From Myxococcales bacterium (GTDB taxonomy: Bacteria; Desulfobacterota; Binatia; HRBIN30): a stretch of DNA of 64,000 nucleotides. Shown here piece after piece: positions 1 through 64,000 of the stretch. A model generated the notes under the pieces. It was given only the letters and a program-made list of their open reading frames with translations, did no database searches and had not been told where the DNA came from. The position numbers were made by a program, and so were the translations under genes. Location: positions 1-64,000 of the forward strand of contig JBBILD010000012.1 in the NCBI GenBank assembly GCA_037445065.1. Direction: 5' to 3'. The stretch's first letter is position 1; every line of letters starts with the position of its first letter.

Positions 1-1574
1 CCCTCGGCCTTCACGTAGTCGCTGTCCGCCACCGTGCCGCAGAAGGGGCAGGTGGCGTTGCCGCCTTTGGAGAAGCTCGCCGGGTCGAAGCCGAGGCCTT
101 TTTCCGTGTGGCTCTCGACCAGCTCGAAGCACACCCGCTTCTTTGGTGGCACCGGCGAGCCGCCGGTGCTGCCCAGGCCAGCGGCCTGGGCCACCATCTT
201 CAGCGCCACGTAGCGGTCTTTCTTCTTACACAGCCAGGTCTGGCGCACTAGCGGCACGGTGGCGCCGCAGGATGGGTTCTTACACCGCACCGTGCGCGTC
301 CAGAGGTAGGCGACCGGCGTCAAATATCCAGGAGGTGTTTTCTCTGGTGGCACAGGCATCTTGCCTGTGCTTTCATACAGAGCATCCCAGTCCTCCGGGG
401 TTTCGCATAAACCCTTAGTCACAGGGTTATTCCGGATGTAATTCCACTTCTCTAAAAACTCGCTTTCATCGCGAGCAATGCGATCGAAGCTCTCATCCTG
501 CCAGACGGTTCCCTGGCGATTGAGCAGTTTGTTGATTTCCTTTGCTGTGAACGACTTGAGCGAGTGCAGGATGCTGGATAGCGACCACCACTTTCCCTCC
601 TCGATCTCGTGCGGTCTAAGCAACAGGTGCACGTGATCCGGCATGACCACGGCAACCCAGAGCGTGTAGCGATGGCCGTCGAAGTGTCGACAAGCGTCAA
701 GAACAATTCGTCTGGCTGCTTGCGGCAGTTCGATCTCGGCTGTTCTGAAGGTCACGAAGTACGTCGAACCGCCCATTTGCCAGTGGGGAAGATTTCTTCT
801 GGTAATGAACAGCTCGCTCTGCACAGGCTGGAAGCCTGTGCCACCCTTGCTTTTATACTCTGGGTCGGGAATGAGCGGGTAGAGATCGCCGATCTCGGCC
901 TTGACCTTCTCCAACACCCAGTTGCCCCAGTAGCGCACCTCTTCGGCCAGGCCGCCCCAGGTCGTTTGGTGGCTCAGGCTGCCAGCCTGAGGCTTTCCGG
1001 TCATCCCGCGCGCGTTCGGATCGGGCTTGCCGTACTTCTGGGGATAGACGAGCGTGCAGAGCTCGATGATGTGCGCGACGGGGTTGAGGTCGAGGGCGTA
1101 GGCCTCGCACCCAAGTCGCAGCGCCTCTAGCGGAATCGCCCCGCCGCCGGCGAACATGTCGAGCACCTTGGGTCTCGGCGCGCGGCCCGCGACGATGTCC
1201 TCGACCGTCACAGGCGGGCCGCCTGTGCCACGTTCCTGTGTGAGGCGCTTCGCGTGCGCCTCGAGAATGTGCTTCTGCGCCTCTTTGATCACCTCGGGAT
1301 TGCCAGGGTACTGGCAGAGCCGCTCGATGAACTTTGCCGCGTTGGCCCGCCCGAGGCTCTGCTTCTTGCTGTCCGGCCCGTTCTCCGGCACAAACCGCGA
1401 CGCCGACACGAGCGCCCCGTAAACGGCCGCCCGACAGGCCACCAGAGGCCGCCGCGCCCACCAGAGGTGCAGCGTCGAGATGTGGCCCTTGCGTACGGAC
1501 TTCTCCCGCGAGGCCTCCTTGCTGATGGCCTCGATGGGCAGGTAATCCTCGATGAGCCTGCGGTCGTCGGTCAT
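1..1574 (-). CDS. DUF1156-type adenine DNA methyltransferase, 5' part (runs off left edge), with in-frame RAYT domain insertion
   Basis: Hand translation from ATG 1574 is open to base 1. It reads MTDDRRLIEDYLPIEAISKEASREKSVRKGHISTLHLWWARRPL, then SAM motif VLDMFAGGGAIPLEALRLG, DLNPVA, and PVAYLWTRTVRCKNPSCGATVPL. ATGA overlap with the HEPN stop. Not in the ORF track (no stop inside the window). Confidence 0.92.
   Translation of the reverse strand, partial: MTDDRRLIEDYLPIEAISKEASREKSVRKGHISTLHLWWARRPLVACRAAVYGALVSASRFVPENGPDSKKQSLGRANAAKFIERLCQYPGNPEVIKEAQKHILEAHAKRLTQERGTGGPPVTVEDIVAGRAPRPKVLDMFAGGGAIPLEALRLGCEAYALDLNPVAHIIELCTLVYPQKYGKPDPNARGMTGKPQAGSLSHQTTWGGLAEEVRYWGNWVLEKVKAEIGDLYPLIPDPEYKSKGGTGFQPVQSELFITRRNLPHWQMGGSTYFVTFRTAEIELPQAARRIVLDACRHFDGHRYTLWVAVVMPDHVHLLLRPHEIEEGKWWSLSSILHSLKSFTAKEINKLLNRQGTVWQDESFDRIARDESEFLEKWNYIRNNPVTKGLCETPEDWDALYESTGKMPVPPEKTPPGYLTPVAYLWTRTVRCKNPSCGATVPLVRQTWLCKKKDRYVALKMVAQAAGLGSTGGSPVPPKKRVCFELVESHTEKGLGFDPASFSKGGNATCPFCGTVADSDYVKAE
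145..195. repeat. REP doublet (REPIN-like), translated within the methylase
   Basis: GGTG-GCACCGGC-GAGCC-GCCGGTGC (145-169), T, then inverted GCCCAGGC-CAGCG-GCCTGGGC-CACC (171-195). Length 51 nt. Confidence 0.85.
346..370 (+). repeat. REP hairpin, left end of RAYT module
   Basis: GGTG-GCACAGGC-ATCTT-GCCTGTGC: 8-bp stem, 5-nt loop, GTGG foot. Confidence 0.9.
821..845 (-). repeat. REP hairpin, right end of RAYT module
   Basis: GCACAGGC-TGGAA-GCCTGTGC-CACC, an inverted copy of 346-370 with the same stem. Confidence 0.9.
968..991 (+). repeat. REP hairpin within the methylase
   Basis: GGTGG-CTCAGGC-TGCCA-GCCTGAG. Confidence 0.75.
1209..1231 (-). repeat. REP hairpin within the methylase
   Basis: CACAGGC-GGGCC-GCCTGTG-CCAC; encodes (R)GTGGPPV. 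Confidence 0.75.
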
Positions 1575-1960
1575 CTGTTGCGGCCTCCCTCCAGGTAATG
1601 GCGGGCGCCTTCGAGAAACTCCCGGGCCTGCTCGATCGTCTCCTTGGCAGCCGCGTCGTCGAGGACCGGATCGAGATCGTAATCGCTCTTGATCCGCTTG
1701 TTGAAAGCCGCCAGCAACCACCGGTGGAACTTCGGATCCAGGATGCCCGTCTTCGCGAAATGTCGGCCAAAGGCTGCATGGACACTGCCATGTTTGCGGA
1801 ATTGCAGATCCCGCTCCCGGAGCAGGGCCTGAGCGGTGTGGAACATCGCATAGTAGGCGCGCCCGACTGCGGATTCTCCGTCCCCCGCCTTCAGCAGGGT
1901 CTCCGCAGCGCGCAGCGCACGTTGCGCCTTGCCGAGGAGTTTTCGTGTTTCTTCTTTCAC
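1571..1960 (-). CDS. HEPN domain protein (UPF0332-like, Rx4Y variant)
   Basis: RAYYAMFH, KHGSV and KRIKSDY motifs. GTG at 1960 overlaps the MNT stop. Confidence 0.85.
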   Translation of the reverse strand: MKEETRKLLGKAQRALRAAETLLKAGDGESAVGRAYYAMFHTAQALLRERDLQFRKHGSVHAAFGRHFAKTGILDPKFHRWLLAAFNKRIKSDYDLDPVLDDAAAKETIEQAREFLEGARHYLEGGRNR

Positions 1961-2277
1961 GCCGGCACCGCTTCCTCTCGCACGTTGATCAGGAACATCG
2001 TCTCTTCGTGCCTCCACCTATCTTCAGGGACATACACGCAACTGATGCTTCGATCACATTCCAGGGAGAGCCGCGCGATCAGCTCGCTCGTCCGGTCGAT
2101 CTCCCGCGAGTAGTTCTCGACGCGGTCCAGTACAATCAACACGTCGATGTCGGATTCCTCGTCGGCCTCGCCACGGGCATAGGAGCCGAAGAGATAGACC
2201 CCTTTCAGGCGCTCCCCGTAGAGGTGGCCCAGATGTTCCTTCAATTCCTGAAGAGCCCGTTGGACGTTCTCGTTCAT
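1957..2277 (-). CDS. Minimal nucleotidyltransferase (MNT) domain protein
   Basis: LFGSYARGEADEESDIDVLIV (GSx10DxD). ATG at 2277 overlaps the helicase stop. Confidence 0.9.
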   Translation of the reverse strand: MNENVQRALQELKEHLGHLYGERLKGVYLFGSYARGEADEESDIDVLIVLDRVENYSREIDRTSELIARLSLECDRSISCVYVPEDRWRHEETMFLINVREEAVPA

Positions 2278-5200
2278 GCGTTCGCCTCCTGTTGCCGGCT
2301 GACTGCCACAAGCGCCTCGGCCGGAATCTCGACGAACCGGGCCGCCACGATTTCGCGCTTCGCATAGTCGAGTCGCGCCGCCGGGTTTTGGATGCGGACC
2401 AGCTCCGGGTTCGGCCCGAGCGGATCCCAGACTACATAAAGCCAATAGGTCTCCGCAAGCTGTTGCGCTTTGTACCACTCGTTGGTCGTCAGGCGCACCG
2501 GCTGACCGCGCATGCGGCCCTTGACTTCGATACGCTTCACCGAAACCTGTCCGCTTACCGGGTCGAAGATCCGATGGGCACGGATGTCGAAACCAAGCTT
2601 CAAGTGTCCGACCCGCTCGATGCGCTCTTCGGGGAATCCCTCCTCGATCAAGGCGCGCACGACGAGGTCCTCGGCGGCCAACTCGCTTCTCCTCCTGAGT
2701 TTGGGGTCGAGTTCATCCGCCAGATCGGCGAGCTGGCCTTCGCTGTCCATGCCCGGCGCAAGAACGATCGCGGTCGCCACGTGCCGCACGGGGCCGGTGC
2801 GGGCGATCTCGAGCTTGCTCAACCCCGCAAGGCGGTCGGCGCGGGCGCGCTCGAGTTCTTCCACGTATTTGCGTGCTTCATCGGCAGCGAGTTTGAATTC
2901 CGGCTTGAGTGCGGCCTCGGCCATCAGCCGCATGGCGCGCTCTTGTGCGCGCTTGATGCGGGCATCGAAAGACCGTTCCAGATACTCGCGGCAGATGCGA
3001 GCGAAGCGCTGGCGATCCTTCTGGCAGCGGGCACGGCATTCGAGTTGGTAGGTGCCCTTCAGGTAATCCGACGCGGCTTGGATGGGCACTGGTTCGGTCA
3101 GCGACGGGGGATTGGGGTGGGAAGGAAGGTTGAGCAAGATGTCGCTGGGCACAATTTCGAAGACAGGCGAGCCGCCTGACCCACCTTGCTCGCGCACAGC
3201 AACGAGTTCGCCGTGCAAGGAAAGCTCGTTTCCTTTCGAGTCCTTGCCGCGGATCGAGATCTCGAAAAAATGGAGCCGGTACGGCTCGACCGCCATCGGG
3301 TCCACGTAAAATCCGATCCCGCATTGCAGGGACGCCAGCTTCTCGTTGAGCTTCTCGTCGAGGGCTGCGTAGAGCGGGTGGCCGGGCCCCATGAGCACGG
3401 CATCGAGGTGGGCGTCTTGCTCTAGGTGCCATTTGTGGAAGGTGATCTTCCGATACGAGGGCTCGGGCTTACCGAGTCGCTGAACGGAGCGCAGCCGTTC
3501 GGAGCGAAGCTCGGCGAGCACATGCTCGATTCGCCACAGCCCGTCGGCCCTTGCCTCCACGCGCAGACCAACCTCTCTGGCTGCGGCAAGAAACTGTGCC
3601 TCCACGTAACGGGGCATCAACCGCTTCTCCTCGATCTCCAGGTTGAGACGCTGGAAGCTCGAGAAGTCCACGTGACTCCGGGCCAGCGCAATGCCCGTGG
3701 CTTCTTCGTAAGCCTTGAGCTTGCCTGGATCCATGCGGTCAATCTGGTCCAAGTACTCGTCGAGGCGGCGCGGATCGAAAGCTGCCTCGCGTAACATATC
3801 AGGGAGATTCACATCGTTCAGGGAGAGAATCTCTCCAACCACGTCGAAGACCCGCCCCTCCAGAGCCTCGTTCATCGCCTCGAGTTTTTGCAGAAGCCGG
3901 TGCAGGATGCGGCCCTCCACGATCGGCTGCCCGTCTTCCGACTCGGTAGCCACGAAATTAAAGACGTACACATCCCGCTCCTGGCCAATGCGGTGAATGC
4001 GCCCCAGGCGCTGCTCGAGGCGGGTTGGGTTCCACGGCATATCGTAGTTGATCATCAGGTGGCAGAACTGCAGGTTGATCCCCTCGCCCGCAGCTTCGGT
4101 TGCCACACACACCTGCGCGCTCGTGCGGAAATACTCTTGGGCGCGTTTTCGCTCGTGCGGGTTCATACCGCCGTGAATCTCGCACGTCGTGAAGCCCCAC
4201 CGCTCGAGGTGCTCGCGCACGTACGTGAGTGTGTCGCGGTGCTCCGTAAAGATGAGCAATTTGCCGCGGCCGTCCTTGAGTTCGAGGAACTGTGCCCCTG
4301 CGAGACACTCCCTCAGCGCGGCCAATTTGGAATCCACCGGTTGGCCGTTTGGCCCACCGTGCTCGCGCACCGCGCGCGCCTGCTCTACGAGTTCCTTGAG
4401 CGCCAGGATCTCGGTACGAAGCTGGTCGAGTTCGAGTGCGGCCGTGAACTCATCCACAAGGCGATCGCGGAGTTCGTCGTCCAGGTCGTCTTCGTCTTGT
4501 TCGCCGTCCAGTAGACGCCCTTGGAGCACCGCCAGCCGTTTTGCCCGCTGGGCCGGCGGGAGGCCAGCAAGTTCTTCGAGCAGCTCCCGCTGCTTCTTGA
4601 GTCGCCTCTTGAGCGACTCGTGGATCGCGCAGGTCGAACTTACCAAGCGCCGCTGGAGAACGGTGCGGGTGAGGGTGGCGGAGGAACGGCGTTGGCCGCT
4701 CTGCTGCGGGATGAACTCATTGATGTAAGCTGTCACCGCTTTGTACAGTGCGTACTCCTCGCGATTGAGGCGAAAGGCTACCGTCCTCGCATGCCGGTCA
4801 GGGAACAGGCGTTTGCCGTTCAGGTCGCGCAAGTCTTCCTTGAGCCGGCGCAGGCACCAGGGCGAAGTCCTCCCGAGCCCCAAGATGTCCTTGCGGACAG
4901 AGGCCGCCTCCTGGCGCAGGCGGTGTGGCTCGGGGAACAAGTCTGGATCAATCAGACGCAGAAAGTGGGAGAAGCGGTCTTCGTCCCCGTGATGTGGCGT
5001 AGCTGTGAGCAGTAACATGTGATCAGCGGTTTCGGAAAGCCGCTTCACGAGCTGATACCGTTTAGTCTCCGCGACTTCGCTACTGCGCCCGGAGTAAGCT
5101 TTCGTGTACGCGGAGCACTTGTGCGCCTCGTCCACCACCACCAAGTCCCAACGCTGCTGCCACACACGCTCACGCACGTCTTCTTGCTTCGCATAATCAA

Positions 5201-5825
5201 CGGACGAGATAACCTGTGAGCAGCGCTGCCAAGGGTTGGTGAGCTGCTGCTGGTCTACAGCGGAGAAAATGATGTCGAACGACTCTCCAAACCAGCGCAG
5301 CATCTCGTCTTGCCACTGGATCGTCAGGGGAGCTGGACAAAGGATCAGGACCCGCTCGATTGCCTCGCGCAGCTTGAGTTCCTTGATGAGCAGGCCAGCC
5401 ATGATGGTTTTCCCTGCTCCTGGGTCGTCGGCAAGCAAGAAGCGCAAACGAGGCTGGGGCAACATGGCCTGGTAGACTGCCTCGATCTGGTGCGGGAGGG
5501 TGCGAATCCCGGAGAGGCTGACTGCGAACTGAGGGTCGTGGGCATAGGCAAGGCGAATCCGCGCAGACTCGATCAGGAGGCGAAGCCGTTCCGCATTCGC
5601 GGGCGGAGTCCCCACCTCGGTTTCGCGCGTCGCCTCGGCAAAAATCGTTGCCGCCTCCTCGGCAGAGATGACCGCCTCCTCCAGTGTGCCGTCTGGGAGG
5701 CGAACTCGGCACTCGTACCCTTGGGAACCATGGCTTCCGAGGGACCGCACCTCCTCGAGAATGACCGGCACCTCGAAATGCCCAGGCAAGTGGATTTGCT
5801 GCCCGACGTAAGCGGAAGGATCCAT
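2274..5825 (-). CDS. SNF2-family helicase with C-terminal DUF3883-like nuclease domain
   Basis: LLADDPGAGKT, DEAH, TATP, GEGINLQ, EQRLGRIHRIGQ; C-terminal GFDIRA...IEVKGR...LTTNEW...YWLYVV. Start placed at ATG 5825. Confidence 0.92.
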   Translation of the reverse strand: MDPSAYVGQQIHLPGHFEVPVILEEVRSLGSHGSQGYECRVRLPDGTLEEAVISAEEAATIFAEATRETEVGTPPANAERLRLLIESARIRLAYAHDPQFAVSLSGIRTLPHQIEAVYQAMLPQPRLRFLLADDPGAGKTIMAGLLIKELKLREAIERVLILCPAPLTIQWQDEMLRWFGESFDIIFSAVDQQQLTNPWQRCSQVISSVDYAKQEDVRERVWQQRWDLVVVDEAHKCSAYTKAYSGRSSEVAETKRYQLVKRLSETADHMLLLTATPHHGDEDRFSHFLRLIDPDLFPEPHRLRQEAASVRKDILGLGRTSPWCLRRLKEDLRDLNGKRLFPDRHARTVAFRLNREEYALYKAVTAYINEFIPQQSGQRRSSATLTRTVLQRRLVSSTCAIHESLKRRLKKQRELLEELAGLPPAQRAKRLAVLQGRLLDGEQDEDDLDDELRDRLVDEFTAALELDQLRTEILALKELVEQARAVREHGGPNGQPVDSKLAALRECLAGAQFLELKDGRGKLLIFTEHRDTLTYVREHLERWGFTTCEIHGGMNPHERKRAQEYFRTSAQVCVATEAAGEGINLQFCHLMINYDMPWNPTRLEQRLGRIHRIGQERDVYVFNFVATESEDGQPIVEGRILHRLLQKLEAMNEALEGRVFDVVGEILSLNDVNLPDMLREAAFDPRRLDEYLDQIDRMDPGKLKAYEEATGIALARSHVDFSSFQRLNLEIEEKRLMPRYVEAQFLAAAREVGLRVEARADGLWRIEHVLAELRSERLRSVQRLGKPEPSYRKITFHKWHLEQDAHLDAVLMGPGHPLYAALDEKLNEKLASLQCGIGFYVDPMAVEPYRLHFFEISIRGKDSKGNELSLHGELVAVREQGGSGGSPVFEIVPSDILLNLPSHPNPPSLTEPVPIQAASDYLKGTYQLECRARCQKDRQRFARICREYLERSFDARIKRAQERAMRLMAEAALKPEFKLAADEARKYVEELERARADRLAGLSKLEIARTGPVRHVATAIVLAPGMDSEGQLADLADELDPKLRRRSELAAEDLVVRALIEEGFPEERIERVGHLKLGFDIRAHRIFDPVSGQVSVKRIEVKGRMRGQPVRLTTNEWYKAQQLAETYWLYVVWDPLGPNPELVRIQNPAARLDYAKREIVAARFVEIPAEALVAVSRQQEANA
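3161..3185 (-). repeat. Degenerate REP hairpin within the helicase
   Basis: Minus strand GGTG-GGTCAGGC-GGCTC-GCCTGTCT; encodes GGSGGSPV. Confidence 0.6.
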
Positions 5826-6074
5826 CTCAGGCACGCGCTCAGTACTGCAACGGTTAAAGCATGGAGTCAACGCGAAGCATCGCAGAGACGTGTTCTTTTG
5901 CGCGCAAATGTGCAGGGCGCACAGAGAAGGGTGGCTTCAGAACTCGGCGTGCCAGCGCGCATCCAAGCGGGACGCCGAAGCGCTGCGCGGCATCGCGGTG
6001 TTCTTGCTGAGGTGTCTTTCCACTCGCCACAGATTTTGTGGCGACCGGTTGCACGCCCGTACCCTCCGGTGTAA

Positions 6075-6111
6075 GCGGGCTTCCGCCGTGTACAGCACGG
6101 CCGAAGCCCGC
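6075..6111 (-). terminator. Strong hairpin downstream of tRNA-Asn, possible terminator
   Basis: GCGGGCTTC-C-GCCGTG-TACAG-CACGGC-C-GAAGCCCGC. The U-tract is weak. Confidence 0.4.
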
Positions 6112-6146
6112 TCCGGCGCGTCATGGCTAACGTTACTCACAGGAAG

Positions 6147-6219
6147 CTCCCCGGGCCGGACTCGAACCAGCGACCAATCGGTTAACAGCCGACCGCTCTA
6201 CCGACTGAGCTACCGGGGA
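6147..6219 (-). tRNA. tRNA-Asn(GTT), CCA not encoded
   Basis: TCCCCGGTAGCTCAGTCGGTAGAGCGGTCGGCT-GTT-AACCGATTGGTCGCTGGTTCGAGTCCGGCCCGGGGAG folds as a cloverleaf. Confidence 0.96.
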
Positions 6220-6550
6220 ACATTGCCCGCTCGAACGTGCGGGTGCGTGTCGCTAACACGCTGCCGCGACAGGTGCAAGGGAACAGCGTCGCCAGACGTT
6301 CCTCCGTGCGTGGAAAAGCCGCGGCTGGGGCTGGCGTGGCCTCGAGGCGCGAGCGGGTGATCCTGGCCGGCGGCGACAACGGGGACGCTTCCGGCTTGGC
6401 CCGACCGGGCCATGGTGCTGTCTTTTGGGGAACCGAGTGAGTAGCGAGAACCGTACTCTTCGCGCGTCCACGGGTGGTGAAGTTTTTCCACCAGCAGATG
6501 GTGGCGGGGAAGACGGCCGCTCGCAGAGAGTCGCTGCCGGCGGGGCGAGG

Positions 6551-7003
6551 TCAGTGCTTTTCCGGCAGGCGGAAGCGGTCGTGGCAGCTCTTGCAGTTCC
6601 CGAACATTTTGTTGGCCGCGGCGCGCACGTCTCCACCAGCGGCAGCCGCCGAAGCGGTAGCACGGGCGTCGGCTTCGAGCGACTTCATGAGTCGCTCGAA
6701 TTCCTCCCAGTTCTGCCAAATCTCTTCCTTGGCGCGCGAACGCGGGTGCGTGCTGCCAGCCGGAAACAAGGGCAGAGCCTTACCGGCTTCTTCGGCGATC
6801 TTCTCTGCAGCACCGCCTACCGGGTCGAGTCTGCCGCTCTTGAGCGCATCCCCAATGATTTTTGCCTGTTTGCCGACTCGCTCCATCAACTCGTGCCGAT
6901 CGCGAATCGGCCCCTCGGGGAGAGGCTCCTTCCCGGCGTGGGCAAGCGACACGGCGCTTGCGGATACCCACCCTGCAATCCCCACCATGAACAACGCTCT
7001 CAT
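6551..7003 (-). CDS. Class II cytochrome c (c'/c556-like)
   Basis: Signal peptide; C-terminal CKSCH; IWQNWEEF motif. Confidence 0.88.
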   Translation of the reverse strand: MRALFMVGIAGWVSASAVSLAHAGKEPLPEGPIRDRHELMERVGKQAKIIGDALKSGRLDPVGGAAEKIAEEAGKALPLFPAGSTHPRSRAKEEIWQNWEEFERLMKSLEADARATASAAAAGGDVRAAANKMFGNCKSCHDRFRLPEKH

Positions 7004-7201
7004 CCGACTCCTCCGACGCTCAAATCGCGATCCGTGCTAAACGCGAGCCAACCGGAATGCAATCGGCTTTTTATAGAAGACGCAGAGCGAGCCGCGCTGT
7101 GCAACGTTCTCCGTTCGGGTATGCACCGCTCTCCCGCGAGCACGGGCCACGGGTCAGCCCGAGCGGCCACCAGGGTGTGCGGCGGCGCCGAGGAGCCTCG
7201 A

Positions 7202-7585
7202 CTAGTTGCCGAACAGTGGCTCGACGGTGATTTCCAATTCGTCGCGCCCGCGCCGTCCGCTGGCGTCCGTCACCTCCACCGTGACCGTGTACGAGCCGGG
7301 CTTGCGGAACGTGTGTTCGACACGCTGCCCGCGCTTCTTCTTGCTCCCATCGCCAAAGTCCCACTCGAAGGTTGGTTTTACCGCTTCGTCCCCTTCGTAG
7401 ACTTCGGCCTCGAACTGTACCTTGAGCGGCGCGTTGCCACGATCGGGCTCGGCGGAAGCTGCAACCAGCAGCCGGCCTCCGGCCACGGCTTGGTTCGGCT
7501 CGCCCGCGCCGAACGTAGCGCACCCAACCAGCGAGATCGCGGCAATCGCCAGCAATCCGATCAGCCTCCACGAGTTCCGCTCCAT
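7202..7585 (-). CDS. PKD-domain lipoprotein
   Basis: Lipobox SLVGC; WDFGDG...HTFRKPGSYTVTVEVTD. Confidence 0.85.
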   Translation of the reverse strand: MERNSWRLIGLLAIAAISLVGCATFGAGEPNQAVAGGRLLVAASAEPDRGNAPLKVQFEAEVYEGDEAVKPTFEWDFGDGSKKKRGQRVEHTFRKPGSYTVTVEVTDASGRRGRDELEITVEPLFGN

Positions 7586-7754
7586 CCGTTCCTCCCAACG
7601 AAATCTCGCTCTCGCCCCAGAACCGATGCCACCTGCTCCACGACTGCTCCGCAGAAGGCTGTTTCATGAAAAAAAGCCGCGTCTCTGTCCAGAAGCTGCT
7701 TCTGGTCGCCGGCCCGGAGGCACCACGAGCTGCGAGCGGTTGCCACGAGGCGAT

Positions 7755-8654
7755 TTAGGGCTGGGTGTCTGCTTCCCTCTTCTCCACCCGGTGTTCGATC
7801 GGAGGGACCGTGCGCAGGTAGGCAGCGATGGCGCGCAGGATCGGTTCCGGGGCGTCCTTGTACCCGGGCCCGCCACCCCTGCCCTCGACCACCTCGGCCA
7901 TCGAACCTTGCACGTTGTCGAACTCGGGGGTGAACCCTGTCTTCAGGAGCTGAAAGATGTCCTCTTCGTCCCATTCCCCGATGCCAGTTTCCCGGTGCGG
8001 CGTAATGTTCGGAACCACCTCGTTTCCGGGGCCGCTAGCCGTGCCAGCAAGGTACCAGTCCAACCGCAGTCCGCCGAAGCGGCTGCGCGGGGTGTGGCAG
8101 TCCGCGCATAGCGAGACGTGGTCCACGAAGTAGCGGCCGCGTGCCACCGGCTCTTCGGGCTGCTTCTCGTAGCGGCGGAACTTGGGCGCCAAGGCAAGCC
8201 GCCAGACACGGTACGCCAAGCGTGCGAAGGGGAGTTCGTTTTCGTGTGGACGATTCTCCTTCTTTACCGCAGGAAGCGAACGCAGGTACGCGATCAGGTC
8301 GGCGACGTCGGCATCGGACATGCCTGCATACCAGTAATACGGCATCGCCGGTGTCTGCACACCCTTGCCGCGCGACATCCCATCCCGGATCGCGGCAGCA
8401 ATCTCCTCATCGCTCCAGGCGCCAATGCCGGTTTCCCGATCGGGTGTGATGTTCGTTCCGTAGAACGTACCGAAGGGTGTGGGGATTTCCCCTCCGCCAC
8501 TTCCCACGGGGCCATTGGCGGGTGTGTGGCAACTGCACCCTGCGGCGGCCGCAAACAAAACCCGCCCGCGCTCTGCGTCTCCTGGTGGCAGCGCGGCTGC
8601 CGCGCCGGCCCACAGGGCGCTTGCCACCGCTACGACTCCCCACCCTCGCATCAT
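7755..8654 (-). CDS. Di-heme cytochrome c (gluconate/alcohol dehydrogenase cytochrome subunit-like)
   Basis: CSCHT and CADCHT heme motifs; two NITP..TGIG.W repeats. Start at ATG 8654. Confidence 0.85.
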   Translation of the reverse strand: MMRGWGVVAVASALWAGAAAALPPGDAERGRVLFAAAAGCSCHTPANGPVGSGGGEIPTPFGTFYGTNITPDRETGIGAWSDEEIAAAIRDGMSRGKGVQTPAMPYYWYAGMSDADVADLIAYLRSLPAVKKENRPHENELPFARLAYRVWRLALAPKFRRYEKQPEEPVARGRYFVDHVSLCADCHTPRSRFGGLRLDWYLAGTASGPGNEVVPNITPHRETGIGEWDEEDIFQLLKTGFTPEFDNVQGSMAEVVEGRGGGPGYKDAPEPILRAIAAYLRTVPPIEHRVEKREADTQP

Positions 8655-8664
8655 GCCTGGCCTC

Positions 8665-11109
8665 CTACCCAATTTGCGCCAGTTCCAAGCGCCCGGCCCA
8701 GCGGTGACGGAGAACCTGCCGCAAAGGTTGTGACTCCGGACGCTGCAACTCTGGGTCGCGTTCGAGCCACTCGCGTGCGGCCCGCTGCGCTTCTTCGAGG
8801 AGAGCCTGATCGCGCAGCAAGTTGGCGACCCGGAACTCCGGCATACCGGCCTGGCGGGTGCCGAGGAGATCTCCCGGCCCGCGCAACTCCCAGTCGCGCT
8901 CGGCGATCTCGAAGCCGTCGTTGCTGCGCTGGATTGCCTTGAGGCGCGCCTCTGTGTCGTCGCCGCGCCGGTAGCTGGCGATGAGAACGCAGTACGCTTC
9001 CGTACCGCCGCGACCCACACGCCCGCGTAGTTGGTGCAGTTGTGAAAGGCCAAAGCGCTCGGCGTGTTCGACCACCATGACCGTTGCATTCGGCACGTCA
9101 ATCCCCACTTCGATCACCGTGGTGCTGACGAGCACTTGCAGCTCGCCGCTTTGAAACCGGCGCATGACCGCGTCTTTTTCACTGGCCTTCATGCGCCCGT
9201 GCACGAGGCCGACTCGGTAGTCGCGGAAAACGCTGCGCGCCAGCTCTTGCGCCATGGTGGTGGCATCACGTAAGTCGCTGTCCTCGTTTCCTTCGACCAG
9301 TGGATACACGATGTAGGCCTGGTGCCCGGCATCCAGCTCGTGGCGCACAAGCGCGTACACCTCGCCGCGCTGCCCCTCGCCGCGCAGCAGGGTGGTCACC
9401 GGCTTGCGCCCGGGCGGCAGCTCGTCCAGGCGCGACACGTCCAGGTCGCCATACACGGTCATGGTCAGGGTTCGCGGTATGGGCGTGGCGGTCATGAGCA
9501 GGATATGCGGGCTCATGTTGTCCACGCTGCCCAAGCGGCGAAGGGCGGCACGCTGCAAGACGCCGAAGCGGTGTTGCTCGTCAATGACGCCGAGGCCGAG
9601 AGCGCGAAAGCTCACGCCTTCTTGAATCAAGGCATGCGTGCCCACCACGAGGTCCACCTCACCTGCCGCTACCGCGGCGCGGATGCGCTCTTTTTCCGGT
9701 TTCGGGAGCGCGCCGGTGAGCAGTGCCACGCGGATCGGCAGGTCCTGCAAGAGCCGGCTCACGGTGCGGTGGTGCTGTTCCGCGAGCAGTTCGGTCGGCG
9801 CCATGAACGCGGCTTGGTAGCCGCTTTGAATCGAAGCCGCGGCAGCAAACACGGCAACCACCGTCTTGCCGCTGCCGACGTCGCCTTGGATCAGCCGGTG
9901 CATGGGGTGACCGCTGCCCAGGTCTTGCAAAATCTCGCCGATGACTCGATCCTGGGCGCGGGTGAGGGCAAAAGGCAAACTTGCGCGTAGCCGTTCCAAC
10001 ACTTCGCCCTGCTGGTGGAGCACCGGGGCTGCCTCGAGTTGCACGCTGCGCCGCCGGATCTGCATGCCGAGCTGCAAGAAGAACAATTCGTCGAAGACCA
10101 GCGAGCGGTGGGCTAGCGAGCGGAATGAGTTGAGCGCTTCGATGTCCGCGTCGTTGTCCGGCTGGTGCAGCTCGCGCATGGCCTGCGCGAGGTCCATGAT
10201 GCCCACGCGCTGCACCAGTTCGTCGGGAAGAACACTGGGCAAACTGGCGGCGTATTCCTGCACCGCGCGCTCGGCAATCGCGCGCATGGTTGCCACGCTC
10301 ATCGCCCCTGGCTTCTCGTACACGGGAAGGATGCGTGCCTGGCTGCCATCGTCTGCCGGCGCGAGTTCCGGGTGTGCCATGCGCAAGACGAAGCCAAAGC
10401 CCCCTTCGACTTTGCCGTACGCTCGATATTTTTGTCCAGTCCGGTAGGCGCGCTTGAAAAAGGGCAGGTTTTGAAACCACACCAGGGCGAGACTGCCGCT
10501 TTCGTCTTGCAGCACGCCCTCGAGCAAGCGGCGCTGCATGCGCCCCACGAACACTTCTTTGAGGCTCACCAACTCGCCGACCACCACCGCCGTGTCCCCA
10601 GCACGTAGCTCGCCGATGCGCCGGACTTGCCGGCGGTCTTCGTACCGGAAGGGCAAGTGGTAGAGCACGTCTTCGACCGTCTCGATGCCGAACCGGCGCA
10701 GGAGTTGGGCCCGGCGCGGTCCCACCCCGGGGAGGAACTGCGCCGGGCGGCTGAGCACGTCGAAGACGTCTTTGCGCAAGAGCAGTGTACGCTTGTAGAC
10801 CACCGCAGCTCCTCCGCCGCGCAGGGCACTGGAGAGCACGGAGAGGTCTTGCTGGCAGCGGTGCAGGAGCTCGCGGCGCTCCCCGGCTGGCAGGCGCGCT
10901 AGCCGTTCCAGGGTTTGCGCGAGGCTGAGCAGCGCAAACCGCTGGGTGGCGGCCGGCACCTGTGCCGCCAGCGCCCGCGCCCGAGCTGCCAACTCCGCGG
11001 CGGGAAACACGGTGCGCTGTGCCCGCTCCGAATCGAGTTGCAAGAGGTAACGAACCGGCGCCTCGACTGCGCTGAGCAGTCGCAAACACTCTTCCAGTAC
11101 CGCACTCAC
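8665..11109 (-). CDS. recG: ATP-dependent DNA helicase RecG
   Basis: QGDVGSGKT, DEQHRFG, MTATPIPRTL, HQLRGRVGRG, ELRGPGD. Confidence 0.97.
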   Translation of the reverse strand: MSAVLEECLRLLSAVEAPVRYLLQLDSERAQRTVFPAAELAARARALAAQVPAATQRFALLSLAQTLERLARLPAGERRELLHRCQQDLSVLSSALRGGGAAVVYKRTLLLRKDVFDVLSRPAQFLPGVGPRRAQLLRRFGIETVEDVLYHLPFRYEDRRQVRRIGELRAGDTAVVVGELVSLKEVFVGRMQRRLLEGVLQDESGSLALVWFQNLPFFKRAYRTGQKYRAYGKVEGGFGFVLRMAHPELAPADDGSQARILPVYEKPGAMSVATMRAIAERAVQEYAASLPSVLPDELVQRVGIMDLAQAMRELHQPDNDADIEALNSFRSLAHRSLVFDELFFLQLGMQIRRRSVQLEAAPVLHQQGEVLERLRASLPFALTRAQDRVIGEILQDLGSGHPMHRLIQGDVGSGKTVVAVFAAAASIQSGYQAAFMAPTELLAEQHHRTVSRLLQDLPIRVALLTGALPKPEKERIRAAVAAGEVDLVVGTHALIQEGVSFRALGLGVIDEQHRFGVLQRAALRRLGSVDNMSPHILLMTATPIPRTLTMTVYGDLDVSRLDELPPGRKPVTTLLRGEGQRGEVYALVRHELDAGHQAYIVYPLVEGNEDSDLRDATTMAQELARSVFRDYRVGLVHGRMKASEKDAVMRRFQSGELQVLVSTTVIEVGIDVPNATVMVVEHAERFGLSQLHQLRGRVGRGGTEAYCVLIASYRRGDDTEARLKAIQRSNDGFEIAERDWELRGPGDLLGTRQAGMPEFRVANLLRDQALLEEAQRAAREWLERDPELQRPESQPLRQVLRHRWAGRLELAQIG

Positions 11110-11165
11110 GACGCGCGCTTTTTAGCCATCGGCGCCACTCCAGGGCCAGAACTCGGGTTGTGGGC

Positions 11166-13040
11166 TCATGAGGAGGAGCGGTCGGCTGCTCCGCGTTGGG
11201 TGTAGCCAAGGCCATAGCCGAACGGGAACAACGGGTCATACGGCTGCTCGCCCACATTGAGCGGTACTTGCTCCATGCTTCGTGGCCAGGAAAACGAGAG
11301 CTTTCCAGTCGGAGCAAAGTCGCCGAACAACACATCCGCCACGCCCGCCCCCTCGCTGCCGGGAAGCCAAGCCACCAACAGCGCATCGGCCAAGTCGAGC
11401 AGCTCTCCGAGAATCAGCGGGCGGCCCGTGATGAGCACGACGACCAGGGGAGCGCGCGCGGCACGAGCGCGGCGCACCACCTCGATCTGGCCCGAGGGCA
11501 GGCTCAAGTCGCCGCGGTCCCCCAGGTACTCCGCGTACGGGCGCTCGCCGACCACCACGATGACCGCGTCTGCCCCTTCCCCTCCGGTTCCATCCTCGGA
11601 GTACGTGACCTGCGTTGCCAGCGAGACTGCCGCCCGCACGCCCTCCAGAATCGTTGTGCCGTCGGTGATGCGGCCGCTTCCACCCTGCCAGCGGATCGTC
11701 CAACCGCCGCACTGCAAGCCGAGATTGTCCGCGTGCCGGCCTGCCACGTGAATGCGGCGAGCGCGCTTGGAGAGGGGAAGGACAGAGCCGTCGTTTTTGA
11801 GCAGGACGAGCGACTCGCGCACCGCTTGGCGTGCCACCGCGCGATGGGCGGCGCTGCCGACTTGCGCTAGCGCACTGCGGTCCGGCCACAGGCGTTGGTC
11901 TCGTTCCAGCAAGCCCATGGCAAACTTGACGCGTAGGATGCGCAGCACCGCATCATCCACCCGCTCGAGCGCCAGCGTGCCCTCGCGCACCGAATCCACC
12001 ACCGCGGCGATGAACTCCCGGTACCGCTGCGGAACCATCCCCATGTCCATTCCTGCCGCCACCGCCATGCGCACTGCCGTTTTGTAATCCGGGTGAACCT
12101 GGTCAATGGCGTTGTAATCCGAGAGCAGAAACCCATCGAAGCCGAGTTCCTCCTTGAGCACGTTCGTGAGCAATTGACGGTGAACGCTCATCTTGGTGCC
12201 ATTCCAACTGCTGTACGAAACCATGATCGAGGCAGCACCGGCATTCAGCGCTGCGCGATACGGAGGTAAGTGAATGGCACGCAGTTCCGCCTCGCTGATG
12301 CGTGCGTCGCCTTGGTCCAACAGCGCGATCGGGGCGGTCCCCGTGCCAAAGAGCGTGCCGCCGTCGGCTAGGAAGTGCTTGGGCGTCGCCAGCACCGCCT
12401 GAGGTGCGGCTAGGCCACCGCCTTGCAGGCCGCGCACCATCGCTGCCCCGAGCTCGGAGACGAGCCGCGGGTCTTCGCTGAAGCTCTCGTAAGTGCGCCC
12501 CCAGCGTTCATCGCGCGCCACGGCCACGGTCGGCGCAAAGGTCCAGTGAAAGCCTGTGGCACGCATTTCTCGCGCCGTGATGGCCCCGATCTCTTCGACC
12601 AACCGAGGATTCCGCGTGCAGCCGAGGGCTATGTTGTGGGGAAAGATTACCGCTCCCTCGACGTTGCTGTGACCGTGCACCGCATCCACCCCGTAGAGGA
12701 GCGGAATGCCGAGGCGGCTTGCCAGCGCTTCCCGCTGGGCGCGCTCGTAAAGGGCCGCCCAATGCTGCGGCCGGTTTCCTTCCGGGGGATCGGCATCGCC
12801 ACCGTTGAGCAAAGAGCCGAGTGCGAGGGTGCGGATCTCGGCGAAGTCGCTAAGCGAGGTGACCTCCGCCTGCGCCATTTGCGCGGCTTTCTCTTCCAAA
12901 GTCATTTGTGCCAGCAGAGCTCGGGCAGCGGCGTCGAAGCGTCGGAGGGACGAACCAGCCTCGGGCGGTTCGCCGTCGGAGCCACACCCCGCGGCCAGCA
13001 TCAACCCCACGAACACGGGCAGCACTGCCTTTGCGTTCAT
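11166..13040 (-). CDS. Glycoside hydrolase family 3 beta-glucosidase, probable lipoprotein
   Basis: DAVHG, RWGRTYESFSED, KHF, SDY, PFGYGL; lipobox LAAGC after ATG 13040. Confidence 0.92.
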   Translation of the reverse strand: MNAKAVLPVFVGLMLAAGCGSDGEPPEAGSSLRRFDAAARALLAQMTLEEKAAQMAQAEVTSLSDFAEIRTLALGSLLNGGDADPPEGNRPQHWAALYERAQREALASRLGIPLLYGVDAVHGHSNVEGAVIFPHNIALGCTRNPRLVEEIGAITAREMRATGFHWTFAPTVAVARDERWGRTYESFSEDPRLVSELGAAMVRGLQGGGLAAPQAVLATPKHFLADGGTLFGTGTAPIALLDQGDARISEAELRAIHLPPYRAALNAGAASIMVSYSSWNGTKMSVHRQLLTNVLKEELGFDGFLLSDYNAIDQVHPDYKTAVRMAVAAGMDMGMVPQRYREFIAAVVDSVREGTLALERVDDAVLRILRVKFAMGLLERDQRLWPDRSALAQVGSAAHRAVARQAVRESLVLLKNDGSVLPLSKRARRIHVAGRHADNLGLQCGGWTIRWQGGSGRITDGTTILEGVRAAVSLATQVTYSEDGTGGEGADAVIVVVGERPYAEYLGDRGDLSLPSGQIEVVRRARAARAPLVVVLITGRPLILGELLDLADALLVAWLPGSEGAGVADVLFGDFAPTGKLSFSWPRSMEQVPLNVGEQPYDPLFPFGYGLGYTQRGAADRSSS

Positions 13041-13217
13041 GAACGTTCTCCCCTTCACTGCCGAGTTGGATCGCCTCGCTCGAGCTCGGACGAAACCGAG
13101 GACGGGTCGCATCCCTCCCTGCCACAGCCAGCTCGGCTTGGCCAGGTGTTTCCCCATCGGTGCGGGCTGCCGTTTTTGCCTTGCCCACACCGGGCTGTTT
13201 CGATAGAGGCAACGGCC

Positions 13218-13601
13218 GTGCTAGCTGGCGAGCACACTGCGCTTCGCACTCGACTTCAAGCCCTAGCCCTTGCGGCCCTGCTAGCCGTGCAAGCTGCTGC
13301 TGCGGGCCTGCACCTGGGCTGGCACCGAGCTGCCGACTGCCAGGATACGGGCAGGGAGCGGCCTGCTACCACCTCCAGTGTCTGCGAGCCGGGCGAGCGA
13401 GCAGCCTCACCGGCGCTACACATCGCCAGCACCTGCGCGGCCTGCCAAGCCATCCGCGCTCTCGGTCACGGGGTGGCGCACGGCGCGAGCAGCGCGCTGC
13501 CTGCCGCCGCTGTAACACGGAGTCTTCCCGAGGCGCCCGCGCAGCTCGCGCCAAGCGGTGTATGCAGCAAGGCCGACCCTCGCGCACCTCCGCTCGCGTG
13601 A
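13218..13601 (+). CDS. DUF2946-like leader protein (hydrophobic N-terminus, H..CxxC, C-terminal RAPP)
   Basis: 3' part of ORF 12423-13601 from GTG 13218: LALAALLAVQAAAAGLH...HIASTCAACQ...DPRAPPLA*. Confidence 0.7.
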   Translation: MLAGEHTALRTRLQALALAALLAVQAAAAGLHLGWHRAADCQDTGRERPATTSSVCEPGERAASPALHIASTCAACQAIRALGHGVAHGASSALPAAAVTRSLPEAPAQLAPSGVCSKADPRAPPLA

Positions 13602-13668
13602 AGGAATGAGTTGACTCGGCAGCAAACACGCTGCCGGTACCCCTTCACTCGGAGCAAAGGAGGACTCT

Positions 13669-15195
13669 ATGCGATTCTGTTTTCGGTGCGCCGAGAGATG
13701 GCGCACCACATTTTTGGTTTTGGGGACAAGCCTCGCCGTAACTGTCGGTACCCAGGTGCACGAGGCAAGAGCCGATGACGCCGTCGAGGAGCTGCGCCGC
13801 ACGATCCGGGAACTCGAACGGAGTCGGGCTGCACAAGAAAAACAAATCCGACAACTCGAAGAGCGTCTGCGTTCGCTCGAACAAAAGGGAGCCGAGGCCG
13901 CCAGCAAGGAAAAAGAACGCGCGCTGGAGCGCGCCCTAGAAGAGAGCACGCCGGCGGCGCCCGCTCCGTTGCCGAGCGTGGCGCTGAGCCCGGTAGGACC
14001 GCGGCTCCGATTGTTGGACGTTTCCTTCGACGTGCTCGCCGCCGCGGGTTGGTCAACCGCTACCGACGACCAGCTCGGCGGGCGCCTGCAAGCCGGCGCG
14101 CACGATCCACTGCGCCGGGGGTTCACGCTCCAACAAGGGGAGCTGTCGTTGACGGGCGCGGTGGACCCTTACCTCACCGGCGAGAGCCACGTCATTTTCA
14201 CCTCCGACCACGTCGAGCTGGAAGAAGCTTTCATGACCACCACCTCGTTACCGTTCGGACTCGAGGCAAAAGCCGGGTTCTTTTTTACCGAATACGGGCT
14301 GTTGAACCCGCTCCACCCCCACGCTTGGGACTGGATGGATCAGCCGGTCATCTTGTCGCGCATCATGGGCTCAGAAGGCCTGCGGGCCACGGGGGCGCGG
14401 CTTTCCTGGCTCATGCCACTACCGTGGTTCTCGGAGTTGTACCTCGGGGTGCAGAACGCCAACGAAGGCGAGTTCACTCCGAGCTTCGTTTCGTCCGAGG
14501 CAGTGGGCAACAGGCCCGCCGTAGAGCGGCCCACCCGGCGTCTCACCGACCTCCTCTACCTCAGCCGCTGGGAGCAGTTTTGGGACCTCACACCGCAGCT
14601 CGGCCTCAAACTCGGAGCCAATTTCTTGCACGGGCCGAACGCAACCGGCGGCGATGGCGAGACTTGGGTGTATGGGCTCGACTGGAAGCTGCGCTGGCGC
14701 CCGCAAAACAACTTCCGCGGCTGGCCGTTTTTCTTATGGCAAACCGAGATCCACAAGCGCGATTACACCGCGGCTTTTTATGTTCCCGGCGCGGCGGCCC
14801 CACCGGCGGATGACGTTCATGGGCACAGCCACGGTGACGGCAGCGAAACGACGGCTTCCGAAGAAGTTCCGTCCGAGCCCATTCCAGGAGCGATTTTACG
14901 CGACGCCGGTTTTTACACCCAGGCGCTCTACGGTTTCCGCTACGGTTGGGCGAGCGGCATTCGCCTCGAGTATGCAAGCGGCAGCGGGCAGAGTCTCGGC
15001 GGCCGCCAAAACGACCCGCTGCGCGACGACCGCTGGCGGATTTCACCCCTTCTGGTGTGGCATCCTACCGAGTACTCTCGCTTCCGCTTGCAGTACAACT
15101 ACGACCGCGCCCGCTTCCTGGACGAGCGCGACGCGCACAGCGCGTGGCTCGGCGGGGAGGTCCTCTACGGCGCTCACCCAGTGCACAAGTATTGA
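13669..15195 (+). CDS. Outer-membrane beta-barrel / putative zinc-regulated uptake protein
   Basis: Signal peptide, coiled coil, HPHAW, HGHSHG loop, C-terminal GAHPVHKY; heads a metal ABC operon. Confidence 0.75.
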   Translation: MRFCFRCAERWRTTFLVLGTSLAVTVGTQVHEARADDAVEELRRTIRELERSRAAQEKQIRQLEERLRSLEQKGAEAASKEKERALERALEESTPAAPAPLPSVALSPVGPRLRLLDVSFDVLAAAGWSTATDDQLGGRLQAGAHDPLRRGFTLQQGELSLTGAVDPYLTGESHVIFTSDHVELEEAFMTTTSLPFGLEAKAGFFFTEYGLLNPLHPHAWDWMDQPVILSRIMGSEGLRATGARLSWLMPLPWFSELYLGVQNANEGEFTPSFVSSEAVGNRPAVERPTRRLTDLLYLSRWEQFWDLTPQLGLKLGANFLHGPNATGGDGETWVYGLDWKLRWRPQNNFRGWPFFLWQTEIHKRDYTAAFYVPGAAAPPADDVHGHSHGDGSETTASEEVPSEPIPGAILRDAGFYTQALYGFRYGWASGIRLEYASGSGQSLGGRQNDPLRDDRWRISPLLVWHPTEYSRFRLQYNYDRARFLDERDAHSAWLGGEVLYGAHPVHKY

Positions 15196-15205
15196 GGAGG
15201 GCAAG

Positions 15206-16396
15206 ATGCGAGCCGAAGGATTTGAAAAAACCATGTACAAGACGATTGGTCTCCTCACCCGCGCCCTGCGCGGAGGTTGGCGCTTGAGGAGAAGCAGTGC
15301 AGGCCAGCAGGCGAGTGGGCGCGCTCGCTTTGCTGGGTTGCCATTGGCGCGCGCGGCGGGCCGGCTGCTGAGTCTTGCCTTCGTGTTCCTGGCGGGGGGC
15401 GCCGGCGCCCAGCAGCCGCTGCGCGTGGTGGCCACCCTGCCCGATCTCGCTTCGATCGCGCGCAGCGTCGGCGGGGAGTGGGTGGTCGTGGACTCGTTGC
15501 TGCGCGGCGGGGAAGACCCACACTTTGTCGAGCCGCGCCCGAGCTTTATTAAACTGCTGTCGGCGTCCGATGTCTTCTTGGTTGCGGGGCTGGATCTGGA
15601 ACTGGGTTATGGGCCGCGCCTTCTCCAAGGTGCACATAACCCGCGCATCTTGCCGGGTTCACCCGGCTATGTGGACTGTTCGCGTGCCATTGTACCGCTC
15701 GAAGTTCCGGCGGCCCCGGTGGATCGCTCGATGGGGGACGTTCACCCCTACGGCAATCCCCACTACTGGCTCGATCCTCTCAACGGAATCCGGGTTGCGG
15801 CACTCGTGGCCGAGGCGTTGGCTGCTGCCCTGCCCCAGCAGCGCGCTACCTTCGAGGCAAACCGTACTGCCTTCCGCCAGCAGGTGTTGGCACGGCTTGT
15901 GGGTGAGCGCCTCGCGCAGCAGTACGACGCAGAGAAGCTAGCGTTACTGGCCGAGCGCGGCAGACTCGAGGAGTTTCTCCGCGCGCAAGGAGACCTCGAG
16001 CTCCTCTCCGGCTGGCTGGGTGTCCTCGCCCCCTACCGCGGCTTCAAAGCGGTGGACGACCACAACATGTGGCCCTACTTCGCGCGCCGTTTTGGCTTCG
16101 AAGTCATTGGCCACATGGAGCCCAAGCCTGGTATACCACCGACGACCAAAGCGCTCAGCGAATTGGTCGAGCGCATGCGCGCGCAAGGAGTACGCATCAT
16201 TCTGTCCTCGCCTTACTACGATCCCAAACACGCCCGCTTTCTGGCCGAGCAGACCGGCGCTCGGGTGGTGCCGCTGGCGCACATCACCGGCAGTCGTCCG
16301 GGTACGGACGATTATCTTGCGATGATCGACTACAACGTGCGCGAGCTGGCCCGTGCCCTTGCTGCCGAGTTCGGGGCGCCCGCGGAGGCACAATGA
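15206..16396 (+). CDS. Zn/Mn ABC transporter substrate-binding protein (ZnuA-like)
   Basis: [34 protein letters not shown]. Start uncertain. Confidence 0.9.
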
Positions 16397-17148
16397 AGGG
16401 AATCCACGGCGACCGGCCACCGGTGGTGTTGCGTGCGGTCGGAGTGAGCGTCGGGTACGGCAAGAGAGAGGTACTGCGCAACGTCTCGCTCGAGGTGAGG
16501 CGGGGGGAATTCTGGTTTTTCTTGGGCGCCAACGGAACCGGCAAGACGACCTTCTTGCGCGCCTTGCTGGGGCTTGTGCCAGTGCGCCGCGGGCGTCTCG
16601 AGCTGCACCCGAATGGAGCGGCGCCCGCAGCGCTGGCCTTGGTTCCCCAACGCTGCGAACTGAACCCGAGTTTGCCGACCACCGTTTCCGAGTTCGTTTC
16701 GCTCGGCTTCGTGGGGCTCCGCCTGACCTTGCCCGAGCGGCAGCGGCGTTTCCGTGCGGCCCTAGAAGCGGTACAACTCCTCCCCCTCGCCCACGCCAGT
16801 TACTGGAAGCTTTCCGGCGGGCAGCAGCAGCGCTGCCTGATCGCACGAGCGCTCGTGCGGGAGCCGCGCATCCTCTTGCTCGACGAACCGACCACAGGGC
16901 TCGACCCTGCCTCGGAAGTGGCCCTCTTGCGTTTGTTGCAAGAGCAAAATCGAGCAGAGGAGCGGACCGTGCTGTTCGTAACCCACGACCTCCGACCTGC
17001 CTACCGCTACGGCTCGCACGTTGCGCTCTTCCACGATGGCGGCGTGACTGCCGGGCCGGTCGGCACCGTGCTCACCGCAGCGCGGATGAGCGCTGTGTTC
17101 GGAGAAGGTGCGGTCGAGCTTGCCGGGCAACTCGGAGGGCATCCATGA
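16393..17148 (+). CDS. Metal ABC transporter ATPase (ZnuC-like)
   Basis: [31 protein letters not shown] overlap with upstream gene. Confidence 0.9.
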
Positions 17149-18008
17149 TGTGGGCGCTCTCCGAGTTCGCGCAGTCCTGGGCTTTATTCCACAACACCTA
17201 CCTGGCGGGGTGGTTCATCGCCGGGCTGTTATCGCTCATCGGTGTGGCCGTGGTAGCACGCGATCAAGTGTTCCTGGGACTTGCCGTTTCTCAATCCTCG
17301 ATGCTTGGCATTGCCTGCGGCATGCTGTTCGCCGCCCCGCTCGCTCGTCTCGGTTGCGATTCTTGCGGGCGGGAGGAAGCGCTCTCGCTGTGGGCCGCGC
17401 TGTTCGGCATCCTGGCAGCCCTCGCCACCACGCAGGGACAGCGACAAGCCGGCCGGGAGACCCCCGAGGCGATCACGGGTTGGGTGTTTGCTTTTAGCGC
17501 CTCGTTAGCGGTGTTGCTTCTCTCACGCAGTCCGCACGGCCTCGAGGAAGTGCACCGTCTCCTCTCGAGCACGATCATCGGCGCCACGGCTACCGAAGTC
17601 GTTTGGTTCGCCGCATTGTTCTTGATCACGGCTGCCTTTGTGGCGGTGCAGAGGGACTCGCTGGCCCTCTTGCTTATGGACCGCGAAATGGCCGGCGCCG
17701 TGGGCATGCCGGTGCGGGTGTGGGAGGCGCTGCTCTGGGTATGGCTCGGGCTCAGTGTCGGACTGGCCATCCGGGTGGCTGGGCTCCTCTACGCGTTTGG
17801 CTGCCTCGTGCTGCCAGCGCTAGTGGCAAAGAACCTGGCCCGAGAAGTCCGTCCTCTCTTTTATCTGTCCCCGTTTCTCGCGCTAATCACATGCACGTGC
17901 GCTTTCGTGACAGCGAACGCGTACGATCTGCCACCCGGTCAGGTAGCAACTGCGGTGCAAGCCTCAGTCCTCCTCGGGGTTTGGCTCCTCCGCTCGGCTC
18001 GACCCTGA
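17145..18008 (+). CDS. Metal ABC transporter permease (ZnuB-like)
   Basis: Multiple TM segments, [10 protein letters not shown] motif, operon context, ATGA overlap. Confidence 0.88.
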
Positions 18009-21000
18009 GGAAGGCAGCGGTTGAGCAGGCACGGCAGCGGAGAGTCCAGCGAGGCGCCCGTTGATTGCGGGGGCGGCCATTTTGAGAACCGTGACCGGCA
18101 ATGCCGAGGTGAATTCGTACTGAGCTGCCTCGCGTCCCGGTACATGCGCACTGACGACGCCAAAATACCGATCGCCAATAAAGAAGGCGAAGGTGGCGGT
18201 GCGGTTCACCGCTCGGGCGGAAATCAACCCGCCCCCAGCACGAAAGGTCTTGAAGCGGTTATCCCCCGACCCGGTCTTCCCTCCGACCGGTACCGGCTTC
18301 CCATCCGGCCCGAGAAAGGCGCCGCGAAGCCGGCGCGCGGTGCCGTTCTCGACCACGTCTACGAGCGCCTGCCGCAACGTACGCGCGACTTCGGGGCTCA
18401 TCACCCGCTCGCCCACATCGGGACGCGGCTCCAGCACCGTTTCGTATGGAGTGGCAGCGGCGAAATGCAGCCGCTGCACTCGGCGCAGCGGCCGCCTGAG
18501 GCCGTCGTTGACCAGGATTCCCATAAACTCGGCCAGGGCCATCGGCCGATCGGAAGAGTTGCCAATCGCCGTCGCCAGCGACGGCACCAGACGGGAGAAG
18601 GGGAAGCCCAAGCGTTGCCAATACGGCGTCATCCGAGCAAAGGCATCTTCTTCGATGCGGATCCGCAAGCGCAGGTTTTGCGCGCGCCGGTTCTTTCCTT
18701 TGAGGAGCCAAGCCGACACTTCCTCCGTCACCGGACGTGCCTCGGCGCGGAGCTGATCCCAACTCACTTCTCCGTCAGCCGCGAAACGCCCAGCGGCCCA
18801 CACGTCCATCGGGTGGCGCGAAAGCAGGTAGCCGTAATCGGACATCGTGAGGCGCGGGTTTTGGTAGGCGCGAAAGAGGCGGCGCACCTCACTGGGTTGC
18901 AACTGCACGCCATGGGCGCGAAGCCAGGCGGCGAGTTCTTCCTCGCTGCTACCCTGGCGCCAGGCGAAAAACACTATCGCCAAATGGCGCGGACTGGCCT
19001 CGTGCTTCCCGAGAAGACGGCTGACGATCTCCCGCTGGCTGAGGCCGTGGAAGCGCCGGTAAGCGCGCCGCAAATGTTGCTCTGCCTCGCGCGCGGCGAT
19101 CTCTCTGAGCATTTGCTGCCGAAGCGGATCCTGCGGGTCAGAAAGGACTCTCGCCGGGTCGTAGGGTAGCCGCCCCTGGTGGTAGCGAACCAAATCGCGC
19201 ATCAGGCGGATGAAGACCAGGTTCGTGGAGCGTCGAATCGCTTCCGCGACGCTCATGATGCGGCCATTGTCGTCTTTGTCGAAGTTCCCAAACGTATGCA
19301 CGCCCCCGCCAGTAAAGAAGGCTTCCCCCGGGCTTGCCGAGTAACGCCGCTCCATGGCGAGGCGCAGCAACTGCGATAGTTCGAGCTGCGGGTTTTGGGC
19401 TAGGGTGGCCACTGCCCACTGGGTAATCGGATCCCCTGGCCAGCGATTCGGATCTTTGCGCTCCTCCGGAGCGGCTTGCCGGTAGGCGTAAAAAACCTCC
19501 TCGACGAGCTCCAAATAATGCGCCAGGGTACGCGCTTTGGCCGTACTGCCTAGCTCCATCTTGATCCCCTCGTTGATGTCGAAGGGTCGGTCGAGATTGT
19601 CGGTGTGCACGCGAGCCAAGTTCCCGGTGTCGGTGCGCTCGTAAAGGAGGATGGAGTACAGTACTTTGCTGGGGTCTCCGGACCGCAACAGCCGCTCGGC
19701 CACGAGCCCGTGGGCGCGCACGAATTCCGGAGAACGTAAGTCCAGTAAGAGCTGAGTGAGTTTCTGCTGCAGCTCGGTGTCCACGGTGCTGTCCACGGTG
19801 AGATGCAAGCGGTGCAAGTCGTAGACATTGCTGACGCCGAGCAGCCGCATCAAATGCGCGCGCAGCGCATTGACCCCTTTGCGTTCGACCAGGGGCGGGG
19901 CCTCCGGGGGGATGGCGACGGGAAGAAACTCCACCCGCGCGGCTTGCGCCGCGCGCGCCACTGCCGGATCGATCAGCCCGTTCTGAACGAGCAGATCCAA
20001 ATAATGGTTCACGCGCTGTTCGAGGGCATCCCGCTGGTTGAGGAGGTACTCGCTCGGCGCGCGCACGGCGGCAATCAAGAGAAGCACCTGCTTCAGAGCT
20101 GCGGCCCGTGCGGGCGAGCTGGCTGGCTCGCGCAACTGCGCTAGCACGGTTTGCAAATCGCTCCCGAACCATGCGCGCAGCCCGGGTCCGAGCCCGTACA
20201 CTTCACCGAAGCCCGGGGCCGCGGAGAGCGGCAGCGTATTCAGGTAATCCACCACGATGGCCTCGCGCGCCGCCAGGGTGTTCTCACCCTCTCGGTAGGC
20301 CTTGAGGCTGGCGCCGAGGATCTGGCGGAGTTTCTCGACCGGGTCTTTGGTGCGACCGGCTGGGGAATGGCGGTACTTCTCGAGTTGCACAGCCAGCGTG
20401 CTGCCTCCCGGCGTCCCACCGGCGACGCCGAGGAGGCGTCCATAGGCGAAGGAAGCCGCGGCGCGGAGCAAGCGGTCCCACTCAATGGCCGGATTCGAGC
20501 GAGGATCCCGAGATTCGAGGAGTTCGCGGTTCTCGATAAACAGGAGTGCGCGGACCAGGTCCTGCGGCAAATCCTCGAATCGTTCGATGATGCCCTGAAC
20601 CGATGCCGTGTTGAGCAGGACGGTGCCGTCCGGGCTCCGCACCACGAGGCCGGCCACCGGTGGCTCCCGATACGGCGGGCTGATGCGATGGCGGAGAAGC
20701 CACACCAGCATCTCCGACTGCTCGGCCTGTGCCGTAATGCGGAAGCCCTCCTCGTAGAGCCGAGTGAAAAACTCGGGGAGCTGCGCGTAACCCCGGTGCC
20801 AGTCGAACGGCCCAGTGGGTGGGAAGGCGAAGTGTTCCGCCACGCCCGGGCGCACCTCGAAGGTGGCCAGCGTGGCCCAGCGGTGAAACAGGCGCGCTTG
20901 CCAAGCCGAAGTCTCGATCTCGTGCGTCAAAGCCGCGCCCGCGGCCAGACCGGTGGCAAACTGCAAGAGATGAAACAGTCTCCGAAGTGCAGACAAAGTG

Positions 21001-21089
21001 ACGCGGGCCACCGAGACCCACCGACTCGGTGTGGCTTCGGGGACTGATTCCAACGGCTCTGTTACGACGGACGATGTCGGTTCTGACAC
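17964..21089 (-). CDS. Large bifunctional penicillin-binding protein (transglycosylase/transpeptidase)
   Basis: LLFIENR and GGSTLAVQL (GT51); STAK, STN and KTG transpeptidase motifs. Start uncertain. Confidence 0.85.
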   Translation of the reverse strand: MSEPTSSVVTEPLESVPEATPSRWVSVARVTLSALRRLFHLLQFATGLAAGAALTHEIETSAWQARLFHRWATLATFEVRPGVAEHFAFPPTGPFDWHRGYAQLPEFFTRLYEEGFRITAQAEQSEMLVWLLRHRISPPYREPPVAGLVVRSPDGTVLLNTASVQGIIERFEDLPQDLVRALLFIENRELLESRDPRSNPAIEWDRLLRAAASFAYGRLLGVAGGTPGGSTLAVQLEKYRHSPAGRTKDPVEKLRQILGASLKAYREGENTLAAREAIVVDYLNTLPLSAAPGFGEVYGLGPGLRAWFGSDLQTVLAQLREPASSPARAAALKQVLLLIAAVRAPSEYLLNQRDALEQRVNHYLDLLVQNGLIDPAVARAAQAARVEFLPVAIPPEAPPLVERKGVNALRAHLMRLLGVSNVYDLHRLHLTVDSTVDTELQQKLTQLLLDLRSPEFVRAHGLVAERLLRSGDPSKVLYSILLYERTDTGNLARVHTDNLDRPFDINEGIKMELGSTAKARTLAHYLELVEEVFYAYRQAAPEERKDPNRWPGDPITQWAVATLAQNPQLELSQLLRLAMERRYSASPGEAFFTGGGVHTFGNFDKDDNGRIMSVAEAIRRSTNLVFIRLMRDLVRYHQGRLPYDPARVLSDPQDPLRQQMLREIAAREAEQHLRRAYRRFHGLSQREIVSRLLGKHEASPRHLAIVFFAWRQGSSEEELAAWLRAHGVQLQPSEVRRLFRAYQNPRLTMSDYGYLLSRHPMDVWAAGRFAADGEVSWDQLRAEARPVTEEVSAWLLKGKNRRAQNLRLRIRIEEDAFARMTPYWQRLGFPFSRLVPSLATAIGNSSDRPMALAEFMGILVNDGLRRPLRRVQRLHFAAATPYETVLEPRPDVGERVMSPEVARTLRQALVDVVENGTARRLRGAFLGPDGKPVPVGGKTGSGDNRFKTFRAGGGLISARAVNRTATFAFFIGDRYFGVVSAHVPGREAAQYEFTSALPVTVLKMAAPAINGRLAGLSAAVPAQPLPSSGSSRAEEPNPEED

Positions 21090-21255
21090 CCGTGTTCCAC
21101 TCTCGAGCGGATCCGCTCTTACACTGAATGCGCCAGGGAATCTAGCAGGAAGAGCGCTGCGGGAACGAGCCGTCCACAAGGTTGCAAAGCGTCGCTTGCC
21201 GGAGCGATTGCGCCACTCGGTCCCTTCGCCATAATGGGTCCCGGAGGTGAGACCG

Positions 21256-22587
21256 ATGGCGGGAAAGAACTCGCTCACGATTATCGACAACCGGACCGGC
21301 AAGCAGTACGAAATTCCCATCGAGCACAACGCGATCCGGGCTGCCGACCTCAAGCAAATCCGCGTGGATGAGAACGACCCCGGGCTCTTGTCTTATGACC
21401 CGGCGCTGACCAACACGGCCACATGCAAGAGCCGCATCACGTTCATTGACGGCGAACGAGGCATTCTGCGTTATCGCGGCTACCCGATCGAGGAGCTCGC
21501 CGAGAAGAGCAACTACCTGGAAACGGCCTACCTGATTGTGAAGGGGGAGCTTCCGGACGCCAAGCACTTCGCCGCCTGGCGCCAGAACATCACCAACCAC
21601 ACCATGGTGCACGAGAACATCAAGACCTTCATCGAAGGCTTCCGGTACGACGCCCATCCGATGGGGATCCTGGTGGGTACCATTGGGGCCATGTCCACAT
21701 TCTACCCAGATGCAAAGAACATCTTCGATCTCGAATCGCGCCGGCTGCAGACACGCCGGCTGATCGGCAAGATGCCGACCATTGCCGCCTGGGCGTACCG
21801 CAAGATGCGGGGACTCCCGTACGTCTATCCCGACAACGACCTGAGTTACACGGGTAACTTCATGTCCATGTTGTGGAAAATGACCGAACTCAAGTACCGC
21901 CCCGATCCGGTGTTAGAGCGGGCGTTAGACATCCTTTTTATCCTGCACGCCGACCACGAGCAGAATTGCTCCACCAATGCGCTGCGCAGCGTGGCGAGCT
22001 CCCAGGTAGACCCCTACTCCGCGGTCGCCGCTGCTGTGGCGGCCTTGTACGGGCCACTGCACGGCGGCGCTAACGAAGCCGTGATCCGCATGTTGATGGA
22101 GATCGGGTCAGTCAGCCGGGTGCCGGAGTACATCAAGAAGTTCAAATCCGGGGAAGGCCGTCTGATGGGGTTTGGGCACAGGGTGTACAAAAACTACGAT
22201 CCGCGCGCGAAAATCATCAAGCGCGTTGCTTACGAGGTGTTCGAGGTCACGGGCAAGAACCCGTTGATTGATATTGCCCTCGAACTCGAGCGGATTGCCC
22301 TGCAAGACGACTACTTTGTGCAGCGCAAGCTATACCCGAACGTAGATTTCTATTCTGGCATCATTTACCAGGCCATGGGCTTTCCGCTCACCATGTTCCC
22401 GGTGCTATTCGCAATCCCGCGTACCTCCGGCTGGATGGCCCAGTGGGCCGAAATGGTGCGCGATCCCGAGCAGAAAATCACGCGCCCGCGCCAGATCTAC
22501 ATTGGCGAGCCCGAGCGGCACTACATCCCGATCGAAGAACGGCCGGAGCCCACCCAGAGAGAAGACGCGGTGAGCGAGGCGATTTGA
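21256..22587 (+). CDS. gltA: Citrate synthase
   Basis: ILHADHEQNCST, GPLHGGANE, MGFGHRVYK, YPNVDFYSG. Confidence 0.97.
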   Translation: MAGKNSLTIIDNRTGKQYEIPIEHNAIRAADLKQIRVDENDPGLLSYDPALTNTATCKSRITFIDGERGILRYRGYPIEELAEKSNYLETAYLIVKGELPDAKHFAAWRQNITNHTMVHENIKTFIEGFRYDAHPMGILVGTIGAMSTFYPDAKNIFDLESRRLQTRRLIGKMPTIAAWAYRKMRGLPYVYPDNDLSYTGNFMSMLWKMTELKYRPDPVLERALDILFILHADHEQNCSTNALRSVASSQVDPYSAVAAAVAALYGPLHGGANEAVIRMLMEIGSVSRVPEYIKKFKSGEGRLMGFGHRVYKNYDPRAKIIKRVAYEVFEVTGKNPLIDIALELERIALQDDYFVQRKLYPNVDFYSGIIYQAMGFPLTMFPVLFAIPRTSGWMAQWAEMVRDPEQKITRPRQIYIGEPERHYIPIEERPEPTQREDAVSEAI

Positions 22588-22930
22588 CCAGCGCGGCAAC
22601 CCGTGGGCCGGGCAGAGTTGGCGTCTGGCCCACAGGAACCAAATGAAAGCGCGGCCACCGCTCCCCTCGAACCGCCGCTCCCGAGAGGCGACGAGCGGCT
22701 GTTTCGCCCTTCGGCCCGGTCAGGTGTGCAACCGATTCCCTTGGCGAGGAGTGCCCACGGTGCTCTAAGCCTTTCCGTCGGGCGCGATCTCCACACGCAA
22801 GCGACAGGCCCAGCCTCGGCCGTCTGCCGCTCGCACAGCTTCCGCGCCGTCCCTCACTCGCAGAGAGCGGGTTTCGAGCGGCAGGTACCGGCTCGATTTG
22901 GCCTGAGCCAAAGCCCTCGGCAGCGGCTCC

Positions 22931-24457
22931 TCATGGGCCGCAGGTTACCTGGAAGGCAAAGGCGAGCGAGCCGATTTGTGACGAGCACGGCAGGATGAAT
23001 CCGCCGCTCAGCTTACCGCCCGTCAGGTCGCTGCTGTCCACGTAATTTGTAGGCGGCTGACCCGAGGTCCCAGGCCCGTTGCTGTTCGGGGCAAGACCTG
23101 TGAACCCTTGCCCCGCGTAGGTGAGGCTAAAAGAATCCGGGGAACAGCTTCCTTGGTGGCAGCTTGCATCTACAACCTGCACCGTTGTCGTTCCGGTCGT
23201 CAACACCGCTGGCACAACATCCGCATCGTGTGAAGTTCCCGAGCATGACCCGTTGGTGATGGCAACCCGCAGTGTCTGAATGATCACCGCGTCACCTTGG
23301 TCCAAAGAGGAACCTGAAAGTCCGAGCTGCAAGTCACCAGCGGGCGCGCCCGTATCAGCGCAAGTGGCCGGCCCGGCTGGTCGTTTCGCAGCATTGAACA
23401 CGGAGCAACTTCCACTCCCACAACTGCCGCCCGGCGATACGTCTTGGCAAAGGGTTGCGTCTTTCAGCCCCCCTGCATATGGGCTCTCGAGAATATTAGC
23501 GTCCAGTGGGATCGTCCCGCCCGTATTGCCACCATACCCGATCCGACATGAGGGAGACAATAAACTCGCTCCTCTAGCCCAACCAGAAGCTGCGACTTGG
23601 CCAATACAAGCAGTCTTGCCAAAAAATTCGCTCGAAGATAGCGCGTTGAGGTTTCTACCCGGCGCGCCCACCACGGCAAAGTCGCACCCGGTATACAAGG
23701 GAAAGTTGCAAAAGTGGTACACAAACTCACCCTGCAGGGTTGGGTTCTCGGTGCCTGGGCTCTCTCCACAAGCTTGAGCTGTTGCCAGCGACGCCGATGT
23801 GTCCACACGACAGGACAACTGGTGGCACGGTGGAGCAGACAGGACAGCGCAGTAGTTCCACCCGTCGTTTAACGGTGAGCCGTCCGGCTTGGTCGAGCAC
23901 GACCCATTGGAGGGATTCCCATCGGGATTCGCGAGGGCCGCCATGATCTCGGGAAACTCCGGTACAGCGGCGAGCTGGCGTTCGTATGCCTGTTTGAGCA
24001 TGGCCATCATCAACCAGCGGGACCAGAGTTCGTTCAGCGGATTGTGAGGCAGGAGACCAAGGCGAAACTGATCGTCGTCGTAGGCACAGGTGCCCCTCTC
24101 CAGCAATTGGTAGAGTCTGAAGTACGTCTTTTCTGCCTTCCCTGCTCCGGACTGGGTCCCAACAAGCGCCCCGTTTGTGGGCGCCCCAATCGCCTTGCCG
24201 AGCTTTTTGCCGCACGCCACGGCCTTACTCTCGAGCGCCGCGATCCGATTCGGGTTGGTCGGCGATGGGTATTGGATATCCACTTTTCGATACTGATCCA
24301 CGCACCACTGAAAAGCCCTACTGGCCTGCTCTTGGAACGACCGCGTCAGCGAGTTGATCCTCTTCTGGCAGCGGTCGAAGCTTTGCGCGGATGCTTGCCC
24401 CGCCGAGAGGAACCAGAACGCTGTGCAGGCTAAACCCCAATGAAGTTTTCGTGACAT
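22931..24457 (-). CDS. Secreted cysteine-rich hypothetical protein
   Basis: Long ORF, SD GGAGGAG before ATG 24457, signal peptide ending ASA-Q, many Cys. Confidence 0.75.
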   Translation of the reverse strand: MSRKLHWGLACTAFWFLSAGQASAQSFDRCQKRINSLTRSFQEQASRAFQWCVDQYRKVDIQYPSPTNPNRIAALESKAVACGKKLGKAIGAPTNGALVGTQSGAGKAEKTYFRLYQLLERGTCAYDDDQFRLGLLPHNPLNELWSRWLMMAMLKQAYERQLAAVPEFPEIMAALANPDGNPSNGSCSTKPDGSPLNDGWNYCAVLSAPPCHQLSCRVDTSASLATAQACGESPGTENPTLQGEFVYHFCNFPLYTGCDFAVVGAPGRNLNALSSSEFFGKTACIGQVAASGWARGASLLSPSCRIGYGGNTGGTIPLDANILESPYAGGLKDATLCQDVSPGGSCGSGSCSVFNAAKRPAGPATCADTGAPAGDLQLGLSGSSLDQGDAVIIQTLRVAITNGSCSGTSHDADVVPAVLTTGTTTVQVVDASCHQGSCSPDSFSLTYAGQGFTGLAPNSNGPGTSGQPPTNYVDSSDLTGGKLSGGFILPCSSQIGSLAFAFQVTCGP

Positions 24458-24792
24458 AGGACTCCCTCCCCGAGAAAAAGTAAGAGTGTGAGAACCATAA
24501 AACTCTCTCGCTTCTGCTATACCGTACAACCCTTAAGCAATAAGAAAACTACTGGCCCTGCTAAAACGCTTCGGCCGGCCTCGCCGAAACTTGCGCGGAC
24601 AGACTGCGCGGGAGGCAGCAGTACAGCGGGGTTTCAGCGTGCCCGATTTCGCCTCACTGGAGGAATCGGCGCCGATCGCGTACCGCGAAATCCGGGGTCG
24701 GGCAGCCGCGGCTGCTGCTTTCGAATTTTGCCGGTCCTTGCAGCGCAGGGCACGAGGGGGTGTCTGCGCGCCGCAGGTCCAACCGCAAACGG

Positions 24793-25278
24793 TCAGGCAG
24801 CCCCTAGGGGTTCGCGCCACTCGAGCGGCTGGTCCACGAACGCCCGCTGCTTGGCATCCCAGCGAAACGCCCGCACTGCGACCACCTTGGCGCTGCGAAC
24901 CGAAACAACGATTTGGGCCGCTGCAGCGTAATTCGGGTCTTCCAGCCAAGGCTCCGCCGCAGCACGGTCTTCGGTGGAAAAGTACGCGTCGTGCTCGGGG
25001 TGCGAGTGATAAAACGCCAGCAGCTGAATCTCCCCGCGGTATGCAGCTTCCAGATATGGTTCGACTTCCCGGTAGCTCATGGCGTAGGCCGTGGCTGCGG
25101 TGCGCGGGAACGCGACCGGGTCGCGCGCATGTAGCTCGTTTTGCACGTTTGTGATGCGCACCGCTTGCTGCCGCCCCTCGCGCGTAAAAACCAGGCCACA
25201 GCACTCCTCTGGGTAGGCGGCCACTGCGTGTTCGGCGATGGCTCGTTGCACCTCTGGTTCGATGTGCAGCATGTTCAC
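24793..25278 (-). CDS. JAB/MPN+ (M67) metallopeptidase, Mec-like
   Basis: YPEECCG and JAMM motif YHSHPEHDAYFSTED. Confidence 0.9.
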   Translation of the reverse strand: MNMLHIEPEVQRAIAEHAVAAYPEECCGLVFTREGRQQAVRITNVQNELHARDPVAFPRTAATAYAMSYREVEPYLEAAYRGEIQLLAFYHSHPEHDAYFSTEDRAAAEPWLEDPNYAAAAQIVVSVRSAKVVAVRAFRWDAKQRAFVDQPLEWREPLGAA

Positions 25279-26237
25279 TCCTTTTCTTGAACTGGCCGCG
25301 CATTGCTACGCGCCCGAAGCAGCCGGGTGAGCAGTTCGTTGCAAGTCACATCTACCCCCAGCTCTTGCCCAAGGCGCCACACGGCTCCGTTGATCGCTTC
25401 GATTTCTGTCGGGCGGCCACGTTCGAGGTCCTGTAACATCGAAGAGCGGTGGCGGTACGTAGCGGGTACCAGGCGGCCGTAAAAATGGGCCCGGTATGCT
25501 TCTGCAGAACTCCATGGCAGCGCGATGCCCTTCGCGCGTGCCACTGCAAAGGCTTCGCGGATAATCCGGTCCATCAAGGCTCGGGTGTCTTCGTCTTCGG
25601 CGAGGCGTCCGTAATGGCAACCGAGCAAGGCTCCGAGTGGATTGAGGGCGGCGTTGTACAGGAGCTTCCCCCACAGCTCGGCGTGGATGTCCTCGCACCA
25701 CTCGCTACTGATCCCAGCGGCAGAGAGGTGGGCTGCGAGATGCCGAGCTTGTTCGACGCTCGCCGGTCGGTGCGGGCAGTACGCCCCGATGCGCACCGGT
25801 TCGGCGCTGACCGTGACCTCCGCCCACCCGGGCTCGACAAGGCGTGCACCAAAAATCACGCGCGCACCCAGCAGCGCTTCCGAGGGCACCCTGGCAGCCA
25901 GAAGTTCGAGGTTTCCGATGCCGTTTTGCGCCGAGACCACCACGCCATCCTCTTTGCGCCAGCGTGCAGCCAAGGAACGGACTCGACGTGTATCGTAACT
26001 CTTCACGGTGACCCAGACGCAGTCCGCCGGCGCGGCAATGGCCTGCGGATCCGAGAGCGCGTGCAAACCATCTACGCGAAACTCTCCGAAAAGCCCCGTG
26101 ATGCGCAGCCCTGTCTGGGCGATCGCTGCCATGTGGGGGGCGCGCCCGAGCAGGGTCACGCGATCGCCCGCGCGGGCGAGAAACGCCCCGAGCACGGAGC
26201 CCACCGCTCCTGCCCCAAGCACCAAAACATCGGCCAT
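25275..26237 (-). CDS. panE: 2-dehydropantoate 2-reductase
   Basis: GAGAVG, VKSY, QNGIG, WGKLLYNAALN, SSMLQD, EIEAING. Confidence 0.92.
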   Translation of the reverse strand: MADVLVLGAGAVGSVLGAFLARAGDRVTLLGRAPHMAAIAQTGLRITGLFGEFRVDGLHALSDPQAIAAPADCVWVTVKSYDTRRVRSLAARWRKEDGVVVSAQNGIGNLELLAARVPSEALLGARVIFGARLVEPGWAEVTVSAEPVRIGAYCPHRPASVEQARHLAAHLSAAGISSEWCEDIHAELWGKLLYNAALNPLGALLGCHYGRLAEDEDTRALMDRIIREAFAVARAKGIALPWSSAEAYRAHFYGRLVPATYRHRSSMLQDLERGRPTEIEAINGAVWRLGQELGVDVTCNELLTRLLRARSNARPVQEKE

Positions 26238-26321
26238 GGAGCGGTCTTTACCAAAGCAAGCATGCGAACGAGAACCGACTCACTTGCGACTTTGTCGGAG
26301 CCTCACTAGACGCGCGCCGCG

Positions 26322-28088
26322 ATGCCGCCGCGTACAAAGGCTCGATCCCGCGCAATCGTGTTGCGTCGGGAACAACGTCTCGCTCAGGAACGTGTCCACC
26401 AGTCGTGGGTCGCCCTCGTGCTCATTGCACTGTTTGCCTTTGCCGTACGGGCCGTGCACTTGTTGGCTACCGCCGACTCCGCCGCGCGAACCGTGCTGTT
26501 GACGAACGAAGCCCGCTACGATGCATGGGCGCGCGCGATTTTGGCGGGCACAGCGCCGCAACCGCCCTTCGACCAGCCACCGCTTTATGCGTGGGTTGTG
26601 GCGACCGTGTATGCACTGGCCGGCAGCGAACCATCTGCGGTGTTGTGGATGCAAGCGTTGGCCGATGCAGGTCACTGCCTGCTCCTCGGGTGGGTAGCGG
26701 CGAGCGTATTCGGCCCCCGGGCAGGCTACGCGGCTGGCCTGTTGGCGGCCCTGTACGGCCCTTTCGTTGCGCACGTCGGGCAATTACTGCCTGCGTCGCT
26801 CGCGGTGCTGCTCTTGACCACCGCCTGCACTGCGGTGCTGCGCCGCTCGGTGCCGCTGTCGAGCGGAACGTGGCTTGCGGCAGTTGCGCTGCGCCCGGAG
26901 TTCTTCGCCGCAGCACTGCTCGTTACCGTTTGGAGTTGGGCACGCGGGCAGCTCCGGTTGGCGAGGGGTGTTTTGCTTGGCGCCCTGTTTGCGGTGGCGG
27001 GAGGGAGCCTGGTAGTTTCGCTTGCTGCCTGGCGGCCACTGCCGTACTCCACCGGTCTAGGCCTCAACCTATGGCTTGGAAACAACCCGGCCGCGGACGG
27101 CGTGAATCCGCTGGTGCCGCGCAGCCAAGAGGGGTTCGCCGAGCGGGTGCGTTTCGAGGCTGGCGGCGACGCGTGGAAGGCTGAGCGCGCATTTTTCCGA
27201 GCCGCGGTTGCATTCTGGCGAGACTTTCCGCGCCCTGCGCTCGAGCTTGCCTGGAAGAAGCTTCGCTGGACCTTTACGGACCGCGAGCTACCGAACACGG
27301 TGGACCTTCAGTGGGCTCTTTCTGCAAGTCCCCTCTTTCGCTTCCCGTTTCTGTTGGGGTTTGGTGCGCTCTTCGTTCTGGCAGCGGCGGGACTGCCCCT
27401 GTTGCGCGGGCGGCTCGAGGCGCTGTGGCCGTTCTGGGCCGTGGCGGCAATTGCGACGGCCACCTGCGTGCTGTTTTTTACCAACGCCCGCTTCCGGCTG
27501 CCCATGGCGCCGCTCTTGGTGGTGCTAGCAGGTGGGACACTGAGCGAGTTGCTTGCCCGCATTCAGGGGTTTCGGCACCACCGCATGAGGCGGGCCCAGG
27601 CGCTTGCTGTCGTCGGCTGTGCTACCGCAGCGGCTTGGCTTGTCTATTCGAACCCCTACGGGGTTCGCTTCTACCGCGTTCCGGGGTTGTTGGCGAACGC
27701 TGGAATCGCGGAGCGCTTGGCTGGCAAGCCGTCGCAGGCCATCGCCTGGTTGGAAAAGGCGCTTGCACTCGATCCGGGAGATGAAATTGCCTGGGTGCAC
27801 CTCGTGCTGGCTTGGCAACAGACGGGAAACGCTCGTGCGGCGCTGCGTGCGTTGCTGCAGGCGGGCGAGCGCCTGGGGAGGGCGCCGGATCTCGAACGCG
27901 CAGCGCAAGATTTTTTTGGGCGCCATCGCCTTCCGTGGGAGCGTTGGGTGGCGTACCGGGCGACCATGGAGCCGGGCACCCGTGCTGCATTCGTGCGGGA
28001 GCTGGAGGCCTTGCTCTTGGCCGGGGACCAGCCCCGGGTGCCAAGCCGCACACCGGGAGCGATTGATTCGAGCCCGCAAAAACCGTAA
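26322..28088 (+). CDS. Membrane glycosyltransferase (GT-C, PMT/ArnT-like) with C-terminal TPR
   Basis: QPPLY, GLNLWLGNNP, ARFRLP, many TM segments, LEKALALDP. Confidence 0.75.
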   Translation: MPPRTKARSRAIVLRREQRLAQERVHQSWVALVLIALFAFAVRAVHLLATADSAARTVLLTNEARYDAWARAILAGTAPQPPFDQPPLYAWVVATVYALAGSEPSAVLWMQALADAGHCLLLGWVAASVFGPRAGYAAGLLAALYGPFVAHVGQLLPASLAVLLLTTACTAVLRRSVPLSSGTWLAAVALRPEFFAAALLVTVWSWARGQLRLARGVLLGALFAVAGGSLVVSLAAWRPLPYSTGLGLNLWLGNNPAADGVNPLVPRSQEGFAERVRFEAGGDAWKAERAFFRAAVAFWRDFPRPALELAWKKLRWTFTDRELPNTVDLQWALSASPLFRFPFLLGFGALFVLAAAGLPLLRGRLEALWPFWAVAAIATATCVLFFTNARFRLPMAPLLVVLAGGTLSELLARIQGFRHHRMRRAQALAVVGCATAAAWLVYSNPYGVRFYRVPGLLANAGIAERLAGKPSQAIAWLEKALALDPGDEIAWVHLVLAWQQTGNARAALRALLQAGERLGRAPDLERAAQDFFGRHRLPWERWVAYRATMEPGTRAAFVRELEALLLAGDQPRVPSRTPGAIDSSPQKP

Positions 28089-28147
28089 GCAAAGCCGTAC
28101 GAACAAGCGTTCGCTTGAGTCGCCCTGCAGGGGCTGAGGGAGGAGCA

Positions 28148-29314
28148 ATGGACTTTGGCTTTAGCGAAGAGCAGGAGCTTCTGCGCAAGACCGCGCGCGA
28201 ATTTTTGGAGGCGGAGTGCCCGGTGGCGTACGCCCGCCAAATGATGGAAGACGACCGCGGGTACGCGCCTGAAAAGTGGAAGCAAATGGCGGACTTGGGC
28301 TGGATGGGTTTGATTTTCCCCGAGCGTTTTGGCGGCAGCGGCTTGGACATGGTGGACCTAGTGGTGGTGCTAGAGGAAATGGGCCGGGTAGTACTCCCAG
28401 GACCGTACTTTCCCACCGTGCTGCTCGGAGGCTTGGCGGTGGCGATCGGTGGTTCCGAGGAACAGCAGGAGCGGTACTTGCCAGGTATTTGTCGAGGTAC
28501 GCAGCGCGCGACTCTTGCCTGGCTCGAAGAGAGCGGCCGCTGGGACTCGGCGGGAATCGCCTTGCCAGCGCGGCGCGACGGAGGCGAGTTTCGCTTGGAC
28601 GGCGTGAAGTTATTCGTGCACGATGCGCATAACGCCGACTGGATGGTGGTTCCGGCGCGCACGGCGGATGGCGATGGCGATTTTGGAGTCACACTATTCC
28701 TGGTCGAAGCGGATCGGCCAGGGATCCGCACGCGGGTGATGAAGACCATGGACCAGACGCGCAAGCTTTGCGAGGTGGAGTTCGAAGGGGTGCGCGTACC
28801 GGCTGGGCAGGTGCTCGGCAAGTTGAACGAGGGGTGGCCCCTGCTCGAGCGCATTGCCGATCGAGCCAAGGTCGGGCTTTGTGCTGAGATGTGCGGTGGG
28901 ATGGAGAAGGTGCTGGAGATGAGCGTGAGCTACGCCAAGGTGCGCGAACAATTCGGGCGGCCGATTGGGTCGTTCCAGGCGATCCAGCACAAATGCGCAA
29001 ACATGCTGGTTCAGGTCGAGAGTTCCAAGTCGGCCACCTACTATGCCGCCTGGGCCGTGGCCAATGACGTGCCCGAAGCGCACCTAGCCGCGTGCATGGC
29101 GAAGGCGTACGCCTCCGACGCGTACCGCATGGTCAGCGGCGAGGGCATCCAGATCCACGGCGGCATCGGCTTCACTTGGGAGCATGACATGCACCTCTAT
29201 TTCAAGCGCGCCAAGGGCAGCGAGGTCACCTTCGGCGACGCCACCTGGAACCGCGAACTCGTGGCCCGCGAAGTCCTCGACAAGCCTGAGACCTCCCCCG
29301 ACCCCACCCCCTGA
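28148..29314 (+). CDS. Acyl-CoA dehydrogenase family protein
   Basis: MDFGFSEEQ, REQFGRPIGSFQAIQH, QIHGGIGFTWEH. Confidence 0.93.
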   Translation: MDFGFSEEQELLRKTAREFLEAECPVAYARQMMEDDRGYAPEKWKQMADLGWMGLIFPERFGGSGLDMVDLVVVLEEMGRVVLPGPYFPTVLLGGLAVAIGGSEEQQERYLPGICRGTQRATLAWLEESGRWDSAGIALPARRDGGEFRLDGVKLFVHDAHNADWMVVPARTADGDGDFGVTLFLVEADRPGIRTRVMKTMDQTRKLCEVEFEGVRVPAGQVLGKLNEGWPLLERIADRAKVGLCAEMCGGMEKVLEMSVSYAKVREQFGRPIGSFQAIQHKCANMLVQVESSKSATYYAAWAVANDVPEAHLAACMAKAYASDAYRMVSGEGIQIHGGIGFTWEHDMHLYFKRAKGSEVTFGDATWNRELVAREVLDKPETSPDPTP

Positions 29315-29348
29315 CCCCCCCAACCCGGACCCCAGTTCATCAGTTCAT

Positions 29349-29654
29349 GGACACCCACTTTACTGATCCGTGATCCGTGGACACCCACTTTATCTGGAGG
29401 TGATCCGTGGACACCCACTTTATCTGAGGTTTATCTGGAGGGTTTATCTGAAGGACACCCACTTTACCTGAACAAGACGCCCCCCGTCGGGTCCCCTGGA
29501 TTCCTGGTTCGCTGGACGCCCACCCTACCCACGTTCACTCCGGTTCCATCTCCGTCCTCCCTCCCCCAGCCTAGAGCGGGTCCCCCACTTGTCCTTGTCC
29601 TCCGACCTGTCCCCTGGATGTCCCCTGGACACCGATGTCCCCTGGACACCCACT
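29349..29654 (-). repeat. TGGGTGTCC motif cluster 1 (reverse orientation) with 30-bp tandem units
   Basis: GGACACCCACT at 29349, 29379, 29409, 29453 and 29644; TGTCCCCTGGA three times near 29608-29646. Confidence 0.85.
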
Positions 29655-30230
29655 CTGCCGTCATGCGGGCCGCCCCCGCCGGGTCGCTGATCCATACGTC
29701 CCCCCTCAGCTTCCCGCTCTTGCTCGTCGTGAAAACGTCCGCGAGCAACTTTCCTAGCCCTGAGCGGTCGGCTTCCGTTGATAACCGTGGACTCAAGCGC
29801 AACCTGCTGCCGAGCGGCTGCTGTCGTGCGCACCCGTCGTCGCGGTGATGACTCGTCTACCCAATGGGCACGCACTCGCTGTGGCTTTCTGCGTTTCCGT
29901 CCAAATCGGCGCAGAGGGCACAGAGTGCGCCCACGAGCCCCGGAACTTGCCTGTGGGGTTCTAAACTTGCAAACGGCTGTTCGAGCTACGGATCGCCGGT
30001 GTGAACGGGAGCCAGTGAACACCCAGCGCAGTGTCGACCGACACACGTTGCCTCGTTAGCCGAGCCGATGGGCAACCAACTTTCTGGCCACCGCCCACTG
30101 AGCCGTTGCAAAGTGCCGGTAAAATCGGGCGCTCCACCAGTAGCTCTGTTTACGCTGGTGGAAGGAGCCTCAGCTCTACGGACAGGTCAGCAGCAAGGCC
30201 CAGCAAAAAGGCCAACGGAGCGATCTGGGG

Positions 30231-30437
30231 GTGGGTGTCCGCCGAAATGCCTCAACGGACAGGTCGGCGCAAATGCGCGTTGGCCGGCATGCAGGCGAAC
30301 GGACGCGTGAGCCGTGCCCCCCAAGGAGGGCGGCCCGTAGGACACTCCAGGAGTGGGTTTCCGAAGGACATCCGTGAGTCGTGACCCCCCGGGAGGACGG
30401 CCCGTAGGATACTCCAGAAATGGGTGTCCGAAGGACA
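30231..30437 (+). repeat. TGGGTGTCC motif cluster 2 with ~67-bp imperfect tandem duplication
   Basis: Motif at 30232 and 30421, variant at 30354; units 30306-30370 and 30373-30437. Confidence 0.8.
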
Positions 30438-30705
30438 CAAACGCCCAACTAAGCGCGGTACGCAACAGGGCGCAGCTGCTCGCGACGTAGACTTGGCCTG
30501 CCTGGTTGCGGAGTGGAAAGGGGTTCTGCTTTCGCTGATGCCGTGGACCGTAGGGTCAGCTTAGCGAGCGCAGGCCTCAGAGAACGCTCTCACTCGTGCT
30601 CTGCGTTCCTCAAAAGCGGCAATCCGACTTACCGCACGACACTCCGGCGAGCGTACGTGGATGAAGTGGAAGGAAGATTGAATCAGTCGCGGTAACCGGT
30701 CCGCC

Positions 30706-31695
30706 TCACGCTGCTTGCTGCGCGAAACCAGCAGCGACTTCTTCACCGGACAGATACAGCCGCCGGGCGGCGCCTGTGCCCATGCACTTCCTGCAACCGC
30801 GTTGTGCGGCCTCCACGCGGATGCGCTGCACCTCTCCAGCCATGGTGAAAAAGGTGCGTGAGAAGCACCGCACGGCCCACAGGAATCCCTTCTCCTGCAG
30901 CCCGAACCGCTTCAACAACTCCCGCGTTCGGCCCTCCATCTCTCGCTTTTCGTCTAGCAACCCTCGGGCTGCCGCTTGGAGAAGCGCCACGTAATCAGTG
31001 AGAGTAATCTCAACGGCCGCGCCTCCCTGCCGTACTTGTTCTCCCTGGAGCGGGGCTAACCACCTGCAAGCACGGCCCCGTTCTGCATGGCGGAGGCGCT
31101 CCCGCACCGAAGTAAACCGCTGCCCCCGGACGCTGCGCGCGAGCCCCGCGCGAATCGGGTTCAGATCCACGTAACTCATGCAGGTGAGAACAGCCCCTTC
31201 GTCCATTAACGCCTGGGTTCGGAAACGGCCCTCCCAAAAGCGTCCTGTGCAGCCGTCTTCCCGATTGGCCCGCCGCGCAATCGCCTCATTCAGGCAGCGC
31301 ATGAACCAGCTCAAGTCCCCGAGCCTTGCACGCCATTCCACCAAACGCCGTTGCCGCTCCTCCAACGGCAGCAGCCGCCACTGCCTGACGCTGAGTGGAA
31401 ATAACTTTCGCCAGCGGATGAAAACCTGCCCATCAGTCCACCTCTCTACCTGCTCCGGCTGTAGCCGCACCACTAAGTGAAGGTGGTTGCTCATGACCGC
31501 GTACGCACACACCTTTATGGCGAACACTCCGCCCAAATGCCGCAGGCGCTCCACAACCCAACGCTTACGGTGGTTGAAATTCCGGCCCGTCACGGAATCG
31601 TGGCCGCACAAAAATGCCCGCCGGACACAGCGCGTAATGCAGTGGTAGTAGAGTGTGCGTTCACGGTTGACCAACACTTTCCTCGGTAACGGCAT
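30706..31695 (-). CDS. Stand-alone long-type RAYT / TnpA-REP-like HUH Y1 transposase
   Basis: YHCITRCVRRAFLCG, AVMSNHLHLVV (HUH), FWEGRF, CMSYVDLNPIRAG (catalytic Tyr). Confidence 0.92.
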   Translation of the reverse strand: MPLPRKVLVNRERTLYYHCITRCVRRAFLCGHDSVTGRNFNHRKRWVVERLRHLGGVFAIKVCAYAVMSNHLHLVVRLQPEQVERWTDGQVFIRWRKLFPLSVRQWRLLPLEERQRRLVEWRARLGDLSWFMRCLNEAIARRANREDGCTGRFWEGRFRTQALMDEGAVLTCMSYVDLNPIRAGLARSVRGQRFTSVRERLRHAERGRACRWLAPLQGEQVRQGGAAVEITLTDYVALLQAAARGLLDEKREMEGRTRELLKRFGLQEKGFLWAVRCFSRTFFTMAGEVQRIRVEAAQRGCRKCMGTGAARRLYLSGEEVAAGFAQQAA

Positions 31696-31701
31696 GCGCC
31701 C

Positions 31702-31731
31702 GTTCTAGCGCAACATTTGTATCAATGTCAA
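31702..31731 (-). promoter_or_regulatory. Putative sigma70 promoter for RAYT (leaderless transcript)
   Basis: TTGACA (31731-31726), 18-nt spacer, TAGAAC (31707-31702), 6 nt before the ATG. Local AT-rich patch and no SD. Confidence 0.45.
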
Positions 31732-32020
31732 GTCTAAGATATTAAACATTCTACCGCAGATGAACGTAATCCAATCTGCGACATTAGTGTGTATCTGGAA
31801 TGAGTATAACACATGGCTTACTACGAGCAGCAACAGCGACCCTATCTGTGACCCTCTGAGCTTCCGAATCATTATCCTTGCCGCACTCGGCGAGTGGCTG
31901 CGCAGGAGTTCTCGTTTGAACCTCCCCCTGCCGCCAACATCTTGGGCGCAAATCTTTGTGCCCCCCTTCAGCGGCCCGCTCCGCAGGAAGAACGAGGCAA
32001 CCATGCTCTGATGCAAAGCA

Positions 32021-32155
32021 CAAATCTTCCGCCTTGGGGCTGCTACGTCCGAGGACGTGGTCGCCCAACCCTTAACGTCGAGGTTCACGGAACCCGGCCC
32101 ACTGGGTGGCCGTCCAACCACCGAGCTCCCTGCAGTGGGTGTCCGTGGATCAATG
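32021..32155 (+). repeat. 135-bp direct repeat, copy A
   Basis: Ungapped match to 35054-35188; 14 mismatches by hand count. Confidence 0.9.
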
Positions 32156-32351
32156 GTGGATCAATGATGATGGGTGTCCATGGACCAATGCACTGCAGTG
32201 CTGCGCAGCGGCCATCGTCCAGTGGATGTCCGTCGACTCCTGTGGTGTGCAGCGGCCATCATCCAGTGGGTGTCCACGGACTTCTGTCCACGGACTTCTG
32301 GACTATCCGTGGACCACTGGCGCACACGGACCGGCTTGCAAGTGGGTGTCC
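32136..32351 (+). repeat. TGGGTGTCC motif cluster 3
   Basis: Exact copies at 32136, 32171, 32267 and 32343; variant at 32223; internal short duplications. Confidence 0.85.
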
Positions 32352-32475
32352 GTCGAAGAACGTGCATCGAAGGCCAATGGACGAACTCTGGGGCACCCGG
32401 CCTGGCCGGTCCCAACGCCCGTTTCGGGGAAACCGGGACAATGTCCGGGAGATCAGGCCGAGAGGCAACGGGCTC

Positions 32476-33279
32476 TTACAGCGTTGGTGGGGGAAAGGGC
32501 CAGTTCGAGGTTTCGGTACCGCCGTCGATTTCGAAAACCTTCCCTGTCACCCAGCTCGATGCGGGCGAAACTAAATAGAGTGCCGCAAGCGCAATATCCT
32601 CTACGGCGCCCAAACGGCGCATTGGAGTCAGTGCCTCCATTTTCGCCCGCAGGTCATCGTTCAAAAACGGAGTCAAGGCGGACGTTTCCGTGGCGCCGAC
32701 CGCGATCGCGTTCACCCGAACTTTCGGAGCAAACTCGTGACCGAGCACCCTCGTCATGTGCGAAAGCGCAGCCTTGGCCGTGCTGTAAGCTACGAATCCC
32801 GCCAGCGGAAACCGCCCTGCCGCGGACGAGATGTTGAGCACCACTCCACCACCGGCAGTTCGAAGCATATGGGGAACTGCCAACCGAGTGAGCAGGAACG
32901 CCGAAGTCACGTTGAAGTGAAAGGCCTCCTCCAACATCCGTTCGCTCGTGTAAAGAGCCTCGCAGGGCGGGGTTCCGCCAGCATTGTTCACCACAATGTC
33001 GATGCGGCCAAAGTGCCGCAACGTTTCTTCGACCACGCGTTCGAGATCTTCCCTCCGATTGACGTCGCAAGGAACTGCCAGCGCGCGCCCTCCCAACTTC
33101 TGCACCCGAGCTGCGGTGTCCTCGATCTGTTCCCTCGTACGTGCCGCGCAGACGACATTTCCACCCACCTCCGCGAATGCCAGCGCACACCCTTGGCCGA
33201 TTCCTCGGCCTGCGCCCGTAACGATCGCAACTTTTCCGTCCAAACGAAAACGATCTAGGATCACTTCTCCTCCCTGCAC
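32476..33279 (-). CDS. Short-chain dehydrogenase/reductase (7-alpha-HSDH-like)
   Basis: TGAGRGIG, NNAG, YSTAK. Confidence 0.93.
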   Translation of the reverse strand: MQGGEVILDRFRLDGKVAIVTGAGRGIGQGCALAFAEVGGNVVCAARTREQIEDTAARVQKLGGRALAVPCDVNRREDLERVVEETLRHFGRIDIVVNNAGGTPPCEALYTSERMLEEAFHFNVTSAFLLTRLAVPHMLRTAGGGVVLNISSAAGRFPLAGFVAYSTAKAALSHMTRVLGHEFAPKVRVNAIAVGATETSALTPFLNDDLRAKMEALTPMRRLGAVEDIALAALYLVSPASSWVTGKVFEIDGGTETSNWPFPPPTL

Positions 33280-33285
33280 GCCCCA

Positions 33286-34359
33286 TCAGGCCGGAAGCCG
33301 GTAAAACCGCTCCGCATTGAGCGCCAAGATCTTTTCCTTCACCGCCGGGCCTAGATCGGTTCGCTCGCGCAACGGCCGGGTGGATTCCGGCCACTCACTG
33401 TCCCAATGCGGGTAGTCGCTGGCGAACATGATGAAGTCCGAACCCAGGCTGTCGACCGCAAGCGGGATCCCGCACTCGCCCGCCTCGCAGCTAACGTAAA
33501 GCTGCCCGCGCGCAATGTACTCCTTAGGCTCATGTTTGCACTCCGGTGTTAGCCGTCCGCGCTTCTCCAAATGTTCCTCGATCCGCTCCATCAAGTAGGG
33601 CACCCAACCCACGCCCGACTCGAGCAGAGCGACGCGCAATCGCGGATGGCGTTCGAAGACGCCTCCGAGGATCAGCGCTGTCGACGCCACCATCATGTCA
33701 AAAGGAAAGCTGATGACATGGACCTTGAGGTAGTTGTCGAATCGCTCCGTCCCCAGCTTCGGCAAGTGGATTCCGGGAGCGCCATGGATTCCAAGCGGCA
33801 TGTCCATTTCTTCGGCTGCGTCGTAAAACGGATCGAGATCCGGATGGTCCAGATTTCTCTCGCGTAGCACGGCCGGAATCATGGTCACGACAAGTCCCAG
33901 GTCTTTCGCTTCGCGCATGACCGCGATGGCGGACGCCACATCCTCGATGGGAACCAAGGCGGCTCCAAAAAACCTTCCCCGACCCTGCTTACAGTACTCC
34001 GCAAGCCAACGATTGTATGCCCGCGCGAACTCGGCCGCAAAACTCTGATCTACAAAGCCGGGAAGACCCAGGGCAGCACTGGGAAAAAAGACGAGGCGAT
34101 CTATGCCGTCCCTATCCGCGTCCGCCAAAACCCCGTCAGCGGTAAAAGGATTGGCACCGCGTTCCAGGCACATCCCTTCCTCGGCTCTACAGCCCGCACC
34201 CGGGCCGCGCGACTGTGGATACGGCCGACCTTCAATGTACAAGGCCGTGTCTCCATCCCCTGGGTCACTGAAACGGATCTTGTCAGGGAACCGCTCGAGT
34301 AACTCTGCCATCAACTCCCTGCCCTCGATCACATGGGCGTCAGCATCGACCACCTTCAT
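33286..34359 (-). CDS. Amidohydrolase_2 family protein
   Basis: DADAHV, AYNRW, FERHPRLRVALLESG, FASDYPHWD. Confidence 0.92.
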   Translation of the reverse strand: MKVVDADAHVIEGRELMAELLERFPDKIRFSDPGDGDTALYIEGRPYPQSRGPGAGCRAEEGMCLERGANPFTADGVLADADRDGIDRLVFFPSAALGLPGFVDQSFAAEFARAYNRWLAEYCKQGRGRFFGAALVPIEDVASAIAVMREAKDLGLVVTMIPAVLRERNLDHPDLDPFYDAAEEMDMPLGIHGAPGIHLPKLGTERFDNYLKVHVISFPFDMMVASTALILGGVFERHPRLRVALLESGVGWVPYLMERIEEHLEKRGRLTPECKHEPKEYIARGQLYVSCEAGECGIPLAVDSLGSDFIMFASDYPHWDSEWPESTRPLRERTDLGPAVKEKILALNAERFYRLPA

Positions 34360-34997
34360 GCTTGCTTCTCCTCAATCCGTGAACGCTTGTTCACCCAGGA
34401 TTGTCGGAAAACTCCGGGCAGGTCAAGCACGCTGGAACCTCCCCGTGGCCGACGTGCGTGCAAGACTTTGGCCTGCAGACTACTCATGTTGTAGGGAGCC
34501 CTGCTCCCTACCGAGGCTGCCAAACTCCCAAACGCTCCCCCGACTCAAGTCCGCTCCTCCCCCAAGTGAGGCACCGCGCCGCTCGCAATCGCTCCAGCGG
34601 TACTCGCGGCGGAGCCGTCCTCGCTCCATCTCTTGCTCCACGACTGGACCGTCGCCCGCTCGGGCGTGCCGAGGACACCGCGCACGGAAAGCGTCGGCTC
34701 GCGTTGCGACCAAAGCCGCGAAATCACACGCGAGGTCTCTATCGCCCTTGCTGGCCTCCCGTCCGCGCAAGGGTCCGCATTAGCCCGGTAACGGAGCGCT
34801 CGTAGGCTCTCTTCTAGGGCTGCTTGAGCCGCAGAAGGCTTCCGGCCCGGCGAGCCAGCCTGTCCCTAGGAGACAACGCTAGCCTCCGGAACGGGCGACA
34901 AACCACCTCACTGGTGTCCATCAGCATCTCCCAACCAACCCGTGATTACTTACCGCTCCATGTTGGCGTCCAACCGAGAGCCCAGGGGTGAGTAAAG

Positions 34998-35210
34998 TGG
35001 ATGTCCACGCTCAGAGGTGGGCGTCGGAAAAGTGGGTGTCCAAGGAAGAGACTCAAATCTTGCGCCTCGGGGCTCCTACGCCCGAGGAGGTGGTCGCCCA
35101 ACCCTTAACGTCGGGGTCCACTGAACTCGGCCCACTGGGTGGCCGTCAAACCAACAAGCTCCCTGCAGTGGGTGTCCATGGACCAATGCCGTCCAACGGG
35201 CGTCCGTGGA
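34998..35210 (+). repeat. TGGGTGTCC motif cluster 4, including 135-bp repeat copy B (35054-35188)
   Basis: Exact copies at 35033 and 35169; variants at 34998 and ~35197. Confidence 0.85.
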
Positions 35211-35357
35211 CTTCTCGTCGACAAATTTGGGACCAGCAGCGTAATTTTTTGTCAACAGAAAATTGCGTCCTCCCGGCCGTGGGAGCGCATCAGTCGCGGG
35301 CCTCCCGAGCTGAAAGGACGAAGCGAAAGGAGGTCCGAGGATCGTCAAACGGGGTTC

Positions 35358-37268
35358 ATGGTTTGGGATTCCTTTGTTTCTTCTTTCCGCCGCCTGGGCG
35401 GGGCTGGCCCTGCTGTGGCCGGTGGCGCCATTGGCAGCCGCCCAATCCCAGGTGGGTTTGGCCCAGGCCAAGGTGGCGCTTTCCAGCATGGATCGCGGCT
35501 GGGTGCCCAACGCGGGCCAGTGGGACGAGTAGGCCGCCTTTGCCGCACCGGGTTATTTCGGCACCACGTGGGTCACTAAAGAGGGCGAGCTGCGGCACGT
35601 GTTGGTCCAGAAAGAAGACCGTGAAAAGGCCGAGGACCGCGGGGCCGTGAGAGGCCGCTTCAGCAAGCCCTGCCCCAGCCAGCGCTGGGTGGTTTCGGAG
35701 CGCTTTGCGGGGGGCAAGGTGCAGGCCATCCGTCGGCAGGAGGAGCTTCCCACGCGGGTGAGTTACCTACTTGGCAACGACCCGGCCAAGCACCGTTCCA
35801 ACCTGCCCACCTACCCGCGCGTGTGGTTGGGGGAGGTGTGGCCAGGGGTGGAGGTGGTGCTGGCAGCTCAGCAGAAGACGGTCGAAAAGCTGTTGATCCC
35901 GAAGCCGGGGACGGAAGCAAGCCAGGTCCAGGTGGCCCTTTCTGGGGCTGAGGGTCTGGAGTTGGCAGACCGTGGCGCGCTGAAGGTGCGCACGGGTTTG
36001 GCGGAGGTGGAGCTTTCCCCACCGGTGGCCTGGCAAGAAATCGGCGGCAAACGGGAGCCGATGGTGGTGGGTTACCAGCTTTTGGGGCCCAACCGCTACG
36101 GCTTTGTTCTGGGCGAGCACCGCAAGGACCTGCCGGTGGTCATTGACCCGATCCTGCAGAGCACGTACTTGCGAGAATCAGACGAGGACGACGCCAACTC
36201 GCTTGCCCTATCCTCCACCGGCGAGGTGTACGTGGCGGGGCGGACCGACTCGACCGGCTTCCCCGTCACCGCCGGCGGGGCGGACGACACCTTAGATGGG
36301 TTCTCCGACGCCTTCGTGGCGTGGCTGGACCCCGGGCTCACGAGCATCAACCGAGCCACTTACTTGGGGGCTCGGGCGGCCACGTTGCCACTAGCCTCGC
36401 CCCTTCCTCAACCGGGGAGGTGTACGTGGCGGGAGTTACCGGCTCGACCGACTTCCCCGGTACCAGCGGCGGGGCGCAGGGCACGTACGGGGGTGGCTTG
36501 ACGGACGCCTTTGTCTCGCGGCTGTCGGGCGGGTTGGCGGCGACGCTGGTGGCGGATATGTCGGCGAATGCCCCCAGCGTGCCACCCTCGTTGAGCCCCG
36601 CGGGCGTGTATTCCGGGTTGAGCTTCTCCTGCACCAACGCGGGCCCCGACCCCACCATCAACGCCAACCGCAGCATTGTGGTTTCCGCTGGCACCGTGAG
36701 CGGCGTCAGCTGCACGCCTGGGGTGCCGGTAGCCAGCCTGCCCTCGAGCAGCAGCATCAACTGCAGTTACACCTTCGCCGCCCCAGGCAGCCCGGGCGGT
36801 GGCAACACTTCCCAGCCCGGCGTGGTCTTCACCGTCACCGCCAGCGCGGACAACGACAGCAACGCCGCCAACAACACCGCCAGCTCCGGTGCCAGACCCA
36901 TTCCCCTGGTGGATGCCCTGAACGACAGTGCCACCTTCCCTGCCAACACCGGCCAAACCTTCAACCTGGCCACCAACGACCAGGTGGGCACGGGCGCCCC
37001 ACCAGCGGGCGCAACCTACAGCCTGCAAAGCACCACCTGCGCTGGGGCTTCGGTGAGCGCTTCGGGTGTCGCCACCTTTACCGTGCCTGCTTCCGGCAGG
37101 TGCACCATCACCTACCAGCTTTGTTACATCTCCGGTTGCGACACGGCCCCCTTGACGGTGGCGGTGGCGGCTGAGCCCGTCCCCACCTTGGACCAGTGGG
37201 GGCTTTTGCTGCTCACCCTTGCTCTGGGAGGGACGGGTGTGCTTTTGCTGCGCCGCCTGTGGGCGTAG
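35358..37268 (+). pseudogene. Disrupted SBBP-repeat surface protein with IPTL-CTERM-like sorting signal
   Basis: WVPNAGQWDE* (in-frame TAG at 35530-35532), LVIDP-like VVIDPILQSTYL, two VYVAG.T.STxFP repeats, C-terminal VPTLDQWGLLLL...LRR. Frameshift in the G5 run at 36366-36370 and a probable frameshift near 35395. Confidence 0.8.
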
Positions 37269-37290
37269 GGCAGGCTCGAGCTGATGACAG

Positions 37291-37322
37291 CCGGGGCGGC
37301 ATCCGCCGCCCCGGTTTTTTTT
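37291..37322 (+). terminator. Rho-independent terminator
   Basis: CCGGGGCGGC-ATCC-GCCGCCCCGG followed by T8. Confidence 0.88.
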
Positions 37323-37610
37323 GCCCGCCGCGTGACGTCGCCGCCCCACCCACGCCATGGCGAGCGGAGCGTCGCGGAGCGAAGTCCGCAGGACGGCGAG
37401 GCCGCACTGCGGCCGTGGCGGGCTTCACGGGTCATTGCGAGCGGAGCGAAGCAATCCCCAGAGAGAGGGAGAGCGGTGACCCACGGTTAGGTGGAGAGCC
37501 CTGGAGGGACCGGGGATGGGAAAAGTGGGTGTCCACGGGAGGCTCACGGGAGGCTCGGGAGGGAAGGGGTGATGGAGGGGGTGGGGCGGGTGCTATAGCG
37601 GGCAGCCGGT

Positions 37611-40586
37611 ATGCGTCGAACACGCGGATTGGTTTCCCGACTTCGGCTCTTTGGTTGTGACCGTAAGGCGAGTCGGGCGGTTGGGATGCTACAAACCGAC
37701 GACGTGTGTCCGCGAGCGGGCTTTCTGCACCACTGCGCCTGGATCCTTGCAGTCGGCCTGATCTTGGCGTCGCTGGATGCGAAAGCGGCGGACGCAGCGC
37801 GCTGGCAAGCTGAATGCCCGCGGTGCACCGCGGCGAAAAACTACATGGCGCAGGCTGCAGCCCGAGAACACCCAGTGGACACACTCCCGCCTGAGCCGCA
37901 AAGCTGCGCCGCTCCAGGGCCGCGGCACTTGCACTCCGGCACAAAGGAGCAGTGCTCCCAGCCGGCGGCGCCCGCAGTAGCGGGATTGGAGACATCCACC
38001 GACCTCGGTCCGTCCAGTGCTGGTGCCGCTCGTCACGCTCCCGCAGTGCAACGGCCTTGCTCAGAGCTCGGCAACGCCGCTTCGCTCGCACCCGCGCCAG
38101 CGGGTTTCCCTGCGAGACCCGTCAGCGGTCGCCGGCTGTCGCAAGACGGAGATCCTGACGCCCGCAAAACCGCTGATCGCGACGAACGTTCCCACTCTGC
38201 CAGTGCGTCCGAGAGAAACCTCGTACCACCGCTTCTGAGCGCACCCAGAGAGGATGTTTCGGAGAGCCCGCGGCACGCTTTGCCGCAACGGGCCTCCGAG
38301 GCCACCGGCCTGGTCACGGACACCAACCGTGTCCCCGATTCCTCGCATGACGTCGGGCGCTGGTACGCGCTGTTGATCAACGGCGGTGGCACGAAGGAGC
38401 AGAATTACCAATCCCACCTCCTTCATCTGCGGCAGATCACCGACCTCTTACTGGCTGCCGGGGTGCCAGCGTCGCGCATTTACGCGTTCAGCAGCGACGG
38501 CAGCGACCCGGGTCGCGACCTTGCCGTGCGCGGCTTGCCCGCACACCAGGATTTCTGGATCGTCCGCGGCACGCGTGCCGAAGGCTACTTGCGGCCAGCG
38601 CTCCTGTTCGAGAATTCCGAGCTCCCTCCCTTGCGCCTGCGCCCCGCAACCCGGTCTGCCCTCAACCAGTGGTTTGCAACCACCGGCCGCGAGCTGCGCC
38701 TGGGCGACGCGCTGCTCGTGTTCGTGACTGACCATGGCACGAAAAACCCGGATGACCCGGACAACAACTGGATTGTGCTCTGGGGACGGGACGAAAAGCT
38801 CTCTGTGGATGACTTTGCTACCCTTCTCGATCGACTCCGGCCCGGAGTCCGCGTTCTCACCATCATGTCGCAGTGCTTTTCCGGGTCCTTCGCCCGCCTC
38901 GCCTGGTCTGGGGCCAGCCGGAGTTCGCCTCCCTACAAGCAGCCACGCGACCGCTGCGGCTTCTTCTCCACCGTCAAGGAGAGGCCCGCGTACGGCTGCT
39001 ACGCTGAAAACCTCGGCCGCAAAAACATCGGCCACGCTTTCCATTACTTACAGGCATGGGCAGAAACCGGCAGTACCATCCGCGCGCACGAAGAAACACT
39101 GGTGCGTGATGCGACGCCCGACGTTCCTTTACGCAGCTCGGATGAGTATTTGCGAACGCTGCTCCTCCAAGCTGCCGGGCAAAACGGCGAGGAGCTGTCC
39201 GCGCTCGTGGACCGCCTGCTCGCCCGCGCCTGGGAAGATGCGACGCGCTGGGAGCCGGAGGTCCGCCTGCTCGATCGGGTCGCAAGCGCGTACGGACTCT
39301 TCACTCCCCGTAGCTTGGCAGAGCTTGAGGAGCGTACCCGCCTCCTGCCCGATATCGCCGAGCAGTTGCGGAACGTGAGTTCCGCATGGCGCGGCGCTTG
39401 GCAGGATGCGAGCGAAGCCAATTGGGGCCGCTTCACCGAGGCGCACCCTGAATGGCAAAAGCGGCTTGCCGCCTTCGACCAGGGACGACTAACCGACCAC
39501 GAGCGCAGGCTGCTCGCCGAAGAACTGATTCCCGACCTGCTCTCCTTCACCCGAGCCTCGGACCAAACGTATCGCACGCTTCGCCTGCTTCGCCGCAAGG
39601 CCAGAGCCGCGGCTGCAGCTAGTTACCGCCTCGAGGTGCGCCAGGGCGCCCTGCTTCGCTTGGAGCGGCAACTCACTCGGATTGCCGGACTCCTTTGGCT
39701 CGAACGACACGCGTCTCACAAGGAGCGTGAGACGTTCGCTTCTCTCGCACGTTGCGAGGAATGGTTGATCCCCGACCGCGAACTGCCCCACCCGCGGTTG
39801 CTTCTTGCCCGCCCGTTTCCCCCGTTCGACCACGACGTTACCCGCGCGCAGCGGGCGTTGCCGGCCTGGATGGGCATCCAATTCCGCGAGCCGCGCGAGA
39901 AGCTTCGTACCGAATTTGCCCTTTCGCGCGGCGCCGCCGCGGTAACCACTGTTTACCCGGATTCCCCGGCTGCGCGGGCTGGTATCCAACAGGGAGACAT
40001 CCTGCTCGGCCCACCGGAGGCGCCCTTTCGCGACAAGGGCGAGGTGCGGCGCTGGATCATGCTGTCCCGCATCGGCGCGCCCAAGCAACTCCAGCTCTTG
40101 CGGGATGGGAAACAACACACGGTGACTCTCACTCCCGCACCGTATCCTTTCAAATGGCCCGAACTTCCTGGCCCGCCTGCAGTGGGTAGCGTCGCCCCTG
40201 CACTTCCTCCGCTCTCGGCATACCGTGGCGAGCTGCCGGCCATTGCCCAAGGCTCTCCCGTGCTTCTCTTTTTCTGGGCAAGTTGGTGCGCCGCTTGTAA
40301 GGCCGCTCTGCCCGAGCTGCTCGCCTTCGAGCGAGAACGCGCCGTGCCGGTGCTGGCGATTACCGACGAGCCGTCGGAGCGGCTCGAAGCATTTTTCCGG
40401 CAACCAGACCTACGCTTCCCCGACCGGGTTGCCATTGACGAGTACCGCAAAGCCTTTGTGGCTTACGGTGTCAGTGGAACCCCGACCTTCGTACTCCTGG
40501 ACGGTGCGGGTCGCGTGCAAGCATCTCATACGGGCTACGACCGCGGCAAGGGCCTACCATTCGAGGGGTGGAAATGGGCGCCGTAA
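37611..40586 (+). CDS. Multidomain protein: C13/caspase-fold peptidase-like + PDZ + TlpA-like thioredoxin
   Basis: ALLINGG, FVTDHG and MSQCFSG (His/Cys dyad); WMGI..VYPDSPAARAGIQQGD (PDZ); FWASWCAAC..YGVSGTPT (Trx). Start uncertain. Confidence 0.7.
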   Translation: MRRTRGLVSRLRLFGCDRKASRAVGMLQTDDVCPRAGFLHHCAWILAVGLILASLDAKAADAARWQAECPRCTAAKNYMAQAAAREHPVDTLPPEPQSCAAPGPRHLHSGTKEQCSQPAAPAVAGLETSTDLGPSSAGAARHAPAVQRPCSELGNAASLAPAPAGFPARPVSGRRLSQDGDPDARKTADRDERSHSASASERNLVPPLLSAPREDVSESPRHALPQRASEATGLVTDTNRVPDSSHDVGRWYALLINGGGTKEQNYQSHLLHLRQITDLLLAAGVPASRIYAFSSDGSDPGRDLAVRGLPAHQDFWIVRGTRAEGYLRPALLFENSELPPLRLRPATRSALNQWFATTGRELRLGDALLVFVTDHGTKNPDDPDNNWIVLWGRDEKLSVDDFATLLDRLRPGVRVLTIMSQCFSGSFARLAWSGASRSSPPYKQPRDRCGFFSTVKERPAYGCYAENLGRKNIGHAFHYLQAWAETGSTIRAHEETLVRDATPDVPLRSSDEYLRTLLLQAAGQNGEELSALVDRLLARAWEDATRWEPEVRLLDRVASAYGLFTPRSLAELEERTRLLPDIAEQLRNVSSAWRGAWQDASEANWGRFTEAHPEWQKRLAAFDQGRLTDHERRLLAEELIPDLLSFTRASDQTYRTLRLLRRKARAAAAASYRLEVRQGALLRLERQLTRIAGLLWLERHASHKERETFASLARCEEWLIPDRELPHPRLLLARPFPPFDHDVTRAQRALPAWMGIQFREPREKLRTEFALSRGAAAVTTVYPDSPAARAGIQQGDILLGPPEAPFRDKGEVRRWIMLSRIGAPKQLQLLRDGKQHTVTLTPAPYPFKWPELPGPPAVGSVAPALPPLSAYRGELPAIAQGSPVLLFFWASWCAACKAALPELLAFERERAVPVLAITDEPSERLEAFFRQPDLRFPDRVAIDEYRKAFVAYGVSGTPTFVLLDGAGRVQASHTGYDRGKGLPFEGWKWAP

Positions 40587-41551
40587 ACCCGCGCCCGGCC
40601 CCTGCGCCCGTGTCCCGGGCGACAGCCCGGGCGGCGTACCGCGACGAGCAGCTCGGCATTGCCCTTGCCTTGGCCTGTGCCGTCAACGCCGCCTTCGTCC
40701 CGGCCGTAGCCAAGGTGACCACCGCCTACACGGACGCCGCTACGGTGGCGTTTTTGACCACCGTGATCGGGGCCGCCGTCGCTGTTGTTGTGCTTGCCGT
40801 ACGTGGGATGTTATCGGCACTGTGGGCACCGCACCAGCGCGTGTCCCTCTGCCTGCTCGGCATTCTCGGCACTGGCGTCTCTTTCTACCTCTTCTTTTCG
40901 GGAGCAGAGAAGGCAAGCGCCGTGGAGACGGTTCTCTGCCTGCAAATCGAACCCGTGTACTCGCTCCTCCTCGCGTGGTGGTTCCTAGGCCAGCGCCCCA
41001 CCCGGCAGCGCGCTGGGAGTACAGTGGTGATCCTGCTCGGCCTCGGGCTCGCACTCGGGGTCCGCGACTTCCCTTCTTCAGCAGGAGTGGCGTACTTGCT
41101 CGCCACACCCCTGTGCTGGCAACTCTCTCATCTCATCGTTCTGCGCAAACTTGCCGGCGCTCCGCTCGAGGCCCTCACCGCCGCTCGGTACCTTTGGGGC
41201 GCTTTGGTTTTGGGGCTCCTCTGGCTCGCCACGCCAGCTCGCGGCGGCTCCGTGGTCGAGCTTCCGCCGAGCGCGTGGATTTGGCTCGCGATCCAGGGGG
41301 CCGTACTCAGCTACGGCGGAACCACCCTGTGGTACGGAGCGGTGCGGCGCATTGACCTGGCACGAGCTACCGTGCTGGTGGTGCCAACCGTACCGGTGCT
41401 GGCACTGATCGTGAGCTTTCTGCTTCTCGGCGAGGTGCCCAGCTTCCGCGAACTTGTCGGCGTCTCGCTGACCATTGTCGGGGTCACCACCTTCGCTGCC
41501 CGCCCAGCCCAGCACAGGTGGCCGCGGAAACCCGACGACGTCGGAGCCTGA
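40574..41551 (+). CDS. DMT/EamA family transporter
   Basis: About 10 TM helices; LWYGAVRRI, LLLGEVPS. Confidence 0.85.
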   Translation: MGAVNPRPAPAPVSRATARAAYRDEQLGIALALACAVNAAFVPAVAKVTTAYTDAATVAFLTTVIGAAVAVVVLAVRGMLSALWAPHQRVSLCLLGILGTGVSFYLFFSGAEKASAVETVLCLQIEPVYSLLLAWWFLGQRPTRQRAGSTVVILLGLGLALGVRDFPSSAGVAYLLATPLCWQLSHLIVLRKLAGAPLEALTAARYLWGALVLGLLWLATPARGGSVVELPPSAWIWLAIQGAVLSYGGTTLWYGAVRRIDLARATVLVVPTVPVLALIVSFLLLGEVPSFRELVGVSLTIVGVTTFAARPAQHRWPRKPDDVGA

Positions 41552-41728
41552 GCGCGCTTCCATCGTGGGCCCTCGGGTGGGCTTCGCGTGTCGCCTGTCA
41601 GCGACACACTCCGGCAGATCCAGCTGGAGCCGCGCCCCCACTGCCTCGAGCTTCGACCGGGCTGGTTCCGACCCGACCCAGTCGCGCCCGGCTGGTCACG
41701 GCCGCGGCAACTGACCGAGAGGGCAAAG

Positions 41729-42031
41729 CGGATGTCCATGCTTGGACGTGGGCGGGGGAAAAATGGGTGTCCAACGAAGAGAGCACGGTTAGGCGGAGGC
41801 CCGAGGTCGGACCGGCGATCGGCAAAGGGGCGACGGAAAGTATGGGTGTCCACGGGGAGAACTGATCGACGGCAAGGTGCATGAGGCGGAGGGGGGGTAG
41901 AGATGCCTAAGGGGGAGTTACGGACGCCAACGGTAAGAGTGGGTGTCCCAGGAAGGAACCAGCTTCGCGGGCGGTCTGAAAAGTGGGTGTCCACGATAGG
42001 TCTCTCCGGGCGGTCCGAAAAGTGGGTGTCC
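41729..42031 (+). repeat. TGGGTGTCC motif cluster 5
   Basis: Exact copies at 41764, 41843, 41940, 41984 and 42023; 39-bp-period duplication GGGCGGTCyGAAAAGTGGGTGTCC. Confidence 0.85.
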
Positions 42032-42155
42032 GTGGGAGGTCCCAGGAGGTCCCCACTCTGGACGAGCTTGGCGCGGGCGTCTCCACTTGCCCGCCGAACC
42101 GAGCGAGGTTTCGACCCCCGACGCTCCACCCACGGAGGGTGGGTGCTGTGGTCCC

Positions 42156-42365
42156 GAGAATCCTCGCCACTGGGCCTGGACCTATCTAATGCGCCGCGTC
42201 TTCGACCTCGACGTGCTCGCCTGCCCCCGCTGTGGCGGTCGCATGTCGGTGCTCGCGTACGACGAGGCGGAGTCCCTAACACTCGCCGCCCCCCGCGCGG
42301 CTCGGCGCGCGCCGTCATCCACGTGCGGCTCGACCGTCCTACCGGAGCTAACGGCTCCGGGCGGA
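42156..42365 (+). mobile_element. IS91-family transposase C-terminal remnant
   Basis: WAWTYLMRRVFDLDVLACPRCGGRMSVLA resembles the C-terminal W..L..RVF..D...CP.CGG.M motif; no upstream catalytic domain. Confidence 0.65.
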
Positions 42366-42537
42366 GCGGCGGCGAAGGTCCGCGTTCGGCGGTTATGTCT
42401 CCACTCGACTGAGAAGGGCGCTGAAATCGCCTATCTTCCGAGCATCCGAGCGCGGCGCTGCGCCCCTAAATCGAGCAGGCGGTGCGCATCTGTCCGCGCC
42501 AGGCGATTTGCATCGTGGAGGATTGAGGGCGCGGCGA

Positions 42538-42858
42538 ATGGGAGGCGCGCACCGGCGCCGCGCACGCATCGCCATTCTGCTGCTGGCCACCGTCCTAACT
42601 GGCCCGGCGCACGCCACCTCACACCACGCGCGCGGGCCATCGTGCACCGCCATTCGCAAAGCAGTGTGGTCGGGACGAACGCTGGAGCAGGTCACCACCG
42701 AGTACGACACGGACGTGGCACAGGCGATGAAATGCCTGCAGACGAAGGGCCACCGCCGCAAAGACCACGCCCCCCGCAAGACCCGCCCGGCACACCAGAC
42801 GAAAAAACCTCCGCCGGCGCCTGCCAGCCGTACGGTGCACGCCCACACGGCACCCTGA
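42538..42858 (+). CDS. Small secreted hypothetical protein
   Basis: Signal peptide IAILLLATVLTGPAHA, Cys pair, basic tail; upstream GAGG. Confidence 0.5.
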   Translation: MGGAHRRRARIAILLLATVLTGPAHATSHHARGPSCTAIRKAVWSGRTLEQVTTEYDTDVAQAMKCLQTKGHRRKDHAPRKTRPAHQTKKPPPAPASRTVHAHTAP

Positions 42859-42891
42859 TCGCGACAGAGTGATCCACACCGCCCGCGGCAG

Positions 42892-43917
42892 TCACCGGCT
42901 CACCTGCGCGAAAAGGCGCAGAAAGTTCCCCCCCATGATCCGCGTCACCTCTCCCGCTGAGAGACCGCGCCGGCGCAACCCCTCCGCAATGGACGGGTAC
43001 TGGCGGTGATTGACGACCACCGGACGATAGTTCGCAGCCATGTCGGTTCCGATGCCGACGTGATCGACACCCACCGTCTCGACGAGGCGCAGGATCTCGT
43101 CGAGGAACTGCTCGAAAGTGTCGAGCGTCACGCCGGCTGGCCAGGCGCCGATCAACCCGCCCCCGTCGGCAACCAGGCGGGCGTGCTCCACGCTCAACAG
43201 GCGGGGATGCGCGCGCGCGCGGGCAAGGTGGCTGTGGGAAATCATCACCGGCGCCCGCGAGCGTTCAACGACGGCAGCGGTGGTCGCGAAAGACGCATGC
43301 GCCAGGTCGATCAGCATTCCTAACCGGTTCATCTCCCCGACAACCGCGGCGCCAAAGTCCGACAGGCCCCGATGCTCCGGCGGCTCAGTTTGCACGTCTC
43401 CCACCTCGTTGACGCGATAATGCACCAGCGTGACCGCGCGCACGCCCAGCCAGTACGCTTCGGCGAGTCGCTCGAGCCGCCCCTCGAGAAAGTCAGCGCC
43501 TTCACATCTGAGCAGCACACCAACGCGCTGCTCACGCATCGCTGCCTCCACGTCCGTGGGCGAGAGGACGACGCGGACCTCGCCGGAGGCCGCGAACTGC
43601 CGCAGGGAATCGAGCTGGCGACGGTGATCGGCGTAAGCTTCGCCGGGCTCAAACGGCCGCCGCACGCATAGCAAGCGCTCAGGGTCGGGCCCGAGCACGC
43701 GCAGGTCGCTCACCGTGGAGAACGACGCGACACTGACCCCGCCGGCCTTCAGGTCGGCCACCGCCTCGCCCATCGCCGGCGCCCCCAGAAGAGCAACGAG
43801 CGGATCACCCACCTGGCAGCCGAGGAGGAAGCAGCGACCCGGATGGGCGTGCAGATCCACCCAGGGCCCCATCTCGCAGGCCTCCCGGCGCGGCGGTGAC
43901 TCTTGCCCGTGCGACAT
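42892..43917 (-). CDS. Membrane dipeptidase (M19) family protein
   Basis: DLHAH, EGAD, MNRLGMLIDLAH, SHS, HVGIGTD, GGNFLR. Confidence 0.88.
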   Translation of the reverse strand: MSHGQESPPRREACEMGPWVDLHAHPGRCFLLGCQVGDPLVALLGAPAMGEAVADLKAGGVSVASFSTVSDLRVLGPDPERLLCVRRPFEPGEAYADHRRQLDSLRQFAASGEVRVVLSPTDVEAAMREQRVGVLLRCEGADFLEGRLERLAEAYWLGVRAVTLVHYRVNEVGDVQTEPPEHRGLSDFGAAVVGEMNRLGMLIDLAHASFATTAAVVERSRAPVMISHSHLARARAHPRLLSVEHARLVADGGGLIGAWPAGVTLDTFEQFLDEILRLVETVGVDHVGIGTDMAANYRPVVVNHRQYPSIAEGLRRRGLSAGEVTRIMGGNFLRLFAQVSR

Positions 43918-43930
43918 CGAGCCCTCCTGC

Positions 43931-45562
43931 TCACCGCGGCGGCCGCGGGCTTTGGCTGGCGGCGACGTAGCGCGCCAGGGTGGTGGACATGGCCCCGCGC
44001 CGCAGCATCGCTTCGATGAGGAAGAAGCGGCCGCGGGTGGTAGCAGCGCGTTCGAGCGCCGCCGCCAGCTCCTGGCGCGTCGCCACGCGCACCCCCTCGC
44101 CGCCGAGCACGCGGGCCAGATCGGCGTAGTGCCAGTCGGCAAGGTCGTGGCACCGCGATGCCGGCTGAAAAGCGCGCAGCATCTCCCACCCCGAGTTGTT
44201 GAACACCACCACAATAGGATCCCAGCCGTAGCGCTGGCAGTTGCCGAGTTCGAAGCCGGTCATCTGAAAGGCGCCGTCGCCCACCAGGATCAGCGGCCGC
44301 GTCCCCATTGCCACCTGCAGGCCCAGACCGGCCGGCACGCCGTACCCCATGGTGGCGTAGTAGGCCGGCGCGGTGAGGTGCGTGTAGGCGATGCGCGTGG
44401 CCGTGAACACGCAGTCTCCCATGTCGGCGGCGATCGGCAGCGGCCCGTGCCGGTCCATGAGGTCGTTCACCGCGCAGGCGATATCCTCGGGCGCAATCGG
44501 CGCGGCGTCGGCGGGCAGGCCGCGAGGGTAGCGAACAGGTGGGATCGCCGGGACCGAACGCGGACGCGGCGGCCGGCGCGCGGCGTGCTCGAGGAGCGCG
44601 TCCACGAAGGCTTCCAGCGGCACCGGCGAGTAGGTGTGGAAACCGAGCGTGACGCGGCGGTCGAGCGCCTGGATGGTGCGCCGCAGATCGATCCGCGTCC
44701 GCGAAGCAGCCAGATTGCTGTCGGACAAGATGACTCCGAGGAGCAGGAGGGCATCCGATTCTTCCACCAGACGCGCGATCTCCGCTTCACCGGCTACGCC
44801 GAGGTACGTGCCGAGTGGAGGGACGGGGGCATCGGCAAGCAGACCGCGCCCCATGAAACTCGTCACCACCGGCAACTGCAAGCGGGCCGCCAGCGCCGCC
44901 ACTTTGTCCTCGATGCCGTACCGCTTGACTTCGACGCCCACCATCAGCACTGGCGCCTGCGCCCGGGTGAGGGCCGCGAGCACCTCGACGGCACACGCCT
45001 CCACCATCTCCCGGTCGACGGGAGAAGGCGTCGAGGGCGGCACCGGCGCACACGGGGCGTCGACGAGATCGCGCGGAACTTCGATATACACCGGCTGCGA
45101 GAACTCGCGCGCACTCTGCAGGACGCGGGCTATCGCCACGGGTGCCTGGATGGGTCGTCGAGGACAGCCTGGTCGCAGGTGATCTCGCGGAACACGCGGA
45201 GCTGCGATTCGAGGGTCTTGCCTTGATGGTGCAGCAAGAGGCCGCCGGCGCGTTCGCTGACGCCCGGTGCACCCGAGATGACCACCAGCGGTGATTTTTC
45301 AGCGAGCGCACACGTCGTCGCGTTGACGATGTTCAGTCCGCCGGCACCGTAGGTGACCACCGCCACGCCGAGCCCGCTTCCAGCTCGCGCCGCGGCATCG
45401 GCGGCGAAACCGACGGCGGGCTCGTGGCTCAGCGTGTAAAGAGGCAGGATGGCGCTTTCTTCGATCACCCGGAAGAGGGGTAAGGCGAAGTCCCCGGGAA
45501 TGCCGAACAGCGCTGTCGCGCCGCGCGCGCAGCGCATGCAACAACGTTTCCGCCAGTGTCAT
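43931..45562 (-). pseudogene. ipdC: Indolepyruvate/phenylpyruvate decarboxylase (ThDP), twice frameshifted
   Basis: MTLAETLLHAL | FGIPGDFALP, SHEPAVGFAADA, LLHHQ | AIARVL...GDGAFQMTG...NN lie across separate ORFs; shifts near 45525 and 45147. Confidence 0.85.
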
Positions 45563-45846
45563 CGTCGGTACCAGACCCAGCCTTCTGCTTACGCGCTGGC
45601 AGGCACCGGTGCAAGCCACATTGGTCGCCGTTTCGCCGTTCGCGCTCCGGATGCCGTTATAAACCATGGCTGGCGACAGGCCGCGCAATCCTTGCAAGGA
45701 CTGCGCGAGTGATATGCGGCGTGCCAAGATCCTTCGGCTCGGCATGATCCACGTGGCAGCCTTGCTGCTGAACCAACGCACCAAGGGACCGGCCGATGCC
45801 TTCGGAGAACAAGGGGGCAGAGAGACCCGTGACCACGCGGCCACCC

Positions 45847-46200
45847 ATGCCCGCCGGCGCAGGGGGCGCCCTGCCCCACGGCGCCGAGGCCGGGCGTCAC
45901 CCACTCGACCGTCTGGTGCGCGAGCTGTCGCTCACCGGCGCGACCATGCTGGTGGTGTCGTCGGTCATCGGAGTGGGGGTTTTTCTCGCCCCGGGTCGCG
46001 TCGCCCAGGTGCTGCCGCCTCCGGTTCTCTTCCTCGCCGCGTGCGTAGGTGGCGGCCTGCTCTCCCTCGCCGAGGCCCTGGCCAACGCCTCGCTCGGGGT
46101 GATGTATCCGCACGCCGGCGGCGACTACGTCTGCCTGCGCCAGGCCTGCCATCCGCTCGCCGGATTTCTGGTCGGGTAGTTGTCGTTCGTCGTCCGTCCT
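45847..46200 (+). pseudogene. Truncated APC-family amino acid permease
   Basis: RELSLTGATMLVVSSVIGVGVF...YPHAGGDY...AGFLVG* with TAG where Trp is expected; the remainder is absent. Confidence 0.75.
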
Positions 46201-46526
46201 ACCGGAGGTAACGGCTGCGGGCGAAGTGGCGGGGAAGGCCGCGTTCGGCGGTGACGTCACCTCTCGATTGAGAACGCCGCTACAAGCGCCTAGCTGCCTC
46301 GAAGCACGAGGGAGCCGCCGACCAATGCCCGAGACCCTGATCATCCCCTGACGGTTCCGTAGCCCGGAACAGTCCGGAAACAGCGGATACAGGTGCGGCG
46401 TCGTCGCGGTGCTGCTCGACGGGGACGCCGAGGCGGTCGCCCTTGTGCGTTCACGGGTCTCGGAAGTCGTCGTCGAGCGCAAGTAGTCGGATTCCTAGCC
46501 ATAGCGGCTACCAGGGGAACGGGCGC

Positions 46527-48023
46527 TCAACCCTCGAGGCTAACGTACACGTTTTTCACCTGCGTGTATTCCCACAAAGCCTCGCGCCCCGCTTCGCGCC
46601 CGACGCCGCTTTCCCCGAAGCCACCGAACGGAACCGTGTACGGTAGGGTGCCGTACGTATTCACCCACACTGTACCGGCGCGCAGCTGCGCCGCCACTCG
46701 GTGCGCTTGCGCAAGATTGCTCGTCCACACTCCCGCAGCAAGGCCATACCGTGTGTGGTTGGCCAGACGGATCGCCTCCTCCTCGCTGGCGAAAGGGAAC
46801 AGCACCAGCACGGGCCCAAAGATCTCTTCTTGCGCCAGGGGGGAATCCGGGGAGAGTCCGGCGAGAAGCGCAGGCGAAAGAAAGTACCCGTTCGCCAAAC
46901 CGCCGCCCAGCCGCTCGCTGCGACAAATCCACCGCGCGTTCTCACGTTCCGCGATGGCAAGGTAACCCTGGACTTTTCGTAAGTGCTCCGCCGAGATGAG
47001 CGGCCCCAACAAGACCCCGGGCTGAAGCGGGTCGCCGATCGCGAGCCCGGCAACGAAGGCACGCAGGCGCTCCACGAAGGGCTCGAACACCGCCTGCTCC
47101 ACCAACACGCGCGTACCGGCTGCGCACGCTTGCCCGGAAAGGGCCAGGCCACCGAGCGCCACACCCGCCGCGGCGCGATCGAGATCTGCACTGGCAAACA
47201 CGAGTTGCGGGGACTTGCCACCCAGCTCGAGCGTGAGCTTTTTGAGGGTCGCGGCTCCCGCCTCCATAATTTTCTTGCCGGTCGCCGAGCCTCCCGTAAA
47301 GGACACCTTGTCAATGCCAGGATGGCGAAGCATGGCTTCGCCGGTGCGCGGTCCACCGGTGATCACGTTCATCAGTCCGGGCGGCAGATCGGCCTCGAGA
47401 CAGAGTTCCGCGAAGCGCAGGATCGAGAGCGAGCCGAGTTCCGAAGGTTTCACGACCACGGTGTTCCCAGTGGCGAGAGCCGGTGCCACCTTGGAACCAA
47501 GAAACACCAGCGGTGTATTCCAAGCGGTAATTGCGCCCACCACCCCGTACGGCTCGCGCCGCATGTAATCGAGCGCCGCCTCAGAACCCGGCAGCGGCAC
47601 AACCGCTCCGTAAACCTTGTCACACCACGAAGCGTAATACTCGAAATTACGCACCAAGCTACGCGCCGCGAAACCGCGTGCGAGCGTATGCAGCATGCCC
47701 ACATCGAGCGATTCGAGAAGCGCCAGTTCCTCCCGGTGCTTGTCCGCCAATTCGGCCAACTTCAGCAACACGCGCCGGCGCTCCGCGGCAGAACTGCGTT
47801 GCCAGCGACCTTCCCACGCCTGGCGCGCTGCCGCCACCGCCCGTTTCACCTCTTCTTCCCCCGCTTGCGCTATGGCAGCGAAGGACTCGCCCGTACTCGG
47901 GTCCGTCACCGGCAGCAGCGAAGGCTCCTGCGGAGCCACCCACTGCCCGGCGATGTACAGCCCCGGCGCAGGCAACCGCACCGCGGCACGCGCCGCGAAA
48001 TGATCCAGAGCTGCGTTCGTCAT
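46527..48023 (-). CDS. Aldehyde dehydrogenase
   Basis: FTGG, LELGGKSP, SGQAC, EEIFGPV, PFGG. Confidence 0.95.
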   Translation of the reverse strand: MTNAALDHFAARAAVRLPAPGLYIAGQWVAPQEPSLLPVTDPSTGESFAAIAQAGEEEVKRAVAAARQAWEGRWQRSSAAERRRVLLKLAELADKHREELALLESLDVGMLHTLARGFAARSLVRNFEYYASWCDKVYGAVVPLPGSEAALDYMRREPYGVVGAITAWNTPLVFLGSKVAPALATGNTVVVKPSELGSLSILRFAELCLEADLPPGLMNVITGGPRTGEAMLRHPGIDKVSFTGGSATGKKIMEAGAATLKKLTLELGGKSPQLVFASADLDRAAAGVALGGLALSGQACAAGTRVLVEQAVFEPFVERLRAFVAGLAIGDPLQPGVLLGPLISAEHLRKVQGYLAIAERENARWICRSERLGGGLANGYFLSPALLAGLSPDSPLAQEEIFGPVLVLFPFASEEEAIRLANHTRYGLAAGVWTSNLAQAHRVAAQLRAGTVWVNTYGTLPYTVPFGGFGESGVGREAGREALWEYTQVKNVYVSLEG

Positions 48024-49177
48024 GGCTTCGCCTCGCCAGCAGAGTCACGGTCGTGTTGGGCGTGGGGACACACTCCAATCCGGGTGGGCACCGCTCCCTG
48101 GGCTCGCGCCACATCGGCCGCCTGAAAGGCGCGGTCAATGTCTTCCAAGGGGAAGGTCGCTCCAGCCAGGCGCGCAAAGGGGAAGCGCTCGCGGTGGCGC
48201 GCCAAGAAACCAATGGCCTCTGTTAATGCGGACGGCGGATACAAAGACACCCCGATGAGCGAGCGGTTCGGCCCGATCAGCAGCGACGGATCGGCGGCGA
48301 ACGTTTGCCCGGGAACAACGCTGCCCAAGGCCAGGTACCGTCCTCCTCGGGCGAGCATGCGGATGCCTTCCGGATACGGCGCGGGACTCCCCGCCACCTC
48401 CACCACAAGGTCCGCACCCCAGCCTCCGGTGAGCTCGAGTACACGCGCGGTCCGCTCGCGCGGATGCGGGTAATCGGTCAAGGACAGCGTGACGTCCGCG
48501 CCCATTTCCCGTGCAAATTCCAGCCGAGCGGGCAGAGCATCAATCACGATGATGGGCTCGGCTCCAGCCACCCGCGCCACAGCCGCTGCGTACAAACCCA
48601 GCCCACCCGCGCCCTGAATGACCACCGACTCTCCCGCCCGCAAGCCGGCGCGCTGGAACCCGAACCACACCTGCGACAGTGCGCAATTGGCGCCGGCTAG
48701 CTCGCTGTCAGACAGCCCTTCGGGAGCGCGGAAAAACGCTTGCCCGGGCTGGATCACGTAATACTCGGCAAAGCCTCCGACAAAGTGCGGCGGCGCTTCA
48801 CAGGGCCGGTACACGCTTGCCAAACTCATCAGGCACGCGTACGGCATGCCCCGCAAGCACACCCGGCAGCGACCACAACTGCGGTAGTAAAGCCAAGCGA
48901 TGCGGTCGCCCTCGCGCACCGGCTGACCGAGGAAGTCGGTGTGCACGCCCTTGCCCAGGGCAGCGATGGTGCCGGTCATCTCGTGCCCCAGAACGGTGGG
49001 GGGCAAGCGGCCCATCTTTTCCATCTCTCCGCGCCAAATGTGCACGTCCGAGCCGCACACATTGGCCTGAGTGATGCGCACCAGGACCTCCCCTGGCAGC
49101 GGCTCCGCGAGGGGAAATTCTCGCAAAGAGAAGGGTTCACCTGGTGCAACGAAGACGGCCGCGCGTGCACTCGACAC
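48020..49177 (-). CDS. Zinc-dependent alcohol dehydrogenase
   Basis: CGSDVH, GHE, CGRCRVC..C, GAGGLG. GTG at 49177 follows AGGAGG. Confidence 0.93.
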   Translation of the reverse strand: MSSARAAVFVAPGEPFSLREFPLAEPLPGEVLVRITQANVCGSDVHIWRGEMEKMGRLPPTVLGHEMTGTIAALGKGVHTDFLGQPVREGDRIAWLYYRSCGRCRVCLRGMPYACLMSLASVYRPCEAPPHFVGGFAEYYVIQPGQAFFRAPEGLSDSELAGANCALSQVWFGFQRAGLRAGESVVIQGAGGLGLYAAAVARVAGAEPIIVIDALPARLEFAREMGADVTLSLTDYPHPRERTARVLELTGGWGADLVVEVAGSPAPYPEGIRMLARGGRYLALGSVVPGQTFAADPSLLIGPNRSLIGVSLYPPSALTEAIGFLARHRERFPFARLAGATFPLEDIDRAFQAADVARAQGAVPTRIGVCPHAQHDRDSAGEAKP

Positions 49178-49187
49178 CGCCCGCCTC

Positions 49188-50381
49188 CTACACTTCGGCA
49201 CCACCAGTAAGCTGGCGGGCCACGATCCGGCGCTGGATGTGACCGGTACCCTCGACGATGTCCATTGCCTTCACATCGCGGAACCACTTTTCTACCAGAT
49301 GGTCGGCGCGCACCCCGGCCTCGGCAAGGATCTCGACCGCGAGGCTCGTCGCCTCCTGCGCCACCCGCGCGCAGTACGCCTTGGCTGCCGATGCTTCCAA
49401 GATGTTGGGATGCCGCTGATCGGCAAGAAACGCCGCCCGCCAGCAAAGCAGGCGGCCGCACTCGATTTTTCGCCTCATCCAGGCAAGCCGGTCGGCAATC
49501 CGCTGCCCCCGTGCCTGCGCGAACCCTTGTCCCCATTGTGCGAGTGCGAACTCGCGTGCGCGATCATAGGCCGCACGCGCGATTCCAATCGCCATTGCCG
49601 CAACGATCGGCCGCGTGGCATTAAAGCTCTGCATCGCACCCCTGAACCCGGCTCGGCCCTCGTAAGCTTGCTCCCCGCCTAGCAAGTTCTCCGCCGGCAC
49701 CCGACACTCCTCGAACACCAGCGCCGCGCTTTCGTAGGCGACCAAACCCATCTTGTCTTCGATCCGCGCAACCCGAAAGCCTGGGGTTCCTTTTTCCACC
49801 ACAAAGGCGCGATGGCCGGCGCGCCCGAGCGCAGGGTCTAGGGTCGCCCACACGACCACCCAATCGGCACGCGCTCCGTTCGAGCAGAACATCTTCTCGC
49901 CGTCGAGAATCCAATGCGAGCCGACGCGACGCGCGCGGGTGCGAATCGCCGCCACATCGGAGCCAGCTCCCGGTTCCGTCATCGCAAAGGCGCCCCAGTG
50001 TGGCCGTTCAGGGTCCGAGAAGATTCCCAAAAAGCGACGCTTTTGTTCCTCGGTGCCGAGAAGCGAGATGGGTGGGCCGCCAAGCCCAGGCCCGGGAAGG
50101 GACACCGCCACGCCGCGATCCCAATACGACATCTCTTCCGCCAGCACCACATTGCGCCGCGCCTCGGTGCGCTCTCCGCCCTGCTCGCTCGTGCCGCCGC
50201 TCCCGAGGCCAGTGCGGCCGAGGCCGAGTTCCCACACTTTGCGGTAGAAAGGATGGTCTGCAGGAACCGGGGCGTGTTGCCGATCTGCCTCGAGGCCGAG
50301 TGGGCGCATATACTCGCGCCCGAGATATCGCACCACCTCCAGCAACGACTGGGTTCGCGCGTCCACCGCGAAAGCGAGCAT
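49188..50381 (-). CDS. Acyl-CoA dehydrogenase (FadE23-like)
   Basis: FAMTEPGAGSD, GEKMFCSNG, EKWFRDVKAMDIVEGTGHIQ. Confidence 0.92.
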   Translation of the reverse strand: MLAFAVDARTQSLLEVVRYLGREYMRPLGLEADRQHAPVPADHPFYRKVWELGLGRTGLGSGGTSEQGGERTEARRNVVLAEEMSYWDRGVAVSLPGPGLGGPPISLLGTEEQKRRFLGIFSDPERPHWGAFAMTEPGAGSDVAAIRTRARRVGSHWILDGEKMFCSNGARADWVVVWATLDPALGRAGHRAFVVEKGTPGFRVARIEDKMGLVAYESAALVFEECRVPAENLLGGEQAYEGRAGFRGAMQSFNATRPIVAAMAIGIARAAYDRAREFALAQWGQGFAQARGQRIADRLAWMRRKIECGRLLCWRAAFLADQRHPNILEASAAKAYCARVAQEATSLAVEILAEAGVRADHLVEKWFRDVKAMDIVEGTGHIQRRIVARQLTGGAEV

Positions 50382-50401
50382 TGCGCGCTCCTCGTCTTTG
50401 C

Positions 50402-51472
50402 CTACGCCGCCGCCCCAACGGGACGTAGCTGCGGAATGACATGCTGCTGCATGAGTTCCATGCTCCGCAGCACCTTGCGATGATCCAGCCCTCCCAGCCG
50501 CGTCCAGCACAGCAGCGTGGTAAAGCCGAACATCTCCTGCATCTGAGTGAGCCGCTGTACGCAGTCCTCCGCCGTACCGCACACCACGGCCCCGGCCATT
50601 TGCAGTTGCTCCCACGTGACCTGCGCGGCCATGTCGCGCACGCCGACGTACGGCTCGTAAGTCTTCACCGGTGGCTCCCCGGGCGGCGGGGCGATGTACT
50701 TGGCAAACGTGCGGTAGTACCAAATCACCGGTTCGGCAAAGTCGCGAGCCGCTTGCTCCGCACTGTCCGCCACGTACACCATGATCAGCGCCGCGATCTC
50801 CTTATCGCGCGGGTCATGCCCGTGCTGGCGCAAGCTTTGCCGGTATAGCTCGAGGTTCTCTACGCCGGAGCGCCCACCGAAGCCGAACACCGGCGCACAC
50901 AGGAGGTGAAATCCGCGCCGCCCCGCTTCGATGAAACTCTCCGGGCTGAGTGCCGCCATCCAAACGGGTGGGTGCGGTTTCTGCAAAGGCTTGGGCCGCA
51001 CCGACACGCCTTCGATCCGGAAGTGGCGGCCGTAGAAGGTCACCGCCTCCTGCGTCCAAGCCTGCAGGATGATGTCTAACGACTCCTGGAACAGGCTGCG
51101 GGACTGTGACTGGTCCACACCGTAGCCGCGAAACTCATGCGGCTGGTAGCCGCGGCCGACTCCGAAATCCACGCGCCCGTTGCTCATCAGGTCGAGCAAC
51201 GCGAACTCCTCGGCCACCCGGATTGGATTGTGGAAGGGAAGAATCACGATTCCCGTGCCGAGGCGGATCCGACGGGTAACCGGCACCAGTGCCGCCAGCA
51301 TGAGCGCGGTGGAGACGCAGTACCCGTACTCGGAAAAGTGGTGTTCTGCAGGCCACACCGAGTCAAAACCCAGATCCTCGGCGGCACGAAGGATTTCCAT
51401 TTGTTCGTCCACCACTTGCTTTTCCGTCTTTCCCCGCGGGTTCTCGAGCAAGTGCAGCATGCCGAATTTCAT
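50402..51472 (-). CDS. LLM-class flavin-dependent monooxygenase
   Basis: WPAEHHF, HNPIRVAEEFALLD, GVGRGY, PKPLQKPHPP. Confidence 0.93.
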   Translation of the reverse strand: MKFGMLHLLENPRGKTEKQVVDEQMEILRAAEDLGFDSVWPAEHHFSEYGYCVSTALMLAALVPVTRRIRLGTGIVILPFHNPIRVAEEFALLDLMSNGRVDFGVGRGYQPHEFRGYGVDQSQSRSLFQESLDIILQAWTQEAVTFYGRHFRIEGVSVRPKPLQKPHPPVWMAALSPESFIEAGRRGFHLLCAPVFGFGGRSGVENLELYRQSLRQHGHDPRDKEIAALIMVYVADSAEQAARDFAEPVIWYYRTFAKYIAPPPGEPPVKTYEPYVGVRDMAAQVTWEQLQMAGAVVCGTAEDCVQRLTQMQEMFGFTTLLCWTRLGGLDHRKVLRSMELMQQHVIPQLRPVGAAA

Positions 51473-51500
51473 CCTTACCTCCTTTCCGCGCGCACCCGAC

Positions 51501-52565
51501 TTACGGGCCCGGGTCACTGGCCTCGACTGCAGTCCAACGCGCCGCGTCGTCGCAAGCAGCGTCGCGCCCGCCCCAAAGCAACGTCAAAGCACGCGCCTCG
51601 CGCATCCATTTTTCGACTGGGTGGTCGCGCAGGAACCCGTGTCCGCCCAAAAGCTGGACCGCATCGCGGGTCGCCCCGAGCGCAAGTTCGGCAGCCTCCA
51701 GGTAAGCGAACGCAGCCAGCAACGGAACCTGGCCTTCCCCTTGATCCCAGGCGGCGGCCGCTCGCCACAGCAGCGCGCGTGCCGCCTCGATGCCGATCCG
51801 CATGTCCGCCAATTCAAAAGCCGGCGCCTGATGATGCGCAATCGGTTTCCCGAACACCACCCGCTCGCAGGCGTATCTCAGCGCGTACTCGTGCGCGGCA
51901 CGCGTGAGGCCGAGCAACAGGGCTGCAAACTCAAGGCGCAAGAGGGCAGAAAAACGCTCCACCATGTCTTCTGCCTCGAGCAGCGCTACCGCTTCTGCCG
52001 CCTCCAGCGACACTTCACTAGCGCCCGCCGCATGCAGCGCTCCTGGCGCCACCGGCTGCAGCACGAGCTCGTGCGCCGAGAAGATGGCTAGCAACGACCC
52101 GCTGCGCAGGATGAGCCAATGAAGCGGATTGGCCGGGAGATACGGGATCCGTCCGTGCCAGCGCGAGGCGCTTCGCTGTACGCAGCCATCGCGGTCCCAG
52201 AACACCGCCGCGCGCAGTTCCGTGCGCAACAGATCCCCCTGCAGCCGCACCTGCGCGCCTTCGGGCAACGCTCCGACAAGCGGAATGAGCCAGCCCCGGC
52301 TCTCCAGCGCGAGCGTGCTCGCCGCATCACCCCAGGCAAGCTCCTCGAGCGCCACCACTTTTTCGACTGCACCGGCCCCGACTCCGCCCTCCGCAACGGG
52401 TGCTTGCATGCGGGGGAAGCCAATCTCTCCGTAGGCGCGCGCACACCCCTCGCTGAGCCCGTGTTGCTCGTGTTCGCGCTGGTGCGCCCGCAGCCGCGAC
52501 TCGGCAAAGGATCGGGCAGTCTCCCGCAGGAGTTCTTGTTCGCTAGTCAACGCAAAGTCGAACAC
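51501..52565 (-). CDS. Acyl-CoA dehydrogenase family protein (FadE24-like partner)
   Basis: ERVVFGKPIAHHQA, AVQLLGGHGF..HPVEKWMR. Confidence 0.88.
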   Translation of the reverse strand: MFDFALTSEQELLRETARSFAESRLRAHQREHEQHGLSEGCARAYGEIGFPRMQAPVAEGGVGAGAVEKVVALEELAWGDAASTLALESRGWLIPLVGALPEGAQVRLQGDLLRTELRAAVFWDRDGCVQRSASRWHGRIPYLPANPLHWLILRSGSLLAIFSAHELVLQPVAPGALHAAGASEVSLEAAEAVALLEAEDMVERFSALLRLEFAALLLGLTRAAHEYALRYACERVVFGKPIAHHQAPAFELADMRIGIEAARALLWRAAAAWDQGEGQVPLLAAFAYLEAAELALGATRDAVQLLGGHGFLRDHPVEKWMREARALTLLWGGRDAACDDAARWTAVEASDPGP

Positions 52566-52585
52566 GCGCTCGCTCCCTTGTCCCC

Positions 52586-53194
52586 TCAGCGCTCGTAGGC
52601 GAACGCACAGATCATGTACATTTGCGCCTCTCCGCTGCCGACGTTCTCCCAGTAGTGCGGCACGTCGCCTTTGAGGTGCAGCACGTCACCTGGTCCTACC
52701 ACGTAACTCCTGCCGCGAATGTCGAAGCGCACCCGGCCCTTGACTCCAATCACGATCTCCTCGCCGCGGTAAACGATCGGCACTTCCCGCCCACTCTTTC
52801 CGCCCGGACCAACGCGAATCAGATACCCCTCCATGCGCGGGTTCACGAGCTTCTCAGCAACGTGCTCGATCACCACTGGCACCCCGCGCACTTCGCTCAC
52901 CCTCGCCTGCCCCCGCGGCACGAAGCGCACGTCGTCGTGCGGCGGATCCTCTTCGGCGAAATAACTGATCGGGCGCCCGAGGGCCTCGGCCAGGCGGATG
53001 CACACCGCCAGCGAGGGGACCAATTTGCTGTTCTCGATCTTCAAGATCGTGCTCGGGGCCAGCCCGGCGCGCTCGCCCAACTCTCGCAGTGTAAGCCCAG
53101 CTTCCTCCCGGGCACGGCGAAACTTCTCTGCCGCCTGCCGCAACGAGGTCCGCACCCGCTGTTCCTCGACCACTCGACGGATCTGCTGCGCCAT
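52586..53194 (-). CDS. XRE-family HTH regulator with cupin domain
   Basis: LTLRELGERAGLAPSTILKIEN, GEE, PHYWEN. Confidence 0.9.
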   Translation of the reverse strand: MAQQIRRVVEEQRVRTSLRQAAEKFRRAREEAGLTLRELGERAGLAPSTILKIENSKLVPSLAVCIRLAEALGRPISYFAEEDPPHDDVRFVPRGQARVSEVRGVPVVIEHVAEKLVNPRMEGYLIRVGPGGKSGREVPIVYRGEEIVIGVKGRVRFDIRGRSYVVGPGDVLHLKGDVPHYWENVGSGEAQMYMICAFAYER

Positions 53195-53339
53195 GTTTCC
53201 CCTGTACATCATCGGAAACGCTGTTGTCAATACGCAACAAGGAACTGACTCCGAGTGGGGGTTCTGTGGGCGTGGACCGAGGCCACATCCCCGACGGCGC
53301 CAAAGCGAGCGCCTCTTCCGGCCCCGCCTCCGCTGCGAT

Positions 53340-54347
53340 ATGGAGCGGCGAACGACGGTCGGGGAGAGACTGGCAGTGGCAAAACCGCGCGAGGAACTGC
53401 AAGTAATCGTCAACCCTGCTGCCGGGGCAGGCCGCACCGCGCGGCGCTGGCCGCGTTTGCGGGAAGAACTCCTTGCCCTCGGCCTGCGCTGCGCGGCCTA
53501 TCTCACCGAGGGGCCCGGTTGGGCGACGCGTAAGGTGCGCGAGCTGTTGCGCGCCGGGGCGCGCGAGATCGCGGTGGTGGGCGGCGACGGAACCGTCAAC
53601 GAAGTGGCGAACGGCTTTTTCGAGAACGGCACACCGCTCGCGCCCGAGGCGGTGTTGTCGGTGTTGCCGTCCGGCACCGGGCACGATTTCGCGCGCAGCC
53701 TGGGGATCTCCTCCTTGCGGGCTGCCCTGCGGGCGTTAGAGAGCGGTGAGGTTCGCTCCATTGACATCGGTGCGGCCACCTTCCGAAACGGTGGCGAGAC
53801 CCGCGCGCGGTACTTCGTGAATGCGGCGGATGTGGGGCTCGGTGCGGCAGCCGCGGCGCGCGTGAACCGGTCGCGCAAGTTGGTGGGTGGACTTCTCACT
53901 TACATCGCCGGGGCCATCGGGGCGCTGGTGTCCTTTCGCTCACAGGCGCTGCGGGTCACGGCGGACGGCGAAACGCTCCTGCAGGGCCCGAGCGACATGG
54001 TTTTGGTTGCCAACGGCCGCTTCCACGCCGGGGGGATGCGGATGGCGCCGGTGGCAGACCTGAGCGACGGCTGGCTCGAAGTGTACGCTCTTCGCCACGT
54101 GTCGCGCTGGAGACTGTTGCTCGAAATCCTGCCACTGGCGGCTCTCGGGCGCCACGTCGGTCACCCGGCGCTTTGTTACCGCCGGGCGCGGCACGTGGAA
54201 GTATCGTGCGCCTCGCCGCTGCTGTTCGAAATGGATGGCGAGCAGCCAGGAACCACGGATGTGCAGATCCGCGTGGTCCCTGCTTCGCTTCGCGTCCGCG
54301 CGGCAGTACTCAATCCGCAGGAAGTGGTTCCCGGTGCGGTAAGCTGA
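53340..54347 (+). CDS. Diacylglycerol/lipid kinase (YegS/BmrU family)
   Basis: IVNPAAG, GGDGTVNE, GTGHDFAR, MDGE. Confidence 0.92.
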   Translation: MERRTTVGERLAVAKPREELQVIVNPAAGAGRTARRWPRLREELLALGLRCAAYLTEGPGWATRKVRELLRAGAREIAVVGGDGTVNEVANGFFENGTPLAPEAVLSVLPSGTGHDFARSLGISSLRAALRALESGEVRSIDIGAATFRNGGETRARYFVNAADVGLGAAAAARVNRSRKLVGGLLTYIAGAIGALVSFRSQALRVTADGETLLQGPSDMVLVANGRFHAGGMRMAPVADLSDGWLEVYALRHVSRWRLLLEILPLAALGRHVGHPALCYRRARHVEVSCASPLLFEMDGEQPGTTDVQIRVVPASLRVRAAVLNPQEVVPGAVS

Positions 54348-56895
54348 GGAGAAACGTCGCCGCTTCGTGCGCGCGCACGAAGGCACGTAAATACGGAAAA
54401 TCGAAGTCCGCGGTACCGCAGGAAGTGCGGCCATCGAGTCGCGTACGTTCCACGGCGGCGACCGGAAAGCCGAAGCGCACGCGCACTTCCTGCCCGCTGT
54501 CGGTCGGATTCAGGATCCGAAGCATGAGTGCAGACTCTGTCCACGGCCGGAAGGCACTCAACACCACGCTCAACGGCTCGATCTCGAGCAAGCTTTCGCC
54601 TGCAGCAAGGCCGGCGCCGGAACCCGCGATCACCCCCCACAAACCGACTTCCGCGTCCAGTGCTCGGCGCGTGTCCACGCCAGGCAGTAGGTGCAGCGAG
54701 GCGGATTGGCGTCCGCGACACTGCGCCCCTGGCGTGGGAATCATCGGCCCGGCTAGTTCCGCCCGCGTCGCCAGACCAGGTAAGGACAACCAGCCGACGG
54801 CGCGAACGAGTGTGATGGCGATGGTCCCATCGCTGCGCACCTCGGCTTCCGGCAGGCCCGGAGCGACCACGGTGAGACCGTTGGCGTGAACCCAGCCTTG
54901 GTGGGGAATCGTGCACGGTGCGGGGTGAACCCACGTCGCATCGTCGGCCGGCTCGACTTTCCAGCGGGCAATGTCGAACGTCGAGGCAGCCAAGAATTCC
55001 CGGGTCGGCTTTCCGCTCGGAAACAACAGGCGCAGGCGATGGTCGTCCGCCGTGTTGTCCCAAGCGACCTGCACGTCCACCCGCTCGAGTTCAGGCAGGA
55101 GTCGCACCCGGATCCACAGCGGCAGGGTGACCTCTTGCTCGCCCCGCCGCTCGCGATCGGCGGTGAGACCCATGGGTAGGCGCAGAACCTGGGCGATTTC
55201 GAGGATCTGGATTCCACTGCGATGCCGCCGGCGCGTGATGCCCAGCGACTCGAGGGTCACCTTTCCACCAGGGGCGGGGTCGAAATCATACGTGTCGCCG
55301 CGGTCGCCCTGATCTTCGGTGGCGGCCAGCCCGGAAAACACCGTCCCATCGGCAAAGCGCACGCCGAACGTGCCGTCGTCGTCCGCCCAAACGCGCACCA
55401 AACCGTTGGTGATTTCCCGACCCGAGTCCTCCGCGTCCGGTTCTGCTTCGTTGGTCGGTCGAAGCGGCAGCCGCACACAGCCAAAGGGCGGGACGTTGCG
55501 GACGAAACACTCGAGCGCCAGCGGGGAACGATCCACACTGAGGCGCGTGCGAGCCGCCCCCTCCTCGTTCACGAGGCGTGCCGGTTGGCCACATACGCTG
55601 AACCCCGCGTGAACGACCGAGGCGGCCAGCAGCGGATGCACCGCAATCGCGTGCTGGGCGTCGTCGCTGAAGTCAATCCACGGTTCCGCATCGAGCGGAA
55701 TCCGGACCACGTCACTGCGCCAATGCGGCGAAGGGTTGAACACGACGACTTCCCATGGCTCGGTGGCGGGCGTGCGGCGCGCCACAGCATGGCCGGCAAA
55801 GCGCTCGAGGACACGGCGCGTGGTCTCCCGCGCCAACTCTTCGGCGGCCGCAAAGCGATAGCGCATCTGCTCGTGGACCTGGTCTTGCGAGCATCCGCAA
55901 ATGGAGTCGTGGGCGTGATTTTGCAGCAACCAGCGCCAGGCGCAGCGCAGGGCGGCACGTTCGTCGAGCTGCAAGCAGGCTAGGGCCAGTGCGGCCCACG
56001 GCTCCGCCCAAGCAAGCAACAGCGACTCACAACGGCGGTTGTACTGTTTCAAATGAAGGCGGCTAGACCAAACGCCTGGCAGCAGGTTCGCCACGCGCGC
56101 CCCCAACATCGCGCCGCGAACCTGCTCCTGCGGCTCAGGCAACGCGGCTGTGAACTCATCCAGAGTAGCGACCTGCACCGGTGCCCCGAGTTCTGCCGAG
56201 AGCGCCTGCGCGACAGCACGGACGTGCGGGTCCGGCGGCGCGTGGTCAATCCCGTTCATCAGCACAACCGCACCACTGCGGCTCTCGCGCCCCAGACGCT
56301 CCGCTACCGGGACGAGAAAGCGCACCGCCTCGCTCACCTGACTGGGAAGGCGTGCGGCGCTGAAATACCCGAGGCGCAGGTGGTGCGCGCACACCGTGCT
56401 GCCATCCGGGGCCTGCCAGGCGAATTCCGCCGGCAGCCGATCCAGCTCGCTTCCCAACCCTCTCCAAGACACGAACCAACGCAGCCCAAAGCCACGCAAA
56501 ATCTGCGGCAACTGCGCCGGATGGCCGAAGGAGTCGGGTGTATACGCGACCCGAGACGGCGGACCGAAGGCGCGCGCGACGCGCTCGCCTTCTTCTAGAT
56601 TGCGGATCAGCGACTCGCCGCTCGGCAGCAGGGTGTCCGGCTGCACGTACCAGGGCCCGACCGCCAAGCGGCCATCGTGGATGAGGCGCGCCAGCGTCGC
56701 AGCGCGCCGCGGTCGCAGTTCCAGATAATCTTCGAGTACAATGCTTTGGCCGTCGAGCACAAACCGGTCCTCGGGATCGCGTTCCAAGCGCTCCAGGACG
56801 AGCTCCACCGCGTCCACCAAGCGTGCACGAAACTCCTGGAAGGTGCGGTACCACTCGCGGTCCCAATGCGTGTGACTGACCACAAAGTACCGCAT
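54310..56895 (-). CDS. Glycoside hydrolase family 38 alpha-mannosidase (MngB-like)
   Basis: SHTHWDREW, GPWYVQPD, PDSFGH, NHAHDSICGCS. Confidence 0.93.
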   Translation of the reverse strand: MRYFVVSHTHWDREWYRTFQEFRARLVDAVELVLERLERDPEDRFVLDGQSIVLEDYLELRPRRAATLARLIHDGRLAVGPWYVQPDTLLPSGESLIRNLEEGERVARAFGPPSRVAYTPDSFGHPAQLPQILRGFGLRWFVSWRGLGSELDRLPAEFAWQAPDGSTVCAHHLRLGYFSAARLPSQVSEAVRFLVPVAERLGRESRSGAVVLMNGIDHAPPDPHVRAVAQALSAELGAPVQVATLDEFTAALPEPQEQVRGAMLGARVANLLPGVWSSRLHLKQYNRRCESLLLAWAEPWAALALACLQLDERAALRCAWRWLLQNHAHDSICGCSQDQVHEQMRYRFAAAEELARETTRRVLERFAGHAVARRTPATEPWEVVVFNPSPHWRSDVVRIPLDAEPWIDFSDDAQHAIAVHPLLAASVVHAGFSVCGQPARLVNEEGAARTRLSVDRSPLALECFVRNVPPFGCVRLPLRPTNEAEPDAEDSGREITNGLVRVWADDDGTFGVRFADGTVFSGLAATEDQGDRGDTYDFDPAPGGKVTLESLGITRRRHRSGIQILEIAQVLRLPMGLTADRERRGEQEVTLPLWIRVRLLPELERVDVQVAWDNTADDHRLRLLFPSGKPTREFLAASTFDIARWKVEPADDATWVHPAPCTIPHQGWVHANGLTVVAPGLPEAEVRSDGTIAITLVRAVGWLSLPGLATRAELAGPMIPTPGAQCRGRQSASLHLLPGVDTRRALDAEVGLWGVIAGSGAGLAAGESLLEIEPLSVVLSAFRPWTESALMLRILNPTDSGQEVRVRFGFPVAAVERTRLDGRTSCGTADFDFPYLRAFVRAHEAATFLLSLPHREPLPAD

Positions 56896-56913
56896 CGCGC
56901 CTACTACGTCCTC

Positions 56914-58110
56914 TTACTTCAAGCGCGCCACCAGGCGGTGCCCCTGCACCGTCTCCCGCCACGCTTGCTCCACTTGGCTGTGCTCCAGCGCGAGCAAGCG
57001 CGCCCCGACCTCGAGTGGTGAGGGCAGTCCGAGCACGGCGGCCTCTGCCAGCGCACAAGCCAACTCCAGGCGGTCTTCGATCAGCATTGCCTGGCGATAG
57101 CGGACTTTCTTGCGGGCGTGCTCGACTTCCTCGCAACTGAAACCGTCGCGCACCGTCCGCTCACAAATTCCATTCAGGACTTCTTCGAGTTGCCCGACTT
57201 GCTTGAGCGCGGTGCTCGAACCCATGGTCACGACCGCCCAGTCGGGCCCCCACTGCAGAGAACCAGACACATCGTAACCCAGGCCGAACCGCTGGCGGAC
57301 TTCCTGGAAAAGAATGCTGTCGGGACCGCCGGCAATGAGTTCCAAAGCCAAGCTCGTCGCCAGTAGAGCGTCCAATTCCAACGGCGGCGCCAGAAACAGG
57401 ACCACAAAGCCTACGCTCGAGCGACCCCGGTGTTCGACCAGCCCTCCGTTGCCAAGGCCGACGGCCGGCGTTTGCGGCGGATCCGCTGGATCGTGCCTTA
57501 CAAAATGTCTCTCCACCGCTTCCCGCACTTGCTCGAGCCCTACGCCTCCAACCACAGCCAGTACCGTTTTGGCGTGCAAAAAGTGCGTGCGCAGAAATTC
57601 CAACACGGCCGCGCGCGAGGTACGGCGCACGCTGCTCAGCGACCCGCAAATGGGATGAGCAATCGCGCCAGAAAAAAACGTGCACCAGGCGTCGCGGTGC
57701 AGCACCTCTACCGGATCGCTGTTGCGCCCGCGGATTTCGTCCAACACCACCAGTCGCTCGGAGCGAAAGCGCTCGGGCGGCACCTGGCTGTGATAAAACT
57801 GCCCGGCGAGCACCCGCACCCCGGCATCCAGGTTCTCGTTGAACACGTCCAGGGTGAGCGCCATTGTTTCGTAATTGGTGTTCGCATTATGGTTGCCGCC
57901 GAGCCCCGCAGCCAGCCGGTTTAGAGCAAGCTGGTCCAGCTCCGCCGTGCCTTGAAACAGCATGTGCTCGGCCAGGTGCGCAATGCCCGGGTGTAGGCCG
58001 TCGAACCGAGCCCCGGCGCGCACGGTCAGCGACAACGCAGTCAGCGGCCCTGGCTGGTACACGTAAATCACATGCAAGCCATTGTGAAAAAAGCGCTCCT
58101 CCTGCCCCAC
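56914..58110 (-). CDS. M16 family zinc peptidase
   Basis: GIAHLAEHMLFQGT (HxxEH), NANT, EVRQRFGLGY. Confidence 0.9.
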   Translation of the reverse strand: MGQEERFFHNGLHVIYVYQPGPLTALSLTVRAGARFDGLHPGIAHLAEHMLFQGTAELDQLALNRLAAGLGGNHNANTNYETMALTLDVFNENLDAGVRVLAGQFYHSQVPPERFRSERLVVLDEIRGRNSDPVEVLHRDAWCTFFSGAIAHPICGSLSSVRRTSRAAVLEFLRTHFLHAKTVLAVVGGVGLEQVREAVERHFVRHDPADPPQTPAVGLGNGGLVEHRGRSSVGFVVLFLAPPLELDALLATSLALELIAGGPDSILFQEVRQRFGLGYDVSGSLQWGPDWAVVTMGSSTALKQVGQLEEVLNGICERTVRDGFSCEEVEHARKKVRYRQAMLIEDRLELACALAEAAVLGLPSPLEVGARLLALEHSQVEQAWRETVQGHRLVARLK

Positions 58111-58120
58111 CGTGTACCCT

Positions 58121-58726
58121 TCAGACCTCGCTCTCTTGCAAGTAAGATCGGGCCGCGTTCCACTGTCGTTGGTCAATGTGACCACTGGCCAGCAAGGCCG
58201 CCAGCAACTCATCGACTTTCAGCACGCTGTGCAAGCGCAAGCCGCGTTCGGCCAAAGCGGCGGCTGCGTTGCGCGAGCGGTCCACCACCACGAGAATGTC
58301 TTCCACGACCACGTGGTGCTCACGCAACAGGGCCACGGCCTCCTCCTTTGCTCCGCCGCTGGTAATCACGTCATCAATCACCAATGCCCGATTGCCCGGC
58401 TCGAAGCGGCCCTCGATCGTTCGCGCGGTGCCGTATCCCTTGGCTTCCTTGCGCGGGTAAATCATCGGGCGATCCATCTCCAATGCTGTCGCCAGTGCCA
58501 GTGGTAGGCCGGCGTAAGGAATCCCAGCCAGAACGTCGAACGGGATCGTATTTGCCTTCTCGGCCAGTGCAACCGCGAGCCGGCGCAAGGCACGCGGGTA
58601 CGACACGATGCTTCGCAAGTCAATGTAAAAGGGGGAGGTACGGCCGTCCTTGAGGCGGAAACTGCCGAAGCGCACCGCTCCAATGTCAGCGAGAAGCTGA
58701 GCGACCTCCGCTTGGCTTCCGTTCAT
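58121..58726 (-). CDS. pyrE: Orotate phosphoribosyltransferase
   Basis: FGSFRLKDGRTSPFYIDLR, RKEAKGYG, VIDDVITSG. Confidence 0.93.
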   Translation of the reverse strand: MNGSQAEVAQLLADIGAVRFGSFRLKDGRTSPFYIDLRSIVSYPRALRRLAVALAEKANTIPFDVLAGIPYAGLPLALATALEMDRPMIYPRKEAKGYGTARTIEGRFEPGNRALVIDDVITSGGAKEEAVALLREHHVVVEDILVVVDRSRNAAAALAERGLRLHSVLKVDELLAALLASGHIDQRQWNAARSYLQESEV

Positions 58727-60459
58727 GCTCGACCTTGCGCACGGGCGCGGTAGCGGCCCCAGGCCGCAAAGGCAACCAGCAGCAGGCTTGCGGCCCATCC
58801 GGAAAAAGAGGACGCCTGGTTCGCTCCCTCGATGCGACAACTACAACCTCCACCGCCGTCGCCAGCGGCGGCAGTGCGGGTCGCAGTTGGGGTACTCGTC
58901 GTGGTGGGCACCGGCACGGTTGCTGTGGCCGTGGGGAGAGGCACCGTCGGAGATGCGGTAAAGGTAGGCGCGAGGGTAGCGGTCGGTGAAGCTGTGTGAG
59001 TCAGGGTCGGCGTCCGCAACGACTCGGTCGCTGACGCAGTTGGGGTGGGAGAGGCTTCTGTCGTCGCCGTTGGCACTGCGGTCTCGGTTGGAGTAGGCTC
59101 TTCGAACACCTTGCTGTACAAAGGGTTTTCCGTGACGTAGGCATCCACCACGTTGTCCGGGTCATCTGCCGTGAGGCGAGCGGCAGAAAGAAACGTCACC
59201 CGCCGCCCATCGGCGCTCACCGACGGCAGGAAACTATCTCCGTCCGCGGCACCGCCGGTGGCTGGCTGGCTCAGCAGAACGACTTCGCCGTCGGCCAGGT
59301 CCACCACGAACACGTCTACCCCGGGCCAGCGATCACCCGCCGCCAGGTTGCTGGCCGCAGACTGAAAGACGAGAAACCGTCCGGAGTCGTCGAGACTCGG
59401 GGCCAGGGCGGGTGCGTTGGCCACCTCGCCGCTTTGACTGCGCGAGGCAAGGAAGGTGCGCCCCAGCGCGCGGTCACGCACAAACACCTGCGTGAGGCCG
59501 GTGGTGTCTCCGTCCAGGTTCGACGCACGAGAAAAGAAGGCCACCCAACGGCCATCCGCGCTCATGGCCAAGTTGGCGAGCTCCAGTTGCGACGGCCCAT
59601 TGGCTTCTTCTCCCGCGCTGCTCACACTCACTCGTTCGATCGCGCCTGTGCAGCGATCGCGAACGAACACGTCGCGCACTTGGTTCCGATCGCCCGGCAC
59701 CAGATTCCCCGCATCCGAAGCAAACGCCACCAGACAACCATCTGCGCTGATTGCTGGGCCCAGGCTCGGTCCGTCCGCCGTCCGTGTTTCCGGTGCACCC
59801 AGAGACGTGTAGGTCACGACCTCGATGGCTCCCGTTTCTCGATCGACCACGAAAATGTCGCTGGCTTCGTTGCGGTCGTTGGGAGCAAGATCGTCGGCGC
59901 GCGATGCAAAGGCGATCCAGCGGCCCTCACCGGAGTCAACCGCAGGGGGAAGATCCGGTAAGGCGCCGCCGCCGCGGCCGCTTTGCGATAAGCTCAACGC
60001 ACGCGTACGGCCGCTAGCGCGGTCGAAGAGAAACAGGTCGGGGCTGCTGTTGAAGTCGCCCGTGACCAGGTTATTTGCCGCCGAACCGAACACCGCAAAG
60101 CGCCCGTCGCGGCTCAGCGATCCCGGGAAACTCCCCTCGTTCGCGTCTCCACCCAAAAATGACCCGCTCACACGCTCGATCACGCCCGCTTGCCAGTCGG
60201 CCACGAAGACATCGGATTTCCCATTCCGATCCGCTGGCACAAGGTTGGAAGCGACCGACAAGAACAGCACCAAGCTCCCGTCTCCATTCGGGCGAGCATG
60301 TAAAACCGGGCTGTCGAGGCTGCCGCCGCCCGGTGGGACACTGACACGGCGCACCTGCGGGGCCTCGCTTGCCACTGCCGCGCTTCCGAACACGAAGAGG
60401 CAAGCGAGGCTCACCACTCCGACCCGCCACTCGACTCGCCCCGACCACGCTCGCCACAT
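58723..60459 (-). CDS. Secreted TolB/PD40-like beta-propeller protein with Thr/Pro linker and MYXO-CTERM-like anchor
   Basis: Repeated S.DGR..AF.S.A.NLV.GD.N...DVF units, PT-rich stalk, GGGGCSC + TM + basic tail. Confidence 0.82.
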   Translation of the reverse strand: MWRAWSGRVEWRVGVVSLACLFVFGSAAVASEAPQVRRVSVPPGGGSLDSPVLHARPNGDGSLVLFLSVASNLVPADRNGKSDVFVADWQAGVIERVSGSFLGGDANEGSFPGSLSRDGRFAVFGSAANNLVTGDFNSSPDLFLFDRASGRTRALSLSQSGRGGGALPDLPPAVDSGEGRWIAFASRADDLAPNDRNEASDIFVVDRETGAIEVVTYTSLGAPETRTADGPSLGPAISADGCLVAFASDAGNLVPGDRNQVRDVFVRDRCTGAIERVSVSSAGEEANGPSQLELANLAMSADGRWVAFFSRASNLDGDTTGLTQVFVRDRALGRTFLASRSQSGEVANAPALAPSLDDSGRFLVFQSAASNLAAGDRWPGVDVFVVDLADGEVVLLSQPATGGAADGDSFLPSVSADGRRVTFLSAARLTADDPDNVVDAYVTENPLYSKVFEEPTPTETAVPTATTEASPTPTASATESLRTPTLTHTASPTATLAPTFTASPTVPLPTATATVPVPTTTSTPTATRTAAAGDGGGGCSCRIEGANQASSFSGWAASLLLVAFAAWGRYRARAQGRA

Positions 60460-60549
60460 AGAGCCCTCCACAAGGATGCGCCGCATAGCACAGCGTGATT
60501 CGCCGGCACAATGTGGCGCGCACGTCGGAAAGCGCTAGTACAAGCCCCG

Positions 60550-61518
60550 ATGCAAGCGCGAAACGTGTGGCCGCGGACGCAAGCGGGCCTCGAGGAGGCG
60601 GTGACGGTGGACCGCCTCGTGCACCGCTACGAAGATCGGGTGGCGCTACAAGAGGTGAGTTTTTCGGTACGCCGGGGCGAGATTTTCGCGCTACTCGGCC
60701 CGAACGGGGGGGGCAAGACGACCCTCTTCCGAATCTTGGCTACGCTGCTGCGGCCGACCGCTGGCAGTTTTTCCATTGCCGGTGTGCCAGCACAGCAGGC
60801 GCATGAGGTGCGCCGCCACTTGGGAGTAGTCTTCCAGAACGCGAGCGTGGATCCGAAACTCACGGTGTGGGAGAACCTGCTTTGCCACGGCCAACTGTAC
60901 GGCCTGCGCCGCACCACGGTGGCGGAACGGGCCAGCGAGTTGCTCGATCGGTTCGCTCTGCGCGAGCGGCGCGACGATTTGCTGGAGACCCTCTCAGGCG
61001 GCATGCAGCGGCGGGTGGAGCTAGCCAAGGCGTTGCTGCACCGGCCACCCGTGTTGCTCCTCGATGAACCGAGCACGGGCTTGGATCCCGGCATCCGGCG
61101 CGAGTTTTTTGCTCTTCTGCAAGAGTTGCGCGCCCACATGGAACTCACCGTCGTGCTCACCACGCACTTTATGGAAGAGGCGGAGCGTTGCGATCGGGTA
61201 GCCATCTTGCACCGCGGCAGCCTGGTCGCGCTCGGAAGCCCAACGGAACTGAAAGCAGCAGTGGGTGGAGACGTGCTGATGCTGCAGGGTTCGGACCCCG
61301 CCCGCCTCGCCGAGCGCCTGCGGCAGGAGTTAGGACTGGCAGCACGCGTGGTGGACGGTGCCGTGCGGGTCGAACGAGCGCAGGTGCATGAACTCGTGCC
61401 GCGCATTGTGGCGGCTCTGGGCGACGATCTCACCTCGGTCACCTACGGCCGCCCGACCTTGGAAGACGTGTTCGTGCACCACACCGGGCAGCGCTTTTGG
61501 ATCGAGGAGCCGCGATGA
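60550..61518 (+). CDS. ABC transporter ATP-binding protein (DrrA-like)
   Basis: GPNGGGKTT, LSGGMQRR, LDEPSTGLDP, TTHFMEEA. Start uncertain. Confidence 0.92.
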   Translation: MQARNVWPRTQAGLEEAVTVDRLVHRYEDRVALQEVSFSVRRGEIFALLGPNGGGKTTLFRILATLLRPTAGSFSIAGVPAQQAHEVRRHLGVVFQNASVDPKLTVWENLLCHGQLYGLRRTTVAERASELLDRFALRERRDDLLETLSGGMQRRVELAKALLHRPPVLLLDEPSTGLDPGIRREFFALLQELRAHMELTVVLTTHFMEEAERCDRVAILHRGSLVALGSPTELKAAVGGDVLMLQGSDPARLAERLRQELGLAARVVDGAVRVERAQVHELVPRIVAALGDDLTSVTYGRPTLEDVFVHHTGQRFWIEEPR

Positions 61519-62312
61519 GTCCGTCTGTCCCGCCGCTGTTTTGGCTCGGAGCGTGGGCACTTTGGCGCCGCGAAATCTTGCGTTTTGTACGCCAGCGCAG
61601 CCGGCTTACTGGCGCCTTTCTCCAACCGCTGGTCTTTTGGCTGCTACTCGGCGGAGGCTTTAACGCCTCCTTTCGCCCCGCAGGCGCCAGTGGGAACCTA
61701 TCGTATGTCTCGTATTTCTTCCCCGGCACCGTGCTGCTTGTGCTCCTCTTCACCGCGATTTTTGCGACGATCTCTACCGTGGAAGACCGCAAATCTGGGT
61801 TCCTCCAAGGCGTGCTGGTCGCGCCTCTGCCGCGCTGGATGATCACTCTCGGGCAAACTGCTGGCGGAGCCACGCTCGCATTACTGCAAGGCGTCATCAT
61901 GCTGAGTCTCGCCCCACTGGCCGGGGTTCCCTTGAGTCCGATGGGCTTTGCTGCGGCAGTCGCAATTCTCGCCGTGTTGGCCACGGCGCTAACCAGCATG
62001 GGGCTGGTCATTGCCTGGCGGATGGATTCTACCCAGGGCTTCCACGCCATTATGAACTTGCTCTTGTTGCCCTCGTGGTTCCTATCCGGCGCCTTTTTCC
62101 CCGAAGCCGGTGCTCCCCTGCCGATCCGGGTATTGATGCACCTAAACCCCCTCACCTACGGCATGGCGGCGCTACGGAGAGCCCTATATTGGTCCGAACC
62201 GCACCTACTGCCCCCCCTACCTGGTTGGCCACTGGCGCTCAGCGTGACCGTGGCCTTTGCCGCAACCAGTTTTGCAGCGGCGGTGTGGAGCTCAGAGCGA
62301 CGCCCGGCTTAA
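61515..62312 (+). CDS. ABC-2 type permease
   Basis: FLSGAFFP, NPLTY; ATGA overlap with the ATPase. Confidence 0.9.
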   Translation: MSPSVPPLFWLGAWALWRREILRFVRQRSRLTGAFLQPLVFWLLLGGGFNASFRPAGASGNLSYVSYFFPGTVLLVLLFTAIFATISTVEDRKSGFLQGVLVAPLPRWMITLGQTAGGATLALLQGVIMLSLAPLAGVPLSPMGFAAAVAILAVLATALTSMGLVIAWRMDSTQGFHAIMNLLLLPSWFLSGAFFPEAGAPLPIRVLMHLNPLTYGMAALRRALYWSEPHLLPPLPGWPLALSVTVAFAATSFAAAVWSSERRPA

Positions 62313-62380
62313 CCGCGGCGCGGCGAGTCCACGCTCAGTGCGCCGTGCGGCTCGCTTGTCTACAACGCAAGCGTTTCCGC

Positions 62381-63574
62381 TCACGCCAACGCCAATGCCA
62401 GACTGTCTGCCAGACGGAGGCCCGCTTGGGTAACCCGCCACGCTTCTGCGTCCGGCCGAAGCAGACCCTTCTCGGCCAGCTCGTGCAGCAGCGGCATCTC
62501 TTCCTCCGGATCTTCTCCAAACCGTTCCCGGTACCGGCGGCGGTCAATCCCATCCACACAGCGCAGGCCGACCATGCAAAACTCCAAACGGGCCTGCTCC
62601 CGAGTGAGGTCCTCCCTCCAGGCATGCGCGCATCCGTTCGAACGCACCAGCTCCAGATAGCGAGGGGGCCACTGCGCATTCTTCCAACGCCAGCCAAAAC
62701 CATGCTTCCCGCCCGGGTAGGCGTAACCGGCGGCACCCGCACCGACGCCCACGTACGGTAACCCATGCCAGTAGCTCAAGTTGTGCCGCGAGCGGTACCC
62801 AGGCTGCGCAAAGTTCGACACCTCGTAATGCTCGAACCCAAACTTCTCCCGGAGGATTGCCGACAAATAGTCGAACAACATCGCTTCATCGCGCTCCGAC
62901 ATCGGTGCGAGCTTCCCATCCTCCTTCAATCGGAAAAAGGGCGTCCCAGGTTTGTAGGTCAACACATACGCCGAAATGTGGGTGGCCCCGAGGCGGACCG
63001 CCGTTTGGACGTCACTCTCTACGCGCCACGTGCCGTCGCCGGGCACGCAATAGATGATGTCCACATTCACCGCATCAAACCCGCATTCTTGCGCCCACAG
63101 CAGAGCCTGAACAGCGTCGCGAGCCTCATGGTCACGCCCCAACAGCGCGAGAACTTCGTTGCGGAAGGACTGGACCCCCACACTCAGCCGATTCACCCCA
63201 ATTTTACGGTATCCGCGCAGCTTCTCGACCGTGAGCGTGCGCGGGTTTGCCTCGAGCGTGATTTCCAAGTCGAAGCGAGTGGGCCAGAGTTGCCGAATCT
63301 TGCGGATGACGGCTGCGAAGGATTCGGGCGCGAATAACGACGGCGTACCGCCGCCAAAGTAAACGCTCCGCACCCACCCAATGCCAAACGGCATCACCTG
63401 CGCGTAATACTCCAGCTCGCGGAGAAGCGCCTCCACGTACTCCTCTTCCGGCCACGCATCCACAGCGAACTTGGGGAAATCGCAGTACGGGCACTCCTTC
63501 AAGCAGTACGGGATGTGCACATATACCCCGAAGTCGCCGTGCGGACCCGTTGGCCCCGCGGGTGTTTCGCTCAC
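62381..63574 (-). CDS. hemW: Radical SAM heme chaperone HemW
   Basis: YVHIPYCLKECPYCDF, GGGTPS, YEVSNF, HNLSYW. Confidence 0.9.
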   Translation of the reverse strand: MSETPAGPTGPHGDFGVYVHIPYCLKECPYCDFPKFAVDAWPEEEYVEALLRELEYYAQVMPFGIGWVRSVYFGGGTPSLFAPESFAAVIRKIRQLWPTRFDLEITLEANPRTLTVEKLRGYRKIGVNRLSVGVQSFRNEVLALLGRDHEARDAVQALLWAQECGFDAVNVDIIYCVPGDGTWRVESDVQTAVRLGATHISAYVLTYKPGTPFFRLKEDGKLAPMSERDEAMLFDYLSAILREKFGFEHYEVSNFAQPGYRSRHNLSYWHGLPYVGVGAGAAGYAYPGGKHGFGWRWKNAQWPPRYLELVRSNGCAHAWREDLTREQARLEFCMVGLRCVDGIDRRRYRERFGEDPEEEMPLLHELAEKGLLRPDAEAWRVTQAGLRLADSLALALA

Positions 63575-64000
63575 GCGTACCTCCGCAACACGGCAATCAC
63601 CACGCCGCGGATCGCTACGTCTTCAGCCCGGGCGACGATCGGCGGCATCGTGGGATGGGCGGGCACCAAACGCACCTGCCCGTGTCCGTCGTGGTAGAAG
63701 CGCTTTACTGTCGCTTCCCCGCGCACCAAAGCTACCACCGTCTCGCCGTTTTCTGCCGTAGCCCGCTCCTCGACGACGATGTAGTCGCCGTCGAAAATGC
63801 CGTCCTGAATCATCGAATCGCCTCGAACTCGGAGCACGAAGCTGTTCGGACGGCGCACGAATGACTCTGGCACCGCAAACGTATCGTCCTGCTCCAACGG
63901 CTCGATCGGCTGACCAGCCGCCACGTAGCCCAGGAGCGGCAGCTCGACCGCCGCGGCCCGTCCGCCACGCGGCACGATTTCGATGGAGCGGCTCAGGTTG
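63571..64000 (-). CDS. lexA: SOS repressor LexA, C-terminal part (5' end beyond window)
   Basis: LPLLGYVAAGQP (AG cleavage site), VRGDSM, EATVKRF. Confidence 0.92.
   Translation of the reverse strand, partial: NLSRSIEIVPRGGRAAAVELPLLGYVAAGQPIEPLEQDDTFAVPESFVRRPNSFVLRVRGDSMIQDGIFDGDYIVVEERATAENGETVVALVRGEATVKRFYHDGHGQVRLVPAHPTMPPIVARAEDVAIRGVVIAVLRRYA

Follow-up and report, generated by a model that had tools for sequence, protein, structure and literature searches.

RAYTs are described as single-copy, stand-alone and perhaps domesticated genes, and REPs as extragenic elements. A related arrangement is found in IStrons, which join a group I intron to an IS200/IS605-type transposase and are removed from RNA by the ribozyme. 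Within coding sequence, intragenic REPs and Rickettsia palindromic elements are reported as short palindromes that lie in ORFs and leave the frame intact, the intragenic REPs often forming dimers 1-2 bp apart, and a GT(A/G)G-type foot is reported for GTAG-20 of Opitutus terrae (PMC3733652). The available text of that study makes no mention of RAYT genes within host ORFs, and our literature search, which returned published in-frame REPs, found no in-frame RAYT inside a host protein. A further comparison is offered by ShiLan, a non-splicing insert in a phage DNA methylase that is reported to hide an HNH endonuclease (PMC11855218).

Here we describe a REP-RAYT-REP cassette that lies in phase within the methylase gene hmaB, at the start of a 64,000-nucleotide stretch of DNA (referred to as the window). 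The cassette shares its HUH and Tyr motifs and its inverted REPs with REPtron (TnpA_REP of E. coli, PDB 4ER8), which is also its top profile and fold match. However, REPtron is a stand-alone gene, whereas the RAYT of the cassette has no stop or evident start and would be translated inside HmaB; the window cassette also differs in having no visible REP population in the surrounding 62 kb. Its foot, GTGG, is of the same GT(A/G)G type as that of Opitutus terrae GTAG-20, and four further REPs in hmaB (A, B, E and F) resemble the reported intragenic REPs, whose hosts, in that study and among the loci analysed here, include uvrA, uvrB and tRNA synthetase genes; the reported elements code for no protein, whereas here the transposase itself is embedded too (PMC3733652). 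As in ShiLan, a methylase carries a stop-free, in-frame insert with no intein or intron features and a homing-like evolution, but the ShiLan endonuclease is reported to be read in a different frame, from a GTG start to a TAA stop of its own, whereas the RAYT uses the frame of its host, is bordered by REP hairpins and has mostly cellular hosts, housekeeping genes included (PMC11855218). We consider it probable that the cassette is a selfish element that resides, in phase, within a hypervariable HmaB loop, in effect a 'REPtron' that is open from end to end.

The hmaB frame and its cassette

The methylase gene is encoded on the minus strand together with three neighbours, as follows:

3..1574, minus strand: hmaB (DUF1156 methylase), first 524 codons (ORF list, translation, Pfam, PADLOC)
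1571..2017, minus strand: HEPN-domain gene (Pfam HEPN, 9e-16)
1957..2280, minus strand: nucleotidyltransferase gene (MNT-like), paired with the HEPN gene (Pfam NTP_transf_2, 2.5e-13; PADLOC PDC-S09, 1.7e-34)
2274..5870, minus strand: hmaA, SNF2 helicase with a C-terminal NOV_C domain (PADLOC HmaA, 2.5e-191; Pfam SNF2-rel_dom, Helicase_C and NOV_C)

The hmaB frame is listed as a minus-strand ORF (3..1721) with an open end at the window start, and translation from the ATG at 1574 yields 524 residues with no stop before it leaves the window. DUF1156 occupies residues 11-80 of this translation (Pfam, E 4.8e-26), and the product matches the PADLOC HmaB profile at 3e-51. Against the NCBIfam equivalog NF042963, whose cut-off is 1000 bits, the partial HmaB scores 80.3 bits and its full-length relative P0002 only 184 bits; on these scores, the window HmaB is best regarded as a relative of the equivalog that stands outside its membership. 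The DPPYYDN consensus is present in HmaB homologues; the corresponding catalytic region of hmaB would fall outside the window, past its start, as would any gene for HmaC (DUF499 ATPase). The end of the HEPN ORF overlaps the hmaB ATG. Its predicted products place the locus in the Hma helicase-methylase defence type, i.e. an HmaB-type methylase adjoining an HmaA SNF2 helicase.

Within hmaB, the cassette comprises the following parts:

346..845, minus strand: REP-RAYT-REP cassette, in phase with hmaB and without a stop of its own
821..845, minus strand: REP C, the 5' REP of the cassette (GGTGG foot, CACAGGC stem, TTCCA loop)
371..820, minus strand: coding part of the RAYT (Y1/HUH tyrosine transposase), residues 252-401 (NCBIfam, PDB profile, AlphaFold)
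346..370, plus strand: REP D, the 3' REP of the cassette, an inverted copy with an ATCTT loop
321..869, minus strand: tract of low third-position GC, codons about 236-418 (sliding GC3 and GC profiles)

The two arms (346-370 and 821-845) are each 25 nt long, lie 450 nt apart and are 88% complementary, their differences being confined to the loops; each consists of a GGTGG foot and an 8-9 bp stem. Both fold as single-stranded DNA hairpins (-10.7 kcal/mol for REP C; -10.8 kcal/mol, z -6.1, for REP D), and in the hmaB frame they are translated as GGTGFQPV and STGKMPVPP, respectively. A 25-mer identical to REP C is present in a Planctomycetota MAG (L114, L021). The phase of the cassette matches that of hmaB at both junctions, with no stop across 167 codons. 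From REP to REP the distance is 500 nt, a length not divisible by three, and the DNA that was inserted must therefore have had other borders. The RAYT has no stop of its own and no evident start, as its frame runs into hmaB on both sides, and no promoter-like site was found in bases 1-2600. A GTG within the 5' REP is a possible internal start, but from there too the RAYT would lack a stop. The composition of the insert is foreign to hmaB, with a GC content of about 0.53-0.54 as compared to 0.65-0.66 in the flanking gene and a GC3 of 0.65 as compared to 0.84-0.86; the low-GC3 tract extends slightly beyond the cassette on hmaB.

The identity of the embedded domain was established from profiles and from a predicted structure. 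It matches REP_Tyr_transpos at residues 264-396 (NCBIfam NF047646, 85.6 bits against a cut-off of 80) and, as a marginal pass, Y1_Tnp at residues 303-365 (Pfam, 23.2 bits against a cut-off of 23). The HUH motif MPDHVH (residues 311-316) falls in the HUH column when 169 relatives are aligned and pairs with that of 4ER8, and the catalytic tyrosine, Y379 in the NYIRNNP segment of the C-terminal helix, corresponds to YIYINP in 4ER8. Searched against the PDB as a single sequence, the RAYT gave no match, whereas the best profile match is 4ER8 (9.1e-14). The AlphaFold model of the RAYT part has a pLDDT of 87.3 with ends of low confidence, and its best fold match in the PDB is again 4ER8_A (E 1.1e-7, TM 0.58/0.64). 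By profile and by modelled fold, then, the nested insert is identified as a RAYT with a predicted TnpA_REP fold and inverted REP flanks. Both motifs, HUH and Tyr, are preserved in 36 of 37 HmaB-nested copies, 37 of 38 copies nested elsewhere and 77 of 78 short RAYTs, and ten positions that are invariant in the family are kept in at least 36 of the 37 HmaB-nested and at least 37 of the 38 other nested copies. A preliminary description, made from the letters of the window, had proposed a continuous frame from ATG 1574 to the window start, an in-frame RAYT with its MPDHVH and YIRNNP motifs and a Y1_Tnp match nested in a DUF1156 protein, all of which were recovered: the 524 residues contain no stop, both motifs are in place, the NCBIfam score exceeds its cut-off and both Pfam families match. 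Its two inverted 25-nt REPs and their linker peptides were likewise borne out, although the gene contains six REPs and not two.

The sporadic presence of RAYTs at a fixed site in conserved proteins recalls inteins and homing introns, and could point to loss of the insert from the RNA or the protein, whether as a cryptic intron, as an intein-like element or by proteolytic excision. Inteins with homing endonucleases are also in-phase, enzyme-coding inserts that occur sporadically at fixed sites, with filled and empty alleles. They contain, however, a Hint domain and splice residues, whereas the cassette has neither and presumably stays in the protein; and they encode a LAGLIDADG or HNH endonuclease where the cassette encodes a Y1/HUH transposase bounded by hairpins. 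Pfam gave no match to a Hint or intein family at E <= 0.01, in agreement with the absence of intein features noted in the preliminary description, and the insert begins with GGTG (Gly) and ends with PVPP (Pro), which differ from the usual splice residues of inteins. Like the cassette, IStrons are IS200/IS605-related and tolerated inside coding genes, but they depend on ribozyme splicing, whereas no Rfam family was found in bases 1-2500 at E <= 1 and the frame is kept open. RNA splicing would not hold the frame open, yet it is open in every fused protein seen, an argument that is biased because only open frames can show up as fused proteins. Taken with the absent splicing features, it leaves removal of the insert very improbable.

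Filled and empty HmaB alleles and further REPs in the gene

Alleles other than that of the window were compared at the protein level. A RAYT is present in 36 of the best 120 HmaB homologues, a count that is no frequency, as the ranking query itself contained the RAYT and filled alleles are over-represented. In 34 of the 36 it occupies the same loop as in the window, and in the other two it lies in the REP B loop and in the loop of REPs E and F (P0034), respectively. RAYT-bearing homologues are mostly 1116-1301 residues long, with two shorter ones (972 and 1033 residues), while RAYT-free alleles have a loop of 31-78 residues at the cassette site. The empty alleles that the preliminary description had suggested looking for are represented by P0040, which is 92% identical to the filled P0003 over 1017 aligned pairs, the latter having 162 extra residues. 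Excision footprints in the C/D loop, i.e. a REP pair without a RAYT, were found in none of 72 RAYT-free loops (10 of the 120 homologues lacked the loop anchors and were left out of this comparison). A nested GIY-YIG domain occurs in a second HmaB loop of P0039 and P0013.

The distribution of the RAYT among these alleles is patchy. On the host tree of the 120 homologues, its presence and absence require 16 changes, 14 of them forced by starred branches, and on the RAYT tree the HmaB-nested state requires 9 changes, 4 of them forced (both are FastTree trees, with local support values only). The RAYTs nested in HmaB are spread over at least four clades, where they are intermixed with short stand-alone forms, and the linker peptides that flank the RAYT co-vary with RAYT clade. 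That the cassette junctions arose by assembly chimerism or sequencing error is scarcely credible, given that 36 further HmaB proteins, of several sources, share the architecture and that several hundred additional long proteins match the RAYT.

In addition to the arms of the cassette, hmaB contains these REPs:

1208..1232, minus strand: REP A (CGTGG foot), in frame, translated as RGTGGPPVT
968..992, plus strand: REP B (stem CTCAGGC), in frame, translated as KPQAGSLSHQ
145..195, both strands: doublet of REP E (171-195, minus) and REP F (145-169, plus), in frame

Searching with a REP pattern that allowed up to 3 mismatches gave 7 matches, as compared to a chance expectation of 0.02 from shuffles; these correspond to six distinct elements, all of which are in frame in hmaB, and the other 62 kb contains none. 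REPs E and F are 1 nt apart with their feet outward, are translated as VAQAAGLGSTGGSPVPP and fold at -27.7 kcal/mol (z -6.2). Most homologues read APRG-EK at the position of this doublet and GK-PVTV at that of REP A; in some homologues, a GIY-YIG domain or a RAYT is nested in the loop where REP B lies. All four elements (A, B, E and F) have the properties of intragenic in-frame REPs, although A and B each add just 3-4 codons relative to most homologues, short of the length of a 25-nt REP. Peptides encoded by REPs elsewhere in the protein are more numerous in filled than in empty HmaB alleles (mean 1.75 as compared to 0.25, p 1.6e-8, in a test that ignores relatedness and counts overlapping motifs). 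In other genomes, REPs of the family are rarer within genes than expected, with 26 of 70 located inside long ORFs as compared to 57% of random positions.

RAYTs nested in other proteins

Related RAYTs are nested in ValRS, AlaRS, PurH, RdgB, PriA, RecG, CarB and other proteins. At E <= 1e-15, 531 proteins of at least 918 residues match the RAYT; 120 of the 531 were listed, and at least 90 residues flank the RAYT on each side in 97 of the 101 proteins newly fetched. A host Pfam family was identified in 47 of 53 long RAYT-bearing proteins, the families including class I tRNA ligases, PurH, Ham1, AlaRS, HSP70, PriA and RecG. Five hosts (ValS, PurH, AlaS, PriA and CarB) pass their own NCBIfam equivalog cut-offs, and another case, a class I tRNA ligase, is encoded on a 4.6-Mb contig. 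CarB in L009 constitutes a second case at the DNA level, in which the RAYT lies inside 42-nt inverted repeats and the REP-to-REP length is 780 nt. The HmaB case is probably one instance of a wide nesting habit of this RAYT clade.

These hosts bear on the idea that the RAYT is a domesticated ssDNA nicking module of Hma, for which the HmaB loop serves as a 'nuclease slot'. The conserved catalytic residues of the nested copies and the presence of a RAYT in many HmaB homologues are compatible with it, as are the GIY-YIG domain (another nuclease-type domain) in the second loop of P0039 and P0013 and the role of HmaB, which is reported to be unknown (PMC11232893). We nevertheless judge a nicking module unlikely, as there are at least 14 gains or losses among the 120 homologues as well as filled and empty sister alleles, the RAYTs belong to at least four clades, and the composition of the insert is foreign. 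Moreover, the same RAYT clade is found in tRNA ligases, PurH and RdgB, which need no nuclease, and the HmaA of the studied Hma system is reported to have a nuclease domain already (PMC11232893). The preliminary description had weighed such a nicking domain of the defence system against a non-splicing, protein-embedded mobile element; patchiness, clade number, foreign composition and housekeeping hosts disfavour the former and fit the latter. Its suggestion that the element shelters in an addictive methylase is not supported, since the hosts include tRNA ligases and PurH, T4 from an HmaB-overexpressing host is reported to infect unchanged, and hmaB is reported in 85.3% of the putative Hma-like systems surveyed and absent from about 15% (PMC11232893).

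The same survey figure is relevant to a further reading, in which the insertion has inactivated hmaB here and the frame is open only through its recency or because hmaB is dispensable. With hmaB present in 85.3% of the surveyed systems, its loss may be tolerated (PMC11232893); the foreign composition suggests a recent arrival, and the window stops before the end of hmaB. Set against this are the two in-phase junctions with 167 stop-free codons between them, and a host part of hmaB that retains a high GC3 and its motif I residues. The same arrangement also recurs in 36 homologues from separate records, with lengths that mostly fit HmaB plus an insert, and some of the proteins with a nested RAYT score above the equivalog cut-offs for essential enzymes. 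Inactivation of hmaB is, on this evidence, improbable.

Proposed mechanism and significance

The reading that we prefer is therefore a selfish cassette carried in phase by its host protein. It looks like mobile DNA that survives via host translation, as its relatives are likewise found inside many bacterial proteins. In the proposed mechanism, ribosomes translating hmaB would pass through the first REP as a Gly/Thr/Pro linker, cross a complete HUH/Y1 transposase and the second REP, and return to HmaB. By such read-through the host gene would supply the promoter, start and stop, and an imprecise loss of the cassette would break the host gene. We infer that a functional fusion protein is produced, and that the RAYT is active while embedded; having kept its catalytic residues, it would be expected, like TnpA_REP, to bind and cut single-stranded REP hairpins. 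Such cutting could move REPs, and perhaps the cassette, into further permissive loops, and transposition, homologous recombination or the two together may have spread the cassette among HmaB alleles.

Whether these elements make up an autonomous class of cassettes is, in our estimation, evenly balanced. Its members would be translated, unspliced inserts in proteins of essential and of defence function across several phyla, Planctomycetota foremost, and their embedded transposase would remain active, depositing in-frame REPs within and near the gene that hosts it. The host would provide promoter, ribosome-binding site, stop and shelter, and the cassettes would live as parasites much as inteins do, with no need of splicing. 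If true, mobile DNA would have a third route into essential genes, beside those of inteins and self-splicing introns. This raises the questions of whether a Y1 transposase can work while tethered inside another protein, whether REPs spread in cis, and which enzyme loops tolerate inserts of 170 residues. There are also consequences for annotation. In public records, proteins with a nested RAYT appear as 'REP-associated tyrosine transposase, partial' or under double names. In one large survey, RAYTs that were 'unexpectedly long' are reported to have been thrown out as errors or fusions (PMC6006769).

The RAYT cassette within hmaB

The RAYT (REP-associated Y1/HUH tyrosine transposase) is nested in frame in hmaB, which encodes the DUF1156 methylase of the Hma system. 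On the minus strand, the ORF list gives an open frame from 1721 to the window start, and its translation from ATG 1574 yields 524 residues without a single stop (P0001, the part of HmaB encoded in the window). An HMM scan had been proposed in the preliminary description, with Y1_Tnp expected inside the DUF1156 protein, and this is where it falls; the Pfam match is barely over its cut-off (23.2 versus 23), and the NCBIfam REP_Tyr_transpos match covers model positions 4-143 of 146. The RAYT contains an HUH motif, MPDHVH, and a tyrosine motif, NYIRNNP.

Features of the hmaB locus
P0001 residues 11-80: DUF1156 (Pfam, 4.8e-26)
P0001 overall: HmaB (PADLOC HmaB profiles, 3e-51)
P0001 residues 264-396: REP_Tyr_transpos (NCBIfam, 85.6 bits, cut-off 80)
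Upstream of hmaB, minus strand: HmaA, SNF2 helicase with C-terminal NOV_C (PADLOC, 2.5e-191)
1571-2280, minus strand: NTP_transf_2 nucleotidyltransferase and HEPN gene pair, between hmaA and hmaB
6146-6219, minus strand: tRNA-Asn, just upstream of hmaA
1208-1232: REP A, hairpin and foot as in the cassette REPs
968-992: REP B, hairpin and foot as in the cassette REPs
171-195 and 145-169: REPs E and F, doublet 1 nt apart (-27.7 kcal/mol, z -6.2)

Hma is a helicase-methylase-ATPase defence system, and hmaC would lie past the window start. At its end, the HEPN ORF overlaps with the hmaB ATG, and the tRNA-Asn may mark the border of a defence island. Excerpts of PMC11232893 report that HmaA by itself gave protection against T4, that no restriction-modification-like effect was seen for HmaB, and that about two-thirds of hma systems have extra genes between the hma genes; the NTP_transf_2/HEPN pair agrees with the report, in the same excerpts, that defence genes often occupy these positions.

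The RAYT is bracketed by inverted repeats of 25 nt each (REP C, 821-845, and REP D, 346-370), which are 88% complementary with mismatches in the loops only. Each consists of a GGTGG foot and an 8-9-pair stem, with a single-stranded DNA fold of about -10.7 kcal/mol, and in the hmaB frame they are translated as GGTGFQPV and STGKMPVPP. The cassette is a single open frame from REP to REP that shares its phase with hmaB; the REP-to-REP span is 500 nt, which is not divisible by three. The earlier claim of a RAYT held in frame between two inverted 25-nt REPs was thus correct at every checkable point, but its count of REPs was too low, as four more accompany the cassette pair; all six are within the gene and in frame. 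No REP was found in the other 62 kb of the window, the window's 13 further perfect 8-bp hairpins are unrelated to those of hmaB, and shuffled sequence gave 0.02 matches to the pattern. The stems vary by paired changes (CACAGGC, CTCAGGC, CCCAGGC and CACCGGC, each complemented). REPs A and B lengthen the sequence by 3-4 codons relative to most homologues (GTGGPPVTV versus GK-PVTV), which is less than one REP, and the homologues' native sequence at these sites already resembles half a REP; the two may have originated via partial replacement or conversion rather than plain insertion.

A ribosome reading through the cassette would produce HmaB with a 167-residue domain carried on two flexible REP-coded linkers. 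The AlphaFold model of P0001 residues 239-420 has a mean pLDDT of 87.3, with values of about 50 at the outermost 10-15 residues of each end, which correspond to these linkers. Within the PDB, it is most similar in fold to 4ER8_A (E 1.1e-7, TM 0.58/0.64) and next to IS200/IS605 transposases, and the family profile finds the same E. coli TnpA_REP (4ER8) as best solved relative (9.1e-14). That cryptic splicing removes the insert is highly improbable, as Pfam and Rfam scans gave it no motif support. Simple inactivation of the window copy of hmaB is unlikely, a point in its favor being that the end of the gene lies beyond the window start.

Filled and empty HmaB alleles

A search for longer HmaB relatives returned 7900 proteins at E <= 1e-10. 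Among the best 120 of these, 36 carry a RAYT (filled alleles) and 84 do not (empty alleles), a sample that over-represents filled alleles because the query included the RAYT. The empty alleles are about 975-1050 aa long, apart from one of 1114 aa with a GIY-YIG insert, and have a variable loop of 31-78 aa at the RAYT site (72 loops compared). This loop, flanked by GDLYP and PVAYLW anchors, holds 34 of the 36 RAYTs, and the RAYTs of P0038 and P0034 are found in the loops corresponding to REP B and REPs E/F, respectively. The cassette's site is shown to be a freely varying loop among homologues, and its presence to be sporadic in close alleles.

The preliminary description had advised aligning homologues to find empty alleles or other cargo, and both were obtained. 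The filled P0003 (1179 aa) and the empty P0040 (1027 aa) share 92% identity across 1017 aligned pairs, the former having 162 extra residues, and P0002 and P0114 form a comparable pair at 87%. In P0039 (aa 197-263) and P0013 (aa 228-294), the REP B loop contains an in-frame GIY-YIG domain, and P0013 carries GIY-YIG and RAYT in one protein; HmaB loops thus accept small nuclease genes of different types. About eight further loops contain short REP-like-peptide inserts in several of the homologues (P0002-P0121), at consensus columns of about 197, 302-306, 351, 387, 468, 721 and 807.

Host and RAYT trees were both built with FastTree. On the host tree (120 HmaB proteins, insert removed), RAYT presence or absence requires 16 changes, at least 14 of these changes being forced by well-supported branches, and a single RAYT clade is dispersed over at least 10 places. 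On the RAYT tree (169 domains), the HmaB-nested state needs 9 changes, at least 4 of them forced, and nested copies intermingle with short forms, many of which have a Met right before the domain and a stop right after it and are therefore genuine stand-alone genes. The linker peptides follow the RAYT clade (GGTGFQPV...TGKMPVPP, TGGPPVQ...TGGPPVPP or GQAASL...GLAARPT), as would be expected if each RAYT moved with its own REPs. The core between the cassette REPs differs in composition from the remaining hmaB (GC 0.53 versus 0.65-0.66; GC3 0.65 versus 0.84-0.86). The low-GC3 tract, at about codons 236-418, takes in a few host-like codons past each REP (EYKSK, EKTPPGYL), and its width, a matter of about 13 codons, weakly hints that the window copy was acquired when hmaB recombined with a foreign allele.

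RAYTs nested in other proteins

Searching 1.84 billion representatives with the RAYT part (HMMER) yielded 9726 matches at E <= 0.001, 137 of them at E <= 1e-30. In 44 of the best 150 matches, the RAYT domain is flanked by 60 or more residues on each side, and a host Pfam family was detected in 47 of the 53 long RAYT-bearing proteins scanned among these matches.

Host families of nested RAYTs
Three or more proteins: class I tRNA ligases (8), Ham1/RdgB (8), PurH (6), AlaRS (4), DUF1156 (3)
Two proteins each: PriA, RecG, MmeI-like, Methyltransf_11
One protein each: HSP70, BirA, shikimate kinase, SNF2, DinG-type helicase, Type ISP, N6_N4 methylase, hydantoinase, ferredoxin, LOG-like protein

In many cases the host domain is cut in two at a recurring profile position (tRNA-synt_1 208/209, PurH ~131/133, Ham1 122-127), and all five hosts checked exceed their NCBIfam equivalog cut-offs (ValS 796 versus 704, PurH 595 versus 402, AlaS 826 versus 457, PriA 849 versus 813, CarB 1663 versus 599). 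A second search, with the RAYT part only and proteins of at least 918 aa, found 531 proteins at E <= 1e-15. The best 120 include 101 newly obtained ones, comprising 70 ValRS-like ligases, 12 HmaB, 6 AlaRS, 2 Type ISP, 1 PurH and 10 without BLAST assignment, which are Ile/Leu ligases and MetH per their stored Pfam labels; in 97 of the 101, at least 90 residues lie on either side of the RAYT. With several hundred such independent parallels, an assembly error at the hmaB junctions is very unlikely.

Phycisphaerae predominate among the named records of long RAYT-bearing proteins in the matches listed, and in Phycisphaeraceae bacterium D3-23 a RAYT-bearing class I tRNA ligase is located on a 4.6-Mb contig. 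Public names include 'REP-associated tyrosine transposase, partial' and double names such as 'alanyl-tRNA synthetase/REP element-mobilizing transposase RayT'. In a Verrucomicrobia MAG (L009:6057-10163, plus strand), the oligomerisation domain of a 1369-aa CarB is split by a RAYT that lies between 42-nt inverted repeats at 7510-7551 and 8248-8289. The insert has a GC3 of 0.53 versus 0.66 in its host and the same direction as in the hmaB cassette, and an additional in-frame REP pair occurs further on, in the second ATP-grasp half.

Two alternatives had been offered for the hmaB insert, a mobile element and a domesticated domain of the defence system. The insert's patchy, polyphyletic distribution, its foreign composition and the housekeeping hosts make the mobile element the better reading; a domesticated defence nuclease fits them poorly and is improbable. 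As a mobile element, the RAYT would gain expression and shelter from deletion from its host gene. Across the alignments, its catalytic residues are shown to be under constraint: both the HUH motif and Tyr are preserved in 36 of 37 copies nested in HmaB (the exception being a Tyr->Cys change), in 37 of 38 with another host and in 77 of 78 short forms. Ten positions invariant in a 27-sequence family alignment are conserved in at least 36 of 37 HmaB-nested and at least 37 of 38 other nested copies, even though nested copies diverge from the window RAYT by as much as 50-65%. The embedded RAYT may still handle REP hairpins in single-stranded DNA, presumably in the way that TnpA_REP and IS200/IS605 enzymes do.

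The hmaB case leads to a broad arrangement visible in public databases; searches for RAYTs within host ORFs, in a full-text collection with few subscription journals, found no description of it in print. The words fused, fusion and in-frame are absent from the RAYT papers PMC5581495 and PMC2817692, and among published ideas the ShiLan domain, as excerpted from PMC11855218, comes closest.

REPs in other genomes and possible local action of the RAYT

A genome scan with the REP core pattern found at least 124 stretches with few loop types, which among the matches listed are mainly from Planctomycetota, Verrucomicrobiota, Desulfobaccales and Cyanobacteria. Of 70 REP sites in 69 loci, 26 fall within ORFs of 400 aa or longer, versus 57% of 1380 random positions, and 12 of the 16 long REP-bearing ORFs checked contain Pfam families. 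REPs are found deep inside UvrA, UvrB, CobN, AspRS, a class I tRNA ligase and HrpB, in frame and mostly as xTGxxPVx peptides (L054:8664-14682, with UvrB and UvrA on the same contig; L051:1-2613; L020:9230-11125; L036:8671-12222; L061:8504-11437). In-frame REPs are already published: excerpts of PMC3733652 describe intragenic REPs, the majority in Opitutus terrae and many in uvrA/uvrB and tRNA synthetase genes, as well as GTGG feet, dimers 1-2 bp apart and Rickettsia palindromic elements. The two cassette REP variants (loops TTCCA and ATCTT) are paired as doublets in a Planctomycetota MAG (L114:300-365 and L021:10000-10095), with feet inward, the order expected at a junction of cassette 3'- and 5'-ends.

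The six REPs in its own gene, the REP oddities of P0002 and a REP excess in filled alleles hint that the RAYT may act near itself. P0002, the closest relative, lacks REPs A, B and E/F, but its 3' REP is present as three tandem copies and its C-terminal half contains a REP pair. REP-coded peptides outside the cassette average 1.75 in filled versus 0.25 in empty alleles (best 120 of 7900), and at least one is present in 23 of 36 filled versus 13 of 84 empty alleles (p 1.6e-8, a statistic that ignores relatedness and counts overlapping motifs). Alternatively, REP-rich filled alleles merely derive from REP-rich genomes. Beside the nested RAYT, long tandem repeats of SGTGG occur in P0023 and additional REPs in both orientations in P0016, and in P0028 the 3' REP is read in a different frame (TGKHRQDACAT), the host frame being regained afterwards.

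Follow-up and report, generated by a model that had tools for sequence, protein, structure and literature searches.

Short tandem duplications were found anchored on a linear motif around a tyrosine transposase gene. They end 8-12 nt outside the motif and mostly lack microhomology. These anchored duplications are new; the enzyme class is already known and the layout resembles that of TIRtrons. The footprint likely shows where this little-studied single-stranded DNA transposase cuts and recopies, also inside neighbouring protein genes. The window, i.e. the whole analysed stretch of 64,000 nt, is C12:1-64000 of a 3.79-Mb draft genome. Positions relative to the motif are counted with +0 as the first base past TGGGTGTC (or GGGTGTC), which is the last C of the 9-mer. 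Published work is cited from its accessible parts.

The transposase gene and its class

The window protein has 329 residues and contains N70-H71-L72-H73, W154-E155, Y175-VDLNP and T195-S196. In a protein alignment of 61 rows, N70, H73, Y175 and N179-P180 were invariant. The profiles Y1_Tnp and REP_Tyr_transpos matched weakly and below their cut-offs, and NCBIfam NF047646 scored 48.4 bits, under its cut-off of 80. Neither a PDB sequence search nor Rfam returned a significant match. The structure prediction was confident (pLDDT 92.5), and the best fold match of the model was the E. coli TnpA-REP (PDB 4ER8, E 3.5e-4), showing the HUH/Y1 fold.

The proteins of TnpA-Y1 subclass 2.3 have about 325 residues and inserts in the core, occur in several divergent copies per genome and are not accompanied by REP hairpins (Quentin et al. 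2018, PMC6006769). The window protein agrees with this in length and in the motifs WE, YVDLNP and TS; the NHYH motif reads NHLH, with L replacing Y. The core inserts of 10 and 55 residues and the long C-terminal tail were recognised from the alignment and the model as a loop near residues 24-42, helices at 80-125 after the HuH strand and a tail at 196-329. Three paralogues with 50-52% identity are present in the genome (contigs C12, C7 and C14), the C14 copy with an internal stop, and no hairpin signal or REP-like flanks were seen. For the C-terminal HTH of subclass 2.1 there was no Pfam match and none among the fold matches listed. Judged by its sequence, the gene product is a TnpA-Y1 subclass 2.3 HUH enzyme. 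In its accessible text, PMC6006769 gives neither a flanking DNA element nor a target or an activity for the subclass, and GGACACCC and GGGTGTCC are absent from both supplementary files of that paper.

Layout of the element in the window

An earlier note on this DNA had counted at least 19 motif copies, with about one expected by chance. The recount gave 20 exact matches of TGGGTGTCC in the window against 0.50 expected, and none of 100 shuffled windows had more than 3. Five copies are on the minus strand at 29349-29652 and 14 on the plus strand from 30232 to 42031, all where that note had placed them. The copy at 16017, which it had called incidental, lies in coding DNA. The features are arranged as follows.

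29333..29461, minus strand: outer end on the downstream side of the gene, four outward motif copies with 7-30 bp stutter duplications
29597..29655, minus strand: an outward motif copy and duplications of 17 and 11 bp; pairs in inverted orientation with 30351-30376
30232..30437, plus strand: two inward-facing motifs, 67-bp tandem duplication (30306-30437) with its end at +8
30706..31695, minus strand: gene of the TnpA-Y1 subclass 2.3 HUH tyrosine transposase, open frame, 329 aa
32021..32351, plus strand: outer end on the upstream side of the gene, four outward copies with 11- and 14-bp duplications
34994..35188, plus strand: 58-bp motif unit with its end at +10, common to 41725-41782, then a 135-bp element-end copy from 35054 with its end at +11; close to the left border of a 3.7-kb segment that four relatives lack
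35189..37525, plus strand: stretch lying between motifs of the same strand; it holds a gene for a DUF7948 / IPTL-CTERM surface protein that occupies two frames
37526..37557, plus strand: lone motif, 11-bp tandem duplication with its end at +10/+11
41725..42031, plus strand: five same-strand motif copies, left edge of a 5-kb segment missing from four relatives

The cluster at 29333..29461 is an inverted repeat of the cluster at 32.13-32.28 kb, including about 10 nt past the motif. On either side of the gene the motif points outward, and the clusters to its left and right form inverted repeats of each other; the strand switch therefore mainly reflects inverted ends and not a polarised track. The strands given earlier for polarised clusters were thus correct, but the polarity comes mostly from the inverted-end layout around the gene. 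A target-site duplication was ruled out for the 10 nt or so past the ends, as these flanks are inverted and not direct repeats in the window. The stretch 32021-32155 is the source or the sister of the 135-bp unit that ends at +11. The features at 30232..30437, together with 29630-29655 (the 29644 copy), may enclose a gene-less mini-element of about 0.8 kb. The window gene has no motif at the usual place about 80 bp upstream; the closest one is about 440 bp away, which speaks against our best explanation.

The absence of GTAG/GTGG hairpin REPs near the gene, noted earlier, was borne out. The GTAG REP family of this genome has no copy in the window or in the homologue loci L001-L080, and a scan of 29.3-32.5 kb for GTAG or GTGG plus a hairpin gave nine weak, unrelated matches and no repeated family flanking the gene. 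A hairpin model of the motif itself was rejected, because 265 genome and 315 locus sites did not fold with lower energy than flank-swapped controls. A second, unrelated RAYT is located at 346-845 of the window.

The motif in the genome and around homologous genes

In the whole genome TGGGTGTCC was found 173 times, with 27-39 copies expected (Markov order 2-5). With a crude gene finder 125 of the 173 copies were intergenic, and neighbours at most 500 bp apart were on the same strand in 81 of 85 pairs. The genome-wide mapping that the earlier note had proposed showed strong clustering and no even dispersal: 67 of 128 copies of GTGGGTGTCC are at most 15 kb away from one of the three paralogues, in 91 kb or 2.4% of the 3.79 Mb. 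Unlike Chi or KOPS, the motif is strongly clustered and occupies both strands within 3 kb, and a replichore polarity was absent, with 16 of 40 distal clusters on the G-rich strand, although this skew test is weak because the genome is a draft.

The homologue loci were taken as the best 80 of 577, from several phyla. De novo motif discovery in these loci, also suggested earlier, ranked TGGGTGTC first among the 8-mers, with 320 copies for 40 expected and at least two copies in 50 of the 80 loci. Within 1.5 kb of the homologous genes 217 of 250 copies faced outward. An outward site was present at most 400 bp upstream in 62 of the 75 loci with enough flank, mostly 73-101 bp ahead of the match start, and an inward site in 12. 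In 19 of the 62 loci the upstream site is directly followed by TTGAC, a -35-like box. Outward sites flanked both sides of the gene in 36 of 61 loci. Among 41 genomes, the motif reached at least 3 times its reversed control in 7 of the 14 with a long gene match (E below 1e-70; kin are not independent) and in 0 of the 27 without one. A phylum-wide survey found the gene in just 1 of 150 genomes.

Some results do not fit this picture. No excess of the exact 10-mer was found in 7 of the 14 gene-bearing relatives, some of which use the T variant, and G069 also showed no genome-wide excess. In G018, the longest branch of the tree, the gene is at the same site as in G008 and G020, yet TGGGTGTCC is absent within 15 kb. 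In addition, a few genomes without the gene exceed the ratio of 3 for the looser 9-mer, e.g. G094 with 31 against 4. The co-variation of enzyme and motif that had been proposed as a check was not seen: the motif varied little within the clade, and the variant at its third position did not follow the enzyme tree, GGATGTCC needing 11 changes compared with 10.5 after shuffling. The C or T after the core did cluster on the tree (10 changes, 15.0 shuffled), which is explained by kinship. This was a quick tree of 90 rows, from which five duplicate loci and rows shorter than 280 aa had been left out. The outward site around homologues from several phyla ties the linear motif to the enzyme clade, as the earlier note had supposed, and on these sequence comparisons the motif is very probably the recognition site of the subclass 2.3 enzyme.

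The action of the enzyme had been thought to reach up to 10 kb from the gene. The motif itself occurs further away: 61 of the 128 copies of GTGGGTGTCC lie more than 15 kb from the three genes or on other contigs. Many of these distal copies sit in mosaic intergenic repeats that also hold GTAG REPs, and 33 of the 61 are within 400 bp of classical GTAG REPs, which may mean that a different enzyme carries them. In 17 distal copies picked by their upstream sequence, conservation drops after +8. The distal spread may be due to the subclass 2.3 enzyme acting in trans, or to hitch-hiking. One could go further and assume that a host factor of the Chi/KOPS kind or a different transposase (for example the one that serves the GTAG REPs) uses the motif throughout and that the subclass 2.3 gene merely shares the unstable regions. 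The distal copies next to GTAG REPs and the second RAYT would suit this, but the site keeps its position and orientation around homologues from several phyla, both strands are used within 3 kb without a link to GC skew, the GTAG REP family has no copy in the window or in L001-L080, and none of the 27 relatives without a long gene match is enriched. We regard it as very improbable.

Duplications anchored on the motif

Among the perfect tandem duplications of 10-45 bp in the genome, 14 of 39 were anchored on the motif, where about 0.2 were expected. In the homologue loci 55 of 84 duplications were anchored on GGnTGTC (43 GGG, 10 GGA, 1 GGC and 1 GGT), and five control 7-mers anchored 0 each. The mirror geometry also fits 15 of the locus events, which are probably duplications that span the motif. 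Duplications starting at the 3' edge of the motif were observed at 17 of 263 genome sites, compared with 3 of 1315 random nearby positions, and at 42 of 304 locus sites, compared with 8 of 1520.

When the profile was left unconstrained from -40 to +40, the repeat ends peaked at +8..+12. Microhomology was absent in 47 of the 80 anchored events (genome, L001-L080, L109 and L110), which are not independent since arrays and related loci were counted. Of these 47 events, 45 ended at +8..+12, with +4..+15 allowed. The unanchored control duplications, cleared of minus-strand anchored events, were too few for a difference in this respect to show (9 of 21 without microhomology). The motif had earlier been considered as the possible cleavage site; the inferred break lies instead some 8-12 nt outward of the motif. 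At the 47 inferred junctions no base or dinucleotide was preferred, such as C before and T after the break. Two features of the footprint argue against our best explanation. The outer boundary is spread over five positions, even inside one locus, and this is loose for an HUH cut. The starts of the zero-microhomology events are sharply peaked at -2 (15/47) and 0 (9/47), with a tail to -28, and the sharp inner boundary could mark a second cut.

A loose boundary would also be left by a protein that binds the motif without cutting and blocks replication forks, the duplications then arising by slippage or template switching. Tight, repressor-like binding is plausible where the upstream site abuts the TTGAC box (19/62). 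The 47 of 80 anchored duplications without microhomology speak against such a roadblock, as do Tyr175, His73 and Asn70, which are invariant in the 61 aligned proteins, and the whole units with 98-99% identity at unrelated loci of one genome. Overall, a roadblock is improbable.

Larger copies, strain differences and the neighbourhood

The larger copies in the window kept the outer boundary. The 67-bp copy in tandem ends at +8, the 58-bp copy at a distance of 6.7 kb at +10 and the 135-bp copy at a distance of 3 kb at +11; the latter sits directly after +12 of the 35033 motif. In contigs of related strains the 67-bp duplication was absent (runs X2 and X3/X4, of which X3 and X4 are nearly identical data). 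Such contigs also have an extra tandem copy that ends at +12 of the 41940 motif, and a joint from 35053, which is +12 of the 35033 motif, to 37031 with unidentified letters between; these strain joints were seen in single contigs at a depth of 3-5. Five pairs of near-identical units stop matching 1-8 nt outside a motif, and in two of these pairs the partners lie at unrelated loci of the same genome and are 98-99% identical. In three of the five the homology ends just +1 to +4 from the upstream motif, which counts against our best explanation.

In four relatives, from one sister genus, the genes for an SDR, an amidohydrolase, a PDZ protein, EamA and an aldehyde dehydrogenase are adjacent and there is no intergenic motif. 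Compared with them, the window has 3.7 kb more between the amidohydrolase and PDZ genes and about 5 kb more after EamA. Motif clusters are located near both edges of the 3.7-kb extra segment and at the left edge of the 5-kb one, and the edges of these two segments fit the +8..+12 boundary of the motif. The transposase unit lies at the meeting point of two blocks (acyl-CoA dehydrogenase and SDR) that are apart in the four relatives. Five other genomes did not resolve the direction of the two multi-kb differences or of the join between acyl-CoA dehydrogenase and SDR. Between G008 and G020, the transposase region, which is rich in motif clusters, differs by an inversion of gene blocks.

The same enzyme and site could act by another cut. 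A dimer would cut both strands in a staggered way, at about -2/0 and about +10, and fill-in would duplicate the 10-13 bp in between, like a target-site duplication without an insert. With this cut the peaks of the inner boundary at -2 and 0 (24/47), the periods peaking at 10-13 bp and the unit homology that at times ends at +1 would be explained. It does not account for the 13 of 47 zero-microhomology events that start at -4 or deeper, down to -28, while their outer end stays fixed, nor for the 58-, 67- and 135-bp copies, which have only the outer boundary in common, and the flanks past the ends of the window element are inverted and not direct repeats. A staggered cut is given a small chance.

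The motif inside Pro/Thr-linker genes

Three genes with Pro/Thr linkers flank the C7 paralogue. After a non-coding frame of 71 aa at C7:213373 had been removed, the full motif was counted in frame in 15 of 129 Thr-Pro-x triplets beside this paralogue and in 3 of 1018 in such genes elsewhere. When the preceding codon ended in GG, the full motif followed in 15 of 24 cases beside the paralogue and in 3 of 44 elsewhere. For the first two linker genes the count was 12 of 88, compared with 1 of 471 in their orthologues from five genomes without an adjacent transposase gene. The orthologue of the third gene in G020, which lies 14 kb from the transposase there, had 3 of 49, and four other orthologues had 1 of 193. 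A general codon bias was considered and discarded as the cause of this enrichment, because ACA-CCC-A without the preceding GG was found in 7 of 105 cases near the gene and in 50 of 974 elsewhere. An in-frame 27-bp duplication at C7:194363 is the sole in-gene copy with a clear recent duplication.

Proposed mechanism

We propose that TGGGTGTC(C) is a conserved end motif without a hairpin, which the enzyme probably binds, nicking the GACACCCA-reading strand and duplicating DNA by displacement synthesis and re-ligation. On the sequence data, the fixed outer boundary, the variable inner boundary and the missing microhomology fit this route. A route of nicking, priming and rejoining has been proposed for the amplification of BIMEs in E. 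coli (PMC3333891).

The enzyme would nick the GACACCCA-reading strand about 9-13 nt 5' of the motif, at a place set by distance and not by sequence. As expected from HUH chemistry (PMC8266576), the nick would leave the enzyme on the 5' end beside the motif and a free 3'-OH on the outer side. A host polymerase could then extend the outer 3'-OH towards the motif and displace the enzyme-bound strand. Synthesis would usually stop at the motif edge, with 10-15 bp copied, and sometimes run through it (17-41 bp). The new 3'-OH would attack the phosphotyrosine, and the tandem duplication would be fixed without a need for homology. Any copy that includes the motif would be a new site, so clusters would extend with all sites in the same orientation. 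If strands were transferred from one site to another, ends, cargo or entire units could be moved, mainly in the vicinity of the gene. We further propose that the motif accumulates in the low-complexity Pro/Thr linkers because an in-frame site is tolerated there.

Since the footprint makes up 14 of the 39 perfect 10-45 bp tandem duplications in the genome and reaches coding linkers, mutation and rearrangement on a local scale may have here a source that has been overlooked. An enzyme this compact, writing small duplications at a short address, could also serve as a tool. As a speculation that we think rather unlikely, subclass 2.3 enzymes in general might be site-directed, homology-independent writers of duplications, with a linear address of 7-9 bp and a distance ruler, which make short tandem duplications, pile up cargo in a single orientation over about 15 kb and are kept by the host because they remodel Pro/Thr linkers of neighbouring surface proteins.

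Comparison with known systems

In the literature that could be searched, i.e. excluding subscription papers and bioRxiv supplements, no description of the motif or of the duplication footprint was found. Groups of RAYTs without REPs are treated in PMC5581495 and 10.1101/2020.03.09.984088; a diversifying role was proposed for subclass 2.1 and later qualified by its authors (same sources). Subclass 2.3 is a catalogued HUH family that lacks an assigned substrate or activity, and the linear site with a predicted break 8-12 nt outside makes this question testable with oligonucleotides. The system described here resembles subclass 2.3 (PMC6006769) in length, NHxH, WE, YVDLNP, TS, core inserts, multiple divergent copies and the lack of REP hairpins. 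It differs in its hosts, which in the accessible text of that paper are mainly Chromatiales and Alteromonadales, whereas the closest rows of our tree were family relatives and rows labelled Candidatus Binatota.

With the IS200/IS605 elements (IS608, ISDra2) the system has the Y1 core fold and, apparently, the mobility of whole units in common; it differs by the absence of subterminal hairpins, by ends that are inverted instead of asymmetric and by Y-x3-NP in place of Y-x3-Q. To our knowledge, IS200/IS605 elements do not make duplications.

TIRtrons, whose transposases (TIRYTs) are mostly of subclass 2.1 (Di Nocera et al. 2013, PMC3733652), likewise have a tyrosine transposase gene between inverted repeats and repeat copies that are both dispersed and clustered. 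The GGACAC core fits the last six of the eight positions of their GGGGWSAS consensus; the adjoining base on the outer side is not a conserved G here. Unlike in TIRtrons, just a core of 7-9 bp is conserved, the ends are stuttered arrays and a DnaA-type HTH was not detected, and the accessible account of TIRtrons mentions no site-anchored duplications (PMC3733652). The earlier claim of a distinct linear system accordingly stands for a linear site without REP hairpins; the inverted-end layout recalls the published TIRtrons, so the system is less unprecedented than 'distinct' implies.

The E. coli REPtron (PMC3333891, PMC8266576; 4ER8) shares the HUH/Y1 fold, the local amplification of repeats and the nick-prime-rejoin model. 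Unlike there, the GTAG-tagged hairpin is absent, the inferred breaks show no preference for C before and T after, the boundary seems to follow from distance, and units that include the gene appear to move as a whole in the subclass 2.3 system. The characterised Y1 transposases in the cited literature read hairpins and pick their cut sites by base-paired guides, so an enzyme that cuts at a distance from a linear site would represent a different mode of recognition.

Motif and transposase gene

In 19 of the 62 loci, for example at the homologue loci L004, L008, L011, L017 and L018, the motif upstream of the transposase gene was followed directly by a TTGAC −35-like box. The motif lies about 80 bp before the gene at these loci. 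Its position next to the box suggests that the transposase gene is autoregulated.

At the insertion site shared by the compared genomes G008, G018 and G020, the G018 copy forms the longest branch of the transposase tree, and no motif was found within 15 kb of it. This gene is possibly a decaying or re-purposed copy.

L124:4611-5600, transposase gene of G018, site shared with G008 and G020

Motif arrays and the assembly

In the source genome, two contigs end in motif arrays with overlapping sequences (C7:211900-213703 and C34:1-430). The motif clusters therefore probably break the assembly, and the motif copy numbers of this genome are lower bounds. The window was also compared with a contig of a possible source run. 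At 45143-45151, within the split gene for the TPP enzyme, the two differ by single-base indels that compensate each other, and at 37610 the contig has 11 additional bases. At both places the assembly of the window may be wrong.

Other repeats and gene families

The classical GTAG REP family occurs genome-wide in two variants with 22 and 18 exact copies. On 20 contigs it makes up mosaic repeats between genes, as at L105:3450-4600. No cognate RAYT of this family was found in the assembly.

A second RAYT, unrelated to the first, lies in frame within a longer ORF.

346-845, minus strand, second RAYT with short inverted flanks

One large paralogous family of Pro/Thr-linker proteins has 14-16 matches per genome (G008, G018, G020, G022 and G024). 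Its members have in common a Cys-containing C-terminal domain of about 200 amino acids, for which no Pfam match was found.

L101:5893-10832 and 14502-17360, members of the Pro/Thr-linker family

Right of 42 kb, a block of dipeptidase, TPP-enzyme and permease-fragment is bracketed by a direct repeat, and a short frame without a Pfam match was observed.

42330-42439 and 46190-46298, 110-bp direct repeat, 83% identical
42087-42330, plus strand, short frame

The repeat ends may resemble an integron attC site, and the short frame appears similar to the zinc-finger part at the C-terminus of IS91-type transposases.
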